Shown: piece by piece, positions 1-64,000 of the stretch | Layout: every line of letters begins with the position of its first letter | How positions within the stretch are numbered: the stretch's first letter is position 1 | Assembly (NCBI GenBank): GCA_016188475.1 | Contig: JACPHT010000006.1 | Location: 2,330-66,329 of the forward strand | From: Candidatus Uhrbacteria bacterium | GTDB taxonomy: Bacteria > Patescibacteriota > Patescibacteriia > UBA9934 > GWF2-40-263 | Length of the DNA stretch: 64,000 nucleotides | Direction of reading: 5' to 3' | The notes under the pieces: model-generated | Database searches by the model: none | What the model was told of the DNA's origin: nothing | What the model saw: only the letters and a program-made list of their open reading frames with translations | Made by a program: the position numbers and the translations under genes

Positions 1-489
1 TTGGATACAAAAGTTGTTCAACCAAAAACTGCATCAACAGCATCAAAGGAAGATCGAGCCGCTATGTTGATTCTCGGACTTTATGTGATGGACCCAGGAG
101 CTTTTCCTGAACTCTCTGCTGATATACATTTTCCAGAAAACAGCTCTTCATTAACTGTTGAGCTTTACACTCTTGCCAAAAGGCTTTACAATTCTTCCAA
201 CACTGCACAAAAACAATCTTTTTTTTCGAGGCTTGAAAATCACCTAAAAAGCGAGTCAAGAGAAGACCTTGTAAAGCTTCTCATAGAAATTTATTTTCTC
301 GCTGAAACAGCATTTTCACAATTGCCATCCGAAAATGTGCAGAAACAACTTAATATGCTCCTTTTGCTTCTGCGTCATTCAGAAGCGCAGAACAAACGCA
401 AAAATATAGCGATGGAGTTACGCCAAGCCGAACATGCCGGCGACAAGGAAACTGTTAAACGGCTTCTTTCAGAGTTAAATCATTTTTGA
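1..489 (+). CDS. hypothetical protein, 5' end truncated by window edge
   Basis: Open frame runs from base 1 to the stop at 489, so the 5' end lies outside the window. No recognisable motifs. Confidence 0.3.
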
Positions 490-490
490 G

Positions 491-1762
491 GTGAGCATGA
501 TTTTTTTTGGTATGAATAAGACAAAGAAAAAGAACAAGAAATTTGATAAGAACAAAAAAAAGCACGTGAAAAAAGTTGTAAAAAAACACGTGGCGAGAAA
601 ACGACAAGAACCGAGTAAGAAATTTGTATCAAAAAAGGTTCAACCAGAGCGTGTTCGCTATAAGCGAGCTGAACCTCCGTCTGTTGAGGTCATAAACAAA
701 ATTCTCGAGAAAGGAAAACAGCGCGGATACATTACTGAAAATGAAGTTCTGTTTACATTCACAGAAGTCGAGGATTATGTTGATTTTTTTGAAGAATTTT
801 TGGATCGTATGGAACGACTCGGGATTCATTTTATTGAACTCAAAGAAGGAATTCTTGGTCGTGAAGTAGAACGTGGGGAAGTGTATGACAAAATTCGTCT
901 CACGCATGAGCGGCAGAAAGGCGCGGCAATTCCAGAGCTGACTCAAGATTCAATTCAAATGTATTTACGCGAGATCGGAAAGATTCCATTGCTCAATGGT
1001 GAACAGGAAGTTTCACTTGCAAAACGAAAAGAGCGAAATGAAAAAGAGGCTGAACGTCGTTTGATCGAAGCAAACTTGCGCCTTGTTGTTTCGATTGCAA
1101 AAAAGTTCGTTGGAAAACAAATGTCGCTATTGGATTTGATTCAGGAGGGGAACATCGGACTTTTTCGAGCTGTAAAAAAATTCGATTATCGAAAAGGTTA
1201 CAAGTTTTCAACTTACGCGACTTGGTGGATCAGGCAAGCAATCACGCGCGCGCTTGCTGATCAGTCGCGTACAATTCGTATCCCGGTTCACATGGTTGAA
1301 ACAATAAATCGTTTTCAACAAATTGAACGCCAACTTATTCAAGACTTGGGTCGTGAACCTCTTCCGGAAGAAATTGCCGCGGAAATGGGAGAGTCAATTT
1401 CCAAAGTCCGTCATATTCGAAAAATTTCTCAAGAGACAGTGTCGCTTGAAACGTCTGTTGGTGATGATGATGAAGACTCAAAACTTGAAGACTTTTTGGA
1501 AGACGTCAAAACGATTTCGCCGGATCGTCAGGCCGCTCGAGAACTTTTAAAAGATTATGTTACAAAAGCAATGGAAGGATTAACGCCGCGCGAACAAAAG
1601 ATTTTGGAAATGCGTTTTGGTTTAACAGATGGAGTCAGTCATACACTTGAAGAAGTCGGCCGTGAGTTTGATGTGACACGCGAACGCATTAGGCAAATTG
1701 AAGCAAAAGCGCTTGAAAAGATACAAGCAGATCCACTAATTGAAAAATTGAGAGACTATTAG
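491..1762 (+). CDS. rpoD: RNA polymerase sigma factor RpoD (sigma-70) with Lys-rich N-terminal extension
   Basis: Region 2 ([12 protein letters not shown]), region 3 and region 4 ([15 protein letters not shown]...[21 protein letters not shown]) motifs are present. N-terminus is K-rich ([17 protein letters not shown]). Confidence 0.9.
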
Positions 1763-1813
1763 TTTGCAACGTTGTGAAATACTCGGCGATATACTAATTG
1801 CAAAGTCATAAAT

Positions 1814-2467
1814 ATGGCAATTAACGAAAAGGAGGTGATCGCTAATGCTCAACAAGACCCAGAGGCGTTCGGGCAGTTGTACGATGAGTACTACAAGCCC
1901 ATCTTTGGGTTTATGTACAGCAGAACCGGAAACAACGAAGTCGCAAAGGATTTAACAAGCGAAACTTTTTTTCAAGCTCTTAAAAATCTTCATCGATTTA
2001 AGTATCGAGAAGGCATATCGATTAAGTCTTGGCTTTTTGCGATTGCGGTTTCACAAATTGGAAATTATTTTCGCCAAAGAGCGAAAGTTTTTGAAGTAAC
2101 AATTGATGAAGCGCCGGAGATAATCGAACGTGATGAATTTCGGCCTGACGTTGCATTTCAAATTGGTGAAGACGTGGAAGAAGTAAGGAACAAGATAGTT
2201 CAATTGCGGCGCGTGATGAAACAGTTAAATCAAAAACAACAAGATATAATCACACTGAGATTTTTTTCGAAAATGACAATTCCAGATATCGCCGCAACAA
2301 TGAAAATGAAAGAGGGAACGATCAAATCGCATATTCATCGAGCGATTAAAAAAATGTCTGTTCTAATGATTCAAGAATCAAATGCGATTCAAGAATCAAA
2401 TGAGTCGACCAAGTCAGCTCAAAACGTATATGTCTTCCATTCTGAACCAAATCGAAGAAATGCTTGA
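1814..2467 (+). CDS. ECF-type sigma-70 family sigma factor
   Basis: Sigma-70 region 2 (FGFMYSRTGN...DLTSETFFQALKNL) and region 4 HTH (DIITLRFFSKMTIPDIAATMKMKEGTIKSHIHRAIKKM). Confidence 0.75.
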   Translation: MAINEKEVIANAQQDPEAFGQLYDEYYKPIFGFMYSRTGNNEVAKDLTSETFFQALKNLHRFKYREGISIKSWLFAIAVSQIGNYFRQRAKVFEVTIDEAPEIIERDEFRPDVAFQIGEDVEEVRNKIVQLRRVMKQLNQKQQDIITLRFFSKMTIPDIAATMKMKEGTIKSHIHRAIKKMSVLMIQESNAIQESNESTKSAQNVYVFHSEPNRRNA

Positions 2468-2837
2468 ACGTTTGGGATCTATCCAAACTCCTGAAGAAAC
2501 AGCGCATCGTTATGAATTGCGACGCGAGCTTTTGTGTTCTAGATATTTCAATAAAAGCATCGAGCAACAAAAGTGGAATCGCTTAATGACGTTTACGGTT
2601 CCGCTTTTTGCTGGAGGAGCGCTTGTTGTTGTTTTTACAATAGCAAGCGTAACGATAAATGAATCATCACAAACTGAGTCGCCGATTGTTTCACGTTCAT
2701 CGCAAATGATTACAGCGTCAACTGAAACTTTTGATTCAAAGATAGAGTTAATAAATAGCGATCAGTTTTTATCGCCTGTTGATGAGATGGTTAAATTTGT
2801 CCCTGTGCACACAGCTTCATTTGAATTTGCACAATAG
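2382..2837 (+). CDS. putative anti-sigma factor, single-pass membrane protein
   Basis: Overlaps the 3' end of the ECF sigma gene. One TM segment (LMTFTVPLFAGGALVVVFTIASV). Real start may be the ATG at 2460, which overlaps the sigma TGA stop at 2465-2467. Confidence 0.4.
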   Translation: MRFKNQMSRPSQLKTYMSSILNQIEEMLERLGSIQTPEETAHRYELRRELLCSRYFNKSIEQQKWNRLMTFTVPLFAGGALVVVFTIASVTINESSQTESPIVSRSSQMITASTETFDSKIELINSDQFLSPVDEMVKFVPVHTASFEFAQ

Positions 2838-2941
2838 ATTTTTTATTTTCGATCCGCCTATTGACAACTTCTTGCGCGTCCGTTCTCATTTGGTATTATG
2901 TTTTTACTAATTCATAACGATCTTTGAATAAAATAAGACGT

Positions 2942-3082
2942 ATGTTTTGTCCATTCAGTTTTGACATTGGAGACGATGATTGGGGAAATGGCGATGATGA
3001 TGGTTTGGCAGAAGAAGCCACGACAGATGTCGACGACGACGAAGATGGCGCAAGCGACGACGAAGAGAACGAAGATTGGTAA
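2942..3082 (+). CDS. small acidic peptide (46 aa, D/E-rich)
   Basis: ATG at 2942 to TAA at 3080-3082. About 50% Asp/Glu. Followed by a weak hairpin (cgggc-ctaagaa-gcccg-tttt) at 3091-3111. Coding status is uncertain. Confidence 0.2.
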   Translation: MFCPFSFDIGDDDWGNGDDDGLAEEATTDVDDDEDGASDDEENEDW

Positions 3083-3115
3083 ATATAAAGCGGGCCTAAG
3101 AAGCCCGTTTTATGT

Positions 3116-3143
3116 TTGACAATTTTGTAAAAAAGTGTAAGAT
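3116..3143 (+). promoter_or_regulatory. candidate sigma-70 promoter TTGACA-16-TAAGAT
   Basis: TTGACA at 3116-3121 and TAAGAT at 3138-3143, upstream of an AAGGGGG SD (3162-3168) and the ATG at 3175. Confidence 0.25.
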
Positions 3144-3174
3144 CATTCGGTCAGCTATGCAAAGGGGGATGATA

Positions 3175-3930
3175 ATGAGAAGGTTCGGCCGTTGGCTCAA
3201 GGATCCGAAGTTCGGACCTGTGCAAGGGCTTTCAAAATCAGTGGGACGTTGGCTTTCCGATCATTTCACAGCCAATCAAGTGACGCTCATCGGGCTTGTT
3301 ATCTGCATACCGATGTCTCTCTTTTTCATGCTCGATCAATACATTGTCGGAGCGACCTTGCTTACCATAAGTCTTATCACGGATTTTATGGACGGCGCAT
3401 TGAGTCGCTATCAGCAAGGTTCACGACCAGCGATGACACTTGATGAGGAAGTGTCTCTGACACTCTGGAAGCGCGTCAATTATCGAGGTGTCACACACCT
3501 TGGTCGCACACTTGATCCGCTCGCAGACAAACTACGGTTCTTTCTTGTTCTTTATTCGCTTGGAATCGGTTATGTCGCAAACTGTGTGATCGTGTTGCTG
3601 ACGGTTGTTGCTGTTTGTCTGACGCTCATGCGTCCGATCAAACAGTATCTCAAGCTCGATAACGTGAGCAGTAACCGATTCGGGAAAATCAAAATCTGGG
3701 CGGAGATCATTGGAATGGCATTTCTGGTTTTCGTACCAGAGGGCTATCATCATCCAACGATCGTAACGATAGTGAACACTGTTTTCATTTTCGCGCTCGC
3801 GTTTGGAGTGTTTTCTCTGCTCGGACACATCTTCACAGGGTATCTCTCATATCGCAGGCGTAGTTGGCAAAGAATAAAGACGGCCATTCCTGTTACAGTC
3901 GAATCTACTGATACCGACGACGACTTCTGA
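3175..3930 (+). CDS. CDP-alcohol phosphatidyltransferase family protein
   Basis: Motif DFMDGALSRY...GRTLDPLADK matches the D-G-x2-A-R...G-x3-D-x3-D signature. Multiple TM segments. Start was moved from the track's 3112 to the ATG at 3175, which has an SD. Confidence 0.6.
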   Translation: MRRFGRWLKDPKFGPVQGLSKSVGRWLSDHFTANQVTLIGLVICIPMSLFFMLDQYIVGATLLTISLITDFMDGALSRYQQGSRPAMTLDEEVSLTLWKRVNYRGVTHLGRTLDPLADKLRFFLVLYSLGIGYVANCVIVLLTVVAVCLTLMRPIKQYLKLDNVSSNRFGKIKIWAEIIGMAFLVFVPEGYHHPTIVTIVNTVFIFALAFGVFSLLGHIFTGYLSYRRRSWQRIKTAIPVTVESTDTDDDF

Positions 3931-5140
3931 AGCCTGACCGGGCTTCTTTTTTTGGCCATCTTGGACCTTTCGGACCTCTGTAACCTCTGTATTGTGGTTG
4001 TTCTGGCGCGACTGGCTCGCCAGACGGAGTTTTCATTGCAAGTGTTTTTCTAATAAGCCTTTCAATTCCGCGAACATCTGCTTTTTGTTCAGGCGCCGCG
4101 AACGAAATCGCTTTGCCAGTTTTTCCAGCGCGTCCTGTTCGCCCGATTCTATGAACATAATCTTCCAGATGATCCGGCAAATCAAAATTCAAAACAAGCT
4201 CAATGTTTTTTACATCAATTCCTCGCGCTGCAATATCTGTTGCAACCAAAACGCGATACTTGCCAGACGAAAAACCTCTTAAAGCATCTTGGCGCTGGTT
4301 TTGTGAACGATTGGAATGAATCTCGGTAACAGTGTGATTCATTTGCTTAATCATGCGCGCGACTTTTGTTGCTCCGTGTTTTGTTCGTGTGAACAAAAGT
4401 ACGGTTCCTTTGTATTCCTTAAGTAGTCGTTCGAGCAGTTGGGCTTTTTCTGTTTTTGAGACTATGTAAACTTCTTGATCAACTTTTTCAATCGTTGTTC
4501 CAGATGGAGCGACCTCGATTCGCAAAGGTTGTTTCATGTATGTTCGCGCGATCTTTGCAATTTCCTCCGGCATTGTCGCAGAAAACAACATTGTTTGACG
4601 ATCAGTCGGAACAGTAACAAGAATTTTTTTAAGTTGTGGAGCAAATCCCATATCAAGCATGCGATCCGCTTCATCAAGCACTAACACTCCAACGCGATCA
4701 AGTTTCAAGTTTCTTTGTTCGAGATGATCAATAAGACGACCGGGTGTCGCAACAATGACGTGCGGTTTTGCGCGAAGTTGTCTTATTTGCGGATTCATTG
4801 GCACTCCGCCTATGAGCACGGCTGTGCGAAGACCCATTGTTATTCCAATTTTTCGTATGACTTCATCAACCTGAACAGCAAGCTCGCGAGTAGGGAGGAG
4901 AACAAGCCCCATTTTTGAACGCGCTGACATTTGTTGAAGCATCGGAATTGTAAAAGCAAGCGTCTTTCCAGTACCGGTTTGCGCAATTCCAATAAGATCT
5001 TCGCCTGTTGCGGCAACTGGAATTGCTTTGAATTGAATCGGTGTTGGATGCTTAAACCCAAGTTTTTCAAGTCTTTCTAAAAGCGTTGGAGCGATTCCTA
5101 ATCCGAAAAAGGTTTGTTCTTGAAGTTCTTCTCTAGGCAT
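3905..5140 (-). CDS. DEAD-box ATP-dependent RNA helicase
   Basis: Q motif (FKHPTPIQ), motif I AQTGTGKT, DEAD box (VLDEAD), SAT, HRIGRTGRAG. Start set at MPREELQ (5140). Arg/Gly-rich C-terminal tail. Confidence 0.85.
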   Translation of the reverse strand: MPREELQEQTFFGLGIAPTLLERLEKLGFKHPTPIQFKAIPVAATGEDLIGIAQTGTGKTLAFTIPMLQQMSARSKMGLVLLPTRELAVQVDEVIRKIGITMGLRTAVLIGGVPMNPQIRQLRAKPHVIVATPGRLIDHLEQRNLKLDRVGVLVLDEADRMLDMGFAPQLKKILVTVPTDRQTMLFSATMPEEIAKIARTYMKQPLRIEVAPSGTTIEKVDQEVYIVSKTEKAQLLERLLKEYKGTVLLFTRTKHGATKVARMIKQMNHTVTEIHSNRSQNQRQDALRGFSSGKYRVLVATDIAARGIDVKNIELVLNFDLPDHLEDYVHRIGRTGRAGKTGKAISFAAPEQKADVRGIERLIRKTLAMKTPSGEPVAPEQPQYRGYRGPKGPRWPKKEARSGFRSRRRYQ

Positions 5141-5213
5141 ATATGCATGGAGTCTATCAAATTTCTCAAATTTTAGCAATAAAAAAAGCTGAAGTGATGA
5201 AGTTTGATTCAGA

Positions 5214-5717
5214 TTGACGAAATTGTTTTTATTGATTACGCTCAAAAGCGTCCGTTTTCAGGACGATCAAAACGAGGTAAAAAAAGTGGAAGCTATGAGA
5301 GGAGTCAGACTTAATCTTGAAAAACGTCTGAAAGCAACTTTCGGAAACTCGATCACATGCGAACAGACTGAAATAGGAATGGCTGGAAGCGGCGGATTCG
5401 CGGTTGATCATGATCAGCAAGCCACTATCACAGCAATGCAATTCAGAAACGATGGTCTTTTCGTGAAGATATGTGAGAACACTTGGTATATTGTTCTCCG
5501 AATCAAGACGAGCAACATGATCAAGGTGGATGAATTTGTTCGAACACAGATTCCTTGCAAAGCACCAAAGACAGAGTGGCCGCCTACTGATGTCGAAGAC
5601 AGGTATCGGAAGTTTCGACGACAACTTCGTTCTGCTAGGTTTTACTGTGGAACTCTTTTGTCCGCTGTACTGCGAGCTCCAGTTCGAATGTTTTCTCGTC
5701 ATCGTCGTTCAACGTAA
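5214..5717 (+). CDS. hypothetical protein (uncertain; an overlapping ORF is open on the opposite strand)
   Basis: 504-nt ORF with no recognisable motifs. An intrinsic terminator lies immediately downstream on the + strand. A - strand ORF 5229..5702 is equally open. Confidence 0.2.
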   Translation: MTKLFLLITLKSVRFQDDQNEVKKVEAMRGVRLNLEKRLKATFGNSITCEQTEIGMAGSGGFAVDHDQQATITAMQFRNDGLFVKICENTWYIVLRIKTSNMIKVDEFVRTQIPCKAPKTEWPPTDVEDRYRKFRRQLRSARFYCGTLLSAVLRAPVRMFSRHRRST

Positions 5718-5747
5718 AACTTGCGTGATAAACGCGCGACTATTCTT

Positions 5748-5771
5748 ACGACCCATTCGGGTCGTTTTTTA
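5748..5771 (+). terminator. rho-independent terminator (acgaccc-attc-gggtcgt + T6)
   Basis: Stem 5748-5754 / 5759-5765, followed by TTTTTT. Confidence 0.5.
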
Positions 5772-6647
5772 TTTCAACTTTTCCTGAATCCAAGCGATAA
5801 TATGTTTTCTAAATTTTAAATTCGGTAGGTCTTTCAAAAGTTCAGCAGTCTTATCATCCAAACAAAGAATTTTTGATGAACCTTTTTCGAGATCTTTAAA
5901 GTTTACGAATGTATAATCTGATTTTTCTGTTTTTTGAATTTCTTTCATCATACTCATGATTTCTTCTCGACGTTCAGCAAGTAGTTTATCAACGCCGATA
6001 ATTTCAATCTGACCAATCGCGAAGGTTTTTTCTTCAATGACAATCGTTTTCAAATCGCCAAACAAAATTTCGCGCAGTCGATTACCTGATAAGTCGGACT
6101 TCGCAATGAACATTTTTTGTGCGAGATCATCTGGAGCGTTTGAAATTTGTTTTAACCAATCAGCCATTTCTCGATCGCGATCAGTTGAAATTCCCGTGAA
6201 ATTTTCTGTGTTAGAAATGATTGCTCCATAAAGAAACATCGCTGATTCTTTTGACGGTTTAATGTTTTCTTTTTTGAATCGTTCGGCAACTAGAGTTGCG
6301 GAAGCGCCTACAAGTTCAATTTGTGAAATTGCATTTGGAAAAGCTTTAATGTTGTTGATTCGTCTGTGGTCAATTATTTCGATAACTTGTTTGACTTGAA
6401 GCGGTTTTGGAAGATCATCAGGTGAACTTGCATCCAAAAGAACGACTTCAGTTGTTGTGTCGTCTGTTGGACCTTTTGCCTGCGGAAGTTTGAACCTATC
6501 CATAAACCATTGAACTTCAAGATGCGGCGTTCCCCAAATCCGGGTATGAGCGTCTTTTCCTTTTGTTTGAAGAAGTTCCGCGTATGCCATCGCTGATCCG
6601 TATCCATCAAGATCAGGATTTTCGTATGATGTAGTGATAGTTTTCAT
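5769..6647 (-). CDS. DHH-family phosphoesterase; resembles family II (Mn-dependent) inorganic pyrophosphatase / NrnA-like
   Basis: N-terminal YENPDLDGYGSAMAY (HxNPDxDxxxS-like) and a DHH-like IDHR motif. About 300 aa. Start placed at MKTITT. Confidence 0.55.
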   Translation of the reverse strand: MKTITTSYENPDLDGYGSAMAYAELLQTKGKDAHTRIWGTPHLEVQWFMDRFKLPQAKGPTDDTTTEVVLLDASSPDDLPKPLQVKQVIEIIDHRRINNIKAFPNAISQIELVGASATLVAERFKKENIKPSKESAMFLYGAIISNTENFTGISTDRDREMADWLKQISNAPDDLAQKMFIAKSDLSGNRLREILFGDLKTIVIEEKTFAIGQIEIIGVDKLLAERREEIMSMMKEIQKTEKSDYTFVNFKDLEKGSSKILCLDDKTAELLKDLPNLKFRKHIIAWIQEKLK

Positions 6648-6723
6648 ATAAAAATATTTTATCATACAGTGAGACACATCAAATAAAAACCACCCTCAAA
6701 TCGAGGGTGGCTTACAACGAAAT

Positions 6724-6924
6724 TTATACGCGAGTTACATTGACAGCGGCTGGTCCTTTTGGGCCAGAGTTGTCGATCTCGAAGTTGACTGTGTCGCCAA
6801 CGTTCAACTCGTCATATGTCACACCTTGGAGCTCTTTTGAGTGGAAGAAAAGATCCTTTGCCTCGCCTTCGCGAGAAATGAATCCAAATCCCTTTTCCGT
6901 AAGAGTCTTGATTGTTCCTGTCAT
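6724..6924 (-). CDS. cspA: cold-shock protein (CspA family)
   Basis: 66 aa. MTGTIKTLTEKGFGFI...FFH motifs (RNP1/RNP2). Confidence 0.9.
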   Translation of the reverse strand: MTGTIKTLTEKGFGFISREGEAKDLFFHSKELQGVTYDELNVGDTVNFEIDNSGPKGPAAVNVTRV

Positions 6925-7224
6925 ACGAATGTGTTTTGGTTGCTTATTTTGAAACTCGACTTTGTTTCTATGTCTAAATGACAGCGATAGTATAGATTAA
7001 GTCTCTGATTTTAGCAAGGGCTTGTTAAACCCATAAGCAGCCAATGTCCTTGTCTAGAGTTTGATGCTTTGTTATAATCACGTCGTTCTTAATAATGAAC
7101 ATTCGGGGGTTCCGCCAGAGGCGGACTGACCTTTTTTGTCAGAGCTTCAGTGCTGCGCCCGCCTTTGGCGGGGCAGAGCAGTTTCAGCCTTAGGCTGACC
7201 CGCCTTTGGCGGGGGCTGTTGATT

Positions 7225-7473
7225 ATGTCTTATACAATTTATATTCTGCGCAGTCTCAAAAATGAGAAACGATACATTGGTTATACTGGGAAAAGTGTTG
7301 ATGAAAGATTCCATGAACATTTATCCGGTACGAATCAATGGACTCGACAGAACGGTCCGTTCATTTTGATTCATACTGAGTCATTCAATGACAAAGAATC
7401 AGCCATTAAACGTGAACGTTTTCTAAAAAGCGGTCAAGGTCGTAAATGGCTTGATGAAAATATTCGGGGGTAG
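7225..7473 (+). CDS. GIY-YIG nuclease superfamily protein (YhbQ/UPF0213-like)
   Basis: YTIYILRS...RYIGYTGKSVDERFHEHLSG matches the GIY-YIG core. Its stop codon TAG (7471-7473) lies inside the tRNA 5' exon. Confidence 0.7.
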   Translation: MSYTIYILRSLKNEKRYIGYTGKSVDERFHEHLSGTNQWTRQNGPFILIHTESFNDKESAIKRERFLKSGQGRKWLDENIRG

Positions 7474-7782
7474 CTCAGTGGCAGAGCAGTTGGCTGTGAC
7501 CAGGATCAGACGGTCCAAATAGCAGCTTCCGGTGGAAACATCGGATGAAAAATGAGGTGAATTGCTGGAAGTCTTCGATGAAAATATCTTGATAATCAGC
7601 AGCCAAGCCCCGCTACAGCGGGGAAGGTTCAGAGACTATCCGAAAGGAGTACTGTTTCGACTTTGGTTGAAACGGGAAGCGCCTCACGCCCTTTTGGGCG
7701 ATGATATAGTCCACCCCTTTGGGAAACCAGAGGATTATGTGTAACCAATTGGTCGTGGGTTCGAATCCCACCCCCCGAGCCA
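7464..7782 (+). tRNA. tRNA-Asn(GUU) interrupted by a 244-nt group I intron (exons 7464-7497 and 7742-7782; CCA encoded)
   Basis: The exons rebuild a canonical tRNA. Acceptor UCGGGGG/CCCCCGA; D arm GCUC-AGUGGCA-GAGC; anticodon stem GUUGG/CCAAU; loop CUGU|UAA; V loop UGGUC; T arm GUGGG-UUCGAAU-CCCAC; G73; CCA. U1 and G73 match bacterial tRNA-Asn. The alternative splice junction CU|UGUAA would give Thr(UGU). Confidence 0.7.
7498..7741 (+). ncRNA. group I self-splicing intron (IC3-like) in the tRNA anticodon loop
   Basis: P element AATTGCTGGAA at 7560-7570, Q AATCAGCAGC at 7594-7603, R GTTCAGAGACTA at 7627-7638, S GATATAGTCC at 7703-7712. Candidate IGS GCAGCU (7522-7527) pairs with exon GGCUGU (7492-7497) with U.G at the splice site. 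Terminal G is 7741. No ORF inside. Confidence 0.75.
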
Positions 7783-7971
7783 AAAAACAACCATCGTAAG
7801 TAAGATGGTTGTTTTTTGGCTCCGAACCCTGAACGAAATCCGAACTTTTTTTAGCGAAAATCCGAACGCTGAATTTTGAAAAATTTTTAAGCTCGGGCGG
7901 GCAAAAAGGAAGGAGGTTGGGGGGAAGGAATTTTTGCCCGCCCTCGCTTTTCCGCCGCCGCCGAATTTCGT
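7782..7971. repeat. left arm (IR-L) of a ~190-bp near-perfect inverted repeat flanking the 5-kb cassette
   Basis: The reverse complement of 12953-13143 matches this arm with one substitution (ggaaggagg vs ggaagaagg) and one extra A in the A-run. Contains the terminator hairpin and a nested GGGCGGGCAAAAA...TTTTTGCCCGCCC hairpin. Confidence 0.85.
7783..7820 (+). terminator. rho-independent terminator after the tRNA (aacaaccatc-gtaagtaa-gatggttgtt + T6)
   Basis: A perfect 10-bp stem followed by TTTTTT directly after CCA. It forms the outer part of the left inverted repeat. Confidence 0.6.
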
Positions 7972-8049
7972 ATTTCGCTTTGCGAAATGCGCCGCCAAAG
8001 AAGATGTTGCCCTTGCCCCAGCCCTCCCGTGCGCGGGCAACGACAAGGA

Positions 8050-8147
8050 ACTCCCTTTTGTCTTTACGAATCTCAATAAATTTGATAATATAGTAATAAA
8101 TTAAGCAATATAAATCGCTATTACTTTAATTATAGTAATATATTACA
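8050..8147 (+). promoter_or_regulatory. AT-rich promoter/operator region upstream of the XRE gene with repeated TAGTAATA motifs
   Basis: tagtaataaatt...attacttt...tagtaatatattac repeats sit immediately 5' of 8148. Possible C-box-like operator (inference). Confidence 0.3.
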
Positions 8148-8363
8148 ATGTCGTCAATAAACAAATCCACTATCGCAGAGAATATGAAGAAATACCGAAA
8201 CAAGCTCGGTATTTCTCAAGATAGGCTCTCAAAACTTGCTGATGTTACCTATAACACGATTATCAAGATTGAATCGGGAGCAAACATCAACCCAACCATA
8301 GAAACGCTGTCTAAAATCGCCAAAGCGCTTAATGTTGGCGTTGATGATTTAATACAGAAATAA
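8148..8363 (+). CDS. XRE-family HTH transcriptional regulator (controller-protein-like)
   Basis: 71 aa. HTH_XRE pattern LGISQDRLSKLADVTYNTIIKIESG. The next gene starts 2 nt after its stop. Confidence 0.75.
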   Translation: MSSINKSTIAENMKKYRNKLGISQDRLSKLADVTYNTIIKIESGANINPTIETLSKIAKALNVGVDDLIQK

Positions 8364-8365
8364 TT

Positions 8366-9502
8366 ATGGCTAGAACATCCTCAATCAAAAATCTAAAGAA
8401 AGCAAGGAAAGCAAAGAACGATGAGTTTTATACCCAATACGGCGACATTCAAAAAGAGATTGAAAAATATCTGGATTATAATCCTGATACTTTTCGCAAC
8501 AAGGTAGTGTATTGCAACTGCGATGATCCGTTTGAAAGCAATTTTTTCCGTTATTTTGTGCTGAATTTTAACAAACTTGGATTGAAACAGCTTATCACCA
8601 CCAGCTATAAACCTTCACCTGTAGCCAACACCCAGCTACAACTGTTTGGTAATGACAAGACTCTTCCGAAATCAAAAGGGCGTCCCAAGATAACCGCCAA
8701 CAAATTTATTATTAACGAAGTGCACGACATAGACGAAGACGGCGAATTCAACTTAAAAGATGTTTCCAAGCAATTAAAAGCAAACAAAAACAATGAATGG
8801 ACGCCACTAGAGGGCGACGGCGATTTTCGTAGCGATGAATGTATTAGTTTGCTTAAACAATCCGACATTGTCGTAACGAACCCCCCCTTTAGTTTGTTTC
8901 GTGAATATGTTAAGCAACTTTTTGATTATAATAAAAAGTTTTTGATTATCGGCAATATTAATTGTCTAACTTATCGAGAGATATTCCAAAAAATTAAAGA
9001 AAATAGAGCATGGCTTGGCAATGGAATGGGAAGGTGGATTTCTGGATTTATTGTGCCTGAATCTTACGAATTGTACGGATCAGAAGCACGAATAGACGAA
9101 AATGGAAACAGAATTGTCGCCACTAATAATTGTTTGTGGCTCACTAATCTTGACCACGGGCGCCGTCATCAACCATTGCCACTTATGACAATGGCGGAGA
9201 ATTTAAAGTATAGTAAACATAAAGAAATTAAAGGAAAAAAGTCGTATGATAAATACGATAATTACAAAGCAATAGAAGTACCTTTTACAGATGCAATACC
9301 AAGTGATTATAAGGGCGTAATGGGTGTGCCAATTACTTTTCTTGATAAATATAATCCTGACCAATTTGAAATTTTAGGAAATTCTAATGTTCGAGGAGAA
9401 CGAGAACATTTAATGAATAATGTAAAAAGTGCAACGGATTGCACTTATATAAACGGTAAGGCGCAATTTGCGCGTATTTTAATTAAACATAAGAAAAAAT
9501 AA
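8366..9502 (+). CDS. N6-adenine-specific DNA methyltransferase (amino-MTase)
   Basis: Motif IV IVVTNPPFSLF (NPPF). Degenerate motif I region NCDDPFESNFF. 378 aa. Confidence 0.7.
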   Translation: MARTSSIKNLKKARKAKNDEFYTQYGDIQKEIEKYLDYNPDTFRNKVVYCNCDDPFESNFFRYFVLNFNKLGLKQLITTSYKPSPVANTQLQLFGNDKTLPKSKGRPKITANKFIINEVHDIDEDGEFNLKDVSKQLKANKNNEWTPLEGDGDFRSDECISLLKQSDIVVTNPPFSLFREYVKQLFDYNKKFLIIGNINCLTYREIFQKIKENRAWLGNGMGRWISGFIVPESYELYGSEARIDENGNRIVATNNCLWLTNLDHGRRHQPLPLMTMAENLKYSKHKEIKGKKSYDKYDNYKAIEVPFTDAIPSDYKGVMGVPITFLDKYNPDQFEILGNSNVRGEREHLMNNVKSATDCTYINGKAQFARILIKHKKK

Positions 9503-9503
9503 T

Positions 9504-10106
9504 ATGAAAGGTGTTATTTATATAATAACAACGGCTGTTTCCGGTTTGATAAAGATCGGACAAACAGGCACAAATAATTATCAAGAAAGAATGCGAAATC
9601 TTGAGGCAAATGGTTATTATAATGTTTCTGGTCTAAAAAGATTTTTTGCAATTGAACTTGATGATTACAATGAGAAAGAAAATCTTTTAAAAGAAATTTT
9701 TAATAAACATCGTGTTGGGGATAGTGAATTATTTGCCCTTGATTATGATTTAGTGCGACAACTTTTGTTATCATTCGAAGGTAAAGTGATTTATCCCAAA
9801 GATGTAAATAAAGAAAAGGAATTTGACGAAGTTTCAAAAGCTAGAGAGCAAGGAACAAGGTTTAGTTTTTATAAAAAAGGAATTAAGAACGGAGAAGAAA
9901 TTGTTTTTATAGCTGACAAAGAAATCACCGCGAAAGTGGTTGGCGAGCGTGAAGTGGAATATGGCGAACAAATTTGGAAACTTGCGCCATTAACATACAA
10001 GATATACGAGCAAAAAGGAGGATTAAATGAGAGTGGCGCATACCAAGGAGCTGCTTATTGGCAATATAAAGGCAAAAGATTAAGAGATTTACCTGATATC
10101 AACTAA
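9504..10106 (+). CDS. T5orf172 / GIY-YIG-like domain protein
   Basis: GVIYIITTAVSGLIKIGQTGTNNYQERMRNLE...GDSELFALD matches the T5orf172 (Mug113-like) pattern. Starts 1 nt after the MTase stop. Confidence 0.55.
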   Translation: MKGVIYIITTAVSGLIKIGQTGTNNYQERMRNLEANGYYNVSGLKRFFAIELDDYNEKENLLKEIFNKHRVGDSELFALDYDLVRQLLLSFEGKVIYPKDVNKEKEFDEVSKAREQGTRFSFYKKGIKNGEEIVFIADKEITAKVVGEREVEYGEQIWKLAPLTYKIYEQKGGLNESGAYQGAAYWQYKGKRLRDLPDIN

Positions 10107-10115
10107 CAACATTAT

Positions 10116-11282
10116 ATGATTACAACTTTAAAAACTAACATTACTGTTAAAGACATTTGCGAAGGGTTTGTTTATAACGAACTTGAAGGCAAGGGCTTGT
10201 TTGGCTTGTCTGGTAAACTAACTATTCAGCCAGAATACCAACGCAATTATATTTATGCTTCTGACGGCGGCAAAAGAGAAATGGCTGTTATTGAATCAGT
10301 CCTCAAGGGATACCCGATAGGATTGATTTATTTTAATAAAATAATCAGCAATAATTTTGAAGTTCTTGACGGACAACAACGCATCACCAGTCTTGGACGA
10401 TTTATTACTGATAAATTTGCTATCAAAGATGAAAACGGAATGCAATATTTTGGTGGCTTAGCAAAAGACAAGAAAAATAAGATATTGGAAACTAAACTGC
10501 TTATTTATGAATGTGAGGGCACGGAAAGTCAGATCAAGGAGTGGTTCAAAACAATCAATATTGCCGGGGTTCCGCTCGTCCCTCAAGAATTGTTAAATGC
10601 GATTTATTCTGGTCCATTTGTTACATTGGGCAAAGAGGAATTCAGTAATAGCCAAAATGCCAATGTTCAAAAATGGAGCGTATACATAAGAGGAAGTGTA
10701 GATCGACAGGCATTTTTTGAAAGAGCATTAGACTGGGTAAGTAAAGGAAATATTGATGATTACATGAGCATTCATCGCAATGACAAAAATATCAATGAGT
10801 TAAAAAAATATTTCAACAGTGTGATCGATTGGATATCAAGTGTGTTTACGGATGTAGAAAGCGAGATGTGCGGACTTGAATGGGGGCGATTGTATGAGCA
10901 GTACCACAAGAAATCTTATGATCCCAAAAAAGTATTAGTCGAAGTACAAAAACTCTACGCCGATCCGTATGTAAAAAATCGCAAAGGCATTTTTGAGTTT
11001 ATTTTAGGTGGCTCTATTGATACAAAATTGCTTGAAGTCCGAGTTTTTGATGAAGCAATTAAAAAAGCAGTATACAAAGAACAAACAACTAAAGCCGAGA
11101 AGAAAAAAGTATCGAACTGCCCACTTTGTGCTATTGGACACGATGCAAACAAAGAAAAAATTTGGAGCTTGAGCGATATGGACGCTGACCATGTTTCGGC
11201 TTGGAGCAAGGGCGGTAAAAGTGATATAAAAAATTGCCAAATGTTGTGTAAAACCCACAATCGCGCAAAAGGTAATCGATAA
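10116..11282 (+). CDS. DUF262 (ParB-like, GmrS-type) domain fused to a C-terminal HNH nuclease; Type IV restriction-like
   Basis: N-terminal DGQQRITSL (the DGQQR motif of DUF262). C-terminal CPLCAIGH...DADHVSAWSKGGKSDIKNCQMLCKTHNRAKGN (HNH His-Me finger). Confidence 0.7.
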   Translation: MITTLKTNITVKDICEGFVYNELEGKGLFGLSGKLTIQPEYQRNYIYASDGGKREMAVIESVLKGYPIGLIYFNKIISNNFEVLDGQQRITSLGRFITDKFAIKDENGMQYFGGLAKDKKNKILETKLLIYECEGTESQIKEWFKTINIAGVPLVPQELLNAIYSGPFVTLGKEEFSNSQNANVQKWSVYIRGSVDRQAFFERALDWVSKGNIDDYMSIHRNDKNINELKKYFNSVIDWISSVFTDVESEMCGLEWGRLYEQYHKKSYDPKKVLVEVQKLYADPYVKNRKGIFEFILGGSIDTKLLEVRVFDEAIKKAVYKEQTTKAEKKKVSNCPLCAIGHDANKEKIWSLSDMDADHVSAWSKGGKSDIKNCQMLCKTHNRAKGNR

Positions 11283-11285
11283 ACT

Positions 11286-11945
11286 ATGAGTGATAAATTT
11301 TCAATTGAAGACTTAATAATGAAAGTAATGCCCGGAGGTTTTTTGTTGGCAATATTCTATTTTTTGTTCAGGGAAAAAATCCAATTTAACTTTATTGAAA
11401 ATTTAGATTTCTTTTACACTTTTTTATTTTTTTGTTCGGCTTATATAATCGGAGAATTATTACAAACCATTGCTCATGAAATTGAATGTATTATTAATAT
11501 TTTCTTCAAATTAAGACGGCCATCGGAAATATTTTTATACAAAAACAATCCAATAACAAAGAGCGAATACAAAAGGAATGAGTTGATGAAAGAGCTTAGA
11601 TTGGAAGAAACAGAATCAAAACTTTTTGATCAAGAATACTCCGATTTATCTTTTTGGTGGTGGAAAAGGAATAAAAAGAGTGACGAGGTATCACAAAGTA
11701 TATTTTGGAAGCTCTATTCTAATATAAACCAAACAGATGAAATAAAAATTGCAAATAGGAATTATTTATTTGTTCGCGTAATGATGTTAGAATTTTTATT
11801 GATAGGAATTATTTTTATTATTGATAAAAATTTTTATTTGAGCTTTTTAAGTTTTTTGTTTTGCATTATTTTTTTATGGAGGGGCAGAGGTACTGCAAGG
11901 GGCTTAGTATTTAAAACTATATTATTAAATTTAAAAAATAGTTGA
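11286..11945 (+). CDS. integral membrane protein (4 predicted TM), unknown function
   Basis: Two hydrophobic segments at each terminus. 3-nt gap from the upstream gene. Confidence 0.5.
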   Translation: MSDKFSIEDLIMKVMPGGFLLAIFYFLFREKIQFNFIENLDFFYTFLFFCSAYIIGELLQTIAHEIECIINIFFKLRRPSEIFLYKNNPITKSEYKRNELMKELRLEETESKLFDQEYSDLSFWWWKRNKKSDEVSQSIFWKLYSNINQTDEIKIANRNYLFVRVMMLEFLLIGIIFIIDKNFYLSFLSFLFCIIFLWRGRGTARGLVFKTILLNLKNS

Positions 11946-11946
11946 T

Positions 11947-12930
11947 ATGAAAAAACTTGTTATATTAAATGTGGGTGGCGCTTTAGCATCATACGCCGAA
12001 ATTGATGATAAAAAGGTAATAATTGATTTAGGAAAAAGTACTGATTTTTCACCAGTAGACAATTTTTTAATCCCATTGGCTCAGAAGCGATCTTTTAGAA
12101 AAACAGACATCGCTGGAAACACAGAAAAATATCACATAGACCAATTATTCCTAAGTCATTTGGACAATGACCACATTTCGGATTATGAAAAATTTAGGGA
12201 AAAATTTCATCCCAACTATATGACTTGTCCAAATGACAATGAAACACAGGATAGTATTTTTAAAATCATCATCAGTTTTTTCACTGGCGAAAATAATGCA
12301 AGAAAACTGGTTCTTTCTGATATGAAAACGAGGACGGCGAATGTTCCTGGTAATCCTTATGGGATGTCGCCTTCAAATCCGCTTGTCTCTATTATCCCAG
12401 AAATAATGAAGCTATTTTACATCAAACCGACCGAGTGCGGAAACGATGAAAATTTAAAACCCGGGTATGCAAATAATATAAGCCTTCTTCTATTTTTTCA
12501 TTCAAATAATAAAACACTTTTAATGCCTGGCGACATATTAAAAGAGGGTATGGAGTGTCTAATTAAACGCAATAACGATTTCAAAAAGCAACTTAACGAT
12601 TTTGGTGTTGACTTCTTAATTGCTCCTCATCACGGGCTTGCGACTTCATTTTCTGAACGATTATTTCAAGAAATTAAAGGAAATAAAACAAGACTAAATA
12701 TTATTTCCGAAAAAGTTAGAGAGGAAGATTCTGACGAAAACCGATCAGATGTTGATAAAAGATATTACGATTCTAATTATTCATCCGGAGAAAATTCTTT
12801 AAAACAAAACGCTGTGAAAACATCAATGGGACATATTGTAATAGATTTAGAATCTGACGAAACTGAGATTAAACAATGCTCTGATATTAATGATGTTTTA
12901 AAAGAATTTATTCCAGTTTCTAACTCGTAA
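11947..12930 (+). CDS. metallo-beta-lactamase-fold hydrolase, ComEC C-terminal-domain-like
   Basis: SHLDNDHI (HxHxDH variant), LMPGD, LIAPHHGL; compare ComEC ...HHGS. 1-nt gap from the upstream gene. Confidence 0.65.
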   Translation: MKKLVILNVGGALASYAEIDDKKVIIDLGKSTDFSPVDNFLIPLAQKRSFRKTDIAGNTEKYHIDQLFLSHLDNDHISDYEKFREKFHPNYMTCPNDNETQDSIFKIIISFFTGENNARKLVLSDMKTRTANVPGNPYGMSPSNPLVSIIPEIMKLFYIKPTECGNDENLKPGYANNISLLLFFHSNNKTLLMPGDILKEGMECLIKRNNDFKKQLNDFGVDFLIAPHHGLATSFSERLFQEIKGNKTRLNIISEKVREEDSDENRSDVDKRYYDSNYSSGENSLKQNAVKTSMGHIVIDLESDETEIKQCSDINDVLKEFIPVSNS

Positions 12931-12952
12931 GCGGCGCGCCAACTTTGTTGGC

Positions 12953-13143
12953 ACGAAATTCGGCGGCGGCGGAAAAGCGAGGGCGGGCAAAAATTCCTTC
13001 CCCCCAACCTTCTTCCTTTTTGCCCGCCCGAGCTTAAAAATTTTTCAAAATTCAGCGTTCGGATTTTCGCTAAAAAAAGTTCGGATTTCGTTCAGGGTTC
13101 GGAGCCAAAAAACAACCATCTTACTTACGATGGTTGTTTTTTT
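12953..13143. repeat. right arm (IR-R) of the ~190-bp inverted repeat
   Basis: Reverse complement of 7782-7971 (see IR-L). Confidence 0.85.
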
Positions 13144-13157
13144 ATACTTTCTTAAAC

Positions 13158-13187
13158 AAAAAAACCCGCGGGATGCGCGGGAGTGAG
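13158..13187 (-). terminator. rho-independent terminator on the - strand (cccgcg-catc-ccgcggg + T7)
   Basis: Lies downstream of the - strand gene that ends at 13201. Confidence 0.5.
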
Positions 13188-13200
13188 ATTGACTAAAGTG

Positions 13201-14067
13201 TTAACCATGCTGATGCAGAACCGCGTATGAAAGACCTGGCATGAGAGATCCGTCATCAATGTCGACAGCGAGCATACCGCCAGCGAAGAGCATTGGATAT
13301 GACGAATCCATATAGTGCCAAGTGAATGGCACAGTCGAGATGTGCGAAGGTACTGACCCGAGCGCGATGCCGTGGATGCCCCAGCGTCCTTCCTCAGCAC
13401 GTGTCCAGTCGAACGCGTCATCCGACTTTTCTATTAGAACACCTTTTGGTGACTTGTTGCGTCTGACAGATCTTTCATCCTCTGATTGGAGAATGAAGTT
13501 GACGAACGTGCTTATCCAACCATTGAAAGTATCAGAGCCAGACTCGGAGCTGAACTTGTAGAGTGACTTCCAAAAGTATTCATCGAGTATTTCGCCACCG
13601 GCTTGATCAACGATCTTTTGTAGAACCGGCAAAAGATGCTTGAAGTAGCGACCAAGCGGACGGGCAAAAACCTCGGAGAGTTGCATCGCTGCGTTCAGGA
13701 CCTTGCGGTAGTCCTCCGGTGTGCCTGCAAGGCGAATATCCGGTATTCCACATGACGTATAGGTACTATAGTCGTAGAACTTCTGCGTCGCGTTCATGAA
13801 CACGACGAGACTTGCCGCATCTGTCTCTGGCGTAGCAGTCGTGAATCCTGGCAACATGTGTTGCATGATACCTGGCGGAACGACATCCTCGAGCTTGGGT
13901 CGGAACAATACGATCGCTTCACCCCATGGACTCTTTGGGTCGCCGTAGCACAGGTTGTCGTGTTGCACGTCTATTTTCACTTTATCGCGCGAACGTGTGA
14001 ACAGGTGAGAGAACTCCTCGGGATTCAGGTTCACGGCTGTCGCGACCTCGTGCGAGATTAGGAACAT
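13201..14067 (-). CDS. hypothetical protein, GC-rich; possibly the C-terminal part of a gene interrupted by an in-frame TGA
   Basis: 288-aa ORF at about 52% GC in a roughly 38% GC genome. ORF 14110..14367 is in the same frame, separated only by a TGA at 14110-14112 plus 14 codons. Confidence 0.5.
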   Translation of the reverse strand: MFLISHEVATAVNLNPEEFSHLFTRSRDKVKIDVQHDNLCYGDPKSPWGEAIVLFRPKLEDVVPPGIMQHMLPGFTTATPETDAASLVVFMNATQKFYDYSTYTSCGIPDIRLAGTPEDYRKVLNAAMQLSEVFARPLGRYFKHLLPVLQKIVDQAGGEILDEYFWKSLYKFSSESGSDTFNGWISTFVNFILQSEDERSVRRNKSPKGVLIEKSDDAFDWTRAEEGRWGIHGIALGSVPSHISTVPFTWHYMDSSYPMLFAGGMLAVDIDDGSLMPGLSYAVLHQHG

Positions 14068-14519
14068 AAGAGCCTCTGGACGAAGTGTTAGAGGATGATG
14101 GCTAGTGAATCACTCGTGGATTGTCTGGAAAAACAGACTCGACGATGGAATGAACTCCGGGTTGTAGTCAACTGGCACAAACCCAAGTGTTTCGCGGACA
14201 ACATGCTCAATTTTGTGTCCGGGAAGAACACTCGCGAGAAAGTTGGCCGTTGGCGTTGAGGCACCTTTTGGTTGAACAGACTCGATGAAACCCGGCTGTG
14301 GACGACCATAGACATCCTTGTTTGGAATATTCAGACTGATTTGTCTGCACAATGGTGTTTTACTCAAGTTACTCTCCTTTGATTTTAAGCAAACTGCAAT
14401 GCGACGCTTTTACAGGCTATAAAAAAATATCAAAGTTGTCAACGGCCACATATAATGACTTTTTCTGTTTTCAGATTTGATAGTTTTCTTTTTCATCAGT
14501 CAAGTCTAAAATAGAACTT

Positions 14520-14780
14520 ATGCGCAACATCAAAATTTTGTTTCCAATTTTTTACATACTGATTTTTCCGTCCGTGGTTTTTGCTCTTAAACAGTTTCCT
14601 TCCATAAACGCATCAGTTGAATACTATTCGCAATCAAATGAAAACGCGGCGTCTGTTGTGGCTGTCGTAATTCCTCAAAGCCTTGAAGGGTCTGTTATCA
14701 ACGGTATTGAAATTCCACTCACAGGCAACAGACAAACAATTCCTAATCCAACAGGCGTTGCTGTTCTTGTGAACGATTGA
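14520..14780 (+). CDS. small secreted protein (signal-peptide-like N-terminus)
   Basis: N-terminal hydrophobic segment ILFPIFYILIFPSVVFA. Confidence 0.3.
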   Translation: MRNIKILFPIFYILIFPSVVFALKQFPSINASVEYYSQSNENAASVVAVVIPQSLEGSVINGIEIPLTGNRQTIPNPTGVAVLVND

Positions 14781-14849
14781 CAATGGAACGCATCTGATTG
14801 GACATGCACAATCGGAAGTGATTCTGTTCGCTGTCAAGGTAAAACAAGT

Positions 14850-15944
14850 TTGGAAGTTGGCAAGAAAACGTGTATTGCTCTATACATGTCAAAAGAAATT
14901 CAACCGTCAAGCGCTCTATCAATTTCTATGCTTGGAAAAGATGGTGAGAAACTTTTCAGCGTCGGTGCATTACTTACGACTGATCAAACGGAAACAACAC
15001 CTATTACTTCTTCAAAAACAACTTCAACTACCACACCTGCAAAAACTGATACAACGAAAACAACGCCCGCGACACCTCTTTCAACAATTCCTGTTTCAAC
15101 AAAATCATCAAATACGAATATGATATTTTTCGCCGGTCTAGCACTTGCGGTTGTTGGCGGAGGTCTTGTGTTTGCATCAAGATCAAATCTTTTTTCAATA
15201 AAACCTGCCGTTGGCGCGGTGACGTTCATTTTTGGTGGATTGTTTGTTGTATATGGCATAATGTTTCCGCGACTTCATCTTTTCACATGGTCCTGTCCTC
15301 TGGATTGTGTACCAAATGAATTAAGATGTCGCGTATCTTATGCTGTGACGACAAGCACTGATTCGATAAGCACAGAAGAAAAAAACGAACTTGAAGCTCA
15401 AAAAACAATTGATTCTCTTAAACTTCTTGAACTTCCATTTAAGGCATTGGATGATCTTGATATAGTAACAGCGGATTCTGTTGTTGACGCATACAAAGAA
15501 ATGGCTACTGCGTTGTTGGGTATTCCAGATACAACCGGAGAAGTTATAGGCAGTTCAATTCCAGGCGTTGGAAAAGTTGTTGATTTGGATGAAATTGAAA
15601 AATTTGCGCAAGCTCTGCACTCTACAAGAGTGTTCACAGATCGCGCGACAGGTGGAATGCAGTTGTTCGCTCATTTTGAACAAGATCAATGCGAGATGTC
15701 TAGTTGTTGGGTTGTGTCAAACCAAACATCATGGAAAAGAACTCGTTCATGGTTTGTGCCACTCACTCCAGAGCGAGTTCCGAGCAATCCATATCAGCAC
15801 CCGCTTTTCAGTCAACAGAAAGCAAATGGCGTATATCTTTGGACGCCTTCAGTGCTTCAAGCGCTCAATCGCGGAGATGCCGATGCTGTAATCAATGATA
15901 TCGCAAAGCAGACTTACGAAAACATGCCGGAGCAGTGCAAATAA
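14850..15944 (+). CDS. Thr-rich secreted/membrane protein
   Basis: Thr/Pro-rich low-complexity stretch (TTSTTTPAKTDTTKTTPATP) followed by a TM segment. Confidence 0.45.
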   Translation: MEVGKKTCIALYMSKEIQPSSALSISMLGKDGEKLFSVGALLTTDQTETTPITSSKTTSTTTPAKTDTTKTTPATPLSTIPVSTKSSNTNMIFFAGLALAVVGGGLVFASRSNLFSIKPAVGAVTFIFGGLFVVYGIMFPRLHLFTWSCPLDCVPNELRCRVSYAVTTSTDSISTEEKNELEAQKTIDSLKLLELPFKALDDLDIVTADSVVDAYKEMATALLGIPDTTGEVIGSSIPGVGKVVDLDEIEKFAQALHSTRVFTDRATGGMQLFAHFEQDQCEMSSCWVVSNQTSWKRTRSWFVPLTPERVPSNPYQHPLFSQQKANGVYLWTPSVLQALNRGDADAVINDIAKQTYENMPEQCK

Positions 15945-15966
15945 AAAAATTCTGAAAACCGGTTTT

Positions 15967-16842
15967 ATGAAAATAAAAAAAGCACCGTATATCTTTGTTA
16001 TAACCGCATTTCTTATTGTTGTTTTAATTGTATATAAATTTTTTTCAACAACTCAAAAATTTGATACATCCATAAGTGGTTGGTTTATTGGAAATCAAAT
16101 TTGGAGCGGGAACATTTACGTCACAGGAGATGTTGAAGTTTTAGGAAATCTCACAGTTCTTCCTGGAGCGACAGTTAAATTCGCGGTCGGAGATGATCGT
16201 CATAGCGGAGATGAAGTTTCGGCAGACGGTTTTAATGATCTTGATCCAACACGACTTAGATCATACACAACAACTCATTCAAGTCTTTTTATTCTCGGAA
16301 AATTAATTGCCAAAGGATCGCAAACTAAACCGATTATTTTTACATCAGCGGCGGAAAAACCGAATTTGGCAAACTGGGAAGCGATTATTTTTAATGGCGA
16401 TGGTAGTTTAGTTGATTCAGTTACGGTTGAATATACTCGCAATGGTCTTAATCCTATCGGCAAACAGCCAAACAGTGTTATTCAAAATACAATATCTCGT
16501 CATGCACTGTGGGGAACAATATCATCTGCAAATTCAAACATTAAAATAATCAACAATCATCTATCTGATGCAGGACACGAAGGAATTGATCTCAAATTTA
16601 ACGGCACACAAGAAGTTTCCGGAAATATTATTGATGATTGTCACACAGGAATTGCATCCATCGCCGGATCGCAGATTATTAAAAATAACACCATCACCAA
16701 TTGCGGTGACGGTGTTTATATAAGTCCGGAATCGAAAGCTGAATTAATCAACAACATTTTTATATCTGCTCCAGATGATAGCGCGCGCGAATGGAGATAT
16801 GGTGATTATAGAATTCCAATCTTTGGTTTTCCGGAAAAATAG
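15967..16842 (+). CDS. right-handed parallel beta-helix repeat protein with N-terminal TM anchor
   Basis: Repeated NNxxxxxxxGxxI/V stretches (IINNHLSDAGHEGIDL, IKNNTITNCGDGVYI) typical of pectate-lyase-like beta-helix proteins. Confidence 0.55.
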   Translation: MKIKKAPYIFVITAFLIVVLIVYKFFSTTQKFDTSISGWFIGNQIWSGNIYVTGDVEVLGNLTVLPGATVKFAVGDDRHSGDEVSADGFNDLDPTRLRSYTTTHSSLFILGKLIAKGSQTKPIIFTSAAEKPNLANWEAIIFNGDGSLVDSVTVEYTRNGLNPIGKQPNSVIQNTISRHALWGTISSANSNIKIINNHLSDAGHEGIDLKFNGTQEVSGNIIDDCHTGIASIAGSQIIKNNTITNCGDGVYISPESKAELINNIFISAPDDSAREWRYGDYRIPIFGFPEK

Positions 16843-16862
16843 CGGAAAAGCGTTCAATATTG

Positions 16863-17114
16863 TTATTTGACTGATTTGTAAAGCGCGGCAAAAAGCCAGA
16901 CAGACACGATATCAATGATGTTCCAGATAATAAGTCCTGAAATGAAATTTCCGACATTCATATCAATTGTTCCTACAGCGATTTTTGTGTGAAGAGCGTA
17001 TTGAAAGAAAAGTTCACGAATTGGCGGATAAAATGCAACGACCACGAAACAGACAACGTAAACGATCGTTGTCCAAACCGCTGTCACTTTGAGAAGATGA
17101 TTAAGGTTATTCAT
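16863..17114 (-). CDS. small membrane protein
   Basis: Two hydrophobic helices. Confidence 0.3.
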   Translation of the reverse strand: MNNLNHLLKVTAVWTTIVYVVCFVVVAFYPPIRELFFQYALHTKIAVGTIDMNVGNFISGLIIWNIIDIVSVWLFAALYKSVK

Positions 17115-17149
17115 ATAATTATAATTAATGAATTATTAGTTGAGTTAAT

Positions 17150-17635
17150 TTATTTTAGATTCCATTTGAGCGAGCGTTCAGGAATTCCGCCCACATTTTT
17201 TATTTTCAATTCTATAAAGAGCGGCAATGGTTTTATCTGGTCAAACGTGAGAATTCCTTTGAAATGATGTCCGCCAGGTTCAGGACCTTCCCAATTTTTC
17301 GGCTGATAAATATCGCCTTTATCATCAGATAAAGTTACGACTTGCAAAGGATCGTCATCTAAACTTCCTGAATGTGTATCAAAAGCAATTTCAAATTTCC
17401 ATTCATTCGAATCAGGCCCGAGTTCAGTAGGTGTTACTGTGATCGAAACAGGTTGTTGATCATCGGTTTTTGTTTCCCATTGATTTTGTGTTGAAGTTTG
17501 AGGCGAACTTTGAATAGATGATGTTGTTTGGTTTGTTTGTTGACTTTTGGATTGAACGTTTCCAGTGCTGTAAATTATAAAATACACTAAAATCGACACA
17601 GCAATAATTCCGAGAACACATAGTATGTATTTCAT
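17150..17635 (-). CDS. secreted protein with N-terminal TM/signal and S/T/Q-rich linker
   Basis: Signal-like N-terminus; linker QQTNQTTSSIQSSPQTSTQNQ. Confidence 0.4.
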   Translation of the reverse strand: MKYILCVLGIIAVSILVYFIIYSTGNVQSKSQQTNQTTSSIQSSPQTSTQNQWETKTDDQQPVSITVTPTELGPDSNEWKFEIAFDTHSGSLDDDPLQVVTLSDDKGDIYQPKNWEGPEPGGHHFKGILTFDQIKPLPLFIELKIKNVGGIPERSLKWNLK

Positions 17636-18063
17636 AATTTTTTAAACAGATATATACGTTTCAGCATTAAAATAATTCCAAGAAGATTAAAGAGCAATCC
17701 AACCCAGAAGAGTTCAATTTGATACTGTGTAATAAACGTAACAATTCCAGCAATGCCAAGTATCGGCAACAAATTAACCAAATAATGAGCGCAACAAGAT
17801 ATCATTGAGGCGGTTGATGTGGCGCCGGTTACACCTAAAATTTTCCCAGATCCGCGACCTGATTTCACGAGATTTTTTAGATATACATAAAGTCCGACTT
17901 GAATTCCAAATCCACCGGTGAGGCTCACGATAAAATACCAAAAATCTGAAAACTGGACTTGGGCAAAATTCCATCCGGAAACAAGTGTCAGGATGCCAAA
18001 ATATATGCCAAGTAAAATCAATCCCGCGAGCGCTCCGTAAAAAATTGGCTTTATAGACATCAC
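17632..18063 (-). CDS. integral membrane protein
   Basis: Four hydrophobic segments. Start overlaps the downstream gene by 4 nt. Confidence 0.4.
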   Translation of the reverse strand: MMSIKPIFYGALAGLILLGIYFGILTLVSGWNFAQVQFSDFWYFIVSLTGGFGIQVGLYVYLKNLVKSGRGSGKILGVTGATSTASMISCCAHYLVNLLPILGIAGIVTFITQYQIELFWVGLLFNLLGIILMLKRIYLFKKL

Positions 18064-18240
18064 ATTTCAAAATCTGACTTAGAACCCAAGAAAAATTTAT
18101 GAATGGCGCAGTTTTGGAATTTAGAAAAACCGAAAATGTATCTATAGACACATTGAGGATTTTTCTGAGTGAAAAACAAGCCAGTCATAATTTTAATGGG
18201 TTATTGAGTAAGATTTTGAAATGTGATGTCTATATCATGT

Positions 18241-18441
18241 TTATTGATTTTTATTGTCTATGTGAAACAGTTCGTGAAGTCCGCACCAACCGACAAAACT
18301 TTCAACAAGAGCAATCCATCCAACAATTAGGACGAGTAAATTACCCCATTCAGCGCCGAAGTGAGGCGCAAGAGGACTAAGCCACCAAAATGCGAGCGCG
18401 AATCTCAAAACCCTGTCAACTTTTCCTAAATTTTGTTTCAT
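18241..18441 (-). CDS. small membrane protein
   Basis: 66 aa with two hydrophobic helices. Confidence 0.3.
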   Translation of the reverse strand: MKQNLGKVDRVLRFALAFWWLSPLAPHFGAEWGNLLVLIVGWIALVESFVGWCGLHELFHIDNKNQ

Positions 18442-18456
18442 AAAATTTTGTGAAGT

Positions 18457-18729
18457 TTATTTATTAGATAATGTATATATCGCGATCAATTCTTTAATCG
18501 CCTTTTCATTGCCGATTTTGTTTTTCATTTGATGTTTGACATGAGTGCGTAAATGGTTTTCAAGCACAAACGCATCAAGGCTTTTGAGCGACCTTTGGAT
18601 TGAGAGTGACTGCGTTAATAATTCAGGACAGTACGTCTCTTTCTCAATAGCCTTAATAAGACCATCAAATTGGCCGCGAATAATTTTAGCTCTATGGATC
18701 GCTCGATTTTTTAGTTGTTGATCTAGCAT
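18457..18729 (-). CDS. CsoR/RcnR/FrmR-family metal-sensing transcriptional repressor
   Basis: 90 aa. RAKIIRGQFDGLIKAIEKETYCPELLTQ...H..H matches the DUF156 pattern, including the conserved Cys. Confidence 0.65.
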   Translation of the reverse strand: MLDQQLKNRAIHRAKIIRGQFDGLIKAIEKETYCPELLTQSLSIQRSLKSLDAFVLENHLRTHVKHQMKNKIGNEKAIKELIAIYTLSNK

Positions 18730-18783
18730 GTCATTATTATATACCCCTATATCCTATTTAAGAAAGTATTGTGTGGATAACTA

Positions 18784-19482
18784 TCAGATATGTTTGATCT
18801 TCCGCCAAGTTAGATGTTCATAAATACCGGACCACAAAAATCCAAAACTTAATGCGAACAGAAGTTCTTCAAGCGGAATGCCTAAAATAATTATTCCGGA
18901 AATTGCTTTTAAATTCCAAACTTGCTCAACATATCCGGGATACAAAGCAACTAAAGTTAAAAAGTAAACGAAATATAAAAATAAAAAAATAAATGCGCTC
19001 GTGAGCATTTTCTTTTTAAGATCAGGACGGCAATACCACGCAAACAAACCGCCTACGATCATTGCAATAATCGCGGAGTAAATTGGGTTTAATTTTGTTG
19101 TTGCTAGTAAAATAAAAAATGCAATTGGCGCGGAAATGATTGTAAGGAAATGATAACGGTGGTGTTGGTTATGCTGTTCTTCAGAGCTCATTGAACTGTG
19201 CTTTACGTTATAAAATTGTTCATAAATAACAACCGCGAGTCCTCCGATACCAAATGAAAAAATAAAACTTTCAATATCGAATCCTGTATTGATCGCCAAA
19301 TTGAATAAAGATGGTGGCAACCAATATTCGGGAACAAAAAAAGGCTCGGTTATTCCCAAAAGAGAAGTCCAAAAACTGACAATAAGCATTTCGCGTCTTT
19401 TATCTTTACTATTAAGTCTTATGTAAACAATAAGCCAAATTGATATCAATATCAAACTCCAAATTAACCAGGCATAATGCAT
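18784..19482 (-). CDS. integral membrane protein (His-rich loop HNQHHRYH)
   Basis: Multi-TM protein adjacent to the CsoR-like gene. Confidence 0.4.
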   Translation of the reverse strand: MHYAWLIWSLILISIWLIVYIRLNSKDKRREMLIVSFWTSLLGITEPFFVPEYWLPPSLFNLAINTGFDIESFIFSFGIGGLAVVIYEQFYNVKHSSMSSEEQHNQHHRYHFLTIISAPIAFFILLATTKLNPIYSAIIAMIVGGLFAWYCRPDLKKKMLTSAFIFLFLYFVYFLTLVALYPGYVEQVWNLKAISGIIILGIPLEELLFALSFGFLWSGIYEHLTWRKIKHI

Positions 19483-19587
19483 ATTAAAATAATACTACCA
19501 CAAAAAGCGAATCAAAGCAGTTAACTTGCCTTGGATAGCAACGAATTTTTGAAAAGAGCGATATATTAGCGTATTATTTTTAGCTAT

Positions 19588-20793
19588 ATGAATCATTCAA
19601 ATACTATTAAAGCATGGTTTTCTAATTTTGCGGCCGGATTGATCGGAGCCACAGTTATTTTATTATTCATTATTTCCGGTGGACTTAATGTTCTTAAAGA
19701 TCAAGGTTGGATTAAACCAACAAAACAAATCGAGCAAGCTGTAAACGTCGTTGCGATGGATGTAAGCGACGTTGTTGAGCGAATAAATCCTGCTGTTGTT
19801 TCGATAGTTGCAACAAAAGACGTTCCTGTTCTTGAACAGTACTTTGAAGACCCATTTTCAGATATGTTTGGTGGAAATTCTCCGTTCACTTTTCGCATTC
19901 CGAAATATCGCCAGAACGGAACACAAGAAAAAGAAGTCGGTGGCGGGTCTGGATTTTTTATTTCATCAGACGGATATATCGCAACAAACGCGCATGTCGT
20001 GAGCGATGAACAAGCGCAGTACACTGTTTTTACAAACGACGAAACAAAATATGAAGCAAAGGTTGTTGCCATTGATGATGTTTTAGATATTGCGCTTCTC
20101 AAAATTGATGCTAAAGACGTTGCGTTTCTCGAGTTTGGTGATTCGGACAAATTGCGTTTAGGACAAGCCGTTATCGCAATTGGCAACGCGCTTGGAGAGT
20201 TCAGAAACACAGTCTCAACCGGAGTTGTTTCTGGTTTGGCTCGTTCGATCGTGGCTGGAGGCAATACTGGAACGGCTGAAACGCTTGAAAACGTAATTCA
20301 AACTGACGCGGCTATCAATCCGGGAAATTCCGGAGGGCCTCTTCTTGATCTTTCAGGGAAAGTCGTTGGTGTGAACGTGGCTGTTGCGAGCAATTCTGAA
20401 AACATTGGTTTTGCTTTGCCTGCAAACGCTGTGAAAGAATCTGTCACATCAATGAAAGAGAATGGAAAAGTCATTCGACCATATTTAGGTGTTAGGTATA
20501 TGTTGATAAATGATGTGATTCAAAAACGTAACAATTTAAGCGTTGATTATGGCGCGCTTGTCGTTCGCGGAGAGCAAAAAACAGATGTCGCAGTTATTCC
20601 TGGATCTCCGGCTGACAAAGCAGGACTTGAGGAATACGACATAATTTTGGAAGTTGACGGAGTAAAAGTGGATGCCAAACACTCACTCCCATCGCTCATT
20701 CGAAAGAAAAAAGTTGGAGACACAATCAAACTGAAGATTTTACATGATGGGGAAGAGAAGAGTATTGACGTAAAACTTGAGCAAACGCCATAG
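19588..20793 (+). CDS. htrA: HtrA/DegP-family serine protease with PDZ domain
   Basis: Catalytic triad context (TNAHV; DIALLKI; GNSGGPL), a C-terminal PDZ domain, and an N-terminal TM segment. Confidence 0.85.
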   Translation: MNHSNTIKAWFSNFAAGLIGATVILLFIISGGLNVLKDQGWIKPTKQIEQAVNVVAMDVSDVVERINPAVVSIVATKDVPVLEQYFEDPFSDMFGGNSPFTFRIPKYRQNGTQEKEVGGGSGFFISSDGYIATNAHVVSDEQAQYTVFTNDETKYEAKVVAIDDVLDIALLKIDAKDVAFLEFGDSDKLRLGQAVIAIGNALGEFRNTVSTGVVSGLARSIVAGGNTGTAETLENVIQTDAAINPGNSGGPLLDLSGKVVGVNVAVASNSENIGFALPANAVKESVTSMKENGKVIRPYLGVRYMLINDVIQKRNNLSVDYGALVVRGEQKTDVAVIPGSPADKAGLEEYDIILEVDGVKVDAKHSLPSLIRKKKVGDTIKLKILHDGEEKSIDVKLEQTP

Positions 20794-20859
20794 GTTGAAA
20801 ACAGTCATCAAATGATGACTGTTTTTTCTAGGTATGTTATTATATGTCTAGAAAGATAT

Positions 20860-21249
20860 ATGGCAAAGAAAAAGAATAATGCGAGCAGGATCTTAATTGT
20901 TGAAGATGACGCGCTGTTGTTAAGTGTGCTCTCCAACACATTTAAGAAAGCTGGTTTTGAAATTGCGACAGTTGAAAATGGCCTTGAAGTCGAAGAAGCT
21001 GTAAAAAAAATCTCGCCGAATTTGATTTTACTTGATTTGATTATTCCTGGAATAGACGGATTTGAAGTTTTGAAACGACTAAAAGCCAGCGACACATCAA
21101 AAGAAATTCCTGTTATTATACTTTCTAATCTTGAAGATGTCGGAGACGTGAAATCAGGGCGGGCTCTCGGCGCTGATGAATATTTTATCAAGGCAAATAT
21201 CGAAGTTGAGAAAATTGTCGATTATGTAAAAAAGAAAATTGAAGTATAA
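20860..21249 (+). CDS. response-regulator receiver-only protein (CheY-like)
   Basis: ILIVEDD...LILLDLIIPGIDG...K. Start set at MAKKK. Confidence 0.75.
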   Translation: MAKKKNNASRILIVEDDALLLSVLSNTFKKAGFEIATVENGLEVEEAVKKISPNLILLDLIIPGIDGFEVLKRLKASDTSKEIPVIILSNLEDVGDVKSGRALGADEYFIKANIEVEKIVDYVKKKIEV

Positions 21250-21250
21250 T

Positions 21251-21634
21251 ATGCCAGCAAACAAGAACAAGATGATTCTTATAGTTGAAGACGATGAAAT
21301 AATGCTTCGCGCGATGTACCTTTCATTTCATAGAGAAAATATTTCAATCTCAACAGCGACAGACGGCGAACAAGCTTTGAAAATGACAGAAAGGCTTAAA
21401 CCTGATTTGGTTCTTTTGGATTTGATAATGCCAAAAATGGACGGATTTGAATACCTGAAAAACATGAAAGCTAATTCTGCAATATCAAAAATCCCAGTTG
21501 TTGTTCTCTCAAATCTTGGAGACAACGACAGTATTGAAAAAGCAAAAGAGTTAGGAGCCGAAGATTACTTTGTAAAATCAGATACGAATTTGTCTGATCT
21601 TGTGGCAAAAACTCGAAAATTACTTAACAATTAA
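21251..21634 (+). CDS. response-regulator receiver-only protein (CheY-like), tandem paralogue
   Basis: ILIVEDDEIM...LVLLDLIMPKMDG...K. Confidence 0.75.
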   Translation: MPANKNKMILIVEDDEIMLRAMYLSFHRENISISTATDGEQALKMTERLKPDLVLLDLIMPKMDGFEYLKNMKANSAISKIPVVVLSNLGDNDSIEKAKELGAEDYFVKSDTNLSDLVAKTRKLLNN

Positions 21635-21645
21635 TTTTTTCAAAT

Positions 21646-22473
21646 GTGAAATATGCTTGGCTCAACCTTATACTGCAACTGACGAATCGGATTTATCAAA
21701 GGAAGCAAAAGGTGGTTGAACAAGAAGGCTTTTTGGCGGTAACAAATGTCTTCTCGCTGATACTTTTAGAAACAATTTTGGCAATAGTATCACTGCCATT
21801 GTATTTGAATTTAAGACCGGAAAAAGTTGCTGCTTTTCTTGAGGAAAAAGGCGGATATGAGAAAATTACTTTTGATTATAATCTTCGTCGCATTTTGACT
21901 TTAACAGGTGTCGGCATCATTTTGTTTATCTGGATTATAAAATTACTGCTCATAATTCTTGTTCCGGTTGTTTTCGGTCCGTTGAAGCTGTATAGCATTT
22001 CAGATCTTCGACCACCTGACTTGATGGCAGTCAACACTGATTTAATCAAAGCCGAAACAGATATTCAAACCGCAAGGACAACTTCAAGTTTGACTGTTCC
22101 TGAATTAAAGGAAGTTAAAAAGAGCCAAGGCAAAAATTTCATTTTTTACGGAGTCGGTCAGCCAAATTCAACAGTCGTTCTTTTGTTGTCGGATCTGCAA
22201 ACAGCAGTGTACACAGGCGAAGTTGGGAGTGACGGCTTTTGGAAAATAGATCACAGCCAAAAGGATTTCAAATTGAATGAGGGTAATCATTCTGTCTTAG
22301 CGTTTACTTTTGATGAAAGCTCAAAAACCAGAAGTCAGTTTTCTAACGAACAATATTTTAAGGTCAGAACATCTTTTCTTGATATTGTAATAAGAGAAGT
22401 TGATGTTTTGGCCAACTGGTCTGTTGTTGTAATTCTGTTTGTTGGAATGTTTTTGGTCTTTTTGACAGTTTAA
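21646..22473 (+). CDS. membrane-anchored secreted protein; N-terminal anchor is paralogous to that of the giant gene
   Basis: N-terminal LETILAIVSLPLYLNLRPEK resembles VEMIFTVVSLPLFFIVSPKK of the next gene. Confidence 0.4.
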   Translation: MKYAWLNLILQLTNRIYQRKQKVVEQEGFLAVTNVFSLILLETILAIVSLPLYLNLRPEKVAAFLEEKGGYEKITFDYNLRRILTLTGVGIILFIWIIKLLLIILVPVVFGPLKLYSISDLRPPDLMAVNTDLIKAETDIQTARTTSSLTVPELKEVKKSQGKNFIFYGVGQPNSTVVLLLSDLQTAVYTGEVGSDGFWKIDHSQKDFKLNEGNHSVLAFTFDESSKTRSQFSNEQYFKVRTSFLDIVIREVDVLANWSVVVILFVGMFLVFLTV

Positions 22474-22477
22474 AAAT

Positions 22478-24850
22478 ATGATTGAACGTTTTTCAATTAT
22501 TTTTCTCAGATTTTCAGGAATTATTTTTAATCTCAAAGGCCGATTGATTCAAGCTGAAGGCTGGCATAGAGCTCTTCCGATTGCCGTTGAGTTGATCGTC
22601 GTCGAAATGATTTTTACCGTTGTATCTTTGCCATTATTTTTTATTGTTTCACCAAAGAAAATACAGGAATCCGGTTTCATTTTTCCGTCAAAAGAAAAAG
22701 AGCATTTTCATAATTTTTCTGTAAGAAGAAAAATTACGCTAACAACAACTTTTGGCGCGGCCTTGATCTACGCGATTAAGATTATTTTTGTTGGCATCGT
22801 GTCTTTATATTTATTCGGCGCGACCCCGCTTCTTGCCGCAATTCAAAACTGGGATTTTAGCACAGCAGGCGATTACACTTATGATTCATCAAAAATTGAA
22901 GTGACAGGTGGAGTGGCACAACTTAAAAATTTAGGCTCAACAACCAGCGGGGCAACAACAAATCCTTCGTTTGATTCTAATTCAACAGGTTGGACATATG
23001 CTGATTGGGATCAAGGTGGTGGCGAAGTAGATGTTAAGGGAGATCGTCAGACCACAGGAGGAAATCCTAACGGATGGTTAAGAATCAATGTTCCTTCAGG
23101 ATCTGATGATGAATTGGGGGGATATTGGCGTCAATCTTTTATAACGACTGTTGCTGATCCGACAACGACAGTGAGTTTTGATTGGAAAGTTACGGCGTTT
23201 GATTCGTCTCCAGGGCCAATTACGTTCAAACTTTTTGCGTTTGTTGATACTGGTTCAGGTGTTCCTGTTATAGGAAATGAGGTTTGGACGTCTGGTGAAA
23301 TAACCGGAACAAGCGGGTGGGCTTCTGTGAGCAATCTCGATGTGTCGTCAAAGGTTACAGCCGCTGGAACGTACTATCTGAAGATTGCCACTTGGGTTGA
23401 AACTCCAGGGTCTGCTACTGGTCCGTTTACTTTGGGTTATGACAATGTTCAATTGAATTGGACAAAAACAACAGTAAGTTACGATACAAGCAATCCAACA
23501 ATCACTCCGAACAGTTCTCTTACGATGTCAAAAACAATAAGTTGGAACGGGTTTACTGAAACTGCGACAAAAAATGGAGGGGAAATTTATTATCAACTTT
23601 CTGATGACGATGGTTCTACTTGGAAATATTGGAATGGCTCTATTTGGACAACAGCAGGCGCTACCAACTACAACATTGCAACAGAAGTTAATACAAACAT
23701 CGGCACATTCCCTACAACCAACAACAAAATAAAGTGGAAAGCATTTTTATCAAGCAGTGGAACTCAACAAGTGATTTTAGATAATATCGCGATCGATTAC
23801 ACTGAAAACAGTTTGCCAGTAATTAACAACTTGTCTGCAAGTCAAGGAACAAGCACGGGCCGCGTTTATATCACTTATGATTTGCAGGACAACGATAGCG
23901 ATCCGGAAAGTTTAACAGCATATGAATACTCTTTGACAGGCGCTTTTTCTGGAGAGCAAGTTACAATGACAGCCGCAACAGGAGATGGGTTGCATAGCGG
24001 TGTGACTGGTCTGACATCGTCTCCAGTTGGAATTTCACACACTTTTGTTTGGGACGCATTTTCACAACTCGGAGCAGTTTATAATACAACTGTTTATGTT
24101 CGTTTGCGTGCAAATGACGGGGTTGGAAACGGAGCTTACGCAACTTCAACTGCGTTTACGGTCGATTATGTAAATCCTGTTGTGTCAAACGTTGTTGCGT
24201 TGCAGACTGCTGGTTCAACAAATGTTCAGATCACTTATGATTTAACTGACAATACATCAGACAATCTGCTTGTTGAAATTTATATTTCAGATGATGGCGG
24301 CGCAACTTGGGCTGTAACAGACACGTCTGTTTCAGGAAGTGTTGGGTCAAGTCAAACAACTGGAGTTGGGAAAACAATCACATGGAATGCCGGAGTTGAT
24401 TTTGATGAACAAAATCAAGCTGACATTCAAGTTAGAGTTCGCGCGAAAGACAAGTGGCAAAATCAGGGGAACAATGTAGCCTCAGCAAATTTTTCGCTTG
24501 ATACTTTGAATCCAGTTGTTCTCACAACTTCCAATCTCCAATCTCAACCAAACGCAGGAGACACAACTGTTTTGATTGGAGGGTCGTTTACTGAAACAAA
24601 TCCAAACACCAATGATTTTTATGTTGCAATAAACGGCGGAGCTTATGGTTTGGCAACTTCAGGAACTACAAACACATCTTCACCTTCAAACCAAGCAACT
24701 TCTGTCGGCTCAACACTTGACGGAAACGATTACATTTCAAAAGTTAAAATCACTCACACTGATGATTATGGTCAAACAGTTGATAATGAAAACTTTGTCA
24801 TCGCCTGTAACAACTGTTTTGGATTTGACAATAAATCCAAATGTGAGTGA
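22478..24850 (+). CDS. giant cell-surface protein, fragment 1 (N-terminal anchor plus Ig/FN3-like repeats); the frame is lost near 24794
   Basis: Tandem ~95-aa domains ending ...TITWNAGVDFD..Q.D..VRVRA.D...NQG...S.F..DT..P. The C-terminal 20 aa are out of frame; a +1 T in a T3 run at 24794-24796 explains this. Confidence 0.6.
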   Translation: MIERFSIIFLRFSGIIFNLKGRLIQAEGWHRALPIAVELIVVEMIFTVVSLPLFFIVSPKKIQESGFIFPSKEKEHFHNFSVRRKITLTTTFGAALIYAIKIIFVGIVSLYLFGATPLLAAIQNWDFSTAGDYTYDSSKIEVTGGVAQLKNLGSTTSGATTNPSFDSNSTGWTYADWDQGGGEVDVKGDRQTTGGNPNGWLRINVPSGSDDELGGYWRQSFITTVADPTTTVSFDWKVTAFDSSPGPITFKLFAFVDTGSGVPVIGNEVWTSGEITGTSGWASVSNLDVSSKVTAAGTYYLKIATWVETPGSATGPFTLGYDNVQLNWTKTTVSYDTSNPTITPNSSLTMSKTISWNGFTETATKNGGEIYYQLSDDDGSTWKYWNGSIWTTAGATNYNIATEVNTNIGTFPTTNNKIKWKAFLSSSGTQQVILDNIAIDYTENSLPVINNLSASQGTSTGRVYITYDLQDNDSDPESLTAYEYSLTGAFSGEQVTMTAATGDGLHSGVTGLTSSPVGISHTFVWDAFSQLGAVYNTTVYVRLRANDGVGNGAYATSTAFTVDYVNPVVSNVVALQTAGSTNVQITYDLTDNTSDNLLVEIYISDDGGATWAVTDTSVSGSVGSSQTTGVGKTITWNAGVDFDEQNQADIQVRVRAKDKWQNQGNNVASANFSLDTLNPVVLTTSNLQSQPNAGDTTVLIGGSFTETNPNTNDFYVAINGGAYGLATSGTTNTSSPSNQATSVGSTLDGNDYISKVKITHTDDYGQTVDNENFVIACNNCFGFDNKSKCE

Positions 24851-25001
24851 AGCATCGGACGTTGAATATGCTATTGCATAAACATCGACCAATCAGTTTG
24901 TTCAAGCAAACGGAACGCTTGGAGCAAGCGCTGTTTGGGAAGTTATTGGAACATCAAGCGGACAATGGGGAAACAACACTGGAATATCTGGAAAAGTTCA
25001 T

Positions 25002-26759
25002 GTGAGCGGACTTACTTCTCCTGTTGCAAATTATATTTTCAAAGTTAAATCGAGAAATCCGAGCGACGCGGCGCACGCTGTTTCATCTGAATCTGCATAT
25101 TCCGCAACAGCACAAATTACAAATACTGCTCCGTCAATTTCACTTGGCTCAATTGCGCAAACTACCGATGGCACTGATTATGTAACAATAAATTATACTG
25201 GAACTGATGGGCAAGGTGACGTAAATAGTTTGACCGTTTTTGAATATTCTATAGACAACTCAACGTGGAGCACAATGACAGAAAAAACAGGAGTCGGATC
25301 GGACGGAACTTCGAATTTGGTGTTCTTGCCAAGCGGAAGCGCGCATGACTTCATGTGGGATGTCGGGACAGATCTGCCTAGTGTTGAAGATTCTACAGTG
25401 TATATTCGACTTCGTTCTTCAGACACATTAACGACGAGCACTTTGGTAACTTCATCGGCTTTTGAGATAGACACTGTTTTGCCTGTTGTTTCAAGTGTTT
25501 CAGCTTCACAAAATTTAGGCGCCCGCACTGTTGTATTCACATACACGCTCACTGACGCGAACAGCTCTTTGGTTGAATTGGATATATCAGAAGACGGAGG
25601 TTCAACTTGGAACGTAACAGACACATCAGTATCAGGTCATGTTGGTTCAGGAGTGACGCCTGGAAGCAAAACAATAACGTGGAATGCTGGAGCTGATTTT
25701 GATAATCAATACCAAACAGACTTGCAGGTTCGAATACGCGCGAAAGATACTTTTGGAAATCAAGGCACGAACACGTCATCATCAAATTTTACAGTTGATA
25801 CAAACGACCCTTCTGTTACAAATGTTAGTGCTGTTCAAGACAGCATGCTCGATACGTTTACATTTCATTACGACGTGAGTGAAGATGTTGGAAACGTCGC
25901 AATCGGACTTGAAATTTCAAGCAACGGAGGAACAACTTGGACAATACCAACAACAACAGTTACGGGTGATACTGGATCTGGAATTGCTCCTGGAGCAAAC
26001 AAAACAATAACTTGGAATGCGGCTGTGGATTACAACAGTCAGGAAAAAACAAACATGAAAATTCGCGTGACAGCAACGGATGGATTTAGCAATACTTCAA
26101 ACGCGAGCTCTGCAAATTTTTCACTTGACACACTTGCACCTCGTGTAACAAATGTCGGAGCATCGCAAACTCTCGGAACAACAAACATTTCAATCACATA
26201 CACTCTTGCTGATCAAAATGTGTCGCTCGTTGAAATTGATATTTCAGATGATGGCGGAGCGACTTGGGCAGTGACAGATACAAGCGTTACTGGAGATGTT
26301 GGAACTGGAGTTTCTTCAGGGAGCAAAACAATCACATGGAATGCCGGAGTTGATTTTGATGAACAAAATCAAGCTGACATTCAAGTTAGAGTTCGCGCGA
26401 AAGATGTCTATGAGCATCAAAGCGCAAATGTTGCTTCTTCAAATTTTTCGCTTGATACTTTGAATCCAGTTGTTCTTACAACTTCCAATCTCCAATCTCA
26501 ACCAAACGCCGGAGACACAACTGTTTTGATTGGAGGTTCGTTCACTGAAACAAATCCAAACACTAATGATTTTTATGTTGCGATAAACGGAGGAGCTTAT
26601 GGTTCGGCAACTTCAGGAACTACAAACACATCTTCACCTTCAAACCAAGCAACTTCTGTCGGCTCAACACTTGACGGAAACGATTACATTTCAAAAGTTA
26701 AAATCACTCACACTGATGATTATGGTCAAACAGTTGATAATGAAAAATGTGACAGTTAA
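25002..26759 (+). CDS. giant cell-surface protein, fragment 2
   Basis: Same repeat architecture. Upstream, the same frame is open from about 24795 to the TAA at 24879-24881, where the paralogous repeats have GAA. A +1 A in the A5 run at 26743-26747 then shifts the frame. Confidence 0.55.
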   Translation: MSGLTSPVANYIFKVKSRNPSDAAHAVSSESAYSATAQITNTAPSISLGSIAQTTDGTDYVTINYTGTDGQGDVNSLTVFEYSIDNSTWSTMTEKTGVGSDGTSNLVFLPSGSAHDFMWDVGTDLPSVEDSTVYIRLRSSDTLTTSTLVTSSAFEIDTVLPVVSSVSASQNLGARTVVFTYTLTDANSSLVELDISEDGGSTWNVTDTSVSGHVGSGVTPGSKTITWNAGADFDNQYQTDLQVRIRAKDTFGNQGTNTSSSNFTVDTNDPSVTNVSAVQDSMLDTFTFHYDVSEDVGNVAIGLEISSNGGTTWTIPTTTVTGDTGSGIAPGANKTITWNAAVDYNSQEKTNMKIRVTATDGFSNTSNASSANFSLDTLAPRVTNVGASQTLGTTNISITYTLADQNVSLVEIDISDDGGATWAVTDTSVTGDVGTGVSSGSKTITWNAGVDFDEQNQADIQVRVRAKDVYEHQSANVASSNFSLDTLNPVVLTTSNLQSQPNAGDTTVLIGGSFTETNPNTNDFYVAINGGAYGSATSGTTNTSSPSNQATSVGSTLDGNDYISKVKITHTDDYGQTVDNEKCDS

Positions 26760-29700
26760 TAAAAACGCGGTTGAAACAGATGGTTTGGAATATGCGATTT
26801 TTGAAACAAGTCAGAATCAATATGTTCAGACAAACGGAACGCTTGGCGCGAGTGCGATTTGGCGAACAACAGCGCAGTGGGGAACAGTGACGGTAAACGG
26901 CCTTGCGAATGATTCATATACTTATCAATTTAAAGTCAAATCTCGAAACACAAGCGATGGCTCTAACGCGGCATCAAGCGAAAGCGCGCTTTCAGGAGGC
27001 GCATCGTCTGCGAATCAATCTCCAGTGATCGTGCTTGGATCAATTGCTCAAACAACAGACGGTTCGAGATACGTCACTATAAACTATACTGGATCAGACT
27101 TGGAAAGCGAAAATACGACGATTATAACAGCCGAATACTCTACGAACGGTACGACATGGAACAACATGACGGAAAAGTCTGGAGTTGGAAGCGATGGAAA
27201 AACAGGCCTTGTTTTCGTATATACAGGAACAGCGCACGATTTCATGTGGGATGTAGGAACTGATCTTGCTAACGTTGAAGACTCGACTGTTTTTATTCGC
27301 TTGCAAGCAAATGATGGAACGTCTGACGGAGGAGTTGCAACATCAAGTGCGTTTACAATTGACGCAAAAAATCCAGTGATCTCATCAGTATCAGCTGAAC
27401 AACAAAATGGTTCAAACAATGTTGTGTTCAGTTATACACTTACTGATCTTTCAAATAGTCTTGTTGAAATTGATATTTCAGACGATGGGGGAGCTACATG
27501 GAATGTCACTGATACTTCAGTCACTGGCGATATCGGCGCAGGGGTTTCACCAGGAACAGGAAAAACAATAACATGGAATCCCGGAGTTGATTTTAGCGGA
27601 CAAGAACAGTCAGATTTGCGTGTGCGAGTTCGCGCAACAGATATTTTTGGAAATGCTGGCGCAAACGCGTCGTCAGCGAATTTTTCAGTTGATACAGAAT
27701 CGCCGCGTATCACAAATGTTACAGCTTCTCAAGATTCCGGATTGAATACTGTAACAATTGGATATGATATCGAGGACGCAAATGTTTCAAATGTTGTTAT
27801 AGAAATTTCCGAAGACAACGGATTAACATGGGGAGTCGCAACAACAACTCTTTCTGGAGATGTCGGAGCCGGTATTACATCTGGAATTGGCAAAATAGTT
27901 TCGTGGAATGCGGCCGTTGATTTCCCGAATCGTGAACAATCAGGAATGATGATTCGCGTGCGCGCGACTGATTCTCACAATAATTTAAGCGGCAATGTTT
28001 TTTCACCTTCATTTTCTGTTGACACTCTTGCGCCAGTTATTTCTAGTGTTTCCGCTTCGCAAACCTTGGGTTCTGACAATGTCGTCTTTACTTACAATTT
28101 ATCTGATAGCGGTTTTGTAAATATAGAGCTTGATATTTCACAAGACAGCGGCGCTACTTGGACAGTGACGGATACGTCTGTAATAGGTGCTATAGGATCA
28201 GGACAAACAACGGGAAATGGAAAAACAATCACATGGAATGCCGGAGTTGATTACCCAGATGAAGATCGTTCAACAATGCGAGTTCGAATTCGCGGAACCG
28301 ATGGATTCAGCAATATGAGCGTGAATGTTGAATCATCTGATTTTATAATTGACACATTTGATCCAACACCAAACGTCACTTCCAATCTCCAATCTCAACC
28401 AAACGCCGGAGACACAACTGTTTTGATTGGAGGGTCGTTCACTGAAACAAATCCAAACACTAATGATTTTTATGTTGCGATAAACGGAGGAGCTTATGGT
28501 TCGGCAACTTCAGGAACTACAAACACATCTTCACCTTCAAACCAAGCAACTTCTGTCGGCTCAACTCTTGACGGAAACGATTATATTTCAAAAGTTAAAA
28601 TCACTCACACTGATGATTACGGACACAGTGTTACAAATCAAAACACATCACCAAATACATCTTTGAAGTATGTGAAGCCTTACACTCCGCAAGCGCCAAC
28701 AGTTAATAATCCTCAAAATACATCAGTTGATGTTACGATCATTCCACATGCGTCTGAAACATCTGGTTTGGAATACGCAATTTTTGAAACAACAACTGGA
28801 AAATATGTGAAAGCCAACGGCACGCTTGACACAAGCCCTGTTTGGAGAACCACAACCGCATGGGGGACAATCACAGTGACAGGCCTATCTTCACCTGTTG
28901 CTCAATATAGTTTCAAAGTGAAATCAAGAAACACATCAGACACGCTTAACGCGGTTTCTAGCGAAAGTAATTTTTCTTCTTCAAACGCAATCGCAAATAC
29001 TTCTCCATCTATCTCGATTACAAGTGTTGCTCAACAAACGTCAACAAGTTACGCGCTGATTGAATACATTGGGACAGATACTCAAAACGACACAAATAAT
29101 TTAACGACTTTTGAATATTCAACCGACGGTTCATCATGGAATGTAATGACTGAAAAATCCGGAGTTGGAAGTGATGGAACTTCAGGGTTAATTTTCACTT
29201 CAAGCGGCGCGGCATTCACATTTGGATGGGATATTGCGGCAGACTTACCAAACACAGGCGACCAAACGGTTTACGTTCGTTTGCAATCAACCGATACGCT
29301 TGCAAACAGCAACATGGCTACTTCTTCGGCGTTTGCGGTAGACACGCTTGGTCCTGTTATTTCAAATATTCAAATAAGTCAGGCACCAGGTACAAACATA
29401 ATGACATTTACTTACGATCTTTCAGACAGCACAGCCGCGAATAATACGGTGACATTGCAAATTTCGTCTGACGCTGGTTTGACATGGACAGTTCCAACAA
29501 CTTCCGCAACAGGAGATGTAGGCTCTGGTGTTTCGTCCGGACTTGCTCGTTCAATAACATGGAACGCCGGAGTTGATTTTGACAATCAAGAAAATTCAAC
29601 AATGCAAATTAGATTGCAAGGAACGGATGTGTATGACAACAGTGGCGCAATTTCAACGTCTTCGAACTTTACTGTCGATACAAAATCTCCTGTTGTTTCA

Positions 29701-32700
29701 GGAGTATCAGCAGTTCAAGTCGATGATTCAAAAAATGTTCAAGTCAATTACACTTTGAGCGATCTATCTTCTGGTGGTTTGTTGGTTGAGTTCAGTATTT
29801 CATCAGATAACGGAACAACATGGACAGTTCCTGCTGTCACATACAGCGGAGATGTTGGATCAGGACAAACAACAGGCGCAAAACAATTTGTTTGGAATGC
29901 GGGAGCTGACTTTGATGATGAATATCAGGACGACATGAAAGTCCGCGTTCGCGCTCGAGATTATTTTGCAAATCAAGGCGTGTACACATCGTCATCGGTA
30001 TTTGAAGTTGATACAAGAGCCTCTGTTGTTTCTGATGTTTCTGCTGTTCAGAATACAGGAGCGCGCACAGTGAACATCGCTTACGATCTAACTGACGACA
30101 CTTCAAGCAATTTGAATGTTGAGTTTGAAGTTTCAGAAGATAATGGAATCAGCTGGACAATAGCGCACAGTTCATCAACAGGAAACGTTGGTTCAGGACA
30201 AACAACCGGAGCTGGAAAGATAATTGTTTGGGATGCCGGAACTGATTTTGACGGACAATTTCAAACTGACATGAAAGTTCGCGTTCGCGCAACTGATCGT
30301 TTTACAAATCAAGGGAGTTTTGTAGATTCGTCTGCGTTTACGCTCGATACTGCCAACCCAGTTGTATCAAATGTTTCAGGTTCTCAAATTTTAGGTTCAG
30401 AAACAGTATCGATTTCTTATAATCTTACAGATGGCACCTCAACCAATCTTTCAACAGTTCTTGAAATTTCTTCAGACAATGGAACGACTTGGACAGTTCC
30501 AACAACTTCTGCCTCTGGAAATATTGGATCAGGCCAGACAACGGGCGCTGGAAAAACAATAACATGGAATGCAGGAGTTGATTTTGATTCAAACGCAAAC
30601 TCAAACATGGAAGCTAGAATTCGCGCTAACGATTCATTTTCAAATCAGGGAAATTTTACAAGTTCATCAAACTTTTCTGTTGACACAAAAGATCCGGCAA
30701 CACTTGCATCATCAGATTTGCAAGCGCAACCTCATGCTGGGGATACTTCAGTTTTGATAGGCGGATCATTTATCGAGACAAGTCCTAACACGAATAATTT
30801 TTTCGTAGCGGTGAATGGAAACGGATATGGTTCGGCTTCAGCTGGAGATTCTGACACGACCTCGCCTTCAAATCATTTGACGCCTGTTGGAATCACGCTG
30901 AAAGGCAACAATCGCATTGGAAAAGTTAAGATCGTTCACGCTGATGATTATGGACATTCATTTACAAATGAGAATTTGTCTCCAGCGACTGCTTTCAAAT
31001 TTGTAAAGCCTTATACGCCGATGGCTCCGACTGTTTCAAATCCAACAACGAATTCTGTTGATGTTGTTGTAAACAAAAATGCGAATGAAGTTTCTGGTTT
31101 GGAATATGCGATTTATGAAACTACTCAAAATAAATATGTTCAAGCCAATGGAACGCTTGGCGCGAGCGCGGTTTGGCAAACCGGAGCTGTTTGGGGAACT
31201 GTTACAGTTACTGGTTTAAACTCTCCTGTTTCAAGTTACATGTTTAAGACAAAGTCGAGAAACAGTGCGGACGTCGCGCACGCCGCTACCAGCGAAAGTG
31301 ATTTGTCATCATCGGCATCTGTTTCTCAAACAGCACCATCAATCACGATTGATTCTGTTTCTCAATCTTCAGGTAACGGTTACGTCATAATAAATTATAC
31401 CGGGGTCGATGAGCAAAATGATGTTAGCAATATTTCAGTAAAAGAATACTCACTCAACGGAATTGATTGGTTTGACATGACAGAAAAATCAGGAGTCGGA
31501 AGTGACGGAATCGCGGGTCTTGAGTTTACAACAACAGGCGCGTCATTTATTTTTGCTTGGGATGCGCAAACCGATGTTTCAGATTTTGAGGATTTTATTT
31601 ATGTCAGATTAAGAGCCAATGATGGAGTTCAAGACGGTAATATAGAAACAAGTTCCGCGTTTGCTTTGGATTTGAAATCGCCAGTTGTTTCAAATGTTTC
31701 TGCTACACAGTTAGCAGGGACAACTTCAATAGAAATCTCATACGATGTTTCCGATTTTACTTCAAATATATCTGTTGCTTTTGAAATTTCTTCAGACAAT
31801 GGCTCAACATGGACAGTGCCTACAACTTCAGCCACAGGAGATTTTGGTTCAGGGCAGACAACGGGAAATGGAAAAATGATCACGTGGAACGCTGATCTTG
31901 ATTTTGACGGACAATATCAAACTGACATGAAAGTTCGCGTTCGAGCAACTGATAGTTTCAGCAATCAAGGAGATTTCAGTGAATCACCAGCTTTCGCTGT
32001 TGAGACAGCAAACCCTGTTGTGTCGAATCTATCAGCCGTACAAATGGCAGGAACAAGCGATGTTGCGGTATTTTACGACCTGTCAGACGACACATCAACA
32101 GATTTGACAGTTGTCTTTGATATTTCTGATGACAACGGCTCAACATGGACTGTTGTTGACACTTCCGTGACTGGAGACATCGGTTCTGGTCAAACAACAG
32201 GAATAAACAAGTCGTTCATTTGGGATGCTGGAACTGATTTTGCAGAACAATATCAAACTGACATGAAAGTTCGCGCTCGAGCAACTGATAGTTTCAGCAA
32301 TCAAGGAGATTTTACCGAATCATCATCATTCAGTGTTGACACAGATGTTCCTGTTGTTTCAAACGTAACTTCTTCTCAAGCAAGCGATTCAGCAAGCGTT
32401 ACGATAACTTACGATCTTTCAGACAACACATCAACAGATTTGACAGTTGTCTTTGATATCTCTGATGACAACGGCTCAACATGGACTGTTGTTGACACTT
32501 CCGTGACTGGAGACATCGGTTCTGGTCAAACAACAGGAATTAACAAGCTGTTCATTTGGGATGCTGGAACTGATTTTGGAAATGAATATCAAACTGACAT
32601 GAAAGTTCGAGTTAGAGCGACTGATAGTTTCAGCAATCAAGGAGATAACAGCGAATCCAATGTGTTTGTTCTTGATACATCCGCACCAGTGATCTCGAAC

Positions 32701-34509
32701 GTTTCAGCATCTCAAAACTTAGGATTTGGAACGGTTACAATTTCGTACGACATTTCAGACGACGTGTTGACTGATTTAATAGTTGATTTGAATGTCTCAA
32801 ATGATGGTGGACTTACTTGGACAGTTTCCCATCCGTCAGTTTCTGGAGATATTGGTTTAGGACAAACCGCAGGAGTTGGTAAAACAATTATTTGGAATGC
32901 CGGAGCTGATTTCGACGATCAAGATTTGTCCACAATGAGGATTCGACTTATTGGCACTGATAGTTTTGGGAACATAAGTTCTCCTTTTGTTTCGACGGAT
33001 TTTGCCGTAGACACGATGGATCCGATTGGACTTGCAACATTTGGAAAGTTTTTGAGCACGAGTACGTCAGTCACAATGAATTGGGGATCGGTTGTTGACA
33101 CAAACTTCGACCATTACGAATTATGGTACGGAAATAATCAAACAGACGTTCAAAATAGGTCTGGTTCTGCTTTAATTTGGTCTGTTGATGATGATTCAGA
33201 TTTGGATAATTCTTTAACGGCTTCTACAACAATCACTGGCATCACACTTGAAGCGGATTTATTTGTGAAGATTTGGGCTGTTGACTCATTCGGACACGAA
33301 ATTACAGCGCAAGATGTAAATGTGTTTACTCCTGTTGCGGCCGCTGGAGCTGTTGGTGGAGGGCAACTTTTAGACTTGATTCCTCCGAATAAACCTGTTT
33401 TGAATCCAGTTGCGACTCCAACAAACAATACAACCGCGATAATAGCCGGATTATCAGAACCAAACTCTTATATTGATCTGTACGACAATGGAGTTTTTGT
33501 TAAGCGTTTATCTTCTCAAGCAAATGCTAGCGGATTTTTCTCCGATGATTTAATTTTTGGAGAGGGAAGCCATCTGCTAACCGCAACAGCAACAGATTTA
33601 TCAGGAAATGTTAGTGAACAATCTGACTCCATCAATCTTGTTGTTGACTTGACCGCTCCAAACAAACCGACCGCATTTAATAAGAACGATTCTGAAATCT
33701 TTGAGATCTCGCCTCTTATTTTTGGAACTTCTGAACCTTTTGCGCTTATAAAAATTGTAATTGACGACACAAACGCAGTTACAACGTCAGCAGATCAAAA
33801 CGGTTATTGGCGATATTTACTTCCAACAGACTTAGCTTTGAATTTAGGAATTCATACGTTTGAATTAACTGCTTCTGATTTGGCTGGAAATGTCAGTGAG
33901 CCTGCCTTATTAACACTACACGTCGTTATACAACCAATTTTACCGCCATCTATATTCACTCCAAGTATTCCTACAATACCAACCATTTCAACGCCTGGAA
34001 TCGGATTATTGCCTGGGGCCGGACTATTAACCGTTCTGCCAACAATAGCTCCACCTGTACCAGTTTCTGAAATAATCAAAGAACAAGTCGAAGCGATTGA
34101 ATTACCGGGTTTGCCAACGCCTGATATTAAATTAGCAAGCACAGTTTATGACGGAAGAAATTTTGTGTTCAGCGGAACTGCGATACCAAACAGTGACGTG
34201 GTTGTCTATATTCACAGCGACCAGGCTCTGATATACACAAGCCACGCAAACGGTAAAGGCGATTGGAATGTGATTCATTCACAGGACGCGACTGAACTTT
34301 CAAAAGGCGATCATACTATCTATGCGATCTCGATTGATCCTATCGCAAAAATAAAAAGCGCCGTGGCGCCGATTAAAATTTTCACAGTTAATAAAAGCTT
34401 ATTGGTTTCAATGTTTAATTATCTGAATTTGCGAACAACAATCGCAAGTGTACTTGTACTTCTCGTGTGTATTTGGTGGTTATACAGATTAAGAAAACGA
34501 AATGCCTAA
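26740..34509 (+). CDS. giant cell-surface protein, fragment 3 (about 2590 aa; at least 20 tandem Ig-like/FN3-like domains; C-terminal TM anchor)
   Basis: Long periodic repeat architecture. C-terminal IASVLVLLVCIWWLYRLRKRNA. The first 47 codons of the track ORF (26599-26739) are an out-of-frame overlap with fragment 2. Confidence 0.65.
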   Translation: MKNVTVNKNAVETDGLEYAIFETSQNQYVQTNGTLGASAIWRTTAQWGTVTVNGLANDSYTYQFKVKSRNTSDGSNAASSESALSGGASSANQSPVIVLGSIAQTTDGSRYVTINYTGSDLESENTTIITAEYSTNGTTWNNMTEKSGVGSDGKTGLVFVYTGTAHDFMWDVGTDLANVEDSTVFIRLQANDGTSDGGVATSSAFTIDAKNPVISSVSAEQQNGSNNVVFSYTLTDLSNSLVEIDISDDGGATWNVTDTSVTGDIGAGVSPGTGKTITWNPGVDFSGQEQSDLRVRVRATDIFGNAGANASSANFSVDTESPRITNVTASQDSGLNTVTIGYDIEDANVSNVVIEISEDNGLTWGVATTTLSGDVGAGITSGIGKIVSWNAAVDFPNREQSGMMIRVRATDSHNNLSGNVFSPSFSVDTLAPVISSVSASQTLGSDNVVFTYNLSDSGFVNIELDISQDSGATWTVTDTSVIGAIGSGQTTGNGKTITWNAGVDYPDEDRSTMRVRIRGTDGFSNMSVNVESSDFIIDTFDPTPNVTSNLQSQPNAGDTTVLIGGSFTETNPNTNDFYVAINGGAYGSATSGTTNTSSPSNQATSVGSTLDGNDYISKVKITHTDDYGHSVTNQNTSPNTSLKYVKPYTPQAPTVNNPQNTSVDVTIIPHASETSGLEYAIFETTTGKYVKANGTLDTSPVWRTTTAWGTITVTGLSSPVAQYSFKVKSRNTSDTLNAVSSESNFSSSNAIANTSPSISITSVAQQTSTSYALIEYIGTDTQNDTNNLTTFEYSTDGSSWNVMTEKSGVGSDGTSGLIFTSSGAAFTFGWDIAADLPNTGDQTVYVRLQSTDTLANSNMATSSAFAVDTLGPVISNIQISQAPGTNIMTFTYDLSDSTAANNTVTLQISSDAGLTWTVPTTSATGDVGSGVSSGLARSITWNAGVDFDNQENSTMQIRLQGTDVYDNSGAISTSSNFTVDTKSPVVSGVSAVQVDDSKNVQVNYTLSDLSSGGLLVEFSISSDNGTTWTVPAVTYSGDVGSGQTTGAKQFVWNAGADFDDEYQDDMKVRVRARDYFANQGVYTSSSVFEVDTRASVVSDVSAVQNTGARTVNIAYDLTDDTSSNLNVEFEVSEDNGISWTIAHSSSTGNVGSGQTTGAGKIIVWDAGTDFDGQFQTDMKVRVRATDRFTNQGSFVDSSAFTLDTANPVVSNVSGSQILGSETVSISYNLTDGTSTNLSTVLEISSDNGTTWTVPTTSASGNIGSGQTTGAGKTITWNAGVDFDSNANSNMEARIRANDSFSNQGNFTSSSNFSVDTKDPATLASSDLQAQPHAGDTSVLIGGSFIETSPNTNNFFVAVNGNGYGSASAGDSDTTSPSNHLTPVGITLKGNNRIGKVKIVHADDYGHSFTNENLSPATAFKFVKPYTPMAPTVSNPTTNSVDVVVNKNANEVSGLEYAIYETTQNKYVQANGTLGASAVWQTGAVWGTVTVTGLNSPVSSYMFKTKSRNSADVAHAATSESDLSSSASVSQTAPSITIDSVSQSSGNGYVIINYTGVDEQNDVSNISVKEYSLNGIDWFDMTEKSGVGSDGIAGLEFTTTGASFIFAWDAQTDVSDFEDFIYVRLRANDGVQDGNIETSSAFALDLKSPVVSNVSATQLAGTTSIEISYDVSDFTSNISVAFEISSDNGSTWTVPTTSATGDFGSGQTTGNGKMITWNADLDFDGQYQTDMKVRVRATDSFSNQGDFSESPAFAVETANPVVSNLSAVQMAGTSDVAVFYDLSDDTSTDLTVVFDISDDNGSTWTVVDTSVTGDIGSGQTTGINKSFIWDAGTDFAEQYQTDMKVRARATDSFSNQGDFTESSSFSVDTDVPVVSNVTSSQASDSASVTITYDLSDNTSTDLTVVFDISDDNGSTWTVVDTSVTGDIGSGQTTGINKLFIWDAGTDFGNEYQTDMKVRVRATDSFSNQGDNSESNVFVLDTSAPVISNVSASQNLGFGTVTISYDISDDVLTDLIVDLNVSNDGGLTWTVSHPSVSGDIGLGQTAGVGKTIIWNAGADFDDQDLSTMRIRLIGTDSFGNISSPFVSTDFAVDTMDPIGLATFGKFLSTSTSVTMNWGSVVDTNFDHYELWYGNNQTDVQNRSGSALIWSVDDDSDLDNSLTASTTITGITLEADLFVKIWAVDSFGHEITAQDVNVFTPVAAAGAVGGGQLLDLIPPNKPVLNPVATPTNNTTAIIAGLSEPNSYIDLYDNGVFVKRLSSQANASGFFSDDLIFGEGSHLLTATATDLSGNVSEQSDSINLVVDLTAPNKPTAFNKNDSEIFEISPLIFGTSEPFALIKIVIDDTNAVTTSADQNGYWRYLLPTDLALNLGIHTFELTASDLAGNVSEPALLTLHVVIQPILPPSIFTPSIPTIPTISTPGIGLLPGAGLLTVLPTIAPPVPVSEIIKEQVEAIELPGLPTPDIKLASTVYDGRNFVFSGTAIPNSDVVVYIHSDQALIYTSHANGKGDWNVIHSQDATELSKGDHTIYAISIDPIAKIKSAVAPIKIFTVNKSLLVSMFNYLNLRTTIASVLVLLVCIWWLYRLRKRNA

Positions 34510-34513
34510 CTAT

Positions 34514-36706
34514 CTAAACCAGTGTTTTTGTACCCGATTTCTTTTTCATTCCTTTTAACGGTATTGTAACAAAGAATGTTGTTCCTTTTCCTTCTTCTGA
34601 TTCAAAACGGATTGTACCGCCAGTTTGATCAAGAATTCCTTTCACAAGGTACAGGCCGAGTCCGGAGCCATCCGTGTCAATCTTTCTGGCATTGTCAGCT
34701 CTGAACATTTTTGTAAAGATTTTGGAATGTTGTGTTTTTGGTATTCCGATTCCATTGTCAGAAATTATTATCAGAGCGTTTTTACCATTCTTTTTTACAT
34801 CAAAACTTATTGCTCCATTTTTTGGAGTATATTTTGTGGCATTTGAAAGAATGTTTTGAAAAATCATTATTGTAAGTTTTGGATCAACTTTAATCATCGG
34901 AAGATTTGGATCGAAAGATGTTTTTAAGGTTTGTTTTTTATTTATAATACTTTGCTTCAACTCATCAATCGCTGTGTCAGCGATTTTGCGTAGGTCACTT
35001 ATTATTGGCTCGCTTATAAACACACCAAGTTCAATTCTCGAGACGTTAAGCAGAGAATTTATCAACTCACTCATGCGTTTTGAACTTGAGTATACGTCCT
35101 TAAGATATAACAGTTGTTTTGTTGTCATTTTTCCTGCGTTTCCAGACATTAACATTTCAATAAACCAATTTATTGAAGTAAGAGGTGTTCTAAGTTGATG
35201 GCTCGCGAGCGACACGAATTCAGTTTTTGCTTTGTCAATTTGTTTTTCTAAAGTTACATCGCGCTCAACACCGACAAAAAAAATTATTTTTCCTTTGTCA
35301 TCAAAAATTGGCGTGATAATGATTTGCGCTGTATAAATTTCTCCATTTTTTCGTTTATTTTGGATTTCACCGTTAAAGACTTTCTTTTTGGTTTTAATTG
35401 TATTCCAGAGTTTTTTGTAAAAATCTTTTGGCATCAATCCCCCCCAAAGGGAACCTGATTTTTTTTCAATCGCTTCTGAAGGCTTATATCCGGTTATTTT
35501 TTCAAGTGAACGATTCGCATACAAAACAACTCCTTCAGGATCAGTGATAATGATTTGATCTGAAACGTTGTCAACAGCTAATTTGAATTTTTCAAGCTCA
35601 CGTGTTTTCACTTCGACCATCGATTCCAACTTATTTGAATATTCGAGAAGTTCTTTATTATTTTTTTCAAGAGATCTTGCCATTTGATTAAATGAATTTG
35701 CAAGTTCTTCAATCTCATCACTGGTTTTAACTTTAACTCTGTACTTATAATTACCACGTTGAATTTGTTTTGCTCCTAAAGTTAGAGAATAGATCGGATT
35801 TGTTATGAGTCTTCCCAGAAGCCAAGAAACAAAAACTATAAATAATAAAAAAATCAAACAAAAAATAAATATAACGATCCCGACCGTGTTCGCTGGCATT
35901 AACAATTCTTTTGTATCAATTTTTGTCACGATCCCCCATTTTCTTTCAGGAATATAACTCCAAACAGCAAACACTTTTACGCCTCGATAATCAATTCTTT
36001 GTCCTTGTCCGATTTTTTGTTGAACAGCATCTTGTATTGGCAAACCAACAGGATCGTTAATTTTGACTGTTTTGTTAAATGCCGCGTTTTTATCAAAAAG
36101 TAAAGGATTTATAAACGTGAGATATGTTTTATCAGGACTCAATACCGCAAGGAGCGTTTCTTCACTTCCGCCTATTCTTCCAGAACTTTGCACAACTTTA
36201 AATAAGTTTTCCGCGCTTATTTCCAACATGACTGTTCCTATAAAAGGTTCCCCGAGGTTGTTTATTGGTGCGCCTATAAGGAAATCTATTGAACCGTCTG
36301 TTTGATTTTTATAAAGATCACTTATAAAAATTTTATCTTGCGCGTTTTGTAAAGTTTGCTTTCCAAGATCAGGGAATTTTGCATTCGAAGAAAAAATAAA
36401 ATTTCCATCGCTATCTAGAATAAAAAGTTTTTTTACATCAGCATTCTTTTTAAGAAAACTCTCTGCTTTAGTATTTATTTGATCATTGAGTCTAATTTCA
36501 TCTATCAACGAAGTTGTTTTAAGTTTCCATTCATCAAAAAAGTTTTTGATTATCAGTATTTTTAGGTTTGCGGATTGTTCAAATGACCGTTCTTGTATAT
36601 TTATAAGTGTTTTGCGAAAACTCCAATTTGAAAACAAAAAAACAAATACTATCTGAATGATGGAAATCAATAAAATACTAAAAAGAATCTTTTTAAACAT
36701 ACTCAT
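34514..36706 (-). CDS. sensor histidine kinase (extracellular sensor, TM, HAMP, PAS, HisKA, HATPase_c)
   Basis: H-box ASHQLRTPLT; N box NATKYT; G boxes DNGIGI and GSGLGL. PAS region with a coiled-coil linker. Confidence 0.85.
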   Translation of the reverse strand: MSMFKKILFSILLISIIQIVFVFLFSNWSFRKTLINIQERSFEQSANLKILIIKNFFDEWKLKTTSLIDEIRLNDQINTKAESFLKKNADVKKLFILDSDGNFIFSSNAKFPDLGKQTLQNAQDKIFISDLYKNQTDGSIDFLIGAPINNLGEPFIGTVMLEISAENLFKVVQSSGRIGGSEETLLAVLSPDKTYLTFINPLLFDKNAAFNKTVKINDPVGLPIQDAVQQKIGQGQRIDYRGVKVFAVWSYIPERKWGIVTKIDTKELLMPANTVGIVIFIFCLIFLLFIVFVSWLLGRLITNPIYSLTLGAKQIQRGNYKYRVKVKTSDEIEELANSFNQMARSLEKNNKELLEYSNKLESMVEVKTRELEKFKLAVDNVSDQIIITDPEGVVLYANRSLEKITGYKPSEAIEKKSGSLWGGLMPKDFYKKLWNTIKTKKKVFNGEIQNKRKNGEIYTAQIIITPIFDDKGKIIFFVGVERDVTLEKQIDKAKTEFVSLASHQLRTPLTSINWFIEMLMSGNAGKMTTKQLLYLKDVYSSSKRMSELINSLLNVSRIELGVFISEPIISDLRKIADTAIDELKQSIINKKQTLKTSFDPNLPMIKVDPKLTIMIFQNILSNATKYTPKNGAISFDVKKNGKNALIIISDNGIGIPKTQHSKIFTKMFRADNARKIDTDGSGLGLYLVKGILDQTGGTIRFESEEGKGTTFFVTIPLKGMKKKSGTKTLV

Positions 36707-36757
36707 AAGATAATTATAACAAAAAAAACTTTAGAAAACAAAAAAGACCCTTGCGGG

Positions 36758-37756
36758 TCAGTTGGAGTTTTGTTTTTCAACGACCATCAGTGCGATTGTT
36801 TCTCCAATCGTGAAAGTTAGTGTTCGTTTTTCGCTGTTTTGTTTTTCGGGTCCTTGTTTTGTGGATTCTGGCCAAACATAGACATCACCATCAAGCACTA
36901 GCCTTGTATCAGACATTCTGATTATTGCCGTGCGGATTGGTTGGTTGTAACTCTTGCGCTTGATCCAGAATGGGACAAGTCCGAACCATACAAAAGGTGA
37001 GGCAAGCGCAAGGCTTCGCCAACCTCCCCAGTATGCCGCGCTGTAGTATTCGCCCATGTTTGGAATCCCCCCAAATGGCTGACACGATGCTAGCAGTTTA
37101 GGAATCGTGCTGAACGCGAACCCGACGAATGACTTTTTTGTGCAGATGGCTGTGCCAAGAATCATTTCTCCATCGACTATTTTGAGTCGTCCGTGAAGTT
37201 TGCGAATCGTGTCTGATGCAACAGAAAGTGCCGCCATTATGATGATCTGCAGAACTCTGAAAAATCCACCTTTGCCGACATTCTCATACCACTGCAGAAT
37301 ATCGCTGATAACTCCGCCAGCTACAACTGCGGCATATCGTTTTGTATTCGTGACAGAATCATGCACGCAAACTGGTTGCCAGTTTTTCCAATCGAGTTTG
37401 ATCTTGTTTGAGAAAATCCCTGCAAGATTTTTGATCGGATCTTTGCTTGGCAAACCATGGAATTTAGTCATGTAGCAGAATTGTCCGCCTCCAACAGAGA
37501 TAAGCGCTGGTCTAAGTTCTGGCTGGAGCGCCGCAATCCAGTTGAGCACGTTGTTGAATGTTCCATCGCCACCGACAACGTAAACGAAGTCGACAGTGTG
37601 TTTTTGGGAAAGAGCGTCGAGCGCGCCGATGACTTTATCAGCGCCTGAAATGTCTATGATGTGCGCGTATTTTGAAAATCTGTCGCGCACGAGCTGGCGA
37701 ATGCGACGATTCTGGCGAAGCCGTTTGGCTTCAGGGTTTACTACGATTACACGCAC
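36758..37756 (-). CDS. diacylglycerol-kinase-catalytic-domain lipid kinase (YegS/DagK-like)
   Basis: VVGGDGTF motif. Confidence 0.6.
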   Translation of the reverse strand: MRVIVVNPEAKRLRQNRRIRQLVRDRFSKYAHIIDISGADKVIGALDALSQKHTVDFVYVVGGDGTFNNVLNWIAALQPELRPALISVGGGQFCYMTKFHGLPSKDPIKNLAGIFSNKIKLDWKNWQPVCVHDSVTNTKRYAAVVAGGVISDILQWYENVGKGGFFRVLQIIIMAALSVASDTIRKLHGRLKIVDGEMILGTAICTKKSFVGFAFSTIPKLLASCQPFGGIPNMGEYYSAAYWGGWRSLALASPFVWFGLVPFWIKRKSYNQPIRTAIIRMSDTRLVLDGDVYVWPESTKQGPEKQNSEKRTLTFTIGETIALMVVEKQNSN

Positions 37757-37821
37757 GTCTTTGCCTCCTTCATGCTATAATTCCAACAAGGCTTTTGAAC
37801 ATTATCGTATTCTAAGCAAAT

Positions 37822-38229
37822 ATGCCAGTATATATTCTCATTATCTTTATTGGTTTCGCTGGATTCTTACTTTCTCATTATATTGCTCACAAAAAACGAA
37901 GAAAAGACGAACACTTTATTTGTCCGCTTCGCGCAAGTTGCACTGAAGTGGTTCATAGTGATTATTCTAGATTTTTAGGAATTCATGTTGAATATCTTGG
38001 GATGATTTATTATGGATTTATAGCGGTTGGTTACGGATTGCTCGCGTCTTCGTTTAATTTTGCTCTATTTGCAACAGCTCTTTTTTCTGTTTCAACTTTG
38101 GCTTTTCTATTTTCGGTCTATTTAACCTTTGTTCAGATATTTATTCTGAAAAAGTTCTGTACTTGGTGTTTGATTTCAGCATTTTTTTGTTTGATTATCT
38201 TTTTGATTTCAGTCTTTTCACTTGTGTAA
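37822..38229 (+). CDS. vitamin K epoxide reductase (VKOR) family membrane protein
   Basis: Four TM segments and a CTWC (CxxC) motif in the last helix. Confidence 0.55.
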   Translation: MPVYILIIFIGFAGFLLSHYIAHKKRRKDEHFICPLRASCTEVVHSDYSRFLGIHVEYLGMIYYGFIAVGYGLLASSFNFALFATALFSVSTLAFLFSVYLTFVQIFILKKFCTWCLISAFFCLIIFLISVFSLV

Positions 38230-38277
38230 AACCAGCCGTTCACAACCGGTTTGAGGTTGTGTTATACTGGCGCAACT

Positions 38278-38868
38278 ATGAAAAAGGCATTTTGTATTTT
38301 ATTTTTTACTTTGGCACTTTTTGGCTTTGGATGCGCGAACAAAATAGACACAGTTAAAGATGAGAATGCGCCAAAAGAGATCAATCGTGAACAAATACTC
38401 ACTCAAGCAAAACGAGACGGTTTAATTATGGATGATAATGAGATTGAAAAAATGTCTGATGTTTCTGTTTTACAAACAACAAATGGAAAAAATCAGACGT
38501 CTTTCGCGCAGTACATTAAAAAAGATTTTGCGGGTTGGAATTCAGCGGCGCTTGCTGATGTCACTAGTGGTGGAAGTTTTGGACTCGCATTTTCAACATT
38601 TGAAACAGGTTCTTATACGCTTGTCGTAAAAATGGGAAATTTACCAGAACTTTCCGAAGGCTCACACTATGAAGGTTGGGTAGTGAAACGTGGAAATGAA
38701 ATGCGTGTTATAAGTGTTGGGCAAGCAATAAAAAATGAAGATCAGTTTGTAATAGTTTTTAAGTCGCCGGAAGATTTAACAGCGTACGATTTTTTTGTTC
38801 TTACGCTTGAATCAAACGAAACAGATCCATCTCCTTCAAGCCACATATTAGAAGGGACATTTAGATAG
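38278..38868 (+). CDS. secreted lipoprotein
   Basis: Signal peptide with lipobox ALFGFGC. Start set at MKKAF. Confidence 0.4.
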   Translation: MKKAFCILFFTLALFGFGCANKIDTVKDENAPKEINREQILTQAKRDGLIMDDNEIEKMSDVSVLQTTNGKNQTSFAQYIKKDFAGWNSAALADVTSGGSFGLAFSTFETGSYTLVVKMGNLPELSEGSHYEGWVVKRGNEMRVISVGQAIKNEDQFVIVFKSPEDLTAYDFFVLTLESNETDPSPSSHILEGTFR

Positions 38869-38910
38869 AAATGGACAATCAATGTTGTCATCTTGAGCGA
38901 AGGTAAAGTT

Positions 38911-38937
38911 ACAGCCTTCGACTGGCTCAGGCAATAA
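38911..38937. repeat. intergenic palindromic element family 1 (IPE-1), half-site copy
   Basis: ACAGCCTTCGACTGGCTCAGGCAATAA, the reverse complement of the TTATTGCCTGAGCC(T/A)GTCGAAGGCTGT consensus. Confidence 0.6.
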
Positions 38938-38975
38938 CTTTACCGAAGTCGAAAGATCTCGTATATAATGACAAT

Positions 38976-40541
38976 GTGCTCAAACGACTTATAATTTTTT
39001 TATTTTTTGTTGCAGTTCCGTTTGTCACTTCTGCAGCCGAAGAAGCAGAGTTTTTGTCTCCAAAAATTTCAGGAGTTAACTCATCTGTTGTTTGCCCGAC
39101 TGAAGATAATTGTCAGGCGGTTTTTTTAATCAAGGGGAAAAATTTTCTAAACAGCAACGGAAGACCGCTTGTGAACATTGCAGACGAATGGGTTGAAGTT
39201 GTGCGAGCTTCAGATACACAAATTGTTGCGCTTGCTGAACCTGAATTTGTTGGCAAGGTTCCGATGGTTATTGTTGATAAAACATTGCATCGTCCGACAA
39301 TGTCATCAACGGACGGCGTACTAGTAAAAATGTTCGACGAGTCAGTTGATGTAGCGCTTGAAGTGATTGGTCAAACATCAGACGGTTCACGATATATCAC
39401 AGCCGGGCCTCGTTACACAGAACCGCTTCGAGTTTATTATCGCGATAGTTACTGGACTTCTGGAATGATTCTTCTTATCGAGCCGGCGGTTGTTCGCGAT
39501 CAAATTTTGTTGCTTGCGCGAGGAATTGAAAAAGATGGTTCAACACCAAGCGCGATTCCGGTTGATCCAAAAGGAATGACAATGCCGCTTTGGAAAGATC
39601 ATTACGATTCTGGTCCATATTTCATCATGATGGTTTATGATTATGTGAGATGGACCGGTGACACATCAATTCTGGATGAACATGTTGGTGAAAGAACAAT
39701 TCTTGCGACAATGGAAGATGTGCTGTCACATCTTGAAACTCGTGATACAAATAAAAACCTTTTGCCTGAAAAGCCGGCAAATTCATTTCAAGATTGGCTT
39801 GATAATGTTCCGCGTGGTGGGGAAGTGTTGTATGACGAAGTTTTGTATTATCGAGCGCTTCGAAACATGACAGAGCTGGCCGAGTTGGTTGGCAAAACCG
39901 CTCATGCAACAGTTTTTCATCGTCACTCGCTTCTTGTTAGATATCAAATCAACAACACTCTTTGGAATGACGCGAGGGGATATTATTATGAACGTTGCGA
40001 AAATGGAAAATGCGAAGACCGTTTGACAAACGAAATGTCGCTTGCTGTTTTGTATGACGTTGTTTGGCCTGAAAATCGAGAACGTTTGCTAAAAAATTTG
40101 GAGCAGTTGGAAACGAGATATAATTCAAGTTTACTTTATGGTGATTGGGGGGTTGTAAATGTTTTTCCCGCTTACACTTCAACAAAAGCATATTTTTATC
40201 AAAACATGACTGACTGGCCGTTTTTGGACGGTATAAACGCTGGAGCAAGATTGAAATATGGAATCGGCGATTGGTATTATCCGATGACAAATTGGTGGAA
40301 GTTTTTTAATGTTCACAGCGACAAAATTGAAAAGTTGCCGGAGTATGTTTCGCCGATTGATTTTTCAGGTGGAGTTTCTCAAGCATGGTCAGTAAATCCG
40401 ATTGTTTCGTTTGTTCGCTATGGACTTGGAATTGATCCAGCAATAGACGGAACATACACGATTCGACCATCTCCGATCGGTCAGGTTGATTTGAAAAATT
40501 TATCTGTTCGCGGACAAAGAATTTCAGTGAGCGCGAAATAG
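38976..40541 (+). CDS. secreted six-hairpin glycoside-hydrolase-like protein (GH63/GDE/trehalase-like)
   Basis: Signal peptide and N-terminal Ig-like region. Family assignment is by general composition only and is weak. Confidence 0.4.
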   Translation: MLKRLIIFLFFVAVPFVTSAAEEAEFLSPKISGVNSSVVCPTEDNCQAVFLIKGKNFLNSNGRPLVNIADEWVEVVRASDTQIVALAEPEFVGKVPMVIVDKTLHRPTMSSTDGVLVKMFDESVDVALEVIGQTSDGSRYITAGPRYTEPLRVYYRDSYWTSGMILLIEPAVVRDQILLLARGIEKDGSTPSAIPVDPKGMTMPLWKDHYDSGPYFIMMVYDYVRWTGDTSILDEHVGERTILATMEDVLSHLETRDTNKNLLPEKPANSFQDWLDNVPRGGEVLYDEVLYYRALRNMTELAELVGKTAHATVFHRHSLLVRYQINNTLWNDARGYYYERCENGKCEDRLTNEMSLAVLYDVVWPENRERLLKNLEQLETRYNSSLLYGDWGVVNVFPAYTSTKAYFYQNMTDWPFLDGINAGARLKYGIGDWYYPMTNWWKFFNVHSDKIEKLPEYVSPIDFSGGVSQAWSVNPIVSFVRYGLGIDPAIDGTYTIRPSPIGQVDLKNLSVRGQRISVSAK

Positions 40542-40645
40542 TTATTGCCTGAGCCTGCTTGCCGACCATAGCCTCTGGCGAAGGTTGGTCGAAGGCTGTA
40601 ACGCATTGTGAATAGTTATTGCCTGAGCTTGTCGAAGGCCGTACG
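40541..40645. repeat. IPE-1, two tandem copies
   Basis: GTTATTGCCTGAGCCTG...GTCGAAGGCTGTAA at 40541-40599, then AGTTATTGCCTGAGCTTGTCGAAGGCCGTA at 40614-40645. Confidence 0.65.
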
Positions 40646-40657
40646 AACTAATAAAAA

Positions 40658-40688
40658 ACGACTGCCTATTTGGCAGCCGCTTTTTTTA
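40658..40688 (+). terminator. rho-independent terminator (cgactgcc-tattt-ggcagccg + T7)
   Basis: Imperfect stem followed by a T-run, downstream of the glycosidase-like gene. Confidence 0.4.
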
Positions 40689-40837
40689 TACGAATCGCTT
40701 TTTGCTTTCGATTGCTAGCGAGTTGAATCTTTCGATCCTTTTTCCATTGTGTGCGAACTTGTTTTCTTTTGCCTGGCATAGAGTAAAAAAGTGATGAAGT
40801 GATGGAGTAAAGGAGTTAGTTTGTAGCCCACGGCTTT

Positions 40838-40886
40838 TCCGGCCTAAAGGCTGGATCCGGCTCCGCCGGAAGCCGTGGCTGTGTGA
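40838..40886. repeat. intergenic palindromic element family 2 (IPE-2: CCGGCCTAAAGGCCGGATCCGGCTCCGCCGGAA)
   Basis: cacggcttttccggcctaaaggctggatccggctccgccggaagccgtg. Related copies at 46751-46790 and 57571-57607. Confidence 0.55.
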
Positions 40887-40972
40887 AAAGATAATACTTG
40901 ATCGTTCGCTTACCGTCAAATTTAGCAAAAAGATAAGTCAATTTTATATTATTTCTCTGCTCAAATCAACAA

Positions 40973-41130
40973 TTGATCGTCCGTTTCCTCCGTTCGTCGA
41001 CATTCGCAGACGGCCAGTATAGACGTTTGGTAATCATCATCGTTTCTCGCCGTCGAGAAATAAGCCGCCGACGCTTACGTTGGTTTTCATCAACGTCCAC
41101 GGCGGCGGTCAAGAACGGAGGAACCGGACG
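40973..41130. repeat. ~160-nt highly structured element at the edge of GC-rich island A, containing a conserved 75-nt motif
   Basis: Outer arms gatcgtccgtttcctccgttc (40973-40993) and gaacggaggaaccggacgatc (41110-41130) are reverse complements with one mismatch. Inner hairpins tttctcgccgtcgagaaa and gccgccgacg...cgtccacggcggcgg. The core at 41049-41120 recurs at 54955-55030. Confidence 0.5.
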
Positions 41131-41191
41131 ATCATAAATAAAATGAACCTCCGCTGACAGTGTGTCAGACAGAGGTTCGAGAGCGACAGGG

Positions 41192-41479
41192 CTACTCAGC
41201 GAGTTTTGCGTCGTAGCCAGGACAACTGGCGTTCCGGTGGTAGATCGAGTCACACCACTCATTGTGTTCGGCGAGCTGTTTCGCTAGCACCTCGGGCGGG
41301 ACGATCACTTGTCCGTGCTTCGGACATCCCACGTTCTGGTGGTAGATCTGGTCACACCACGCCAGATGGGACACCTCGTCCAACTCTTCGTCAGTCGGGG
41401 TTGTCGAAATCTTTCCACACGCGAGAACCACGACCAGCACCATCAGAAGTGCCAGGACAAGATTCATCATTCCCTTCAT
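41192..41479 (-). CDS. small Cys-rich lipoprotein with an internal duplication (GC-rich island A)
   Basis: Lipobox LVVVLAC. Duplicated WCDQIYHQNVGCP / WCDSIYHRNASCP. Confidence 0.4.
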   Translation of the reverse strand: MKGMMNLVLALLMVLVVVLACGKISTTPTDEELDEVSHLAWCDQIYHQNVGCPKHGQVIVPPEVLAKQLAEHNEWCDSIYHRNASCPGYDAKLAE

Positions 41480-41595
41480 CTTTTGGCCCTCCTTTTGAGC
41501 CTAACTTACCGTCAAATAGTACCACATTTTAGCACTTTTGTCAAGGATTTGAAAGAAAAAACTCTCCGCACAAAAGTATTGTTTGGAGAGCGAGA

Positions 41596-42978
41596 TTATT
41601 CATCGGATACTGGAAAGATCGTTGAAAGCATGATTATTGTCTGCCGGAGATTTTCCGGAGGTACGTTTGCGAATTCAGCGATGGCATTTATGAAAAGAGC
41701 ACGATATTCCGACGGTATTTGCACGATAGATGCCGCGACTTTGAGCGTTGAAGCCACCCATGGGTATTCGTCAGTTACCAGCCGTATGTCGCTCTGACCA
41801 ATCTCTTGACCCGACACACTTGTGGCATCTGCACCATCATCATCCACTTCAACGTCAGTCTCGGCTTCGGACCCAGTTTCGAATTCTGTCTCCTCGTTCT
41901 CTTCGTCGCCATCTGGTGCTGGCTTGGCTTGATCGCCAGCTTCGCCGTCTTGGGTGTTGTGGGTTTCGTCCTCTTTCGGTCTTATCCTCTTTTCATTAGG
42001 ACCATATTCACTCATGTCTCTGGTCCACTTGTTCCCTGCGATCAGGCCTTCGTCAACCATACTTTTGAATAACTGCCGTGCGTAGAATGGAGTGCTTACA
42101 CCTATAATTTTTGCAAGTTCTCCTGCATCATTGAGGTCAAACTCGTATTTGAGTTTCTCTTCCGTTGTATCCCCGGGAGTGTTCTTCCATGCTGTACCAA
42201 GCCGTGTCCAATATCCAGAACGATGGACTGTTGCATTTTGTGAATCCCTTTTTTTATCTTTTCTTTCTGTTGGTGCTGGTGGTGCACTAGCCTCTGATCT
42301 TAAAAGGTCTATCGCCTTTTGCAGTAGCTTGTAGCGGGTCTCGCCGCCATCGCTCGTGCGCTCAAACCAACCTCTTCTGGAAGCATTATTCAAACGATAG
42401 ATTGCATCGATCCGTGTGGTCACTTTTTCAGAATTTGAGTTGATAATCCTAGCGATGACTCGTTCTTCTTCGGCCCAACCTGCTTCATCAGCGCATTTCT
42501 TTATTGCCGAGGCCAGCTCAATTTGCACAGCATTGGATTTTTCTCTCATGTTCGGTTCCCCTTTCCCCAGTTTAGACGGTTGTTCATCCGGTTGAGTATT
42601 TTCATTTGGTGGATCATCAACTGGCGGTGTTTCTTCATCTGGCTCTGATCCGGATTCTTGTTCAGACGCTGGCTCTTGAGCTGGTTCTGATTCTTGCGTT
42701 TGTTCATGCGCTCGCTCTGGAGGTGGCGGCGGCGTAGGTTTGCGCTTTACCGAAGGCGAGGCTTCTTCCGACATCTCGTCAAGTCCATCTGCTGAAATTG
42801 CAAACTCGATTCTATTACGTCTGCCTTGCGGACAACGCCAGCACGCCGTTCTGCGTTTTTCAAATGCATTGGCATCACAGTAATCATCAATGCATTTTTG
42901 CATAGATTGCTGTTTTCTTCTCGCTCTACAATAGAAATTGTTCTCAAGAACGCTTGGCCCGTCTGGCACGGTCTGCAT
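41596..42978 (-). CDS. hypothetical protein with N-terminal Cys cluster, acidic Pro-rich linkers and two wHTH-like regions (GC-rich island A)
   Basis: CIDDYCDANAFEKRRTACWRC (CxxxC...CxxC) and a long D/E/P-rich low-complexity stretch. No recognised family. Confidence 0.45.
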   Translation of the reverse strand: MQTVPDGPSVLENNFYCRARRKQQSMQKCIDDYCDANAFEKRRTACWRCPQGRRNRIEFAISADGLDEMSEEASPSVKRKPTPPPPPERAHEQTQESEPAQEPASEQESGSEPDEETPPVDDPPNENTQPDEQPSKLGKGEPNMREKSNAVQIELASAIKKCADEAGWAEEERVIARIINSNSEKVTTRIDAIYRLNNASRRGWFERTSDGGETRYKLLQKAIDLLRSEASAPPAPTERKDKKRDSQNATVHRSGYWTRLGTAWKNTPGDTTEEKLKYEFDLNDAGELAKIIGVSTPFYARQLFKSMVDEGLIAGNKWTRDMSEYGPNEKRIRPKEDETHNTQDGEAGDQAKPAPDGDEENEETEFETGSEAETDVEVDDDGADATSVSGQEIGQSDIRLVTDEYPWVASTLKVAASIVQIPSEYRALFINAIAEFANVPPENLRQTIIMLSTIFPVSDE

Positions 42979-43096
42979 GCATACATCCTTTCCAATGGTA
43001 TTGCTGACCTATGAGTTGATGTAAGGAACGAACATTATTTGAAACTAGCATCCTATACGGTTTATTGTCAATGTCACTCCATCGCTTCTTCACTCT

Positions 43097-43546
43097 GTGC
43101 TATACTTTCCTTGTATGTTTGATATTGCCAGTCTTCTTTTTTCAGATTCAAGCGTAGTTTTGTTTGGCGCCACACTTTTTGTATTCGGCGCCATACTTTG
43201 TTTAACGCTTTTGCTTAAACAAAATCCAAAACCAGTTCGAACGCTTATTGTTCTTCTTATAATTTTGTTTTTTCTTTTGCTTGGAATGGTAAGTTTGGAT
43301 TTGTTCGGAAGACGCACAGTGTATGCGTTTGAAAATTACGCGTCGTTTTCAGAACTTTTATCAACTCATCGCTTGCTTATTATTCAGCTTCCGTTTGTTT
43401 TGATCGTAAGCTCTATCGTTACATTGATCGTGTACGGCGAAAAAATTGCAAACGATCACGCGAAGGAATATCGCTATGCAATTATTGCTTCTGTTTGGAT
43501 CACGTTTTTAACGTTTTTGTTAATCGGTCTTGAATCAATGTTATAA
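43097..43546 (+). CDS. integral membrane protein
   Basis: Four hydrophobic helices. Confidence 0.4.
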   Translation: MLYFPCMFDIASLLFSDSSVVLFGATLFVFGAILCLTLLLKQNPKPVRTLIVLLIILFFLLLGMVSLDLFGRRTVYAFENYASFSELLSTHRLLIIQLPFVLIVSSIVTLIVYGEKIANDHAKEYRYAIIASVWITFLTFLLIGLESML

Positions 43547-43551
43547 AAATC

Positions 43552-43615
43552 GTTATTGCCTGAGCCTGTCGAAGGCTGTATTCAATTTTATCCATTCGAT
43601 GAGCTCACGGAATAA
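43552..43615. repeat. IPE-1 copy (imperfect palindrome)
   Basis: GTTATTGCCTGAGCCTGTCGAAGGCTGTA, followed by the degenerate inverted half CCATTCGATGAGCTCACGGAATAA. Confidence 0.65.
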
Positions 43616-43626
43616 AATTTATTTAT

Positions 43627-43983
43627 ATGAAACTTTTTGAACGATTTCGAAATCGAATTCACGAGTCAATCGCGCTTGGTGCGTTCATGTCCGCGGCTCT
43701 GACTTTACAAATCGCTTGGATCAGCAATCTTCTTGTTCATCGAAGTGAAACCGTACGCGATCTTTTTAACATTTTGCCTTCCATTGGTCCTATCTCTGGA
43801 TTATATTTCAAAACAATTATCGCATACGTATTTTTATTCGGTTTGTCAGTTTTATTTTTCAAAGGCCGCGATTGTTCTGTTTGGCGCGGTCGAGTTTTTG
43901 GATTTTTTTATATCTCCATCGTCATGTTTTTTGTACTAACGATGCCGGTTGTTTACGAATTTTCAGTGAGTGTTAGCGAATAG
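43627..43983 (+). CDS. integral membrane protein
   Basis: Three hydrophobic helices. Confidence 0.4.
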   Translation: MKLFERFRNRIHESIALGAFMSAALTLQIAWISNLLVHRSETVRDLFNILPSIGPISGLYFKTIIAYVFLFGLSVLFFKGRDCSVWRGRVFGFFYISIVMFFVLTMPVVYEFSVSVSE

Positions 43984-44079
43984 TGGATGTGGTGAATTTG
44001 TTTATCACACTTAACTACCGATCGGTAGTTAAGTGTGATTCCTTGTATTTTTTTTCAGGATCGGTTAAGTTTTCAGTCT

Positions 44080-45543
44080 ATGGATATTTCAGTTAAAAAA
44101 GGGAAAATTTTTGAACAAATTTGCGATGTTTTGATTCTTTTCATTTTTCAGGGTTCAGAGCATTCAGACGATTTCATTTCAACAGTTCTTAAAGAGGAAA
44201 AGTTCAAAGGCAAACTTTGCCAGTCTGTTTTAATTCGAACCGATGGTAAACTTCCAGCAAAACGAGTTTTGGTTGTTGGACTTGGAAAAAAAGAAGAGTT
44301 TGATCTTCAAGCTTTGCGACGCGCTTCTGCTGCTGCATATTTGACTGCAAAAGCGATTGAACCAAAAACAATAGCATTAGAGTTTTTTAGCGCGCCAAAT
44401 TTTAACGCAAAACAAGTTGCACAAGCGGTTGTTGAAAGCATCCGTCTTTCTGATTACAGTTTTACAAAATACAAAAAAGAAAATGGAAACGGAAAAAATA
44501 AAACGCAAAGTTTTGTTTTTGTTACAGACGATGGACGAATACTTCGACAAGCACAGCAAGGAATTGAACACGGAGAACTTGCGGCGCGCGCAACAATTTT
44601 TACACGCGATCTTGTTAACACTCCAGCGCAAGATATGCGTCCGATTGATCTTGTTGAATCTGCAAAATCAATCGCAAAAGGGAATGGCGCGATTCGTGTT
44701 CGTGTGTTTGATAAAGCTCAACTTGAAAAAATGGGAGCTGGAGGAATTTTGGGAATTGCAAAAGGCTCTGATGATCCGCCGTATTTAGTTCATTTAACAT
44801 ATCGTCCAAAGAAAAAAACAAAAAAGAAAATTGCGATTGTTGGAAAGGGAATAACGTTTGACTCTGGTGGTTTGTCTCTCAAACCAGCAGCCAGCATGTT
44901 TACAATGAAAATTGACATGGCAGGCGCGGCTGATGTTTTAGGTTTGTTTTCCGTGATAGATGAGATCGCGCCAGCAGTAGAAGTTCATGGAATTTTTGCC
45001 GCAGTTGAACACATGCCGTCAGGGTGCGCTGTTCGTCCTGGTGATATTTTGCGCGCTATGAACGGAAAAACAATGGAGATATTAAATACAGACGCGGAAG
45101 GTCGCGTGATTTTGGCTGATTCGCTTTTGTATGCTGTTAAACAAAAACCAGACATGATTATTGATCTAGCTACTTTGACTGGCGCTTGCATGGTTGCGCT
45201 TGGAGATGAAATTACAGGTGTTTTATCAAACGACGCAAAACTCGCGAATCGTGTTTTGACTGCCGCGGCTGGAGCCGAAGAAAAAATGTGGGAACTTCCT
45301 CTTGAAAAAAATTACAAACAATTTTTAAAATCAGATGTTGCTGATTTGAAAAATATCGGTGGAAAGTATGGAGATGTTATTTCAGCCGGTTTGTTTTTAG
45401 AAGAGTTTGTGAATAAAACTCCTTGGGCACATTTGGATATTGCTGGTCCATGTTTTGCAGAACGTGATTTTGATGAATATACAAAAAAAGGCGCGACCGG
45501 TCACGGTGTACGCACCTTGATTGAATTTTTGAAAGCGTTCTAG
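44080..45543 (+). CDS. pepA: leucyl aminopeptidase (M17 family)
   Basis: VGKGITFDSGG and NTDAEGRV(IL)ADSL signature motifs. Start set at MDISV. Confidence 0.85.
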   Translation: MDISVKKGKIFEQICDVLILFIFQGSEHSDDFISTVLKEEKFKGKLCQSVLIRTDGKLPAKRVLVVGLGKKEEFDLQALRRASAAAYLTAKAIEPKTIALEFFSAPNFNAKQVAQAVVESIRLSDYSFTKYKKENGNGKNKTQSFVFVTDDGRILRQAQQGIEHGELAARATIFTRDLVNTPAQDMRPIDLVESAKSIAKGNGAIRVRVFDKAQLEKMGAGGILGIAKGSDDPPYLVHLTYRPKKKTKKKIAIVGKGITFDSGGLSLKPAASMFTMKIDMAGAADVLGLFSVIDEIAPAVEVHGIFAAVEHMPSGCAVRPGDILRAMNGKTMEILNTDAEGRVILADSLLYAVKQKPDMIIDLATLTGACMVALGDEITGVLSNDAKLANRVLTAAAGAEEKMWELPLEKNYKQFLKSDVADLKNIGGKYGDVISAGLFLEEFVNKTPWAHLDIAGPCFAERDFDEYTKKGATGHGVRTLIEFLKAF

Positions 45544-46073
45544 TCATTTTGACTTTTTCCGAGTGTTTTTTCTCCGGCTTTCCATTCCAAAGGACATCGT
45601 TCGCCTGTTTGAAGTGCCTGAAGTACACGAAGTGTTTCAGTTACTGATCGTCCAATTCCAGGGTCTTGATACAACGCATATCGCAAAATACAGTCAGGAT
45701 CAATAATGAAAGTTCCGCGAAGGGCAATGCCATTGTCTTCCAGTAAAACTCCATAGTCGCGCGAAATCGTTCGAGTGATATCCGAAAAAAGTGGATATTT
45801 CAACTCACCCAAATCTTTGAGCCATGCTTTGTGTGAATAAACAGAGTCTGTTGATCCGCCAAGCACATCAGCGTTCAATTGTTTGAATTCGTCGTATCGC
45901 GCAGAAAAGCCAGTGATTTCTGTTGGACACACGAACGTGAAATCAAGCGGATAGAAAAATAAAACCAGCCATTTGTTTTTGTAATCATTCGAGCCAACTT
46001 TGATAAATTCTCCGTTGCCGCTGACAGCTTCAGCTTGAAAATGTGGCGCGACTTTTCCGATAAAATTATTCAT
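45540..46073 (-). CDS. peroxiredoxin (2-Cys Prx/AhpC-like)
   Basis: FTFVCPTEI peroxidatic-Cys motif. 177 aa. Confidence 0.85.
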   Translation of the reverse strand: MNNFIGKVAPHFQAEAVSGNGEFIKVGSNDYKNKWLVLFFYPLDFTFVCPTEITGFSARYDEFKQLNADVLGGSTDSVYSHKAWLKDLGELKYPLFSDITRTISRDYGVLLEDNGIALRGTFIIDPDCILRYALYQDPGIGRSVTETLRVLQALQTGERCPLEWKAGEKTLGKSQND

Positions 46074-46693
46074 AATGATATATTTTTGACTTTTTCAAAA
46101 ATTTGATTCGCCATATCCCAATTAAAGTTTTTCCAAAAGTCTGCGATGTAAGCCGCGCGATCTGAACCGTAATCAATAAAATAAGCGTGTTCGTAAACGT
46201 CCAACACGATAATCGGGATGCATCCCCATATTCCTCCTTGGTTGTGCGCGTCAGCTCCGTAGATTTTCAGTCGTCCAATGTGAGTATCCCACGCAAGAAC
46301 AACCCAGCCTCGCATTGCCATGCCAGTTGCTGAAAATATCGTCGTGAATTTTCCAAGCGATCCGTATTTTTCAACGATCGCATCAACAAGAACACCTTTC
46401 GCTTCGCCTGTTCCACCAAGTCCATCAAAATAATGTTCATGCAGATAAACCCCGTTTGTCGCAAAAGTTTCTCCGTCTTTCAAACCTCGTAATTGAGAGT
46501 ATGTTTGATTCGCTGTTTCCAATCCTGTCCCAGACGCGATCATTTCTTTCAATTGCTCCGCGATCTCTTTCATTTTTTTCACATATCCGACATAAAGCTT
46601 GTCATGATGAATTTCAATTGTCTTTTTTGAAATCCCGGTTAAATCTTTTGTAAAAGGAAGCGGCTTTGGTTCGTATTGTGTTTGGGAAGGCAT
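46070..46693 (-). CDS. Fe/Mn superoxide dismutase
   Basis: HHDKLYVGY and DVYEHAYFIDY motifs. Start set at MPSQTQ; the longer track ORF extends into the repeat region. Confidence 0.85.
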   Translation of the reverse strand: MPSQTQYEPKPLPFTKDLTGISKKTIEIHHDKLYVGYVKKMKEIAEQLKEMIASGTGLETANQTYSQLRGLKDGETFATNGVYLHEHYFDGLGGTGEAKGVLVDAIVEKYGSLGKFTTIFSATGMAMRGWVVLAWDTHIGRLKIYGADAHNQGGIWGCIPIIVLDVYEHAYFIDYGSDRAAYIADFWKNFNWDMANQIFEKVKNISL

Positions 46694-46705
46694 AAATCGA
46701 AAACA

Positions 46706-46966
46706 AGAAGTTAGAGAAGTTAAAGAAGCTGAAGAAGTTGTAGTGGAAGTCTTTTCCAGCCTAAAGGCCGGATCCGGCTCTGCCGGAAACCTTTCAGAAT
46801 AAGGAAATGGAAAAAATTGTTGACAACTTTTCACAGGGGTGAAAAAACGTCAACACTTCAGACCGAGCTTCAACTTTATATGTCGCTATGTTGTAGAAGA
46901 AGGTTTTTCCTTGTAAAAGTTAGAGAAGTTAGAGAAGCTGGAGAAGTTAGAGAAGCTGGAGAGGCT
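46706..46966. repeat. repeat-rich intergenic region: tandem AGTTAGAGAAGCT-like 13-mers flanking an IPE-2 copy
   Basis: aagaagttagagaagttaaagaagctgaagaagttg at 46706-46745. IPE-2 at 46751-46790. agttagagaagttagagaagctggagaagttagagaagctggagagg at 46916-46965. Confidence 0.5.
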
Positions 46967-47008
46967 TGTGGTAGCTGTCTGAATCCTACGGTACAATAAT
47001 AACACTTT

Positions 47009-47929
47009 ATGAATCGTCTTCAAATGATTAGTGGAATTTTAAGCATTGTTATTATTGGAAGTATTATTGTTTATTTTCAATATCGTTTTTATCGTACGCC
47101 AATCGCGTCAACTCAAGACCAAGCTGTTTTAGTTTCTGGAGGTTCGTTAAAAGACGGTATTCCTTCAATTGACGAACCGAAGTTTGAATCTGTTTCAGTT
47201 GCTGATCAATATCTTGATGATAAAGGTTATGGACTTTTTGTTTCATTAAACGGCAAACAACGATTTTATCCATATCAAATTCTTGTTTGGCATGAAGTTG
47301 TGAATGATGTGTTTGGAAAAACTCCAATTTTGATTTCATATTGTGCATTGTGTTTTTCTGGAAGCGCTTATGACCGGACAGTAAACGGAGTTGTTGTTCA
47401 ATTTGGTGTGTCTGGAAAACTCATGGACAATCATCCTGTTTTGTATAACAAACAAACAGATGAACTTTTAACTCCGCCTTTTGAAACACAACTAAAACCT
47501 GTTTTATCACTTGTAATGACCTGGGCGAATTTCAAAAATAATTTTCCAAACGGACAGGTTTTGTCGCGCGAAACAGAATTTGTGCGAGACTACACTGCAG
47601 ATCCGTACAAAAATTATGACACAAACAATGCTGTCTTATTTCCTGTTAGTCATCAAGACGATCGCTTGTCCGTGAAAACAGTTGTGTTTGGATATATAAA
47701 CGATCAAACGCAAAAAGCATATCCACTTGACTTGATTAAATCAGCCGGAACAGTTAATGATGTAGTTGGAAATGAAGAAGTCGTAATTTTTTGGGATGAG
47801 AAGCTTGAAACAGTTCGTGGATTTTCTAAACAAGATGGAAAAGAAGAGCCTATAATTTTGCGAAGTTTTTATTGGTTTAGTTGGGCAACGTTTCATCCAA
47901 AAACAGAACTTCTAGAAATTAATGAATAA
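47009..47929 (+). CDS. conserved hypothetical exported protein (DUF3179-like)
   Basis: N-terminal TM segment and a WHEVVND...SYCALC region. Family call is from memory and is weak. Confidence 0.4.
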   Translation: MNRLQMISGILSIVIIGSIIVYFQYRFYRTPIASTQDQAVLVSGGSLKDGIPSIDEPKFESVSVADQYLDDKGYGLFVSLNGKQRFYPYQILVWHEVVNDVFGKTPILISYCALCFSGSAYDRTVNGVVVQFGVSGKLMDNHPVLYNKQTDELLTPPFETQLKPVLSLVMTWANFKNNFPNGQVLSRETEFVRDYTADPYKNYDTNNAVLFPVSHQDDRLSVKTVVFGYINDQTQKAYPLDLIKSAGTVNDVVGNEEVVIFWDEKLETVRGFSKQDGKEEPIILRSFYWFSWATFHPKTELLEINE

Positions 47930-47943
47930 AAATTTTTCCTATT

Positions 47944-48618
47944 ATGCCCACCCTCTACATTGTCGCAACACCAATTGGAAATTTGAAAGACTTAAGCGAG
48001 CGTGCGAAAACCATACTTGCTTCTGTTCACACTGTCTTGTGTGAAGACACGCGAGTTACAAGTAAACTTTTTAAAACCATTGGATCGAAACCAAAACTTT
48101 TGTCGTTCCATCAACATTCAGACAATACAAAAACGAATATAGTGATAAAACTCCTTGAGCAAGGCAACGATCTCGCACTCGTCACAGATGCTGGAACACC
48201 AGGAATTTCAGATCCGGGTGGAAAATTGATCGAGACGCTTGTTAAACATTTTGGTTCAGAGCTCACGATCGTGCCGATTCCAGGGCCAAGCGCTGTTATC
48301 GCGGCTTTGTCAGTAAGCGGTTTTCCAACTGATGAATTTATTTTCCTCGGATTTCCTCCAAACAAAAAAGGAAGACAAAATTTTTTTGATCGACTTTCTG
48401 AATACGAAATAACGATTGTGTTTTATGAAAGTACACATCGCATTTTGAAAACACTCGACGAAATTAAAAAACGTTTTCCAAATTGTCAGCTTGTTGTTTG
48501 TCGTGAATTAACAAAAGTGTACGAGACTATATATCGCGGAACAGCCATTGAAGTGACAGAAAAGTTAAAAGCAAGTAGTATTAAAGGCGAATTTGTAATA
48601 GTCATCTCGAATCATTGA
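47944..48618 (+). CDS. rsmI: 16S rRNA (cytidine1402-2'-O)-methyltransferase RsmI
   Basis: LYIVATPIGNLKDLS...VLCEDTR...GTPGISDPG (tetrapyrrole-methylase fold, RsmI pattern). Confidence 0.8.
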   Translation: MPTLYIVATPIGNLKDLSERAKTILASVHTVLCEDTRVTSKLFKTIGSKPKLLSFHQHSDNTKTNIVIKLLEQGNDLALVTDAGTPGISDPGGKLIETLVKHFGSELTIVPIPGPSAVIAALSVSGFPTDEFIFLGFPPNKKGRQNFFDRLSEYEITIVFYESTHRILKTLDEIKKRFPNCQLVVCRELTKVYETIYRGTAIEVTEKLKASSIKGEFVIVISNH

Positions 48619-48620
48619 AG

Positions 48621-48685
48621 AATATTCCCTGAGCCTGTCGAAGGAATAAAATTTATTACTGCCTTCGACTAGCTCAGGCAATAAA
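48621..48685. repeat. IPE-1 copy (hairpin)
   Basis: ATTCCCTGAGCCTGTCGAAGG at 48624-48644 pairs with GCCTTCGACTAGCTCAGGCAATAA at 48661-48684. Confidence 0.65.
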
Positions 48686-48690
48686 TTTTT

Positions 48691-50136
48691 ATGAACCGAT
48701 TTTATATCTCAACAGCCATTCCATACGTAAACGCTGATCCGCACATAGGTTTTGCGCTTGAAATTATTTTAACTGATGCAGTAGCGCGTTATTATCGTCA
48801 CAAACTTGGCGCCGAAAATGTTTTTGCGCTGACTGGAACAGATGAAAACAGTTTGAAAAATGTTCGTGCCGCTGAAGACGCCAACGAAGATGTCGCATCT
48901 TATGTTGAACGTTATGCCAACGAGTTTCGATCTTTGAAAGACATACTTGATCTTTCTTTTAATGATTTCATTCGAACTCACGAAGAACGTCACATTCACG
49001 GCGCTCAAAAACTTTGGAGCGCGTGCAAACCAGAAGATATCTACAAAAAAATGTATCGCGGTTTGTATTGTGTCGGATGTGAAACTTTTTACACGGATAA
49101 AGAAGTTCCAGATGAAATTTGTCCTGAACACAAAAAACCTCTCGAGGTAGTTGAAGAAGAAAATTATTTTTTCAAACTTTCAAATTATCAAGATCAACTC
49201 ATTGAACTGATTGAAAAGGGAGATTTACGTATTGTTCCAGAATCAAGAAAAAATGAAGTTTTGAGTTTTATCAAACAAGGTCTTGAAGATTTTTCGATTT
49301 CTCGTTCGCAAGAACGCGCGAAGCATTGGGGCGTCACAGTTCCAAACGATGAATCTCAAGTGATGTATGTTTGGTTTGACGCGCTTTCAAATTACATAAC
49401 AGCGCTTGGTTATGCAGACGACACTGAAACCTACAAAAAGTTTTGGATAGAAAACGATCATCGTGCGCACGTGATTGGAAAAGGAATTTTGCGTTTTCAC
49501 GCTGTGTATTGGCCAGCGATTTTATTGTCCGCTGGAGTTCCTCTGCCAAACGAACTTTTTGTTCATGGCTACATAACAGTTGAAGGTGAAAAAATGTCAA
49601 AGTCGCTTGGGAACACAATCCATCCAAAAGCTCTTGTAGATGAATTTGGAACAGACGCTGTGCGATATTATTTTCTTCGTGAAATTCCTTCACATGGTGA
49701 CGGAGATTATTCAAAAGCTCGTATGGAAGAACGTTATGGCGAACTTGCAAATCAGCTTGGAAATTTGGTTGGACGTGTCGCGACAATGGCTGTTAAGTAT
49801 TTCAACGGACAACTTGATGACACAAACAAAGATTGGTCAGCGAAAGAAACTGCGCTTGATACACACATGAAGAATTATGATTTGCGATCATATATAGATG
49901 AAGTGTTTGAGGTTGTATCAGACGCGAATGAACTAACGGACAAAAAATCACCATTCAAATTAGTGAAGGAAGATTCAGCATCCGCGAAAGCGGTTTTGTC
50001 AGAGCTCGCTGATATGATTCGATTTATTGCTCGATCACTTTTGCCAATAATTCCACACAGTGCAGAGGAAATTCTCCGCAGATATGGTAAAGTAATAGAG
50101 GTTGGTGAGCCTTTATTTCCGCGAAGAGATAAATAG
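48691..50136 (+). CDS. metG: methionine--tRNA ligase
   Basis: HIGH-type motif (PHIGFALE), Zn knuckle CVGCETFY...CPEH, KMSKS. Confidence 0.9.
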   Translation: MNRFYISTAIPYVNADPHIGFALEIILTDAVARYYRHKLGAENVFALTGTDENSLKNVRAAEDANEDVASYVERYANEFRSLKDILDLSFNDFIRTHEERHIHGAQKLWSACKPEDIYKKMYRGLYCVGCETFYTDKEVPDEICPEHKKPLEVVEEENYFFKLSNYQDQLIELIEKGDLRIVPESRKNEVLSFIKQGLEDFSISRSQERAKHWGVTVPNDESQVMYVWFDALSNYITALGYADDTETYKKFWIENDHRAHVIGKGILRFHAVYWPAILLSAGVPLPNELFVHGYITVEGEKMSKSLGNTIHPKALVDEFGTDAVRYYFLREIPSHGDGDYSKARMEERYGELANQLGNLVGRVATMAVKYFNGQLDDTNKDWSAKETALDTHMKNYDLRSYIDEVFEVVSDANELTDKKSPFKLVKEDSASAKAVLSELADMIRFIARSLLPIIPHSAEEILRRYGKVIEVGEPLFPRRDK

Positions 50137-50187
50137 TGTTTGTTTCTCGGTCCTTTCAGACCTCTCAGTCCTTTCAGGCTTTTCACT

Positions 50188-50685
50188 ATGACATTCATTG
50201 ACATTTTAATCATAGTCATCATTGCCGCGTTTGTTTTCTTTGGTTTCTTTTTTGGATTTGTTCATACATTTGGAAGTTTGATTGGAACTATTGTTGGAAT
50301 TTTTATTGCGTCGCATCTTGTTGATCCGACGTTTAGCATGTTCGGTTTTTTGCTTGGCAACGGAGATTTTGCAAAAGTGATAGTGTTCATTATTTTATTT
50401 TTGCTCACATCTCGCATTATCGGTTTACTGTTGTGGTTTGTTAATGGTTTGTTTTACGCTTTTGCGTTCATACCGTTTGCTGGAATGTTTAATCGTTTAA
50501 TCGGCGCGCTGTTCGGTTTTGTTGAAGGAGTTGTTGTGGTAGGCGTCATAATTTTTTACGCAATGCAAATTCTTCCGGACGACACACTTCTTTTCGCGCT
50601 CGAAGGATCAGTAATGGCTAAATATCTTGTTGCTGCGATGATGGCTTTGCAAGTGTTTTTTCCAGAAGGAATGAAAGTGAAATAA
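50188..50685 (+). CDS. CvpA-family membrane protein
   Basis: Four TM segments. Conserved position between metG and tatD. Confidence 0.5.
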   Translation: MTFIDILIIVIIAAFVFFGFFFGFVHTFGSLIGTIVGIFIASHLVDPTFSMFGFLLGNGDFAKVIVFIILFLLTSRIIGLLLWFVNGLFYAFAFIPFAGMFNRLIGALFGFVEGVVVVGVIIFYAMQILPDDTLLFALEGSVMAKYLVAAMMALQVFFPEGMKVK

Positions 50686-50686
50686 T

Positions 50687-51547
50687 ATGCTCTTCGATAC
50701 CCATTGCCACGTTCAATTTCATTCGTACAAAAATGACATGGACGAAGTTATCAAACGCACCTTGGAAAAAGGTGTTTTTATGATTACGGTTGGAACGCAA
50801 AGCGACACAAGTCGAACAGGACTTGAGGTTGCTGAAAAATACGAAGGTGTGTGGGCTTCGATCGGACTTCATCCTTATCATCTTCATAAACAAGAATTTG
50901 CAGATGAAAATGAAACCGTTCATACTCGAACCGAAAAGTTTGATTTAGATTTGTTTCGAAAACTCGCGCAACATCCAAAGTGTATTGCGGTAGGAGAGTG
51001 TGGTTTGGATTATTTTCACATGCCTCCAAACGTTGATCGTGAAGAAGTGATTCGAGAACAAAAAGAAACAGTTCGCGCGCAATTTGATCTTACGACTGAA
51101 ATGAATTTGCCAGTTATTATTCATTGTCGCGATGCTTATGAAGATCAACTTGAAATGGTTGAAGAATATGTGAAAGAAGGGAAGTTGGCTCGACGTGGTG
51201 TTGTGCATTGTTTTGTTGGAACACAGGACATCGCAGATCGGTTTTTAGATTTAGGATTTTATATTTCATTCACTGGAATTTTAACTTTTCCACCACGTAA
51301 GAGTGAAAAAGGGGAAGATGGTTTGTCGCCAATACAACGCATAGCAAAAAATGTTCCACTTGAACGTCTACTTGTTGAAACAGATGCGCCGTATTTAACA
51401 CCTGTTCCGTATCGCGGAGAAAGAAACGAACCATGGATGGTTCAATTTGTCGCTGAAAAAATCGCAGAGCTAAAAGGGATAGATGTTGATGAAGTCGAGC
51501 GAGTCACAACAGAAAATGCGAAAAAATTATTTTTGTTGTCATTCTGA
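50687..51547 (+). CDS. tatD: TatD-family metal-dependent DNase
   Basis: N-terminal FDTHCH plus GECGLDY, HCR and ETDAPY motifs. Confidence 0.85.
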   Translation: MLFDTHCHVQFHSYKNDMDEVIKRTLEKGVFMITVGTQSDTSRTGLEVAEKYEGVWASIGLHPYHLHKQEFADENETVHTRTEKFDLDLFRKLAQHPKCIAVGECGLDYFHMPPNVDREEVIREQKETVRAQFDLTTEMNLPVIIHCRDAYEDQLEMVEEYVKEGKLARRGVVHCFVGTQDIADRFLDLGFYISFTGILTFPPRKSEKGEDGLSPIQRIAKNVPLERLLVETDAPYLTPVPYRGERNEPWMVQFVAEKIAELKGIDVDEVERVTTENAKKLFLLSF

Positions 51548-51574
51548 GCGACAGCAAAGGATCTTGAATAAACA

Positions 51575-51676
51575 AAGATCGTGATGCTACATCTCCGGGC
51601 CAACGCCGTGCCTGCCTTTGGCAGGGACTCCTCGCCGTTGTTCCCTGCGACGTAGCATCACGCTCTTTGTTTTTTT
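51575..51676 (+). terminator. long structured hairpin terminator with a conserved core (...CCAACG...CGCCGTTGTTC...)
   Basis: 18-bp outer stem aaagatcgtgatgctacatc / gacgtagcatcacgctcttt, followed by T7. The core is shared with 63226-63310. Confidence 0.5.
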
Positions 51677-51757
51677 GATATTCATTTTTCCGAGTGGAAT
51701 TGAAAGAGTTGTTGGAAACAAAAAGCAGTAATGAAAGATTCACTACTGCAAAGAGAG

Positions 51758-52780
51758 CTAGCCGACATAGCGACGCTTAAATTCATTTGGGTGTGATGAG
51801 TTTAACCCGGCCTCAATGTCTTTGATGCACTGTCGCAGGAGTGCTCCAATGATTCTACCCTTGGCTTCGTAAACTCCACCTAGGTAGCTGTCCCGGAGTT
51901 GCGCAGCCATCGAGATTCTGCTCGCGTCTTCACGAAGGTAAGCATCTAGTAATGCTGTATAGATCCCTTTCCACTGCCTGGTCTTGACGCATTCGCGCAT
52001 CTCGCGTGTGATTGGATTTCCCAAGGCAGCGATCTTTCTTACCTTGATTGCTGCGATTAGTTCAGTTAGTCCATTTCTTTCTATTGAGTCCTCGGTCATT
52101 TTCGCTATGTACGCATCTGGATCATCAAAGAATTCGACCAACTGGGTTGGATTAAGCCTTTGACGTCCTTGTTGTCCATCGTCTCGATCTCCACTGCTCT
52201 TTTGTACGTCTCTTCGTTCGCGCCCCGTATCGTTTCTACGGCTCATCTCGTCTCCCTGAGGTTGTGATGCAGGTTGTTTCGATTGTACACCAGCAGGCGT
52301 GGCTGGAAGAATCGGTGTTGTGCGAGGCGGTTGTGCAACTTGCACCGGGCCGCTCAACATCCGACTTGCCCCTGATTGGACACTGACTGTTGCTGTGTCA
52401 GCAACCGGTTCTACGGCCGGTTGAACAACATCGATCGGTTCAGCCGGCACAGCTGCTTTCTGTTTGTGATTTTCCGCGATTTCTGCCAGGCCGAGTTTTC
52501 GCGGATCCTCGTCTTTTAGTTCGGCGACGTATGCATCAGAATCAATACAATACTGCAGAAGTGCATTTTGCACTCGGATACAGTACGCCTTACCTTCGTC
52601 TGATACGTAATTGGAAGAAAGAATTTCCTCCAACTCCTCATCTGTTGGTTCGATCCTTGAGATAAGAATGTTGCGAAGCTCGTCTGTTGGCTCGTCATCG
52701 CCGAAGAAGGCGAAGACGGCGTCAAGATAAGTAGGCATTTTTTCCTCCCTCGGCTCAAAACCGAGATTGAAACCTACCAT
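51758..52780 (-). CDS. hypothetical protein (GC-rich island B), acidic with P/Q-rich linker
   Basis: 340-aa ORF at about 55% GC. No recognised motifs. True start may be MPTYLD (52738). Confidence 0.4.
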   Translation of the reverse strand: MVGFNLGFEPREEKMPTYLDAVFAFFGDDEPTDELRNILISRIEPTDEELEEILSSNYVSDEGKAYCIRVQNALLQYCIDSDAYVAELKDEDPRKLGLAEIAENHKQKAAVPAEPIDVVQPAVEPVADTATVSVQSGASRMLSGPVQVAQPPRTTPILPATPAGVQSKQPASQPQGDEMSRRNDTGRERRDVQKSSGDRDDGQQGRQRLNPTQLVEFFDDPDAYIAKMTEDSIERNGLTELIAAIKVRKIAALGNPITREMRECVKTRQWKGIYTALLDAYLREDASRISMAAQLRDSYLGGVYEAKGRIIGALLRQCIKDIEAGLNSSHPNEFKRRYVG

Positions 52781-52869
52781 AAATTAGTCAGAATGTCAAG
52801 CAATCCTTGACATTTTTTTGATTTTCTGCTAAATTCATTCTCTGGCAAAAGCCAGTTTGAAAGGGAAAA

Positions 52870-54411
52870 ATGGAACGAAAGCAATTGTTGCTTCAGGAAT
52901 CTGGTTTGATCGTCAAGGGCGGTGGTGCTACGAAACCGCCGACCGCGGCATCAAAGGGCGAAATCGCACAGCCGTCTCGTTTCACCCAGATGCTCGCGAT
53001 CTGGGGCGAGCTCATTGATATCGCGGTTCTGACAGACAACAGGCGTCGTGTTCCGATCGAAGTGCGCAAGCGCGAAATGACGCGTCGATTCGTCCGCGAT
53101 CCGCGCGATCCGCAAGTTCCTCTTCTCGTTAAAGCGATGATCTTCGCTGAAAACGTGACTCGATTCAATCGGGAAACCAAGGAGCATGAACTTCAACCCG
53201 GCATTGGACTCGGGTACAAGGCAGAGATTCAGGTTTCTGTCAACAAAGGAAGTGACGAGACAGTCAAGGCTGTTCCGCACATTCTCGTTGACGGAGCCGG
53301 CGGAATGATTCCGTACGGCACATTCGAGGAGTCTGGTGGAAAGACGGTCGTGAACGCGCGCGAACATTTTTGCATGGTTCTGTGGCCAATGAAGAAAGGT
53401 CAGCCGTTCAGACTCCTGCCGCTCGGTCTCGCGTCTGCTTCACGGCTCGATATGTGGAACCGCGTGGCACAGGGTCTTCCAGGCCGCGGTCTTCCGACAA
53501 TCGAGCCAATCCGCCATAACCTTCTTGCCAAGGACGGTGCTCGCTACCTCGTGTACACGCCGCCAGGAATGTGGCAGTTCGATGGCGAAGAAGGCAAGGC
53601 GAGCTACCACTACGGCCACATCTGTGGCCAGACAGCTCGCGTTATCGAAAAGGGCGGATTTCCGCCGTATGACGACGAAGAAAACTGCACGTTCTCCGAA
53701 CAGAGAGTGTTTCTCGTTGAGCTTGGCGAGCGTTCGATCGGCCTGCAATACGTGGGTCGGAAGGGCAAGGTCAAGCTTCTCGAAGGTACTATCGATCTCG
53801 GTCAATCTCTCGCGGTTGAACCGTTCGAAGCGCTCGGAGTGTCGGTTCTCACAGCCAATCCGAGCAAGCAGTCCCGAACAGCTTTCGAGCTGGCAGGGCG
53901 TGGTGCGTTCACCCTGGACAATCCGCTCTTCGCCTACGCCGTCAGGATAGGACTGGTTGATCCAGTTGTGCTCGAAGATACACAGTCTGTACGTTCTTCA
54001 CTCAATCGGCTTGCGAGTCTCGTTGTTTCAACTCTTCGCGATCAGCTCGATGACATCAAACGGCGAGTTGTGGAACAGCTCTGTCGTGATCTGCTCCCGG
54101 ATTCTGAAATCGTTCTGGATGGCAAGTCGGCCGAAGAAGTTTGGCACCGCAATGGCGGCGAAGATTTCCTCGCAAAATGGATCAACGAGCGGATCGAAGG
54201 CGACTTCGACTGGAGCTCGTGGGTTCACCGCGGAGTTCGGATGGAGCTCCTGAAGAGAATCTCCGAACGCGCTCAGAATGTCGGAACTCCTCCCGCTCTT
54301 CCTGTGACCTTTGTCAATGCGGCTCCTATCGTAGCAGAAGTTCTTGGCCTGGTACCCACGCCAGCCAAGCGCATTCGCAAGCCTCGCGCTTCGAAGCCGG
54401 CACAGGCCTAG
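52870..54411 (+). CDS. hypothetical protein (GC-rich island B), 513 aa
   Basis: Long ORF at about 57% GC. No recognised family. Followed by the hairpin gtagtgatttctttcactac. Confidence 0.45.
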   Translation: MERKQLLLQESGLIVKGGGATKPPTAASKGEIAQPSRFTQMLAIWGELIDIAVLTDNRRRVPIEVRKREMTRRFVRDPRDPQVPLLVKAMIFAENVTRFNRETKEHELQPGIGLGYKAEIQVSVNKGSDETVKAVPHILVDGAGGMIPYGTFEESGGKTVVNAREHFCMVLWPMKKGQPFRLLPLGLASASRLDMWNRVAQGLPGRGLPTIEPIRHNLLAKDGARYLVYTPPGMWQFDGEEGKASYHYGHICGQTARVIEKGGFPPYDDEENCTFSEQRVFLVELGERSIGLQYVGRKGKVKLLEGTIDLGQSLAVEPFEALGVSVLTANPSKQSRTAFELAGRGAFTLDNPLFAYAVRIGLVDPVVLEDTQSVRSSLNRLASLVVSTLRDQLDDIKRRVVEQLCRDLLPDSEIVLDGKSAEEVWHRNGGEDFLAKWINERIEGDFDWSSWVHRGVRMELLKRISERAQNVGTPPALPVTFVNAAPIVAEVLGLVPTPAKRIRKPRASKPAQA

Positions 54412-54494
54412 TTCTCTCGCAGTAGTGATTTCTTTCACTACTGTTTTTTTGTTTTTAATTGACAATTCTTGGTTGAGGGCTATTGAAATATTTT

Positions 54495-54572
54495 TATTAT
54501 TGCCTGAGCCTGTCGAAGACTGTAGGCAAACAAGCCAAATTTTACCCATTCGACAGGCTCAGGGAATAAAAT
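54495..54572. repeat. IPE-1 copy (long hairpin)
   Basis: TATTATTGCCTGAGCCTGTCGAAGACTGTAGGC pairs with CCCATTCGACAGGCTCAGGGAATAAAA. Confidence 0.65.
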
Positions 54573-54954
54573 TTGGCTTTTGTAAGCCTCTCGCTACCAG
54601 GTAGCGAGAAGATATATTCTAATTCACCAATCACACAATTTTTTTTAGAAACAACAGATATTCGTAATCTATTATATGAGCAGTTGCATCATGTTGGAAG
54701 GAGTCGAGGAGGAGTAAAGAAGCCAACTGCTTGGCTTCGTACCTCCGAGACGGGTTGGACGATGTCTGGCTGAAAGCCAGACCGTACAACACCTACGGCG
54801 AAGAGTCCGTTGGCCCGGAGACACGGTTCGATTGTCATATACTCGTCAACCAGTCTGTTGGTTCCATATTCAAATCACATATAAAATTGTTTAGACTCTC
54901 TGTTCGCCGACATCCGGAGCCGACCTGTACAAACACTTGTTAACTACGTCGATT

Positions 54955-55030
54955 CACGTCGGCGAGGACTAAGCCGCCGCCACTAACTCTGGTTGTCATA
55001 AACGTCCACGGCGGCGGTCAAGAACAGATA
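54955..55030. repeat. conserved structured 75-nt motif (second copy), at the right edge of GC-rich island B
   Basis: cgtcggcgaggactaaGCCGCCGCC...aaACGTCCACGGCGGCGGTCAAGAAC. The 3' arm is identical to 41092-41117; the 5' arm differs. Confidence 0.5.
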
Positions 55031-55149
55031 GTCTAAACGATTTTTCCACCTTCTTGACCCTCTTTTCAAAAAACTGTACACTATCGGCGCCTTTTAAAGT
55101 ATTACGCAACGCAGAGATTGCTTCGCTTCGCTCGCAATGACATTGGTTT

Positions 55150-55398
55150 ATGAAAGATATCGACGCGGCCTATCATCGTTTGGCCTACAAAATTTTTGCT
55201 GAATTTACTGGAACAATCGCTGTACCAGCTGTTCTTGCGGCACTTTTGGGCAAATGGCTTGATGAAAGATATGGAACAGAGCCGCGATACATAATTCTGC
55301 TTCTCGCATTCGCGTTTTTTTCTTCCGCAGTTATCATATTCAAAAAAGCGAAAAAATATCGAGATGAATACGTGTCAATAATTAAAAAAGATGTATGA
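55150..55398 (+). CDS. AtpZ/AtpI-like small membrane protein preceding the ATP synthase operon
   Basis: 82 aa with two TM segments. Stop overlaps the atpB start (ATGA). Confidence 0.45.
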   Translation: MKDIDAAYHRLAYKIFAEFTGTIAVPAVLAALLGKWLDERYGTEPRYIILLLAFAFFSSAVIIFKKAKKYRDEYVSIIKKDV

Positions 55399-56225
55399 GC
55401 CTTGTACTTCCTCCAGTTGCGGCTGAACAAGTTTTTCAAATCGGATCGTTTCCAATCACAAATTCCATTATCAACGGATGGATTGCTGTACTCTTTTTCG
55501 TTATATTAGCTTTTCTTGTTCGCAATCGCAGTGCGCTTGTTCCAAAAGGTTTACAAAATATAGTTGAGGGGACAGTTGAATTTTTACTTAAAGAAGTTGA
55601 AAAAGTCACAGGAGATAAAATAAGAGCCAGAAAATTTTTGCCAATCGTTGGAACTATTTTTTTGTTTATTCTTTTTTCAAATTGGATCGGGCTTTTGCCA
55701 GGGACTGGATCAATCGGAGTATGGGGTGAGATACACGGTGAAACAGAATTGATTCCACTTTTGCGACCGGCTTCAAGCGACTTGAACCTAACACTCGCAA
55801 TGGCGCTTTTTGCAATCATCACATCGCATGTGATGGCGCTTATTACTGTTGGACCTGTCAATCACATCAGTAAATTTGTGAACGTACGAGGAATTATCCG
55901 ATCAATTAAACATGGACCAATGGCGATAGTTGTTGCAGTGATAGAATTTGGTGTTGGATTGATTGAGATTGTAAGTGAGATTGCAAAAGTGGTTTCACTA
56001 TCTCTTCGTTTGTTTGGAAACATTTTTGCTGGCGAAGTTTTGATTACTGTTATGCTTGGACTGCTTGCTTATATATTGCCAATTCCGTTTATGTTCTTGG
56101 AGTTGCTTGTTGGAGCTGTTCAGGCTACAGTCTTTGCCATGTTGACTCTTGCGTATCTGGTTGTTGCAACAGATGAACACGGACATGAAGAATCTGGCGA
56201 ACATGTTGAACCAGCGCACGCTTAA
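55395..56225 (+). CDS. atpB: F0F1 ATP synthase subunit a
   Basis: Five TM segments. Conserved LSLRLFGNIFAGE motif with the essential Arg. Confidence 0.85.
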   Translation: MSLVLPPVAAEQVFQIGSFPITNSIINGWIAVLFFVILAFLVRNRSALVPKGLQNIVEGTVEFLLKEVEKVTGDKIRARKFLPIVGTIFLFILFSNWIGLLPGTGSIGVWGEIHGETELIPLLRPASSDLNLTLAMALFAIITSHVMALITVGPVNHISKFVNVRGIIRSIKHGPMAIVVAVIEFGVGLIEIVSEIAKVVSLSLRLFGNIFAGEVLITVMLGLLAYILPIPFMFLELLVGAVQATVFAMLTLAYLVVATDEHGHEESGEHVEPAHA

Positions 56226-56236
56226 TAAATAATTAA

Positions 56237-56476
<240 letters not shown>

Positions 56477-56516
56477 ATAATGCAGAACAGAAAACGGTAG
56501 CTTGTTATTAAAAATA

Positions 56517-56591
56517 ATTACCCGAACTAATCGAAGGCTGTAATAGAAATTGATAATCAATTTATCCCTTCGATAGGCTCAGGGGATAAAA
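56517..56591. repeat. IPE-1 copy (degenerate) between atpE and atpF
   Basis: ATTACCCGAACTAATCGAAGGCTGTAAT ... TCCCTTCGATAGGCTCAGGGGATAAAA. Confidence 0.55.
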
Positions 56592-56630
56592 TATGTGAAA
56601 TTAACAAGCTACTACTTTTTTTCTTCATAT

Positions 56631-57191
56631 ATGTCTGAAACAAATCTAACAACCGAGCTTGCAAATGGAACCATCAAAACTGTTGAAGCAACTGGCGGTA
56701 TTGGAATGCTTGGAATCAATTTGAAAATTTTTATTGCGCAACTTATCAACTTTGTTGTTGTTCTTCTTGTGCTTTGGAAATGGGTTTACAAACCTTTCGT
56801 AAAACTTCTTGACGATCGTTCATCTAGAATTGAAAAAAGTGTGAAGCAAACGCAGGAGATTGAAGAACGTCTTGCAAAAAGTGAAAAGGAACAAAAACAA
56901 ATTCTTGTTCAAGCGCGCGCAGAAGCCGCCTCTGTTTTGGAACAAGCGCGAACTGATGCGGAGAATAGAAAAAAAGAGCTGATCGATTCGGCAAAACAAG
57001 AAGTTCAACGAGTTGTCGCTCAAGGGAAAGAACAATTGAAAGTTGAAAAAGTCACAATGATAAAAGAAGCAAAATCAGAAATCGTTGAAATCGCGATCAC
57101 TGCGGCAGAGAAAATTTTGAAAGAATCGGTTGATCAAAAATCGTCGCAAAAGTTTGCTCAAGAAGTAGTTGATAAGATAGACAAAGTATGA
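56631..57191 (+). CDS. atpF: F0F1 ATP synthase subunit b
   Basis: N-terminal TM segment then a long charged coiled coil. Start set at MSETNL. Confidence 0.8.
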   Translation: MSETNLTTELANGTIKTVEATGGIGMLGINLKIFIAQLINFVVVLLVLWKWVYKPFVKLLDDRSSRIEKSVKQTQEIEERLAKSEKEQKQILVQARAEAASVLEQARTDAENRKKELIDSAKQEVQRVVAQGKEQLKVEKVTMIKEAKSEIVEIAITAAEKILKESVDQKSSQKFAQEVVDKIDKV

Positions 57192-57571
57192 AATTCACAG
57201 ATAAACAATTAGCAAAAGTTTTATTCGACATCGTTGAAAAAGGAAATAAAAAAGATCTGAGCGTAATTACAGATGAATTTGTGAAATTTTTAGCAGAGCG
57301 AGCCGAACTTCACAGAATGTCCGGAGTGATCCAATCTTTTGAAAAAATTTGGAAGGAACAATATGGCGCGGCAACAATTACAGTTGAAAGCGCACATCCA
57401 TTATCGACGTCATTAAAAAAACGAGTTGAAGAAATCGCTCAAGGCGCGGAGATTCGTGAAATAGTAAATGAGAAATTAATCGGCGGAGCAAAAATTAGAC
57501 TGGATGATCGAGCTGTTGATGGTTCAATATCCGGACAGTTACAAAGATTGAAAAATTTTATATCCGCATAG
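57188..57571 (+). CDS. atpH: F0F1 ATP synthase subunit delta (short form)
   Basis: Sits between atpF and atpA. 127 aa; OSCP-like C-terminus (GGAKIRLDDRAVDGSISGQL). Confidence 0.65.
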   Translation: MKFTDKQLAKVLFDIVEKGNKKDLSVITDEFVKFLAERAELHRMSGVIQSFEKIWKEQYGAATITVESAHPLSTSLKKRVEEIAQGAEIREIVNEKLIGGAKIRLDDRAVDGSISGQLQRLKNFISA

Positions 57572-57607
57572 GTAAATCCTTCGACTCTCCGGCTTTAGGC
57601 CGGATCG
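57571..57607. repeat. hybrid IPE-1/IPE-2 palindromic element between atpH and atpA
   Basis: ccttcgactctccggctttaggccggatcgctcagg. Confidence 0.5.
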
Positions 57608-57613
57608 CTCAGG

Positions 57614-59140
57614 ATGACAACAAAGAATAAATATATGTCAACAAAATCAGAGATCATTGACGCGCTAAAAAAATCACTCGAACAGTTTCACGCTTCAGCA
57701 AAAGAGGAACAAGTCGGAACTGTGATAGCTGTTGGAGATGGCACTGCTCGCATGACAGGTCTTGAAAAAGCTCAAGCATCTGAAATGTTGGAATTTCCAA
57801 ACGGAGTTTTTGGAGTCGTACTTAACTTGGAAGAAGACAGTGTTGGAGCGGTTATTCTAGGTGACGCGTCAAAAATCAAAGAAGGCGACACGGTGAAAAC
57901 AACCGGACGCATTTTGTCTATTCCGGTTTCTGAAAACGTTCTTGGTCGCGTAATTGATCCACTTGGAAATCCAAAAGATGGAAAAGGCAAAATCGAAGCT
58001 CGTGAATTTTTCCCAATTGAAAAAGTTGCGCCAGGTGTAATGACTCGAAAATCCGTCGGTGTTCCACTTCAAACAGGAATCAAAGCGATTGACTCAATGA
58101 TTCCAATTGGCCGCGGACAACGCGAACTTATTATTGGAGATCGTCAAACTGGAAAAACCGCGATTGCTGTTGATACAATCATCAATCAAAAAGGGCAAAA
58201 CGTGAAATGTATTTACGTTGCTATTGGACAAAAAGAATCCAAGGTTGCAAAAATTGTCGCAAAACTTGAAGAAGCTGGCGCAATGGAATACACGACTGTT
58301 GTTGTGGCAGGTGCTTCTGATCCAGCATCGCTTTCTTACATCGCTCCGTTTTCTGGTTGTACAATCGGAGAATTTTTCATGGCAAAAGGTGAGGATGCTC
58401 TTGTGATTTACGATGACCTTTCAAAACAAGCTTGGGCGTATCGTGAAATTTCTTTGCTTCTTCGCCGACCGCCGGGTCGCGAAGCGTATCCGGGAGACGT
58501 TTTTTATCTTCACTCGCGTTTGCTTGAACGCGCCGCTCGTTTGAGTCCAGAAAACGGAGGAGGTTCACTCACTGCTCTTCCAATTATTGAAACTCAAGCC
58601 GGTGATGTTTCAGCTTATATTCCAACAAACGTTATTTCAATCACAGACGGTCAGATTTATCTTGAAAGCGATTTGTTTTATCGCGGAATTCGTCCGGCTT
58701 TGAACGTTGGCTTGTCAGTCTCGCGCGTTGGCTCATCTGCGCAAACAAAAGCAATGAAAAAAGTTGCAGGAAAATTGCGTTTGGATCTGGCGCAGTTTCG
58801 CGAGCTTGAAGCGTTCGCGCAATTTGCGACTGACCTCGATCCGCAAACTCGAGCACAAATCGAGCGCGGACGTCGCACAACTGAAATTTTGAAACAAAGA
58901 CAATATCAGCCAATTCCATTTGAAGAACAGGTTGCGATTATCTTTGCCGTTATCAATGGATTTTTGGATGAAGTGCCAGTTGATCAAGTTGTGAAATGGG
59001 AAATGGAGTTTCGTTCATATATGTTGTCGTCAGGCGCAGTAACTCTCAAAAAACTTCAGGACGAAAAAGCGATCAGTGACGAAATCGAGGCTCTGCTCAA
59101 AAAAGATATTACAAATTTTAATCAGACGTTTAAAGGTTAG
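57614..59140 (+). CDS. atpA: F0F1 ATP synthase subunit alpha
   Basis: Walker A GDRQTGKT and many conserved blocks. Confidence 0.95.
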
Positions 59141-59205
59141 ATATTCCCTGAGCGGAGACCAAATATTTCTTCGACAGGCTCAGTAAATATTTGGTCGTAG
59201 TCGAA
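59141..59205. repeat. IPE-1 copy between atpA and atpG
   Basis: ATATTCCCTGAGCGG...CTTCGACAGGCTCAGTAAATA... Confidence 0.55.
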
Positions 59206-59214
59206 GGGTACACT

Positions 59215-60132
59215 ATGGCTGTTCAAACTCGCGCAATCAAACGTCGCATAAAATCCGTTACCAATACTCGAAAGATTACGAAAGCGATGGAATTGGTCGC
59301 GGCAAGCAAAATGCGAAAAGCAGTCGGAGCAGTTTCTGCATCTCGACCATATTCGAAATTAGCATGGGACACAGTTCTTTCTGTTGGTGGAAAAATTGAT
59401 GCAACACTTCATCCTTTAATGCGACAAAGCGGAAAAGTTGAAAACGTTTTAATCTTGCTTCTCGCGTCAGATCGAGGACTTGCCGGAGGATACAACACAA
59501 ACGTAATCAAGTCTGCGATAAATGAGATACGAAGACTTGGCGACAGTGTAAAAAGTCAAACTATCTGTATTGGAAAACGTGGAGCTGACGCGATGCGACG
59601 AATCAAACAACCTGTTCTAGCAAGTTTCACTGAAATTACCAATAATCCAAAGTTTGAAGAAATTCTGCCGATCGGGAAAATGATAATAAATGAATTTAGC
59701 GATGGGAAATACGATAAAGTTTTACTTGTGTATACAGACTTTGTCAGTGCAATAAGTCAAAAACCACTTATACTTGAACTACTGCCATTTGGAGTACAAA
59801 AAAAATCTGAAGAGTTGGGAGAAACTAGTGAAGACAAAGGAGGGCAGAAAAAGACAAAGGAGGAAAAAGGAGATTACACTTTTGAACCAACACCGCGCGA
59901 AGTTCTAGACAAGATGTTGCCGAGATTGGTTGAAACAATGGTGTATCAAGCAGTTCTAGAAGCCGCGGCTTCAGAACATTCATCACGAATGTTCGCGATG
60001 AGAAGCGCGTCGGAAAATGCAGGAGAAATGATAGACGATCTTTCATTCACATTTAACCAAGCTCGTCAGGCTGGAATCACACAAGAGATCGCGGAAATAT
60101 CAAGCGGCAAGGCGGCACTAGAAGCAAAATAA
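59215..60132 (+). CDS. atpG: F0F1 ATP synthase subunit gamma
   Basis: MAVQTRAIKRRIKSVTNTRKITKAMELVAASKMRKA N-terminus; conserved C-terminal helix. Confidence 0.9.
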   Translation: MAVQTRAIKRRIKSVTNTRKITKAMELVAASKMRKAVGAVSASRPYSKLAWDTVLSVGGKIDATLHPLMRQSGKVENVLILLLASDRGLAGGYNTNVIKSAINEIRRLGDSVKSQTICIGKRGADAMRRIKQPVLASFTEITNNPKFEEILPIGKMIINEFSDGKYDKVLLVYTDFVSAISQKPLILELLPFGVQKKSEELGETSEDKGGQKKTKEEKGDYTFEPTPREVLDKMLPRLVETMVYQAVLEAAASEHSSRMFAMRSASENAGEMIDDLSFTFNQARQAGITQEIAEISSGKAALEAK

Positions 60133-61515
<1,383 letters not shown>

Positions 61516-61590
61516 TCGATCGTTTGTTTCAAAAGAGACAGTCTGATGTTAACTTTTGTTTATCGCTAAAGAGAAAGATTAAGATAATTT

Positions 61591-62028
61591 ATGCCTCTCA
61601 TACTTAAAATCGTCACACCAGAAAGAATCGTGTACGAAGACACGGTTGATTCGGTTTCTGTTATGACACAGATGGGAGAAATAACAATTTTGCCTGGACA
61701 CATTCCACTTGTTGCCAATCTTCAAGCTGGAGAATTACGCACAAAGAAAAATGGTGAAGAAATTTTTCTGGTTTCTTCCACTGGTTTTTTGGAAGTTCGG
61801 CCTGGAAATCAAGTTACGATTTTAGCTGACACTGCAGAACGGGTTGAAGAATTAGAGTTAGAAAAAATAGAGGTCGCAAAAGAGCGCGCAAGAAAAATGC
61901 TTGAAGAAAAACGAAACATCGATGATGTAGCATTTGCTGATGCGGCCGCAATGCTTGAACGAGAACTTGCCCGTGAACGAGTTGCAATCAAGAGAAAAAA
62001 ATATCGTGATGTTGGAAAACAGGATTAG
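61591..62028 (+). CDS. atpC: F0F1 ATP synthase subunit epsilon
   Basis: LKIVTPER...TILPGH N-terminal beta-sandwich and a C-terminal helical region. Confidence 0.8.
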   Translation: MPLILKIVTPERIVYEDTVDSVSVMTQMGEITILPGHIPLVANLQAGELRTKKNGEEIFLVSSTGFLEVRPGNQVTILADTAERVEELELEKIEVAKERARKMLEEKRNIDDVAFADAAAMLERELARERVAIKRKKYRDVGKQD

Positions 62029-62105
62029 AATTCCGTATTGACATGAAAACTGTTTCATGTTAGCAATGGGTTTCGAATCCAAATCTAATAAACCACGGAA
62101 GGAGT

Positions 62106-63188
62106 ATGTCTATGCCAAATGGTCTTGATCTGCACACAATGCCAATCGCTCAATTGCGATCTTGGCTTCTTGAGCACAATAGGCAACAGAGCGAGATTTT
62201 CTGTGAGCCTGACACCAAAGGGCTTCGCATGCAACATCGAGGCATGCATCCAACGGAATTCATGGCTTTGAAGTGCATGGACGGCCGTCTCAATCTGCCT
62301 CTTATCGCGCAGATTCCGCTTGGAATCGTTCAGCCATTGCGCGGACTTGGTGGAAAATTCGATCTTGGTTGGCCATACCTCGGTGAGGTTGTGACCGACT
62401 GGGTTCGTTACTCCATGGGAAAAGGTCGAGACTGTATTATCCTTGTCACATACCACTGGTCTCGCGGCGACAAGCATCGCGGTTGCCGTGGCTTTGGTTA
62501 TGATGAGGAAGCGGCACGAACTTACACTGTCGAATTTACCGCGCAAGTTGAGAGGATGTTCGGAAAACGACATACGACCGTATACCCAGTTCGGCTCGGC
62601 GTCGAAACCGACGAAGACGCTTTGGTTTTTCACGGTGCCAATGGAAAGGTCTTGGATCTTTCAAAGGCAGATGGATATACCGAAGCTGACCTACGTGTTG
62701 CGCTCATGGATCTATTCCCAGACATGAAACAACGCATGCTGGAGGATTTGCTTCCTCTTGCAGTTGGCAATGTTCGACACATCGCGGAAGTGCGAAAATC
62801 GAATCGGCCAATTGAGGAAGCAGAACACCGTGAGCGAATCATTGGCGCTGGAAGAGGGTTTGATTGGTTGCATATCTTGAACCTCGCGTTCTTGGTTGGC
62901 CCATTTGATCCTGATCTTGCAAAGCCGATTCGAACAGCGGCGAAACTCATTGCTGATAATCTCAAAGCTGGTCGTGTGCCAGATGATGGGATTGTTCTGC
63001 TCACTTGTGCTCCTTATCGTGAGGAAGCCGGATACGATGTTCCGCGCGCTACAGAGAAAGTCATTATGCTTTCAAGGTTTGCTTTGAGTGTGATCGAGGA
63101 CGAGGTTCCAGATCTGAAGGGTCGAGTTCACATGATCACTGGAATTGTGAACCAACACACGCGTAAACTAGATGAGGTCAGTCTCTAG
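62106..63188 (+). CDS. hypothetical protein (GC-rich island C), 360 aa
   Basis: About 52% GC. CMDGR and HRGCRGFG motifs are faintly reminiscent of beta-carbonic-anhydrase CxDxR/HxxCG, but do not match. Confidence 0.45.
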   Translation: MSMPNGLDLHTMPIAQLRSWLLEHNRQQSEIFCEPDTKGLRMQHRGMHPTEFMALKCMDGRLNLPLIAQIPLGIVQPLRGLGGKFDLGWPYLGEVVTDWVRYSMGKGRDCIILVTYHWSRGDKHRGCRGFGYDEEAARTYTVEFTAQVERMFGKRHTTVYPVRLGVETDEDALVFHGANGKVLDLSKADGYTEADLRVALMDLFPDMKQRMLEDLLPLAVGNVRHIAEVRKSNRPIEEAEHRERIIGAGRGFDWLHILNLAFLVGPFDPDLAKPIRTAAKLIADNLKAGRVPDDGIVLLTCAPYREEAGYDVPRATEKVIMLSRFALSVIEDEVPDLKGRVHMITGIVNQHTRKLDEVSL

Positions 63189-63216
63189 CACCCATAACGG
63201 GTGCTTTTTCTTTTTT
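63188..63216 (+). terminator. rho-independent terminator (gcaccc-ataac-gggtgc + T-run)
   Basis: Immediately after the 62106..63188 stop. Confidence 0.5.
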
Positions 63217-63225
63217 CTGTCATCT

Positions 63226-63310
63226 AGAGCGATTTGTGTCATGTCTCCGTGCCAACGGACTCTTCGCCGTTGTTCACTCCGACATGGCACAAACCGCTCT
63301 TTTTGGTCTT
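63226..63310 (+). repeat. long structured hairpin with the same conserved core as 51575-51676
   Basis: Outer stem agagcgatttgtgtcatgtc / gacatggcacaaaccgctct. Core tccgtGCCAACGg...ctcttCGCCGTTGTTCact. T-runs follow. Confidence 0.45.
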
Positions 63311-63314
63311 TTTA

Positions 63315-63343
63315 TTGACAAAAGATCAGGAAAGCGGTAATCT
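63315..63343 (+). promoter_or_regulatory. candidate sigma-70 promoter TTGACA-17-TAATCT
   Basis: TTGACA at 63315-63320 and TAATCT at 63338-63343, upstream of an AAGGGGAG SD and the ATG at 63393. Confidence 0.35.
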
Positions 63344-63392
63344 CGTCACGGTTGTTCTACAAAGTCGAATAAAAGAAGGGGAGAAAGAGACA

Positions 63393-64000
63393 ATGTCAGA
63401 GAGGGTCATGGATTCAGCTGATCTCGGGTTCCTGGTCAAGATGGTCAAAGATGGTGTCCTAAAACCGACTGACATGGGCAAAGAACATGTGTTCAAGGCC
63501 TTCTGTACCGACCTTACTGCCAAACCTTCAATCATCGTCTGCTGTAGCGAGTACGTTTCGCAAGAGAAATTCGCGGAAGGTTCAATCGTGATCGCTGTGC
63601 TCGGAGGCGCGGTGAGGCTTGCCGATGGAAACATGATGAGTGTTCACAGTGATACAGCACCCTCGTTTTTGCGACGACAGATCAAGGAAGCAACAAAGAG
63701 CTGGCCTCATCTTCATGTCGTCCTGATTGTGGATGCTCCTTGCAGCGCACTCGACACCGAAGGTCCGCTGGATGTCGTTCAACAGATTCGCGACATGATC
63801 AGTGGATTGGAAGTTTCCGACCTCGACACAAAAACCGAAGTTTCTTGCTTCCTTCGCATCAACACATCAGCGGGCGGCACTTACTACAGAATTGAACAGG
63901 GTCTCTGGACGCTGTGGTACTCGAACTACGAGGTCGACGTTCTCGGACATGAAGACGATCCTGATCCTGGAGCGGCTGTCGCTGGCGACGATTGCGTCAC
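63393..64000 (+). CDS. hypothetical protein (GC-rich island C), 3' end beyond the window
   Basis: Strong SD (AAGGGGAG) 7 nt upstream of the ATG. ORF runs to the window edge. No recognised motifs. Confidence 0.45.
   Translation, partial: MSERVMDSADLGFLVKMVKDGVLKPTDMGKEHVFKAFCTDLTAKPSIIVCCSEYVSQEKFAEGSIVIAVLGGAVRLADGNMMSVHSDTAPSFLRRQIKEATKSWPHLHVVLIVDAPCSALDTEGPLDVVQQIRDMISGLEVSDLDTKTEVSCFLRINTSAGGTYYRIEQGLWTLWYSNYEVDVLGHEDDPDPGAAVAGDDCV

Follow-up and report, generated by a model that had tools for sequence, protein, structure and literature searches.

The GC-rich region at positions 40950-43060 of the window (the whole 64,000-nucleotide stretch of DNA analysed here) is, in our judgement, probably a plastic accessory hotspot composed of three independent layers and lying between a glycoside hydrolase gene and an M17 aminopeptidase gene, both conserved core genes, in a Candidatus Uhrbacteria chromosome. 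The first layer would be an ancestral, fast-evolving lipoprotein gene, one whose family has retained GC-rich codons in all the lineages seen. The second would be a lineage-specific, self-contained promoter-ORF-terminator segment for a 460-residue protein, and the third a 160-nt element, a nested hairpin and REP-like units, all presumably inserted separately between terminators and promoters. The features on which this reading is built are the following.

40537-40643, plus strand: two REP-like units, AATAGTTATTGCCTGAGC(C/T)TG...GTCGAAGGC, forming a direct repeat immediately behind the glycoside hydrolase stop codon
40666-40779, minus strand: basic ORF of 37 aa, MPGKRKQVRTQWKKDRKIQLASNRKQKAIRIKKAAAK, with 88-94% nucleotide identity in relatives L001, L007 and L093
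40824-40880, no strand assigned: nested GC-rich hairpin repeat of 57 nt (-31.7 kcal/mol, z = -4.3), with a second, 92% identical copy at 46751-46788
40973-41134, plus strand: three-way-junction element, copy A, identified by its fold; not found here in L001, L007 or L093
41135-41180, minus strand: predicted intrinsic terminator of the lipoprotein gene, a hairpin (-24.1 kcal/mol) with a U-rich tail behind it, which L001 and L093 have kept
41192-41479, minus strand: lipoprotein gene, 95 aa, from the ORF list, homologues, and synteny in L001, L007 and L093
41516-41544, minus strand: predicted promoter of the lipoprotein gene, TTGACA-17-TG-TACTAT (promoter scan, 10/12); conserved in L001 and L093
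41545-43074, minus strand: lineage-specific segment of 1.53 kb (promoter, 460-aa ORF, terminator), from blastn and alignment against L001
41596-42978, minus strand: gene for the modular 460-aa protein (HMMER, AlphaFold2)
43547-43580, plus strand: REP-like unit after the gene for a 149-aa membrane protein, from a repeat search; an independent assembly breaks at 43582
54880-55047, plus strand: copy B of the three-way-junction element, upstream of the atp operon promoter, from synteny with L052 and covariance model R1

Composition and integrity of the region

The region as a whole has a GC content of 48.4%, against 40.9% for the window, and among windows of equal size (mean 40.8%, sd 3.8%) only 4% reach this value, so that it shows the deviant composition expected of a genomic island. 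The earlier note had put the GC content at 52-57%, a figure that describes the stretch at about 41000-41500, where the structured element (54%) and the lipoprotein gene (55.6%) lie, and not the whole region; its background of about 38% is too low, the measured background being about 40-41%. The gene for the 460-residue protein has 47.9% GC, and an intergenic dip to 40-42% at 41400-41700 separates it from the lipoprotein gene. Comparable GC-rich stretches are indeed present elsewhere in the window, and those at 3112-3930 and 36758-37756 can be added to the ones listed before.

Such shifts in composition, flanked by REP-like repeats (40537-40643 and 43547-43580) at which short-read assemblies break, could also arise if foreign GC-rich DNA had been joined to a CPR contig by an error of assembly or binning. 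Logan per-run contigs reproduce the sequence at 100% identity over 40572-43582 (L095), 40572-42309 (L005) and 40572-41673 (L006), where the break at 40572 falls inside the REP-like pair. Given these three independent assemblies, the region is no chimera: a join inside it, the danger that had been named for its borders, is excluded. The flanking gene order is moreover the same in L001, as is the context of the lipoprotein gene in L001, L007 and L093, and we consider a chimeric origin extremely improbable.

The neighbours are ordinary chromosomal genes, encoding the glycoside hydrolase, the M17 peptidase, VKOR, a histidine kinase, MetRS and the atp operon. ARAGORN finds no tRNA in the 64 kb, searches against Pfam, NCBIfam and PHROGs find no integrase, transposase or other mobility domain in the ORFs of the region, and the only flanking direct repeat is the 7-nt TTGTCAA, which corresponds to two -35 boxes; the longest direct repeats are located elsewhere. 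A hidden rRNA, tRNA or known ncRNA behind the GC-rich patches was considered and rejected, as ARAGORN finds nothing and the one Rfam match is a group I intron (7410-7733). A phage, plasmid or defence origin was likewise rejected after negative results from tblastn against phages and plasmids, PHROGs, PADLOC, IMG/VR pattern scans and a BFVD fold search.

Comparison with syntenic relatives

The closest view of the locus comes from relative L001, whose flanks are 82-88% identical to the window (about 85%) and whose gene order is the same. By blastn and alignment, L001 lacks window positions 40793-41134 and 41545-43074 and keeps the lipoprotein gene between them. This gene occupies the same position in L007 and L093, both of which also lack the 160-nt element; L093 has a different small repeat in the same gap between terminator and promoter. 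Since the lipoprotein gene is kept while the gene for the 460-residue protein or the element is missing, the pattern requires three or more independent indels around a gene that is itself ancestral, and the region is, by these alignments, a composite of an ancestral lipoprotein gene, a lineage-specific segment encoding the 460-residue protein, and separately inserted repeats.

According to the earlier note, both ORFan genes could have come together, by horizontal transfer from a high-GC donor, as a single island. This would explain why GC is raised over about 2.1 kb, why both genes lack known families and why the gene for the 460-residue protein is missing in L001, and it is in line with the occurrence of stand-alone homologues of that protein's N-terminal module in 72-73% GC contigs and in Myxococcales. 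It is largely refuted by the synteny of the lipoprotein gene, which is found in three relatives without the other gene (L001) and without the element (all three); the region is thus not present or absent as a whole block between close relatives. The background GC between the two genes, the lack of an integrase, a tRNA or flanking repeats beyond the 7-nt TTGTCAA, and a stand-alone paralogue of the module in the same MAG (HYV69_01100) point in the same direction, and we regard the single island as highly improbable. What survives of horizontal acquisition is that the gene for the 460-residue protein is polymorphic for presence and absence and the element is insertion-polymorphic; what does not is their arrival as one block. 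A deletion of the segment in relatives, instead of a gain in the window, is a possible alternative polarity: the one relative that clearly lacks the gene is L001, and L093 gives just 56 nt, non-matching, upstream of the promoter.

The lipoprotein gene

Both genes lie on the minus strand and neither belongs to a recognisable family, as had been claimed: Pfam, NCBIfam, PHROGs and PADLOC give no match. The 95-residue product begins with a predicted signal peptide and a lipobox, VLAC, followed by two WCDxIYHxNxxCPxHG...PPEVLA repeats. Read straight from the translation, MKGMMNLVLALLMVLVVVLAC followed by GK agrees with the lipobox pattern [LVI][ASTVI][GAS]C, and the proteins P0004, P0010 and P0011 have an equal N-terminus. 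AlphaFold2 predicts a helix at residues 3-22 (pLDDT 84), and the model has no fold match in the PDB. The signal peptide, the V-L-A-C lipobox and the Gly-Lys after it are those of bacterial lipoproteins processed by Lgt and LspA, whereas the mature part consists of an uncatalogued repeat. The protein would thus be a small, membrane-anchored, extracytoplasmic protein of Cys/His-containing repeats, which are probably disulfide-stabilised or metal-binding.

Homologues, with 2-4 repeats each, form 12 clusters among 5.8 billion proteins, and of the 460-residue protein only the small N-terminal module is moderately common; neither gene is the widespread core CPR gene that would have spoken against the original reading. 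Identity of the lipoprotein to its L001 counterpart is 60-67%, compared with 79-94% for neighbouring proteins; judging from synteny and divergence, the gene is ancestral at the locus and fast-evolving. Its promoter at 41516-41544 forms the left edge of the cassette that encodes the 460-residue protein. A VKOR-type gene for disulfide formation is located 3 kb from the lipoprotein gene.

The 460-residue protein

In L001 the site of this cassette is taken up by about 105 nt that include a REP-like hairpin (the cassette borders were set by eye from the sequences plus blastn). The gene is followed by a terminator hairpin at 41561-41591 with a U-tract next to it, and a promoter-like site is found upstream at 43050-43077.

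The protein (P0001, which is HYV69_01500 of Candidatus Uhrbacteria) is laid out as a four-cysteine module at residues 8-62, an acidic and proline-containing linker, winged-helix-like domains at 144-230 and 256-321, an acidic linker, and a helical domain at 395-454. The cysteine cluster described in the earlier note is present (C17, C29, C34, C46, C49), its spacing being C-x4-C and C-x2-C and not the CxxxC that was given; across the family only C17, C29, C46 and C49 are invariant. The long linkers it described are borne out by AlphaFold2, which predicts disorder at about 65-143, 236-254 and 316-394, a confident N-terminal module (pLDDT 92-96) and helical domains at 144-230, 256-321 and 395-454 (pLDDT 66-85). 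The NCBI start of HYV69_01500 is M26, which cuts off C17, and the annotation should be moved 25 codons further upstream, or else the first zinc ligand is lost.

A word-indexed search with the protein finds only itself. HMMER gives 75 matches in 1.84 billion representatives, mostly to the N-terminal module, which is without a Pfam entry and is carried by about 70 proteins, mostly of 60-90 aa, a Myxococcales protein among them; as a rule it makes up a separate protein of about 70 aa. The C-terminal half is common to four proteins, P0048, P0062 (Magasanikbacteria), P0018 and P0014. Winged-helix profiles score below threshold only (HTH_45, E = 0.011, for P0048; ArsR-type YgaV, E = 0.44), and Foldseek gives no match in the PDB better than E = 0.8. 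The predicted helix-turn-helix-wing segments, with the signature GL..s...a..l...L..eGLI, would resemble ArsR/MarR-like winged-helix factors and archaeal TFE, and the small basic Cys4 module, which would suit zinc or nucleic-acid binding, recalls factors such as TFE that combine a zinc ribbon with a winged helix. Unlike these, the protein has no significant sequence or fold match, and it has long acidic and proline-containing linkers and a separate C-terminal helical domain. It is probably a modular nucleic-acid-binding protein, in which a C4 zinc module of basic character is combined with a pair of winged-helix-like domains and the C-terminal helical domain, and we consider a role as a factor in transcription or in the handling of DNA the most likely. 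As for the origin of the segment, recombination of DNA imported from another Patescibacteria-type genome is the likeliest route, and it would involve no dedicated recombinase. Elsewhere, P0052, a protein of the C4-zinc/winged-helix type, adjoins a TrwB/VirD4-like ATPase.

The 160-nt structured element

A structured element at the left of the region, already pointed out in the earlier note, is real: 40973-41134 folds with a minimum free energy of -80 to -83 kcal/mol (z = -8.2). Copy A and the roughly 53 nt of AT-rich sequence upstream of it (40920-40972) form an insertion specific to the window. Covariance model R1 scores copy A at 184.5 bits and copy B at 183.8 bits; the two are 77.5% identical, with a compensated outer stem. 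Copy B is orthologous to the copy at 5317-5485 of L052, and compensatory differences are found between these as well. Besides the two copies in the window, the family (n = 15) has 13 more in low-GC, CPR-like contigs. In the alignment 95.9% of the cells are paired, and compensatory changes occur in 17 of 46 pairs against 8.5 +/- 1.8 in shuffles, none of 500 shuffles reaching 17; because the copies were gathered with an exact 20-mer seed, conservation of the 3' core is partly there by construction. The fold is strand-specific (the plus strand has G-U in 12 cells and A-C in none), and wobble pairs confined to one strand suggest that the element acts in an RNA or single-stranded DNA form.

Rfam gives no match at the gathering score; at E <= 10, with copies A and B and four other loci as queries, the best match is Ms_IGR-4, whose 24 bits fall short of the gathering score, 55. 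Readings in terms of known structures were rejected. An integron attC site is a two-arm hairpin of 57-141 nt with R''/L''-L'/R' boxes, in a same-orientation cassette array next to intI; the element is a three-way junction of 160-250 nt in solitary copies, and no intI-like gene is found in the window. A retron msr/msd was dismissed on the three-way-junction shape and the lack of an RT gene nearby, and a riboswitch or 5' leader on the position of the element upstream of promoters and downstream of terminators.

The closest likeness is to REP/BIME sequences and the MITE-like repeats ERIC, Correia/NEMIS, RUP and BOX, which are likewise multi-copy, non-coding, dispersed, GC-rich and strongly folded, lie between terminators and promoters, and are insertion-polymorphic between close relatives; terminal inverted repeats are conserved here too, as GATCGT...ACGATC in most copies. 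In contrast to these repeats, the element has the shape of a three-way junction, its core is conserved, its outer stem covaries and its wobble pairs are on one strand only; the stem next to the termini (about 10 bp) shows compensated variation, a feature uncommon in MITE terminal repeats. Among the copies there is no consistent duplicated flank that would mark a target-site duplication, and the nearby ORF lists contain no RAYT, parent transposase or cognate autonomous element.

One could also speculate that the element is a recombinase-less mobile cassette or an attC-like site that imports GC-rich ORFans into CPR genomes, with this region (island A) and a second one in the window (island C) as examples. 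The element is dispersed, insertion-polymorphic and strand-specifically folded, both window copies touch GC-rich gene blocks, and in L054 an inverted pair of copies flanks four genes. A role as the border of GC-rich cassettes is not borne out, as only about 4 of 13 independent copies adjoin a GC-rich ORF, which is close to the chance expectation (about 28%). The copies have no consistent orientation towards the gene next to them, and each "island" has a single copy instead of a pair at its two ends. In L001, L007 and L093 the lipoprotein gene occurs without the element, and in L052 both copy B and the genes of island C are inherited stably. With no target-site duplication seen and the element not found in IMG/VR, we hold such a cassette to be improbable.

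Origin of the high GC content

For the plastic hotspot that we favour, the GC-richness of its genes calls for an explanation of its own. The two genes differ in this respect: GC3 is 0.698 in the lipoprotein gene, which has a codon bias B of 0.90, and 0.408 in the gene for the 460-residue protein, against a window median of 0.32 (sd 0.10). From amino acids and host codons one expects a GC content of 0.427 for the former and 0.446 for the latter, compared with actual values of 0.560 and 0.480. The excess in the gene for the 460-residue protein is thus mild (+0.034, about 2.3 sd over the amino-acid prediction), and about half of the total excess reflects amino-acid composition and about half codon choice. 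Its GC3 of 0.41, together with the half of the excess that stems from amino acids, makes recent import from a high-GC donor, the kind of source proposed in the earlier note, a poor fit, and tells against the single island as well.

In the lipoprotein family, homologues in four genomes have a GC3 of 0.66-0.73, compared with 0.30-0.43 in neighbouring genes, and remain GC-rich even though their fourfold sites differ by 47-81%. High GC is therefore a persistent property of this family and not the trace of a fresh import. The relatives of the C-terminal half of the 460-residue protein, P0048 and P0062 included, have 56-59% GC against 40-41% in an adjacent citrate-lyase-like gene. The genes of island C are conserved in relative L052, and its ORFans and those of the present region have no similarity by blastp.

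Repeated transfer from a GC-rich pool, selection and GC-biased gene conversion are all candidates for this persistence. A broader alternative makes GC-richness itself the maintained property of fast-evolving surface or regulatory families, through GC-biased gene conversion at recombination hotspots or selection on codons or mRNA. It would account for two lipoprotein pairs in which fourfold sites differ by 54% and 81% and both members are GC-rich, for P0048 and P0062, which have a GC4 of 0.65-0.67 beside a lower-GC neighbour, for the GC-rich genes evolving faster than all others around them, and for the structural plasticity of the locus. At about 50% fourfold divergence, however, an ancient import with a starting GC4 of at least 0.8 would still look GC-rich, so that incomplete amelioration stays compatible with the data, and the GC3 of the window gene for the 460-residue protein (0.41) is far below that of its relatives. 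We entertain this alternative tentatively, as possible but rather less likely than the hotspot of three layers.

Wider context

What had been called an island is ordinary genome plasticity, a variable accessory spot in a CPR chromosome, consistent with the frequent small-scale gene exchange published for groundwater Patescibacteria. In those groundwater MAGs, horizontal transfer and small genomic islands were described, with exchange mostly between Patescibacteria (PMC12455944). The present locus is alike in being a compositionally deviant, strain-variable accessory gene locus in a streamlined CPR genome with genes of no known function, as many of the transferred genes are (PMC12455944). Unlike those islands, it is without integrase, tRNA or direct repeats and splits into independent pieces, and the gene richest in GC is the one that is ancestral here.

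Three uncatalogued families emerge: a predicted Cys4 zinc module, some 55 residues long, which many bacteria have as a separate protein and which in Uhr- and Magasanikbacteria is joined to winged-helix-like arrays; Cys/His-repeat lipoproteins; and a covarying, structured intergenic repeat of 160-250 nt, not in Rfam. GC-rich patches in these genomes are unreliable markers of recent transfer, because some are ancestral genes that are GC-rich at silent sites and others are structured repeats. It is conceivable, though we think it unlikely, that the element is an undescribed, strand-specifically folded mobile element of RNA or single-stranded DNA type, in ABY1 and related Patescibacteria, that inserts precisely between terminators and promoters. 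Together with the GC-rich-codon families it might then reflect an unrecognised turnover of gene cassettes, with C4-zinc/winged-helix proteins as possible DNA-handling factors.

Smaller repeats and a small ORF

The REP-like units recur at 38910, 43548, 48657, 54497 and 54549. The nested 57-nt hairpin is absent from L001, and L093 has a short outer hairpin only. The first 31 residues of the 37-residue ORF have no match in Pfam. It has a predicted promoter, TTGACG-17-TATTAT, at 40891-40919 and a terminator hairpin at 40653-40690, and the JGI annotation of L001 contains a 37-residue gene at the matching place.

Composition and setting of island A

The stretch at 40950-43060 (island A) had been described in an earlier note as a GC-rich ORFan island of 52-57% GC in a 38% background, and was read there as DNA from a high-GC donor or as a mobile element without a recombinase. 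The observation is real and overstated, and none of the three readings (a single island, a high-GC donor, a recombinase-less mobile element) is supported as stated. The best account of island A is a plastic accessory hotspot, which would combine a lipoprotein gene both ancestral and persistently rich in GC, a lineage-specific cassette with the gene for an undescribed, putative zinc-module and winged-helix protein, and structured intergenic repeats that would have inserted independently. This account agrees with published exchange among groundwater Patescibacteria, in which small-scale exchange is frequent (PMC12455944). What is new here are three families missing from the catalogues, chief among them the covarying repeat.

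Features of island A and its surroundings
38976-40541, six-hairpin glycoside hydrolase gene (neighbour)
40973-41134 (+), 160-nt structured element, copy A
41192-41479 (-), 95-aa lipoprotein gene
41596-42978 (-), 460-aa protein gene
44035-45543, M17 aminopeptidase gene (neighbour, with two small membrane protein genes)
54880-55047 (+), structured element, copy B

Both ORFs lie on the minus strand, as first noted, and the 460-aa ORF has an identical counterpart at NCBI, protein HYV69_01500 from a Candidatus Uhrbacteria MAG. The surrounding genes are ordinary chromosomal ones, which besides those listed encode a histidine kinase, a DAGK-like kinase, VKOR and an RskA-like protein and, further, AhpC, SOD, MetRS, TatD and the atp operon. 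A chimeric join, a concern raised in the earlier note, is ruled out for the interior of the island by three per-run Logan assemblies that match the window at 100% identity (L095 over 40572-43582, L005 over 40572-42309, L006 over 40572-41673) and all stop within REP-like repeats.

Region 40950-43060 has 48.4% GC, a value reached by 4% of same-sized windows (mean 40.8%, sd 3.8%; whole window 40.9%). In a 200-nt profile the rise forms two humps, one of 52-58% at 41000-41500, over the structured element and the lipoprotein gene, and one of 46-52% across the 460-aa gene, with a dip to 40-42% between the two genes (41400-41700). The increase is thus genuine, and the original figure is exaggerated for most of the region.

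GC content of the two genes, against the value expected from amino-acid composition and host codon usage (the excess has a background sd of 0.015)
Lipoprotein gene: GC3 0.698; actual 0.560; expected 0.427; excess +0.133 (about 9 sd)
460-aa gene: GC3 0.408; actual 0.480; expected 0.446; excess +0.034

With an expected GC of 0.446 against an actual 0.480, amino-acid composition accounts for about half of the 460-aa gene's enrichment. The lipoprotein gene has the top GC3 among 44 window genes (median 0.32, sd 0.10), and its homologues in four low-GC genomes stand at 0.66-0.73, next to neighbour genes at 0.30-0.43. Between the window and L001 or L052, relatives syntenic at island A and at the GC-rich island C (51560-55030) respectively, 33-47% of fourfold sites differ in housekeeping genes (GC4 about 0.22-0.33). 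Among lipoprotein genes the figure is 47-63% for syntenic relatives and 81% for the unlinked copy on L002, and despite this divergence their GC4 is held at 0.57-0.82. Likewise, P0048 and P0062, Magasanikbacteria relatives of the 460-aa protein, have GC3 of 0.60-0.68 versus 0.39-0.41 in the neighbour. The GC-rich ORFans of island C (51758-54411; L052 1501-4275) are conserved and yet are the fastest-evolving genes of L052, the 340-aa protein being 64% and the 513-aa protein 77% identical there, compared with 83-98% for neighbours.

Since the high GC3 and GC4 persist across divergent relatives, GC-richness in these genomes is a long-term mark of particular fast-evolving gene families and does not specifically point to recent import. 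Its persistence may reflect repeated transfer from a GC-rich pool, amelioration that is still incomplete, or upkeep through selection or biased gene conversion.

PADLOC gave a weak ZorF/DUF2894 match for the 340-aa protein (E = 1.7e-4). GC3 is also elevated (0.47-0.58) in genes at 3112-3930, 13201-14067, 36758-37756 and 62106-63188, which encode a CDP-alcohol phosphatidyltransferase, a DUF4419 protein, a DAGK-like kinase that L001 shares at 88-89% and a CsoSCA-like protein; some of these genes are not ORFans.

Two separate indels flank a conserved gene

Comparison with L001, a JGI metagenome contig 82-88% identical to the window in the flanks and with its genes in the window's order (hydrolase, 37-aa ORF, lipoprotein, two membrane proteins, M17), breaks the supposed single island into two separate indels. 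In place of 72 nt of L001 the window has a longer stretch at 40793-41134, in which the additions are the 160-nt element, preceded by about 53 nt of AT-rich sequence, and, separately, a nested 57-nt hairpin; at 41545-43074 it replaces about 105 nt that include a REP-like hairpin. Between them lies the lipoprotein gene, conserved together with its terminator and its promoter (TTGACA-17-TACTAT) in L001 and in two further syntenic contigs, L007 and L093. The element is missing from these two as well. The 1.53-kb segment has all the parts of an expression unit: a promoter-like site at 43050-43077, then an RBS and the ORF, and at 41550-41591 a hairpin with U-tract; its only direct repeats, as read from the sequence, are TTGTCAA, the -35 boxes of two adjacent promoters.

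In L093, exactly the terminator/promoter gap that holds the element in the window is occupied by another small palindromic repeat (GGTTGCCGGCAACC…CCTCCCCTTGGTAAGGGGAGG, about 725-775), which points to such gaps as preferred sites of insertion. The same family occurs in L085 upstream of 1004 and in L052 upstream of 5322.

The 57-nt hairpin repeat lies at 40824-40880 and 46751-46788 and resembles a hairpin inserted in the loop of an older one; L093 has only the short, un-nested outer form (about 800-830). REP-like units (…TTGCCTGAGCTTGTCGAAGGC…) at 38910-38939, 40537-40643, 43547-43580, 48657-48684 and 54497-54569 immediately follow stop codons, either alone or in inverted pairs, and short-read assemblies of the same population stop exactly within them. 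No other part of the hydrolase-lipoprotein spacer is as well conserved as a very basic 37-aa ORF with its own promoter and terminator (40666-40779, minus strand; MPGKRKQVRTQWKKDRKIQLASNRKQKAIRIKKAAAK; 88-94% nucleotide identity in L001, L007 and L093), whose first 31 residues gave no Pfam match.

The two proteins

For neither ORF was a family found in Pfam, NCBIfam, PHROGs or PADLOC. The lipoprotein begins with a signal peptide and lipobox (…VVVLAC|GK), after which come two WCDxIYHxNxxCPxHG…PPEVLA repeats; homologues carry two to four of them, with W, C, I, H, N, C, P and G invariant or nearly so. AlphaFold2 predicts a set of helical hairpins (pLDDT 84; >90 at residues 40-90), for which no PDB match was found. 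Each repeat holds two Cys and up to two His, and a gene for a VKOR-type disulfide-forming enzyme lies 3 kb away; the protein thus fits an extracytoplasmic module that would be disulfide-stabilised or metal-binding. With only 12 homologue clusters among 5.8 billion proteins, it is not a core CPR gene, the case by which the earlier note would have been refuted.

For the 460-aa protein a word-indexed search returned only itself, while exhaustive HMMER yielded 75 relatives. The majority of these matches are 60-90-aa proteins aligning to residues 8-62, a module (FYCRxRRR...KCLDDYxDANAF..RR.ACWRCPQGxxNR) with four invariant Cys (C17, C29, C46, C49) that is confidently modelled (pLDDT 92-96, AlphaFold2) and has neither a Pfam model nor a PDB relative. 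Stand-alone copies occur on 72-73% GC contigs, in a Myxococcales MAG and in the same Uhrbacteria MAG (HYV69_01100). The NCBI start codon (M26) cuts out C17, and homology supports the longer ORF, with its start at 42978. Residues 234-456 share two features with P0048, P0062, P0018 and P0014, namely a C-terminal helical domain and a segment R.(R)LAW.NTPG.T..EK...F......L.KI.G......A.......(D/E)(E/G)L...W..DMS.Y, which may be read as a helix-turn-helix with wing from sub-threshold matches (HTH_45, E = 0.011; ArsR-type YgaV, E = 0.44). Foldseek found no match in PDB or BFVD, and no relatives were found among phages, plasmids or IMG/VR. We predict a modular zinc-dependent nucleic-acid-binding protein, with a regulatory or DNA-handling role.

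Both P0048 and P0062 occupy a conserved position adjoining an ATP-citrate-lyase-like gene. Beside a citrate-lyase-like gene in L087 (1338-3880) stand two adjacent GC-rich paralogues of the winged-helix family (346 and 483 aa); as L008 has a single copy (P0048) at this position, the pair is a tandem duplication in one lineage. P0052 (807 aa) joins the zinc module to a long further region without a Pfam domain, and lies in Magasanikbacteria (L091 8001-14226) between secDF and a pair of genes for DUF8128 and a TrwB/VirD4-like ATPase. A lipoprotein homologue is found about 2 kb downstream of such a pair in L002 (2037-8264), and these associations may represent a functional neighbourhood.

The structured element is a covarying repeat family

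The 160-nt element proved real, its fold lying far beyond shuffles on both strands (z = -8.2). Copy B is 77.5% identical to copy A with a compensated outer stem, and is orthologous in L052, where the differences are compensatory. A search of public contigs for a shared 20-mer yielded, besides many chance matches in high-GC genomes, 13 true copies, which all lie in contigs of 38-53% GC (<=45% for every copy except one) and fall into two length classes, about 160 nt and, with an expanded arm, 195-250 nt. In the eight short copies paired cells make up 95.9%, and double changes affect 17 of the 46 pairs, compared with 8.5 +/- 1.8 in shuffles (none of 500 reaches 17) and 2-6 in a partner-slid control. 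G-U cells (12) occur only on the window's plus strand and A-C cells are absent, so that the plus strand is the folded one, as RNA or single-stranded DNA. The termini GATCGT…ACGATC and a 5' core CTCTGTTCGCNGACATYCG are conserved; conservation of the 3' core is partly by construction because the search 20-mer lies within it. Rfam holds no family for the element and IMG/VR no copy.

The covariance model (R1) finds just copies A and B in the window, and no element in L001, L002, L008 or L087. A typical copy sits a few nt past a terminator and 5-20 nt ahead of a TTGAC -35 box, with no target-site duplication seen. The element had been taken as the left boundary of island A; a GC-rich ORF adjoins about 4 of 13 independent copies, roughly as expected by chance, and its place at the island edge is therefore a coincidence or a shared preference for permissive intergenic gaps. 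In L054, inverted copies (435-628, plus; 3349-3600, minus) surround four co-directional genes over about 2.7 kb, an arrangement like that of a composite transposon.

Elsewhere in the window, a group I intron (7410-7733; Rfam RF00028, 83 bits) adjoins a GIY-YIG nuclease ORF (7150-7473; Pfam E = 1.8e-14). The strings GGIRTHD and WDSNPRP, typical of tRNA-like DNA, appear in minus-strand ORF translations at 7630-8076, yet ARAGORN found no tRNA anywhere in the window; the site may be a tRNA split by the intron, or another host gene of it.

Follow-up and report, generated by a model that had tools for sequence, protein, structure and literature searches.

A new family of small dispersed repeats with a conserved three-way-junction fold in Candidatus Uhrbacteria

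What are the two similar hairpin-forming sequences that stand at the edges of two GC-rich islands in a Candidatus Uhrbacteria contig? The initial annotation of the window, that is, the whole 64,000-nucleotide stretch of DNA that was analysed, described them as copies of a 75-nt structured motif with an invariant 3′ arm and a covarying 5′ arm, and proposed an attachment site, origin or other structured RNA or DNA site associated with the islands. Both sequences are present where they were placed and lie in the same orientation, as had been claimed: the window contains the 24-mer ACGTCCACGGCGGCGGTCAAGAAC at 41093-41116 and at 55002-55025 and nowhere else, each time on the + strand, with 0.00 occurrences expected from 100 shuffles. 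An 80-nt alignment of the two reported stretches gave 83% identity (repeat family D6). The 75-nt unit, however, proved too short. The reported repeats are the 3′ halves of two complete elements of ~165 nt, here named X, and the 22- to 23-bp helix that closes each of them had been overlooked (Table 1).

Covariance models matched copy A with 198 and 182 bits and copy B with 184 and 187 bits. The RNA fold of copy A has an energy of -80 kcal/mol (z = -8.6), and that of copy B has z = -6.6. In alignments, copies A and B and the copy at locus L004 have a short 5′ leader in common (CTCAAATCAACAA in copy A, TTCAAATCACATAT in copy B), which may belong to the element in this subfamily.

Table 1. Positions of the two window copies of element X and of their structural parts (P1 to P4, helices; P3ext, extension of P3)
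Feature	Positions	Strand	Remarks
Copy A, complete, P1 to P1	40974-41134	+	inverted repeat I19, 22 nt, 95% complementary
Copy A, 5′ leader	40961-40973	+	from alignments; common to copy B and L004
Copy A, P1 5′ strand	40974-40995	+	pairs with 41113-41134
Copy A, P2 5′ strand (GAC)	40999-41001	+	pairs with GTC at 41108-41110
Copy A, P3ext (TTC) and P3 (GACGGC) 5′ strands	41003-41014	+	partners at 41057-41059 (GAA) and 41049-41054 (GCCGTC)
Copy A, P3 and P3ext 3′ strands	41049-41059	+	start of the previously described 75-nt motif
Copy A, P4 hairpin	41064-41106	+	GCCGCCG (41064-41070) : CGGCGGC (41100-41106), 29-nt distal part in between
Copy A, P1 3′ strand	41113-41134	+	pairs with 40974-40995
Copy B, complete	54883-55044	+	inverted repeat I22, 23 nt, 91% complementary
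Copy B, 5′ leader	54870-54882	+	from alignments; counterpart of the copy A leader
Copy B, P1 5′ strand	54883-54905	+	pairs with 55022-55044
Copy B, P2 5′ strand (54909-54911) and P3ext/P3 arm	54909-54968	+	TCC and GCCGAC pair with GGA and GTCGGC
Copy B, P4 (54973-54979 : 55009-55015) and P2 3′ strand GTC (55017-55019)	54973-55019	+	
Copy B, P1 3′ strand	55022-55044	+	pairs with 54883-54905

Conserved fold and folded strand

All copies of X have a common fold, in which a long closing helix (P1) and a 3-bp helix (P2) lead to a three-way junction with P3 and P4. RNAalifold yielded 39 pairs, 20 of which showed compensatory changes, bearing out the earlier suggestion of a structured RNA or DNA site; X is a structured single-stranded nucleic-acid element. 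Standard pairs occupied 97.0% of the pair cells compared with 87.7% in shuffles, and double changes were found in 84 cells. None of 500 shuffles attained the observed value on any of five measures, and slid controls paired in just 26-54%.

P1 arms of 20-23 bp are present in every copy. Between copies A and B the sequences of this helix differ at most positions and pairing is kept, with 10 compensatory pairs; across the whole family 14 of the 20 P1 pairs show compensatory changes. Its outer tips, (A/T)GATCG, and its inner CTGTTC bases are conserved, so that the ends read (A/T)GATCG...CGATC(T/A) and the inner bases CTGTTCG...GAACAG. The 3′ boundary of X is sharp and the 5′ side variable. In some subfamilies conserved sequence continues 5′ of P1, bringing the total to ~310 nt, so that the real end of the element may lie beyond P1.

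The 5′ and 3′ strands of P3, a long-range helix, lie ~40 nt apart, and four of its six pairs are compensatory, with strong covariation at pairs 47-92, 49-90 and 50-89. The P3 variants of copy A (GACGGC/GCCGTC) and copy B (GCCGAC/GTCGGC) differ by compensatory changes, and the P3ext pair 41-97 was seen as CG, UA and GC. A small local hairpin that had been drawn here (tttctcgccgtcgagaaa) is not part of the conserved fold; its bases form the 3′ strand of P3. The GCCGCCG...CGGCGGC stem recognised at the outset is real and corresponds to P4, but its 3′ arm is not invariant, since a compensatory replacement by GCCGTCG/CGACGGC was found in 5 of 22 distinct sequences. In P4, pair 107-142 alternates between C-G and U-A. 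P2 (GAC : GTC) is invariant across the family, which is partly owed to the search patterns; these demanded GTTCG, GACAT, TAAGCCG and GGCGGTCAAGAAC, with GACAT and GGTCAAGAAC covering P2, so that the sample is skewed to conserved members and the invariance of the required blocks is in part a search artefact.

In the helices, G·U outnumbered A·C by 24 to 4, indicating that one strand, the + strand, is the folded one. No reading frame stays open through the copies, and X is therefore non-coding.

Family members and their surroundings

The family is not confined to the two window copies. Scans returned 23 full-length + strand matches (98-198 bits) at 21 distinct loci, all of them in genomes or metagenome contigs of Candidatus Uhrbacteria, which are very small bacteria of groundwater. 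At least two to three copies were recovered per genome: two in the window, two in JAGVFR (L014 and L017) and three in JACQXU. Sites A and B are without X in L003, L007 and L008 despite kept synteny, and the L003 genome has X at other loci (L014 and L017). In L026 and L027, X occupies the same intergenic region but is oriented oppositely. L029 has two copies, separated by 3.8 kb that hold three ordinary genes. One subfamily is specific to JACQXU (85-92% identical), several genomes have P3-variant subfamilies in common, and truncated and chimeric copies are present. A sign of recent movement was not seen: at different loci no two copies are identical, the closest non-orthologous pair reaching 92%. 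A parent insertion sequence with X ends was not found, as P1-arm searches of ~260 kb gave X copies and X/Y chimeras alone. Y is a second family in the same genomes, with a covarying long stem and a conserved core as in X. The flanks of the X copies contained neither a target-site duplication nor consistent TA termini.

All copies are intergenic. Where the downstream gene is convergent, its stop codon lies -11 to +16 nt from the matched 3′ end of X in 11 of 12 cases. In co-directional intergenic regions, X runs along the genes five times and against them five times, so read-through transcription cannot explain the selection on one strand. Orientation relative to local GC skew was 8:10, showing no bias, and the 5′ spacer was always longer than the 3′ spacer. 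A sigma-70-like promoter at a fixed distance upstream was not found; near copy A there is a promoter-like site at 40922-40950. An intrinsic terminator, in which a U-run comes right after a GC-rich hairpin, was rejected as an identity for X, given that a terminator scan found none at copies A and B and that the 3′ flank is T-rich in only ~6 of 22 distinct copies. The neighbours inspected, named mostly by reading translations by eye rather than by family search, are housekeeping genes (e.g. TopA, Era, GatB, HisS, RNase H, RNase J and S12) and some genes of unknown function; no transposase, integrase, reverse transcriptase, tnpA, tnpB or intI was recognised among them.

Nature of the element

Searches of established classes gave no name for X. 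With Rfam 15 at gathering scores, the whole window contained just a group I intron (7410-7733), and the strongest match to either copy in permissive scans was Ms_IGR-4, whose 24 bits (E = 0.055) fall short of the 55-bit cut-off and which aligned with a GC hairpin only. With further copies, a fold backed by covariation and no Rfam match, none of the outcomes named at the outset as refuting the motif occurred. ARAGORN found 0 tRNA or tmRNA genes in the window.

Most bacterial MITEs have a target-site duplication, usually with TA termini, which X does not show. In other respects X resembles bacterial MITEs of the Correia/ERIC/RUP type: it is small, non-coding, dispersed and multicopy (~165 nt, 21 loci, 2-3 copies per genome), and the P1 arms provide terminal inverted repeats in every copy. 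Bacterial MITE-like repeats are 100-200 bp long with terminal inverted repeats, and their transcripts are long stem-loops; for those of the Correia/NEMIS elements of Neisseria, RNase III cleavage has been proposed to regulate adjacent mRNAs (PMC2229807). Correia/NEMIS elements are like X in being non-coding, multicopy and intergenic, often at gene ends, with a length of ~100-155 bp and terminal inverted repeats of ~24 bp that form a long transcript stem. Unlike X, they end in TA and duplicate a TA target; X further differs in its covarying three-way-junction core, in the selection on one strand and in being GC-richer than its host (~50% versus 41%). ERIC/IRU (RU-1) and YPAL (RU-2) are dispersed intergenic repeats of 127-168 bp whose 5′ and 3′ ends pair in a long RNA stem-loop, and YPAL is without TA termini and not AT-rich (PMC2229807). 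The end pairing is common to both and X, and the lack of TA termini to YPAL and X. They depart from X in their terminal repeats, which are short (contiguous pairing over 7 bp), in causing target-site duplications and in belonging to another host phylum; a conserved core with several arms has not been described for them. The bcr1-type repeats of the Bacillus cereus group are dispersed, ~155 bp long and reportedly transcribed, with compensatory changes that back an RNA structure; they reportedly have a specific target duplication, which X lacks, and we know of no sequence or structure similarity between the two.

Retron RNAs were also compared. The a1/a2 ends of a retron RNA pair around internal stem-loops, and the RNA is single-copy and adjoins its reverse transcriptase gene. 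X is similar in its paired ends around stem-loops, its length (~160 nt for the msr-msd) and a conserved G after the 5′ strand of the closing helix (the G that follows GTTC in X), but it is multicopy and no reverse transcriptase-like gene was recognised among the neighbours inspected, mostly by eye, and a retron was rejected on this ground.

X is thus a new family within a well-known class of small repeats and is dispersed in a Candidatus Uhrbacteria clade (CPR). The combined evidence makes it probable that X is a non-autonomous, MITE-like structured repeat whose single-stranded form, most probably a transcript, is under selection.

There is a small chance that X is instead a family of chromosomal sRNA genes, paralogues (e.g. 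protein-sequestering or scaffold RNAs) that spread by duplication and loss rather than by transposition. The structure selected on one strand is consistent with this, and the longer 5′ spacer of all copies would be expected if an upstream promoter belonged to the unit; copy A does have a promoter-like site. Copy B and the L004 copy, which have the same gene neighbourhood, are 84.7% identical, where the surrounding island DNA aligns at ~73% and most flanking intergenic DNA is unalignable. However, no promoter is conserved, X occupies unrelated loci within a genome and is absent from syntenic sites in relatives, and its occurrence in both orientations in one intergenic region, its truncated and chimeric copies and its confinement to a narrow clade all argue against such genes.

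A DNA-only MITE appears improbable. P1 would then represent transposase-bound terminal inverted repeats, covariation would result from copying between arms or from a few master copies, and neither RNA nor single strand would have a function. The 22-bp terminal inverted repeats with their conserved tips and inner bases are compatible with this explanation, as is the multicopy, intergenic, non-autonomous character of X, and much of the covariation does separate subfamilies common to several genomes. Nevertheless, the short helices P3 and P4 (6-7 bp, 30-36 nt apart) covary too, which copying between arms is not expected to keep. A strand-symmetric process predicts equal numbers of G·U and A·C, whereas the former predominate although X shows no preferred orientation relative to GC skew or to neighbouring genes. 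The lack of a target-site duplication also speaks against it.

It is quite improbable that X is mobile as single-stranded DNA in the manner of IS200/IS605 (PATE) or integron attC elements, with the folded + strand as substrate of an HUH or tyrosine recombinase. PATEs have a conserved target of 4-5 nt at the left junction, and their active strand is biased to the lagging-strand template; attC sites have RYYYAAC and GTTRRRY core sites at their ends, occur in cassette arrays that adjoin intI and stand just after cassette stop codons. In X, as in both, the fold of one strand (tolerating G·T) matters rather than sequence and target duplications are absent; the sharp 3′ boundary with a variable 5′ side agrees with this, and the position of X right after stop codons recalls that of attC. 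The PATE assignment nevertheless fails on the variable 5′ junction, where no tetra- or pentanucleotide is conserved, and on the absence of a bias relative to GC skew, and the attC assignment on the absence of core sites and cassette arrays; a cognate enzyme gene was not seen nearby.

The proposal that X serves the GC-rich islands as attachment site, origin or boundary is almost certainly wrong. An integrative-island attachment site would have direct repeats on both sides of a mobile, integrase-encoding island, with both missing from the empty site of relatives. In five related loci, however, island B (a 340-aa and 513-aa gene pair) has kept its place between tatD and the atp operon, with X at that site in L004/L005 alone and four without it, the 95-aa gene of island A that adjoins X is conserved in L003, which is without X, the variable 460-aa gene does not adjoin X, and neither an integrase nor an island-flanking direct repeat besides the two X copies was recognised among the neighbours examined. 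The position at island edges holds for the window copies and not for the family, as most other copies have neighbours of host-like GC content (36-45%), mainly housekeeping genes. Because GC-rich neighbours occur at only 4-5 loci (among them L017, L034 and both window copies), the link is incidental, and X neither bounds the islands nor serves as their attachment site. The initial annotation was right that the motif does not act as a simple terminal inverted repeat for the islands.

For the MITE-like structured repeat that we favour, a factor encoded elsewhere would copy X into intergenic DNA, preferably just beyond gene ends. When the + strand is transcribed, the ends would close into a duplex of ~22 bp. 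The conserved core at the junction would thereby be isolated, forming a compact RNA module. The P1 duplex, which is long enough for RNase III, may provide gene ends with a hairpin for processing or stabilisation, and the core may be the surface recognised by a propagating or binding protein. It is conceivable, if unlikely, that CPR bacteria have an unrecognised RNA-based system of which X, possibly together with Y, is the RNA component. If so, X would be a self-propagating RNA gene with an RNA intermediate, a ribozyme, or a guide or scaffold RNA for a trans-encoded enzyme, and the core at its three-way junction would serve catalysis or protein loading instead of being a passive hairpin.

Extent and folded structure of X

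Both stretches that the initial annotation had read as a conserved structure of about 75 nt were found as written, at the positions it gave them; the window holds just two occurrences of a 24-mer common to them, where none is expected. Aligned as repeat family D6, they are 83% identical over 80 nt. Each lies within an inverted repeat whose arms of 22-23 nt, 116-117 nt apart, are 91-95% complementary, and the inverted-repeat sequences are nearly wholly different between copies A and B. The 171-nt folds around the two copies have the same architecture (z = -8.6 for copy A and -6.6 for copy B versus dinucleotide shuffles). Because the inverted repeats enclose each stretch and the fold is shared, the unit, here called X, measures about 165 nt, and the annotated 75 nt are its 3′ half. 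The motif was thus real and its description incomplete, the flanking inverted repeats having been missed. Identity between copies A and B is 70.7%, and 10 pairs differ by compensatory changes; copy A resembles the copy of contig L027 more closely than it does copy B.

From a MAFFT alignment of X (A5), which was not fitted to any model, RNAalifold predicted 39 pairs and compensatory changes at 20 of these. The structure consists of a closing helix from the two ends of X (P1, 20 pairs), a GAC/GUC helix (P2, 3 pairs), a long-range arm (P3, 6 pairs) with an outward extension (P3ext, 3 pairs), and the arm P4 (7 pairs, GCCGCCG/CGGCGGC). Compensatory changes were seen at 14 of the 20 pairs in P1 and at 4 of the 6 in P3, whose variants are GACGGC/GCCGTC, GCCGAC/GTCGGC, GACUGC/GCAGUC and GCAGAC/GUCUGC. 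P4, which is the GCCGCCG/CGGCGGC stem already proposed in the initial annotation, had one compensatory pair (C-G to U-A). The local hairpin proposed with it is not part of the conserved fold; the same bases form the 3′ strand of P3. On the named structure, 97.0% of cells held standard pairs versus 87.7% in shuffles, double changes occupied 84 cells, and none of 500 shuffles reached any of the five pairing measures. When partners were slid by 1-3 columns, pairing fell to 26-54%.

G·U pairs outnumbered A·C pairs by 24 to 4. The orientation of X showed no preference with respect to local GC skew (8:10) or to neighboring genes, so strand-biased mutation cannot account for this excess. Therefore, the folded strand of X is the + strand as given, as RNA or single-stranded DNA. 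No reading frame was open throughout the copies, and a coding role was rejected because no frame is conserved.

An exact 22-mer search of one genome per GTDB species returned no match. A gapped pattern run on GTDB genomes yielded six true copies, each of them from Uhrbacteria (two in the genome of related contig L003 and three in genome JACQXU), and seven chance matches in GC-rich coding DNA; a gapped-pattern scan of metagenomes yielded 15 further copies. The first covariance model, built from three sequences, gave 23 full-length + strand matches (98-198 bits), and its opposite-strand matches were weak and due only to the palindromic P1. A second model, trained on all 23, turned up only truncated chimeras and no new full-length X over ~260 kb. 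X was absent from the viral contigs searched, where an exact 20-mer gave only chance matches in GC-rich coding DNA and the single match to a looser gapped pattern was rejected by the covariance model. Because GTTCG, GACAT, TAAGCCG and GGCGGTCAAGAAC were built into at least one of the two search patterns, their invariance is partly a search artefact and the sample is biased toward conserved members. For GTTCG and for TAAGCCG there was one scan that did not demand the block, and the block was invariant in that scan as well.

Genomic position and spread of X

All X copies are intergenic, five of them between convergent genes, ten between co-directional genes (five in the same sense and five in the opposite sense) and one between divergent genes. 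In translations read by eye, the neighbors looked ordinary (topoisomerase I, Era, GatB, HisS, glycosyltransferase, pilin-like protein, RNase H, RNase J-like protein, ribosomal protein S12 and the atp operon), and no transposase, integrase or reverse transcriptase was recognized among them. Where a convergent gene lies downstream, its stop codon falls within -11 to +16 nt of the matched X 3′ end in 11 of 12 cases, often overlapping the terminal (T)AGATCG or TGATCG, and spacers on the 5′ side are typically 60-470 nt. Neither target-site duplications nor TA termini were present at X copies. Filled and empty sites (window versus L003/L007, L032 versus L014, and L026 versus L027) were too diverged for base-exact junctions. 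L026 and L027 have three genes in common and carry X in opposite orientations at different ends of one intergenic region.

X subfamilies defined by P3 variant are common to several genomes. JACQXU has a private subfamily with 85-92% identity, indicating that X was amplified within a lineage. Five copies of one subfamily, at different loci, carry a conserved 5′ extension of ~140 nt, in which a hairpin (AGAGACAGACGGGAC...GTCCCGTAACTGTCTCT) is joined to a linker with TTGAGGCTAAAGAGGAAGGTTTGTA at its end. A related linker, containing TTGACC-18-TATTAA, follows a hairpin of a second repeat family, Y, in L026 and L028. No promoter was found at a fixed distance from X; a TTGAGG-17-TAAGAT sequence in three long-form copies was rejected because the start would fall inside P1 and the sequence is unconserved. 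The atp operon promoter (TTGACC-17-TACACT), kept in all relatives, begins 10 nt past copy B, so read-through from X would enter the operon.

Family Y, chimeras and the GC-rich islands

Y, present in the same genomes as X, is a hairpin of ~80 nt whose conserved core, GGGAACAACGGCGAAGAGUCCGUUGGCCCGGAGAC (also written GGGAACAACGGCGAAGAGTCCGTTGGCCCGGAGAC), is enclosed by a stem that covaries (10 compensatory among 26 pairs in 9 copies); it had no match in Rfam. Copies lie downstream of genes in both orientations. In X/Y chimeras, Y stands in place of the P3/P4 interior of X, in the order X 5′ part (P1, P2 and the start of P3), GATTCACAA, Y, GACRCTTGTCTTCCTAAACGACT, with the X 3′ part also present in L025. 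The junction sequences are the same at three loci. Two independent Logan assemblies of the same organism, L041 and L042, end ~80 nt past a 360-aa gene (62106-63188), at a Y copy (window ~63190-63270), which suggests that the repeat breaks assemblies.

The structured element of the initial annotation holds, but its link to GC-rich islands fails: the islands of the window are not delimited by the motif, and GC-rich neighbors occur only at copy A, copy B/L004, L017 and L034, so the association is not a property of the X family. A hypothetical protein of a Candidatus Uhrbacteria bacterium has the same sequence as the 513-aa protein encoded upstream of copy B, and homologues of the 513-aa protein (46-79% identity) lie on contigs sharing one gene order: tatD, a ~330-aa gene (-), a 513-534-aa gene, then the atp operon. 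Among these relatives X is present at site B only in L004/L005; L003, L007 and L008 lack it, as do the additional orthologues L037-L040. The island B gene pair (50-56% GC in a 41% GC genome) is kept in synteny at five related Uhrbacteria loci. The terminator hairpins ending its two genes are inverted relative to each other and 83% identical over 48 nt, and each is followed by a Y copy. At site A, the glycoside hydrolase gene, a short GC-rich gene (95 aa) and the genes downstream are retained in L003. X and the 460-aa gene are both missing there, and a REP-like hairpin stands in place of the 460-aa gene.

The island proteins had no credible match in Pfam, PHROG, NCBIfam or PDB, and their sole PADLOC match was a weak one of the 340-aa protein (ZorF/DUF2894, E = 1.7e-4). 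AlphaFold modelled the 513-aa protein with a pLDDT of 47.9, below what a fold search needs. The 460-aa protein matched no family; it contains a long stretch of low complexity that is acidic and rich in proline.

Other features were seen in the window and its relatives. Inverted units of ~30 nt (TTATTGCCTGAGCCTGTCGAAGGCTGTA and its complement), arranged in pairs, form a REP-like family that occupies many intergenic regions and is found in L003 too. A 54-nt GC-rich hairpin (…GGCCTAAAGGCTGGATCCGGCTCCGCCGGAAGCC) occurs twice, 83% identical, and the copy between the glycoside hydrolase gene and X copy A is absent in L003. A two-GC-hairpin repeat (GGCGGGGTGCCCACACCCCGC...GCGGGGTCAAGGGACCCCGCC) sits in different intergenic regions, in L027 inside the X 5′ extension. 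Adjoining an X copy in L017 is a gene run whose products, judged by eye, look like a RuvB-like AAA ATPase followed by JAB/MPN (HSHCDFSAGHSGGDHRDE), ThiF/E1-like and small ubiquitin-like proteins; the run is a possible cluster for ubiquitin-like conjugation or defence. An upstream gene of 63% GC has an N-terminal motif in common with the RuvB-like ATPase. The window also holds runs of 9-nt units (AGAAGTTAG/AGAAGCTGG) and a group I intron (Rfam RF00028, 83 bits, E = 1.3e-19); in Logan contig L043, from the same organism, a GIY-YIG gene was called at the far end, just past the intron region.

Coordinates of X, Y and other features in the window and in related contigs (L numbers)
Feature	Sequence	Position	Strand	Remark
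X copy A, P1 arms (I19)	window	40974-40995 with 41113-41134	+	
X copy B, P1 arms (I22)	window	54883-54905 with 55022-55044	+	
X 5′ extension	L027	3120-3263		approximate
X 5′ extension	L014	1630-1772		approximate
X 5′ extension	L025	12663-12800	-	approximate
X 5′ extension	L022	1876-2015	-	approximate
X 5′ extension	L029	12293-12430	-	approximate
Chimeric/truncated X	L025	5990-6166		
Chimeric/truncated X	L026	8765-8925		
Chimeric/truncated X	L027	398-612		
Y	window	63208-63303	-	approximate
Y	window	~51572-51672	-	with insertion
Y, degenerate	window	54797-54822	+	60 nt upstream of X copy B
Y	L003	11651-11746		
Y	L004	14262-14357		
Y	L007	444-539		
Y	L025	6022-6117		
Y	L026			three copies
Y	L028	3305-3400		
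Island B	window	51758-54411		divergent pair, 340 aa (-) and 513 aa (+)
Island B terminator hairpins	window	51716-51761; 54408-54454		
460-aa gene	window	41596-42978	-	
atp operon promoter	window	55054-55082	+	
REP-like units	window	38909-38941; 40537-40643; 43548-43620; 48617-48689; 54492-54574; 56510-56594		
54-nt GC-rich hairpin	window	40821-40874; 46738-46791		
9-nt unit runs	window	46697-46973		two blocks, 200 nt between
Two-GC-hairpin repeat	L007	3495-3550		
Two-GC-hairpin repeat	L027	~3180-3235		
Two-GC-hairpin repeat	L032	~830-905	-	
Gene run adjoining X	L017	~550-4070	-	3927-7447 in element orientation
Group I intron	window	7410-7733	+	

Nature of X and its significance

The simplest account is that X is a new family, absent from Rfam, of the known small non-autonomous, structured dispersed repeats that resemble MITEs. 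These small mobile sequences are 100-200 bp long with paired ends, and their transcripts are long stem-loops; for Correia elements, cleavage of such stem-loops by RNase III is the proposed mode of action (PMC2229807). X differs in that it has no target duplications, its multi-helix core is conserved, and one strand is clearly under selection. These differences make a role at the RNA level probable; a role as single-stranded DNA is less likely. At ~22 bp, P1 is long enough for RNase III, and the position of X at gene ends would fit a processing or stabilizing role.

Other identities were rejected. A hammerhead-like core did not fit the junction bases, as judged by eye, and Rfam gave no ribozyme match. 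A guide or target role for P1 found no support in its match to its own flanks (6.86 nt versus 6.78 nt for the flanks of other copies). An IS200/IS605 end was rejected for the lack of replication-strand bias (8:10) and a retron for the lack of a reverse transcriptase recognized by eye among the neighbors; an attC site, an island attachment site, an intrinsic terminator and a tRNA-like gene each failed their defining tests.

To our knowledge, the non-coding content of the small, compact genomes of CPR bacteria is almost undescribed. X is a structured multicopy element in this group with an unusually clean covariation signal, and Y has the same design; the two together show that dynamic families of structured repeats are present in these genomes. 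Such repeats often lie right at gene ends and could there shape transcript ends and stability. The X family yields a covariance model usable for annotating such loci, and X is likely to break assemblies of these genomes. It is also a tractable candidate for how small structured repeats spread without an evident transposase nearby. If its conserved junction were catalytic, or if X served a new mobility system as RNA partner, its significance would be much greater.

Follow-up and report, generated by a model that had tools for sequence, protein, structure and literature searches.

When part of an AT-rich genome is GC-rich, it is routinely taken for horizontally transferred DNA, and foreign-composition genomic islands, such as integrative elements and prophage remnants, are one class of system with which such a patch can be compared. 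The locus described here, a divergent pair of genes for a 513-amino-acid protein and a smaller partner in a Candidatus Uhrbacteria genome, resembles these islands in its local rise in GC and GC3, in genes to which no function is assigned and in the presence of nearby repeats. It differs in having no mobility genes, att repeats or tRNA anchor, and in its fixed position over deep divergence, its co-divergence with the flanks and a GC excess that is unameliorated and confined to coding sequence.

A second comparison is with selection at synonymous sites. Links exist between coding-sequence structure and mRNA lifetime. Raghavan, Kelkar and Ochman reportedly described (PNAS, 2012) selection for higher G+C at synonymous sites that is independent of tRNA adaptation. 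The pair is similar in that its C- and G-ending codons are both raised, its codon usage is unlike that of ribosomal-protein genes and its mRNAs are over-folded. It differs in that the effect is gene-specific, very large, of deep evolutionary age and seen in one small family within AT-rich genomes. In 2019, Meheust et al. are said to have reported protein families of unknown function that are enriched in the CPR. The pair is likewise lineage-restricted, conserved, hypothetical and without a Pfam model, but it is a two-gene module with a fixed address, conserved promoters, fast evolution and anomalous codons.

The structured repeats that flank the pair, here a long hairpin, a REP-like hairpin and a unit termed R1, can be compared with the BOX and RUP elements of pneumococcus, the Correia elements of Neisseria, ERIC and REP/BIME. 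They are similarly multi-copy, intergenic and modular, with nested hairpins and very stable folds, and often lie just upstream of operons. These likenesses to BOX, Correia and REP-type repeats are generic features only, with no sequence relationship or Rfam match, and R1 differs in having a long covarying closing stem and not a conserved terminal inverted repeat.

Features of the locus

The window is the whole stretch of DNA that was analysed (64,000 nucleotides), and all coordinates refer to it. The features of the region are as follows.

51559..51683, plus strand: long GC-rich hairpin with a T-run, flanked by the TatD stop (51547) and the partner terminator; fold z = -7.9
51725..51749, minus strand: predicted intrinsic terminator of the partner gene, 11-bp stem and T-run (terminator scan)
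51758..52738, minus strand: partner gene, probably 326 aa (the ORF reaching 52780 is 340 aa); orthologue alignments, dN/dS 0.16-0.22
52739..52869, no strand: AT-rich (37% GC) putative divergent control region (promoter scan, locus comparison)
52749-52765, minus strand: short, conserved 5'-UTR hairpin motif of the partner mRNA
52771-52776 and 52794-52799, minus strand: predicted leftward promoter, mirrored and conserved, with its -10 box in the complement of the first interval and its -35 box in that of the second
52807-52812 and 52830-52835, plus strand: predicted rightward promoter, -35 TTGACA and TG-extended -10 TAAATT, the best match of the scan (10/12 positions)
52842-52855, plus strand: short, conserved 5'-UTR hairpin motif of the 513 mRNA
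52870..54411, plus strand: gene for the 513-aa protein, which belongs to subfamily A of a previously undescribed family in Uhrbacteria; family alignments, dN/dS 0.13
54419..54454, plus strand: predicted intrinsic terminator of the 513 gene (terminator scan), conserved in L001, L002 and L005
54497..54569, no strand: REP-like palindromic hairpin outside the pair, repeat families D15, D17 and D18; fold z = -6.9
54575..54881, no strand: patchwork of repeat fragments, including the second-hairpin-family fragment 54795-54823 (locus comparison)
54882..55045, plus strand: structured repeat R1 of 164 nt, closed by a 22-bp stem that encloses two inner hairpins (covariance model)
55054..55082, plus strand: predicted promoter of the host atp operon, TTGACC-17-TACACT (promoter scan), conserved in all orthologous loci

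The atp promoter marks the onset of ordinary host sequence.

The ORFs 51758-52780 on the minus strand (340 aa) and 52870-54411 on the plus strand (513 aa) are present where an earlier note on this DNA had placed a divergent pair. The start of the 340-aa frame and the 90-bp spacer given there probably do not stand. Because all orthologues begin at Met15 of this frame, which is preceded by a GGGAGG Shine-Dalgarno sequence, the partner gene probably starts at the 15th codon and hence spans 51758-52738, encoding 326 aa; with this start the divergent spacer is 131 bp (52739-52869).

Both ORFs are genuine genes under purifying selection. For close relatives, the 513 gene has a dN/dS of 0.13-0.14 and the 340 gene one of 0.16-0.22. 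These values are found at a dS of ~1 or more (1.0-2.0 for the 513 orthologues), i.e. with synonymous sites at or near saturation, and synonymous divergence is higher in the gene pair than in the flanks. Full-length alignment of 58 representatives of the 513 family shows 20-80% identity and indels that stay in frame, and the starts, Shine-Dalgarno sequences and terminators of the pair are kept among orthologues.

Control region and terminators

Back-to-back predicted promoters of the TTGACA-N17-TAAATT type are found in the spacers of all loci, even where the proteins are only about 27% identical, and this conserved arrangement supports a shared control region between the divergent genes, as had been proposed from the gene order. 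Conservation is stronger in the spacer than in the genes: relative to L006, the spacer is 95% identical over 62 nt, whereas the proteins are 40-60% identical. The opposed -35 boxes lie 7 bp apart in the window. A palindrome in the spacer was considered as an operator; this was rejected because it consists merely of the two opposed -35 hexamers, which are wider apart in L005, L007 and L013. Both genes have strong Shine-Dalgarno sequences, and the partner terminator is an inverted copy of the 513 terminator (86% identical). The promoter, UTR and Shine-Dalgarno features together suggest strong expression of the pair.

Dispersed repeats around the pair

The earlier note took a hairpin at 51575-51676 and a conserved 75-nt motif at 54955-55030 as the borders of the element. 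Both structures exist, with different limits. The hairpin spans 51559-51683 and is probably the TatD terminator. It has kin elsewhere in the window (54795-54823 and 63235-63310) and in L001, L002 and L005, and thus belongs to a dispersed family. The REP-like hairpin has eight copies in the window. In the adjacent patchwork, only the 28-nt hairpin piece has orthologous sequence in L001, L005 and L006; parts of the patchwork resemble island A and the insert of L021. The small ORFs at 54573-54943, already judged unconvincing as genes, find no match in orthologous spacers and are not regarded as genes.

The 75-nt motif is the 3' half of R1 and its best-conserved part. R1 sits immediately upstream of the atp promoter, folds with z = -6.3 and occurs twice in the window and 13 times in other low-GC contigs, two of these in the L001 genome; its long forms enclose nested hairpin modules. 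Compensatory changes are seen in 17 of 46 pairs, a number reached by none of 500 shuffles. The outer 22-bp stem varies among copies yet stays paired, with compensatory changes in 13 of its 22 pairs. The covariance model scores 180 bits on the plus strand versus 31 on the minus strand, and the G-U pairs fall on the strand with the far better score; a constraint at the RNA level is therefore pointed to. Examined as a candidate MITE, R1 showed no conserved terminal inverted repeats common to its copies. An Rfam search of the window gave only a group I intron elsewhere, the best match in this region being 24 bits against a 55-bit cut-off, and a search of twelve related loci gave tRNAs only.

R1 is missing from the same spacer in three relatives (L001, L005 and L006). 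From these comparisons, the flanking hairpin and R1 are best described as dispersed structured repeats that colonise intergenic spacers and are unrelated to the pair, and they are not its borders. The pair had also been assigned to the same class as island A; the proteins of the two have no similarity, and only dispersed repeats are common to both.

Homology and structure searches

Fifty members of the 513 family have no match in Pfam, PHROGs, NCBIfam, PADLOC or PDB sequences, and the partner has none in Pfam, PHROGs or PDB sequences. The initial impression that neither protein has recognisable domains is thereby borne out in five libraries for the 513 family and three for the partner. Recurrent matches in domain and profile libraries were likewise absent for the 513 protein and its close relatives. 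A third homologue search, with a wide alignment, recovered close relatives only, and no homologues were found beyond Uhrbacteria-like contigs. The narrower alignment gave no matches among GTDB genomes, with a pattern that misses the L001 orthologue although the L001 genome is in that collection, so that this negative carries no information. Searches of phages and plasmids by tblastn, and of IMG/VR, gave no relatives. Literature searches on the locus tags and on codon usage in Patescibacteria returned nothing.

The two AlphaFold2 models (pLDDT 47.9 and 43.8, from alignments of 8 and 5 sequences) are too poor for use, and Foldseek found nothing significant. It is the lack of matches, rather than any mechanism, that makes the pair new, and a known fold might yet emerge from a good structure. 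For the earlier note, clear housekeeping homologues at normal GC in CPR relatives would have counted against its reading. This holds in part: clear CPR homologues do exist, but they are equally GC-rich and equally uncharacterised.

Genomic position and inheritance

The order of genes at the locus is MetRS-CvpA-TatD-[partner, minus]-[513 family, plus]-(paralogue, minus)-atpI-atpB. The pair occupies this same syntenic slot in 10/10 related Uhrbacteria loci recovered (L001, L002/3, L005, L006, L007, L013/14, L015 and L092); all were retrieved via the 513 family itself, so that relatives without the pair lie outside the sampling. The order holds where flanking proteins are only 50-60% identical, and where identity to the window is 56-60% for TatD and 26-29% for the 513 family. 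Identity within the 513 family follows that of the flanks (Pearson r = 0.93, 28 locus pairs). The pair thus diverges with its flanks, but several times faster. Some lineages carry a second, convergent paralogue, subfamily B; paralogues at the locus are mutually 20-27% identical and have been duplicated and lost. No remnant of paralogue B was detected by tblastn in 54445-55050.

Signs of mobility were also sought. The whole window lacks tRNAs, no integrase or transposase gene lies in or beside the block, and no flanking direct repeats (att sites) were found around the pair. The only sequences common to both flanks are the pair's own terminators, which are inverted. The two proteins have no Pfam mobility domains, and the pair is bordered by the TatD gene and the atp genes. 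Accordingly, the region is best read as a two-gene module that is specific to Candidatus Uhrbacteria and has long been inherited vertically there, and not as a mobile or recently imported island; a probability of about 0.6 is given to this reading.

The fast evolution of the pair brings up a different explanation, namely that it is an arms-race conflict module, active in host interaction, phage defence or counter-defence, whose GC richness is a side effect. The extreme divergence of the proteins when set against the flanks (L013 versus L015: 32% identity for subfamily A and 26% for the partner, with 74% for the flanks), the hypervariable, disordered middle of the partner and the duplication and loss of paralogues would all fit. 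This explanation is nonetheless unlikely: dN/dS of 0.13-0.22 among close relatives is purifying, the single fixed locus is unlike patchy defence islands, neither protein has a signal peptide or membrane segment that would suggest surface exposure, and PADLOC gave 0/50 for members of the 513 family.

Base composition, codon usage and mRNA folding

The 513 gene has a GC content of 56.0% and the 340 gene one of 49.8%; the block as a whole has 52.8% and the remaining window 40.3%. A value of 55-57% had been quoted for both genes, which is correct for the 513 gene only. GC3 is 0.56-0.88 in 513 orthologues versus 0.27-0.48 in the flanks in every lineage examined, reaching 0.88 versus 0.44; in the window it is 0.59 versus about 0.30. 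GC1 and GC2 are likewise elevated, at 0.66 and 0.43 compared with about 0.55 and 0.34. C3 and G3 are both elevated in 513 orthologues. The AAG/AAA ratio is 21/6 in the window's 513 gene versus 27/165 in the flanks, and 38/0 versus 20/52 in L007. GC3 is even along the 513 gene and the GC excess is limited to coding sequences; the divergent spacer has 33-45% GC in all loci (37% in the window).

Predicted mRNA folding exceeds that of within-window synonymous shuffles in 10 of 11 orthologues (z -1.6 to -4.0), L010 being the one without excess; seven housekeeping genes used as controls give z +0.1 to -1.1. Two other GC3-rich genes of the window are also over-folded (z = -2.4 and -2.7), and the excess is therefore not family-specific. 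Structure is only weakly conserved by position, with z < -2 in 7/24 windows versus 6/72 in control genes, and the indication of a discrete conserved RNA element within the coding sequence is weak.

Translational codon adaptation was rejected as the source of the high GC3, since G-ending codons, including AAG, rise like C-ending ones and presumed ribosomal-protein ORFs in related loci have a GC3 of only 0.21-0.40. Amelioration of foreign DNA is no explanation either, because GC3 is high in every lineage despite a dS of ~1 or more. We infer that GC3 richness is not a relic of foreign origin; instead, some force acting on the coding sequence maintains it, and selection on GC content or on general mRNA stability is the most likely candidate.

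A neutral, locus-specific process, for example GC-biased gene conversion or repair between convergent paralogues, could also raise GC3. The concurrent rise in GC1 and GC2 is equally expected from mutational or conversion-type pressure, inverted paralogues are present at the locus in several lineages, and the window's clade, which has lost the paralogue, is among the lowest of the family in GC3 (0.56-0.68). Such a process would have to leave untouched a spacer of only 33-45% GC between two GC-rich genes, and paralogue B, with a GC3 of only about 0.45. The paralogues, at 20-27% identity, are too diverged for conversion, and single-copy clades keep high GC3. A neutral origin is thus considered quite improbable.

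The claim that the block is an island or element, acquired from a GC-rich donor or left by a mobile element and bounded by hairpin and motif, is not upheld, and a recent acquisition is largely refuted. The block does depart sharply from its host (52.8% versus 40.3% GC), it lacks homologues in other lineages, it has repeats on either side, its synonymous divergence is higher than that of the flanks, and an acquisition at the base of Uhrbacteria could still be accommodated by these data. The slot is, however, constant in all relatives recovered, to about 50% flank identity, and the genes co-diverge with the flanks. GC3 is equally high or higher in every lineage, which shows no amelioration, and high GC is found inside the two coding sequences and not in the intervening spacer. 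With no integrase, transposase, tRNA or direct repeats, no phage, plasmid or viral relatives, and a supposed border motif that is missing in L001, L005 and L006, an island origin is very improbable. Finally, although long ORFs arise on both strands of GC-rich DNA and the region folds stably, the view that both ORFs are chance frames in non-coding or structural-RNA sequence has practically no standing, being refuted by dN/dS of 0.13-0.22 at dS ~1 or more, by the full-length alignment of 58 family representatives and by conserved starts, Shine-Dalgarno sequences and terminators, with no Rfam match.

Protein features and proposed function

In the partner protein, which is acidic (pI about 5), both ends are conserved: an N-terminal segment, YLDAVFAFFGDDEP, and a helical C-terminus whose last residues are EFKRRYVG. 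Between them lies a hypervariable, disordered stretch rich in P/Q and R/D/E/G. The 513 protein has a beta-rich N-terminal half and a helical C-terminal half, and ends in a Pro/Ala/Glu-rich linker followed by a short basic tail, KRIRKPRASK. Signal peptides and membrane segments are absent from both proteins. Across 50 members of the 513 family, R457 is the sole invariant residue; near-invariant columns are the start Met, six Pro, one Gly, one Leu and one Asn.

Judging by composition and architecture only, both proteins would be soluble, non-enzymatic scaffold or binding proteins that act together; the non-enzymatic reading is favoured because R457 alone is invariant and the near-invariant columns are Met, Pro, Gly, Leu and Asn. 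The acidic partner would cooperate with the 513 protein, which bears the flexible linker and basic tail, possibly with a nucleic acid or an acidic surface playing a part. A more specific proposal is that the pair forms an undescribed, Uhrbacteria-wide cellular scaffold or nucleic-acid-associated complex, whose coding sequences are directly selected for GC-rich, highly folded mRNA. This proposal is tentative, and the odds are against it.

Biological significance

Composition alone would misclassify this pair, which is fixed and apparently vertically inherited and keeps deviant codons at synonymous saturation. Some force on its coding sequence needs explaining. If the proposed selection on mRNA were real, it would constitute a gene-specific synonymous-site regime kept through deep divergence in otherwise AT-rich genomes, and the anomalous composition would here be an adaptive trait of the genes instead of a sign that they came from elsewhere. 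Fixed in position in the Uhrbacteria loci examined, the pair is a module that evolves rapidly, has strong predicted promoter signals and has not been described before. With no relative in the libraries searched, it offers a concrete target for what is specific to the little-known, episymbiotic Uhrbacteria.

Divergent gene pair

The window derives from a Candidatus Uhrbacteria genome (CPR/Patescibacteria). Two long divergent open reading frames had been read in the earlier note at 51758-52780 (-) and 52870-54411 (+), and both are present. Their 340- and 513-aa products are identical to NCBI HYV69_01555 and HYV69_01560, respectively. The minus-strand gene is termed here the partner, and the plus-strand gene with its homologues the 513 family. 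In all orthologues of the partner the start is at Met15 of the 340-aa frame, which is preceded by a GGGAGG Shine-Dalgarno sequence. The partner gene is probably 51758-52738 and encodes 326 aa; with this start, the intergenic spacer is 131 bp. GC content is 49.8% in the 340-aa frame and 56.0% in the 513 gene, compared with 40.3% in the remaining window. Each gene is followed by an intrinsic terminator; one terminator is an inverted copy of the other, with 86% identity. Signals of the pair are as follows.

51749-51725 (-), intrinsic terminator of the partner gene
54419-54444 (+), intrinsic terminator of the 513 gene
52807-52835 (+), rightward promoter, near-consensus TTGACA-17-TGcTAAATT
complement of 52794-52799 (-), -35 box of the mirrored leftward promoter, 7 bp from the rightward -35 box

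Searched with a profile, a set of 1.84 billion representatives yielded 58 members of the 513 family, of ∼480-640 aa, which can be aligned from end to end. When the window is compared with four orthologous loci, dN/dS comes to 0.13-0.14 in the 513 gene and 0.16-0.22 in the partner; dS ranges from ∼1 to >2. Chance open reading frames and a non-coding RNA are excluded by the dN/dS values together with the full-length family alignment.

Locus order and the island question

All related loci were retrieved via the 513 family itself, so that genomes without the family lie outside the sample, and every one has the order (PepA-AhpC-SOD-DUF3179-methylase-)MetRS-CvpA-TatD-[partner, minus]-[513 family, plus]-atpI-atpB-atpE-... 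This order is found in the close relatives L001, L002/3, L005 and L006, whose flanks are 84-98% identical, in L007, and in the distant Uhrbacteria loci L013/14, L015 and L092. Identity of these distant loci to the window is 56-60% for TatD and 51-52% for MetRS, but only 26-29% for the 513 family. Over 28 locus pairs, 513-family identity follows that of TatD plus CvpA (Pearson r = 0.93), and drops much faster. The pair is free of tRNAs, mobility genes and flanking direct repeats, and no phage, plasmid or IMG/VR relatives were found. The pair had been classed as a GC-rich island, and this is not borne out: it occupies the same slot in all retrieved loci, co-diverges with its flanks and shows no mobility signal.

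One family member, P0017 (MEK7997010.1), comes from a contig of 2.6 kb assigned to Planctomycetota by binning; a cluster mate is labelled Patescibacteria, and the Planctomycetota label is probably a binning error. In L002, 6019-6746 (= L003 4406-5133), the 513 orthologue and atpI are separated by two small membrane-protein open reading frames (150 and 91 aa). They have no counterpart in the window.

In some lineages the 513 orthologue is followed by a second family member, a paralogue in convergent orientation, ahead of atpI. It is termed subfamily B, and the window gene with its orthologues subfamily A. The paralogue regions are:

L012, 1245-4743
L013, 10718-12523
L015, 10806-12671

Between L013 and L015, identity is 61% for subfamily B, 32% for subfamily A, 26% for the partner and 74% for the flanks. 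Subfamily B is thus better conserved and slower-evolving than subfamily A, and its GC3 is only ∼0.45. It is missing in the window clade, where a remnant was sought and none found.

Divergent control region

A shared regulatory region had been proposed from the divergent arrangement, and two opposed promoters in a conserved spacer support it. The same two-promoter design is seen in every locus, with the -35 boxes wider apart in L005, L007 and L013. A palindrome in the spacer is not a separate feature and consists of just the two -35 boxes. Over 62 nt, the window and L006 spacers share 95% identity, compared with only 40-60% for the proteins. In most loci read, both genes are preceded by strong Shine-Dalgarno sequences, and a CTGG-loop-CCAG motif is conserved in the 513 mRNA 5′-UTR, close behind the -10 box; in the free-energy fold of the window 513 leader this hairpin does not stand out (z = -1.1). 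The control signals suggest strong expression of the pair.

Flanking repeat elements

Structured repeats lie to either side of the pair, and copies of each are also found elsewhere.

51559-51683, left hairpin, fold z = -7.9, member of a dispersed hairpin family
54882-55045, 164-nt motif, 22-bp closing stem and two inner hairpins, fold z = -6.3
38909, 40537, 40611, 43548, 48617, 54492-54574, 56510 and 59164, REP-like palindromic hairpins (TTATTGCCTGAGCCTGTCGAAGG...CCTTCGACAGGCTCAGGCAATAA) at gene ends

The REP-like copy at 54497-54569 has a fold z of -6.9. The left hairpin belongs to a second hairpin family, with the core ACGGCGARGAGTCCGYTGGCCCGGAGAC, which is found in the window at 51559-51683, 54795-54823 and 63235-63310, in L001 at 9660-9730 and in L005 at 439-524 and 3646-3722. 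The hairpin and part of the motif had been taken as borders of an island. This does not hold, as the hairpin is dispersed and the corresponding spacer lacks the motif in L001, L005 and L006.

The 164-nt motif is an independent structured repeat. In an alignment of eight copies 96.5% of cells are paired, and compensatory changes are present in 17 of the 46 pairs, a count reached by none of 500 shuffles (slid controls, 2-6). The closing stem shows a compensatory A-U to G-C change between the window copy and that of L002 at the same site. A covariance model finds exactly two window copies, 54882-55045 and 40972-41136, the latter in the region that the note calls island A; scores are ∼180 bits on the plus strand vs 31-44 on the minus. 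The motif is multi-copy in Uhrbacteria genomes (L021, L023, L024, L028, L043, L045, L049, L051, L052, L070, L079), and the L001 genome has it elsewhere (L070, L079) though not in the spacer of the pair. Long forms in L024, L043, L051, L052 and L070 have the second hairpin family nested inside. The motif usually stands immediately before an operon, in the same orientation; by our own reading of translated open reading frames, such operons include rpsG-fusA, rpmA, rpsF-ssb-rpsR, rpsT, metK, lexA and atp. No Rfam family matches the motif, and in behaviour the BOX, Correia and REP classes are nearest to it.

Elsewhere in the window, an Rfam group I intron is found at 7410-7733 (+) (83 bits), its 5′ end overlapped by a GIY-YIG endonuclease open reading frame (7150-7473). 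Inverted repeats of 190 nt, 99% complementary (7782-7971 and 12953-13142), surround a ∼5-kb block with an EcoRI-type adenine methylase gene (8366-9502); the block is a candidate mobile or invertible restriction-modification cassette. Very large open reading frames (790 and 2636 aa) at 22478-34509 consist of diverged ∼330-nt units in more than 10 copies.

Base composition and RNA folding

The truly unusual feature of the pair is its base composition. GC3 of the window 513 gene is 0.59, and that of orthologues in other loci 0.62, 0.64, 0.68, 0.56, 0.88, 0.77, 0.72, 0.70, 0.68 and 0.64; flanking genes, where available, have 0.27-0.48. GC1 and GC2 are also raised. The excess is even along the whole 513 gene and does not extend to the intergenic spacer of the pair, whose GC content is 33-45% in every locus. 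G-ending codons are up as much as C-ending ones. AAG/AAA counts are 21/6 in the window gene vs 27/165 in its flanks, and 38/0 vs 20/52 in L007.

A high-expression codon set is rejected as the source, since GC3 is 0.21-0.40 in those open reading frames of related loci that were read as ribosomal-protein genes. Synonymous sites between the compared genomes are at or near saturation, and a foreign composition signature should therefore have decayed. A conversion-type process is a possible source of the GC3 excess.

When codons were shuffled synonymously within 150-nt windows, the mRNA proved stabler than the shuffles in 10 of 11 subfamily-A orthologues (z -1.6 to -4.0), both subfamily-B genes (z -2.9 and -3.7) and the window partner gene (z -3.2). 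Seven housekeeping controls gave z of +0.1 to -1.1, and whole-gene shuffles gave the same picture. Four other window genes are GC3-rich:

3112-3930, CDP-alcohol phosphatidyltransferase, GC3 0.51
13201-14067, DUF4419, GC3 0.58
36758-37756, DAG-kinase-like, GC3 0.47
62106-63188, 360-aa gene after atpC, GC3 0.47

The last has a weak CsoSCA-like match and is 96% identical to the orthologue in L001. The folding excess is shared by two of the four and thus goes with GC3 richness generally. Conservation of specific structure is weak, with z < -2 in 7 of 24 alignment windows; four control genes together gave 6 of 72. We read this as a pressure that acts on the coding RNA as a whole, on its GC content or its foldedness, and not as a discrete RNA element.

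Protein properties and nature of the pair

The ORFan status given to both proteins stands. Pfam, PHROGs, NCBIfam, PADLOC and PDB sequences gave nothing recurrent with the two proteins, with 8- and 6-sequence profiles or with 50 diverse 513-family members; for the partner the searches covered Pfam, PHROGs and PDB sequences. AlphaFold2 models, built on shallow alignments, have pLDDT values of 47.9 and 43.8 and are unusable; Foldseek with the low-pLDDT 513 model found no match at E <= 0.001 in PDB and viral structures. No membrane segments are seen in either protein. The partner is acidic (pI ∼5), with conserved N- and C-terminal segments and a hypervariable, disordered middle rich in R/D/E/G. 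At the C-terminus, most subfamily-A proteins have a linker rich in Pro/Ala/Glu and, after it, a short basic patch (KRIRKPR in the window protein).

Function can be assigned to the pair only tentatively. Across 50 family members the sole invariant residue is one Arg; nearly invariant are the start Met, six Pro, one Gly, one Leu and one Asn. This pattern points to a structural rather than a catalytic role for the 513 family. The pair is best read as an old, fast-evolving, Uhrbacteria-specific two-protein module, probably well expressed and probably non-enzymatic. Its GC-rich coding sequence is, on the best reading, maintained by some force acting on the coding sequence.
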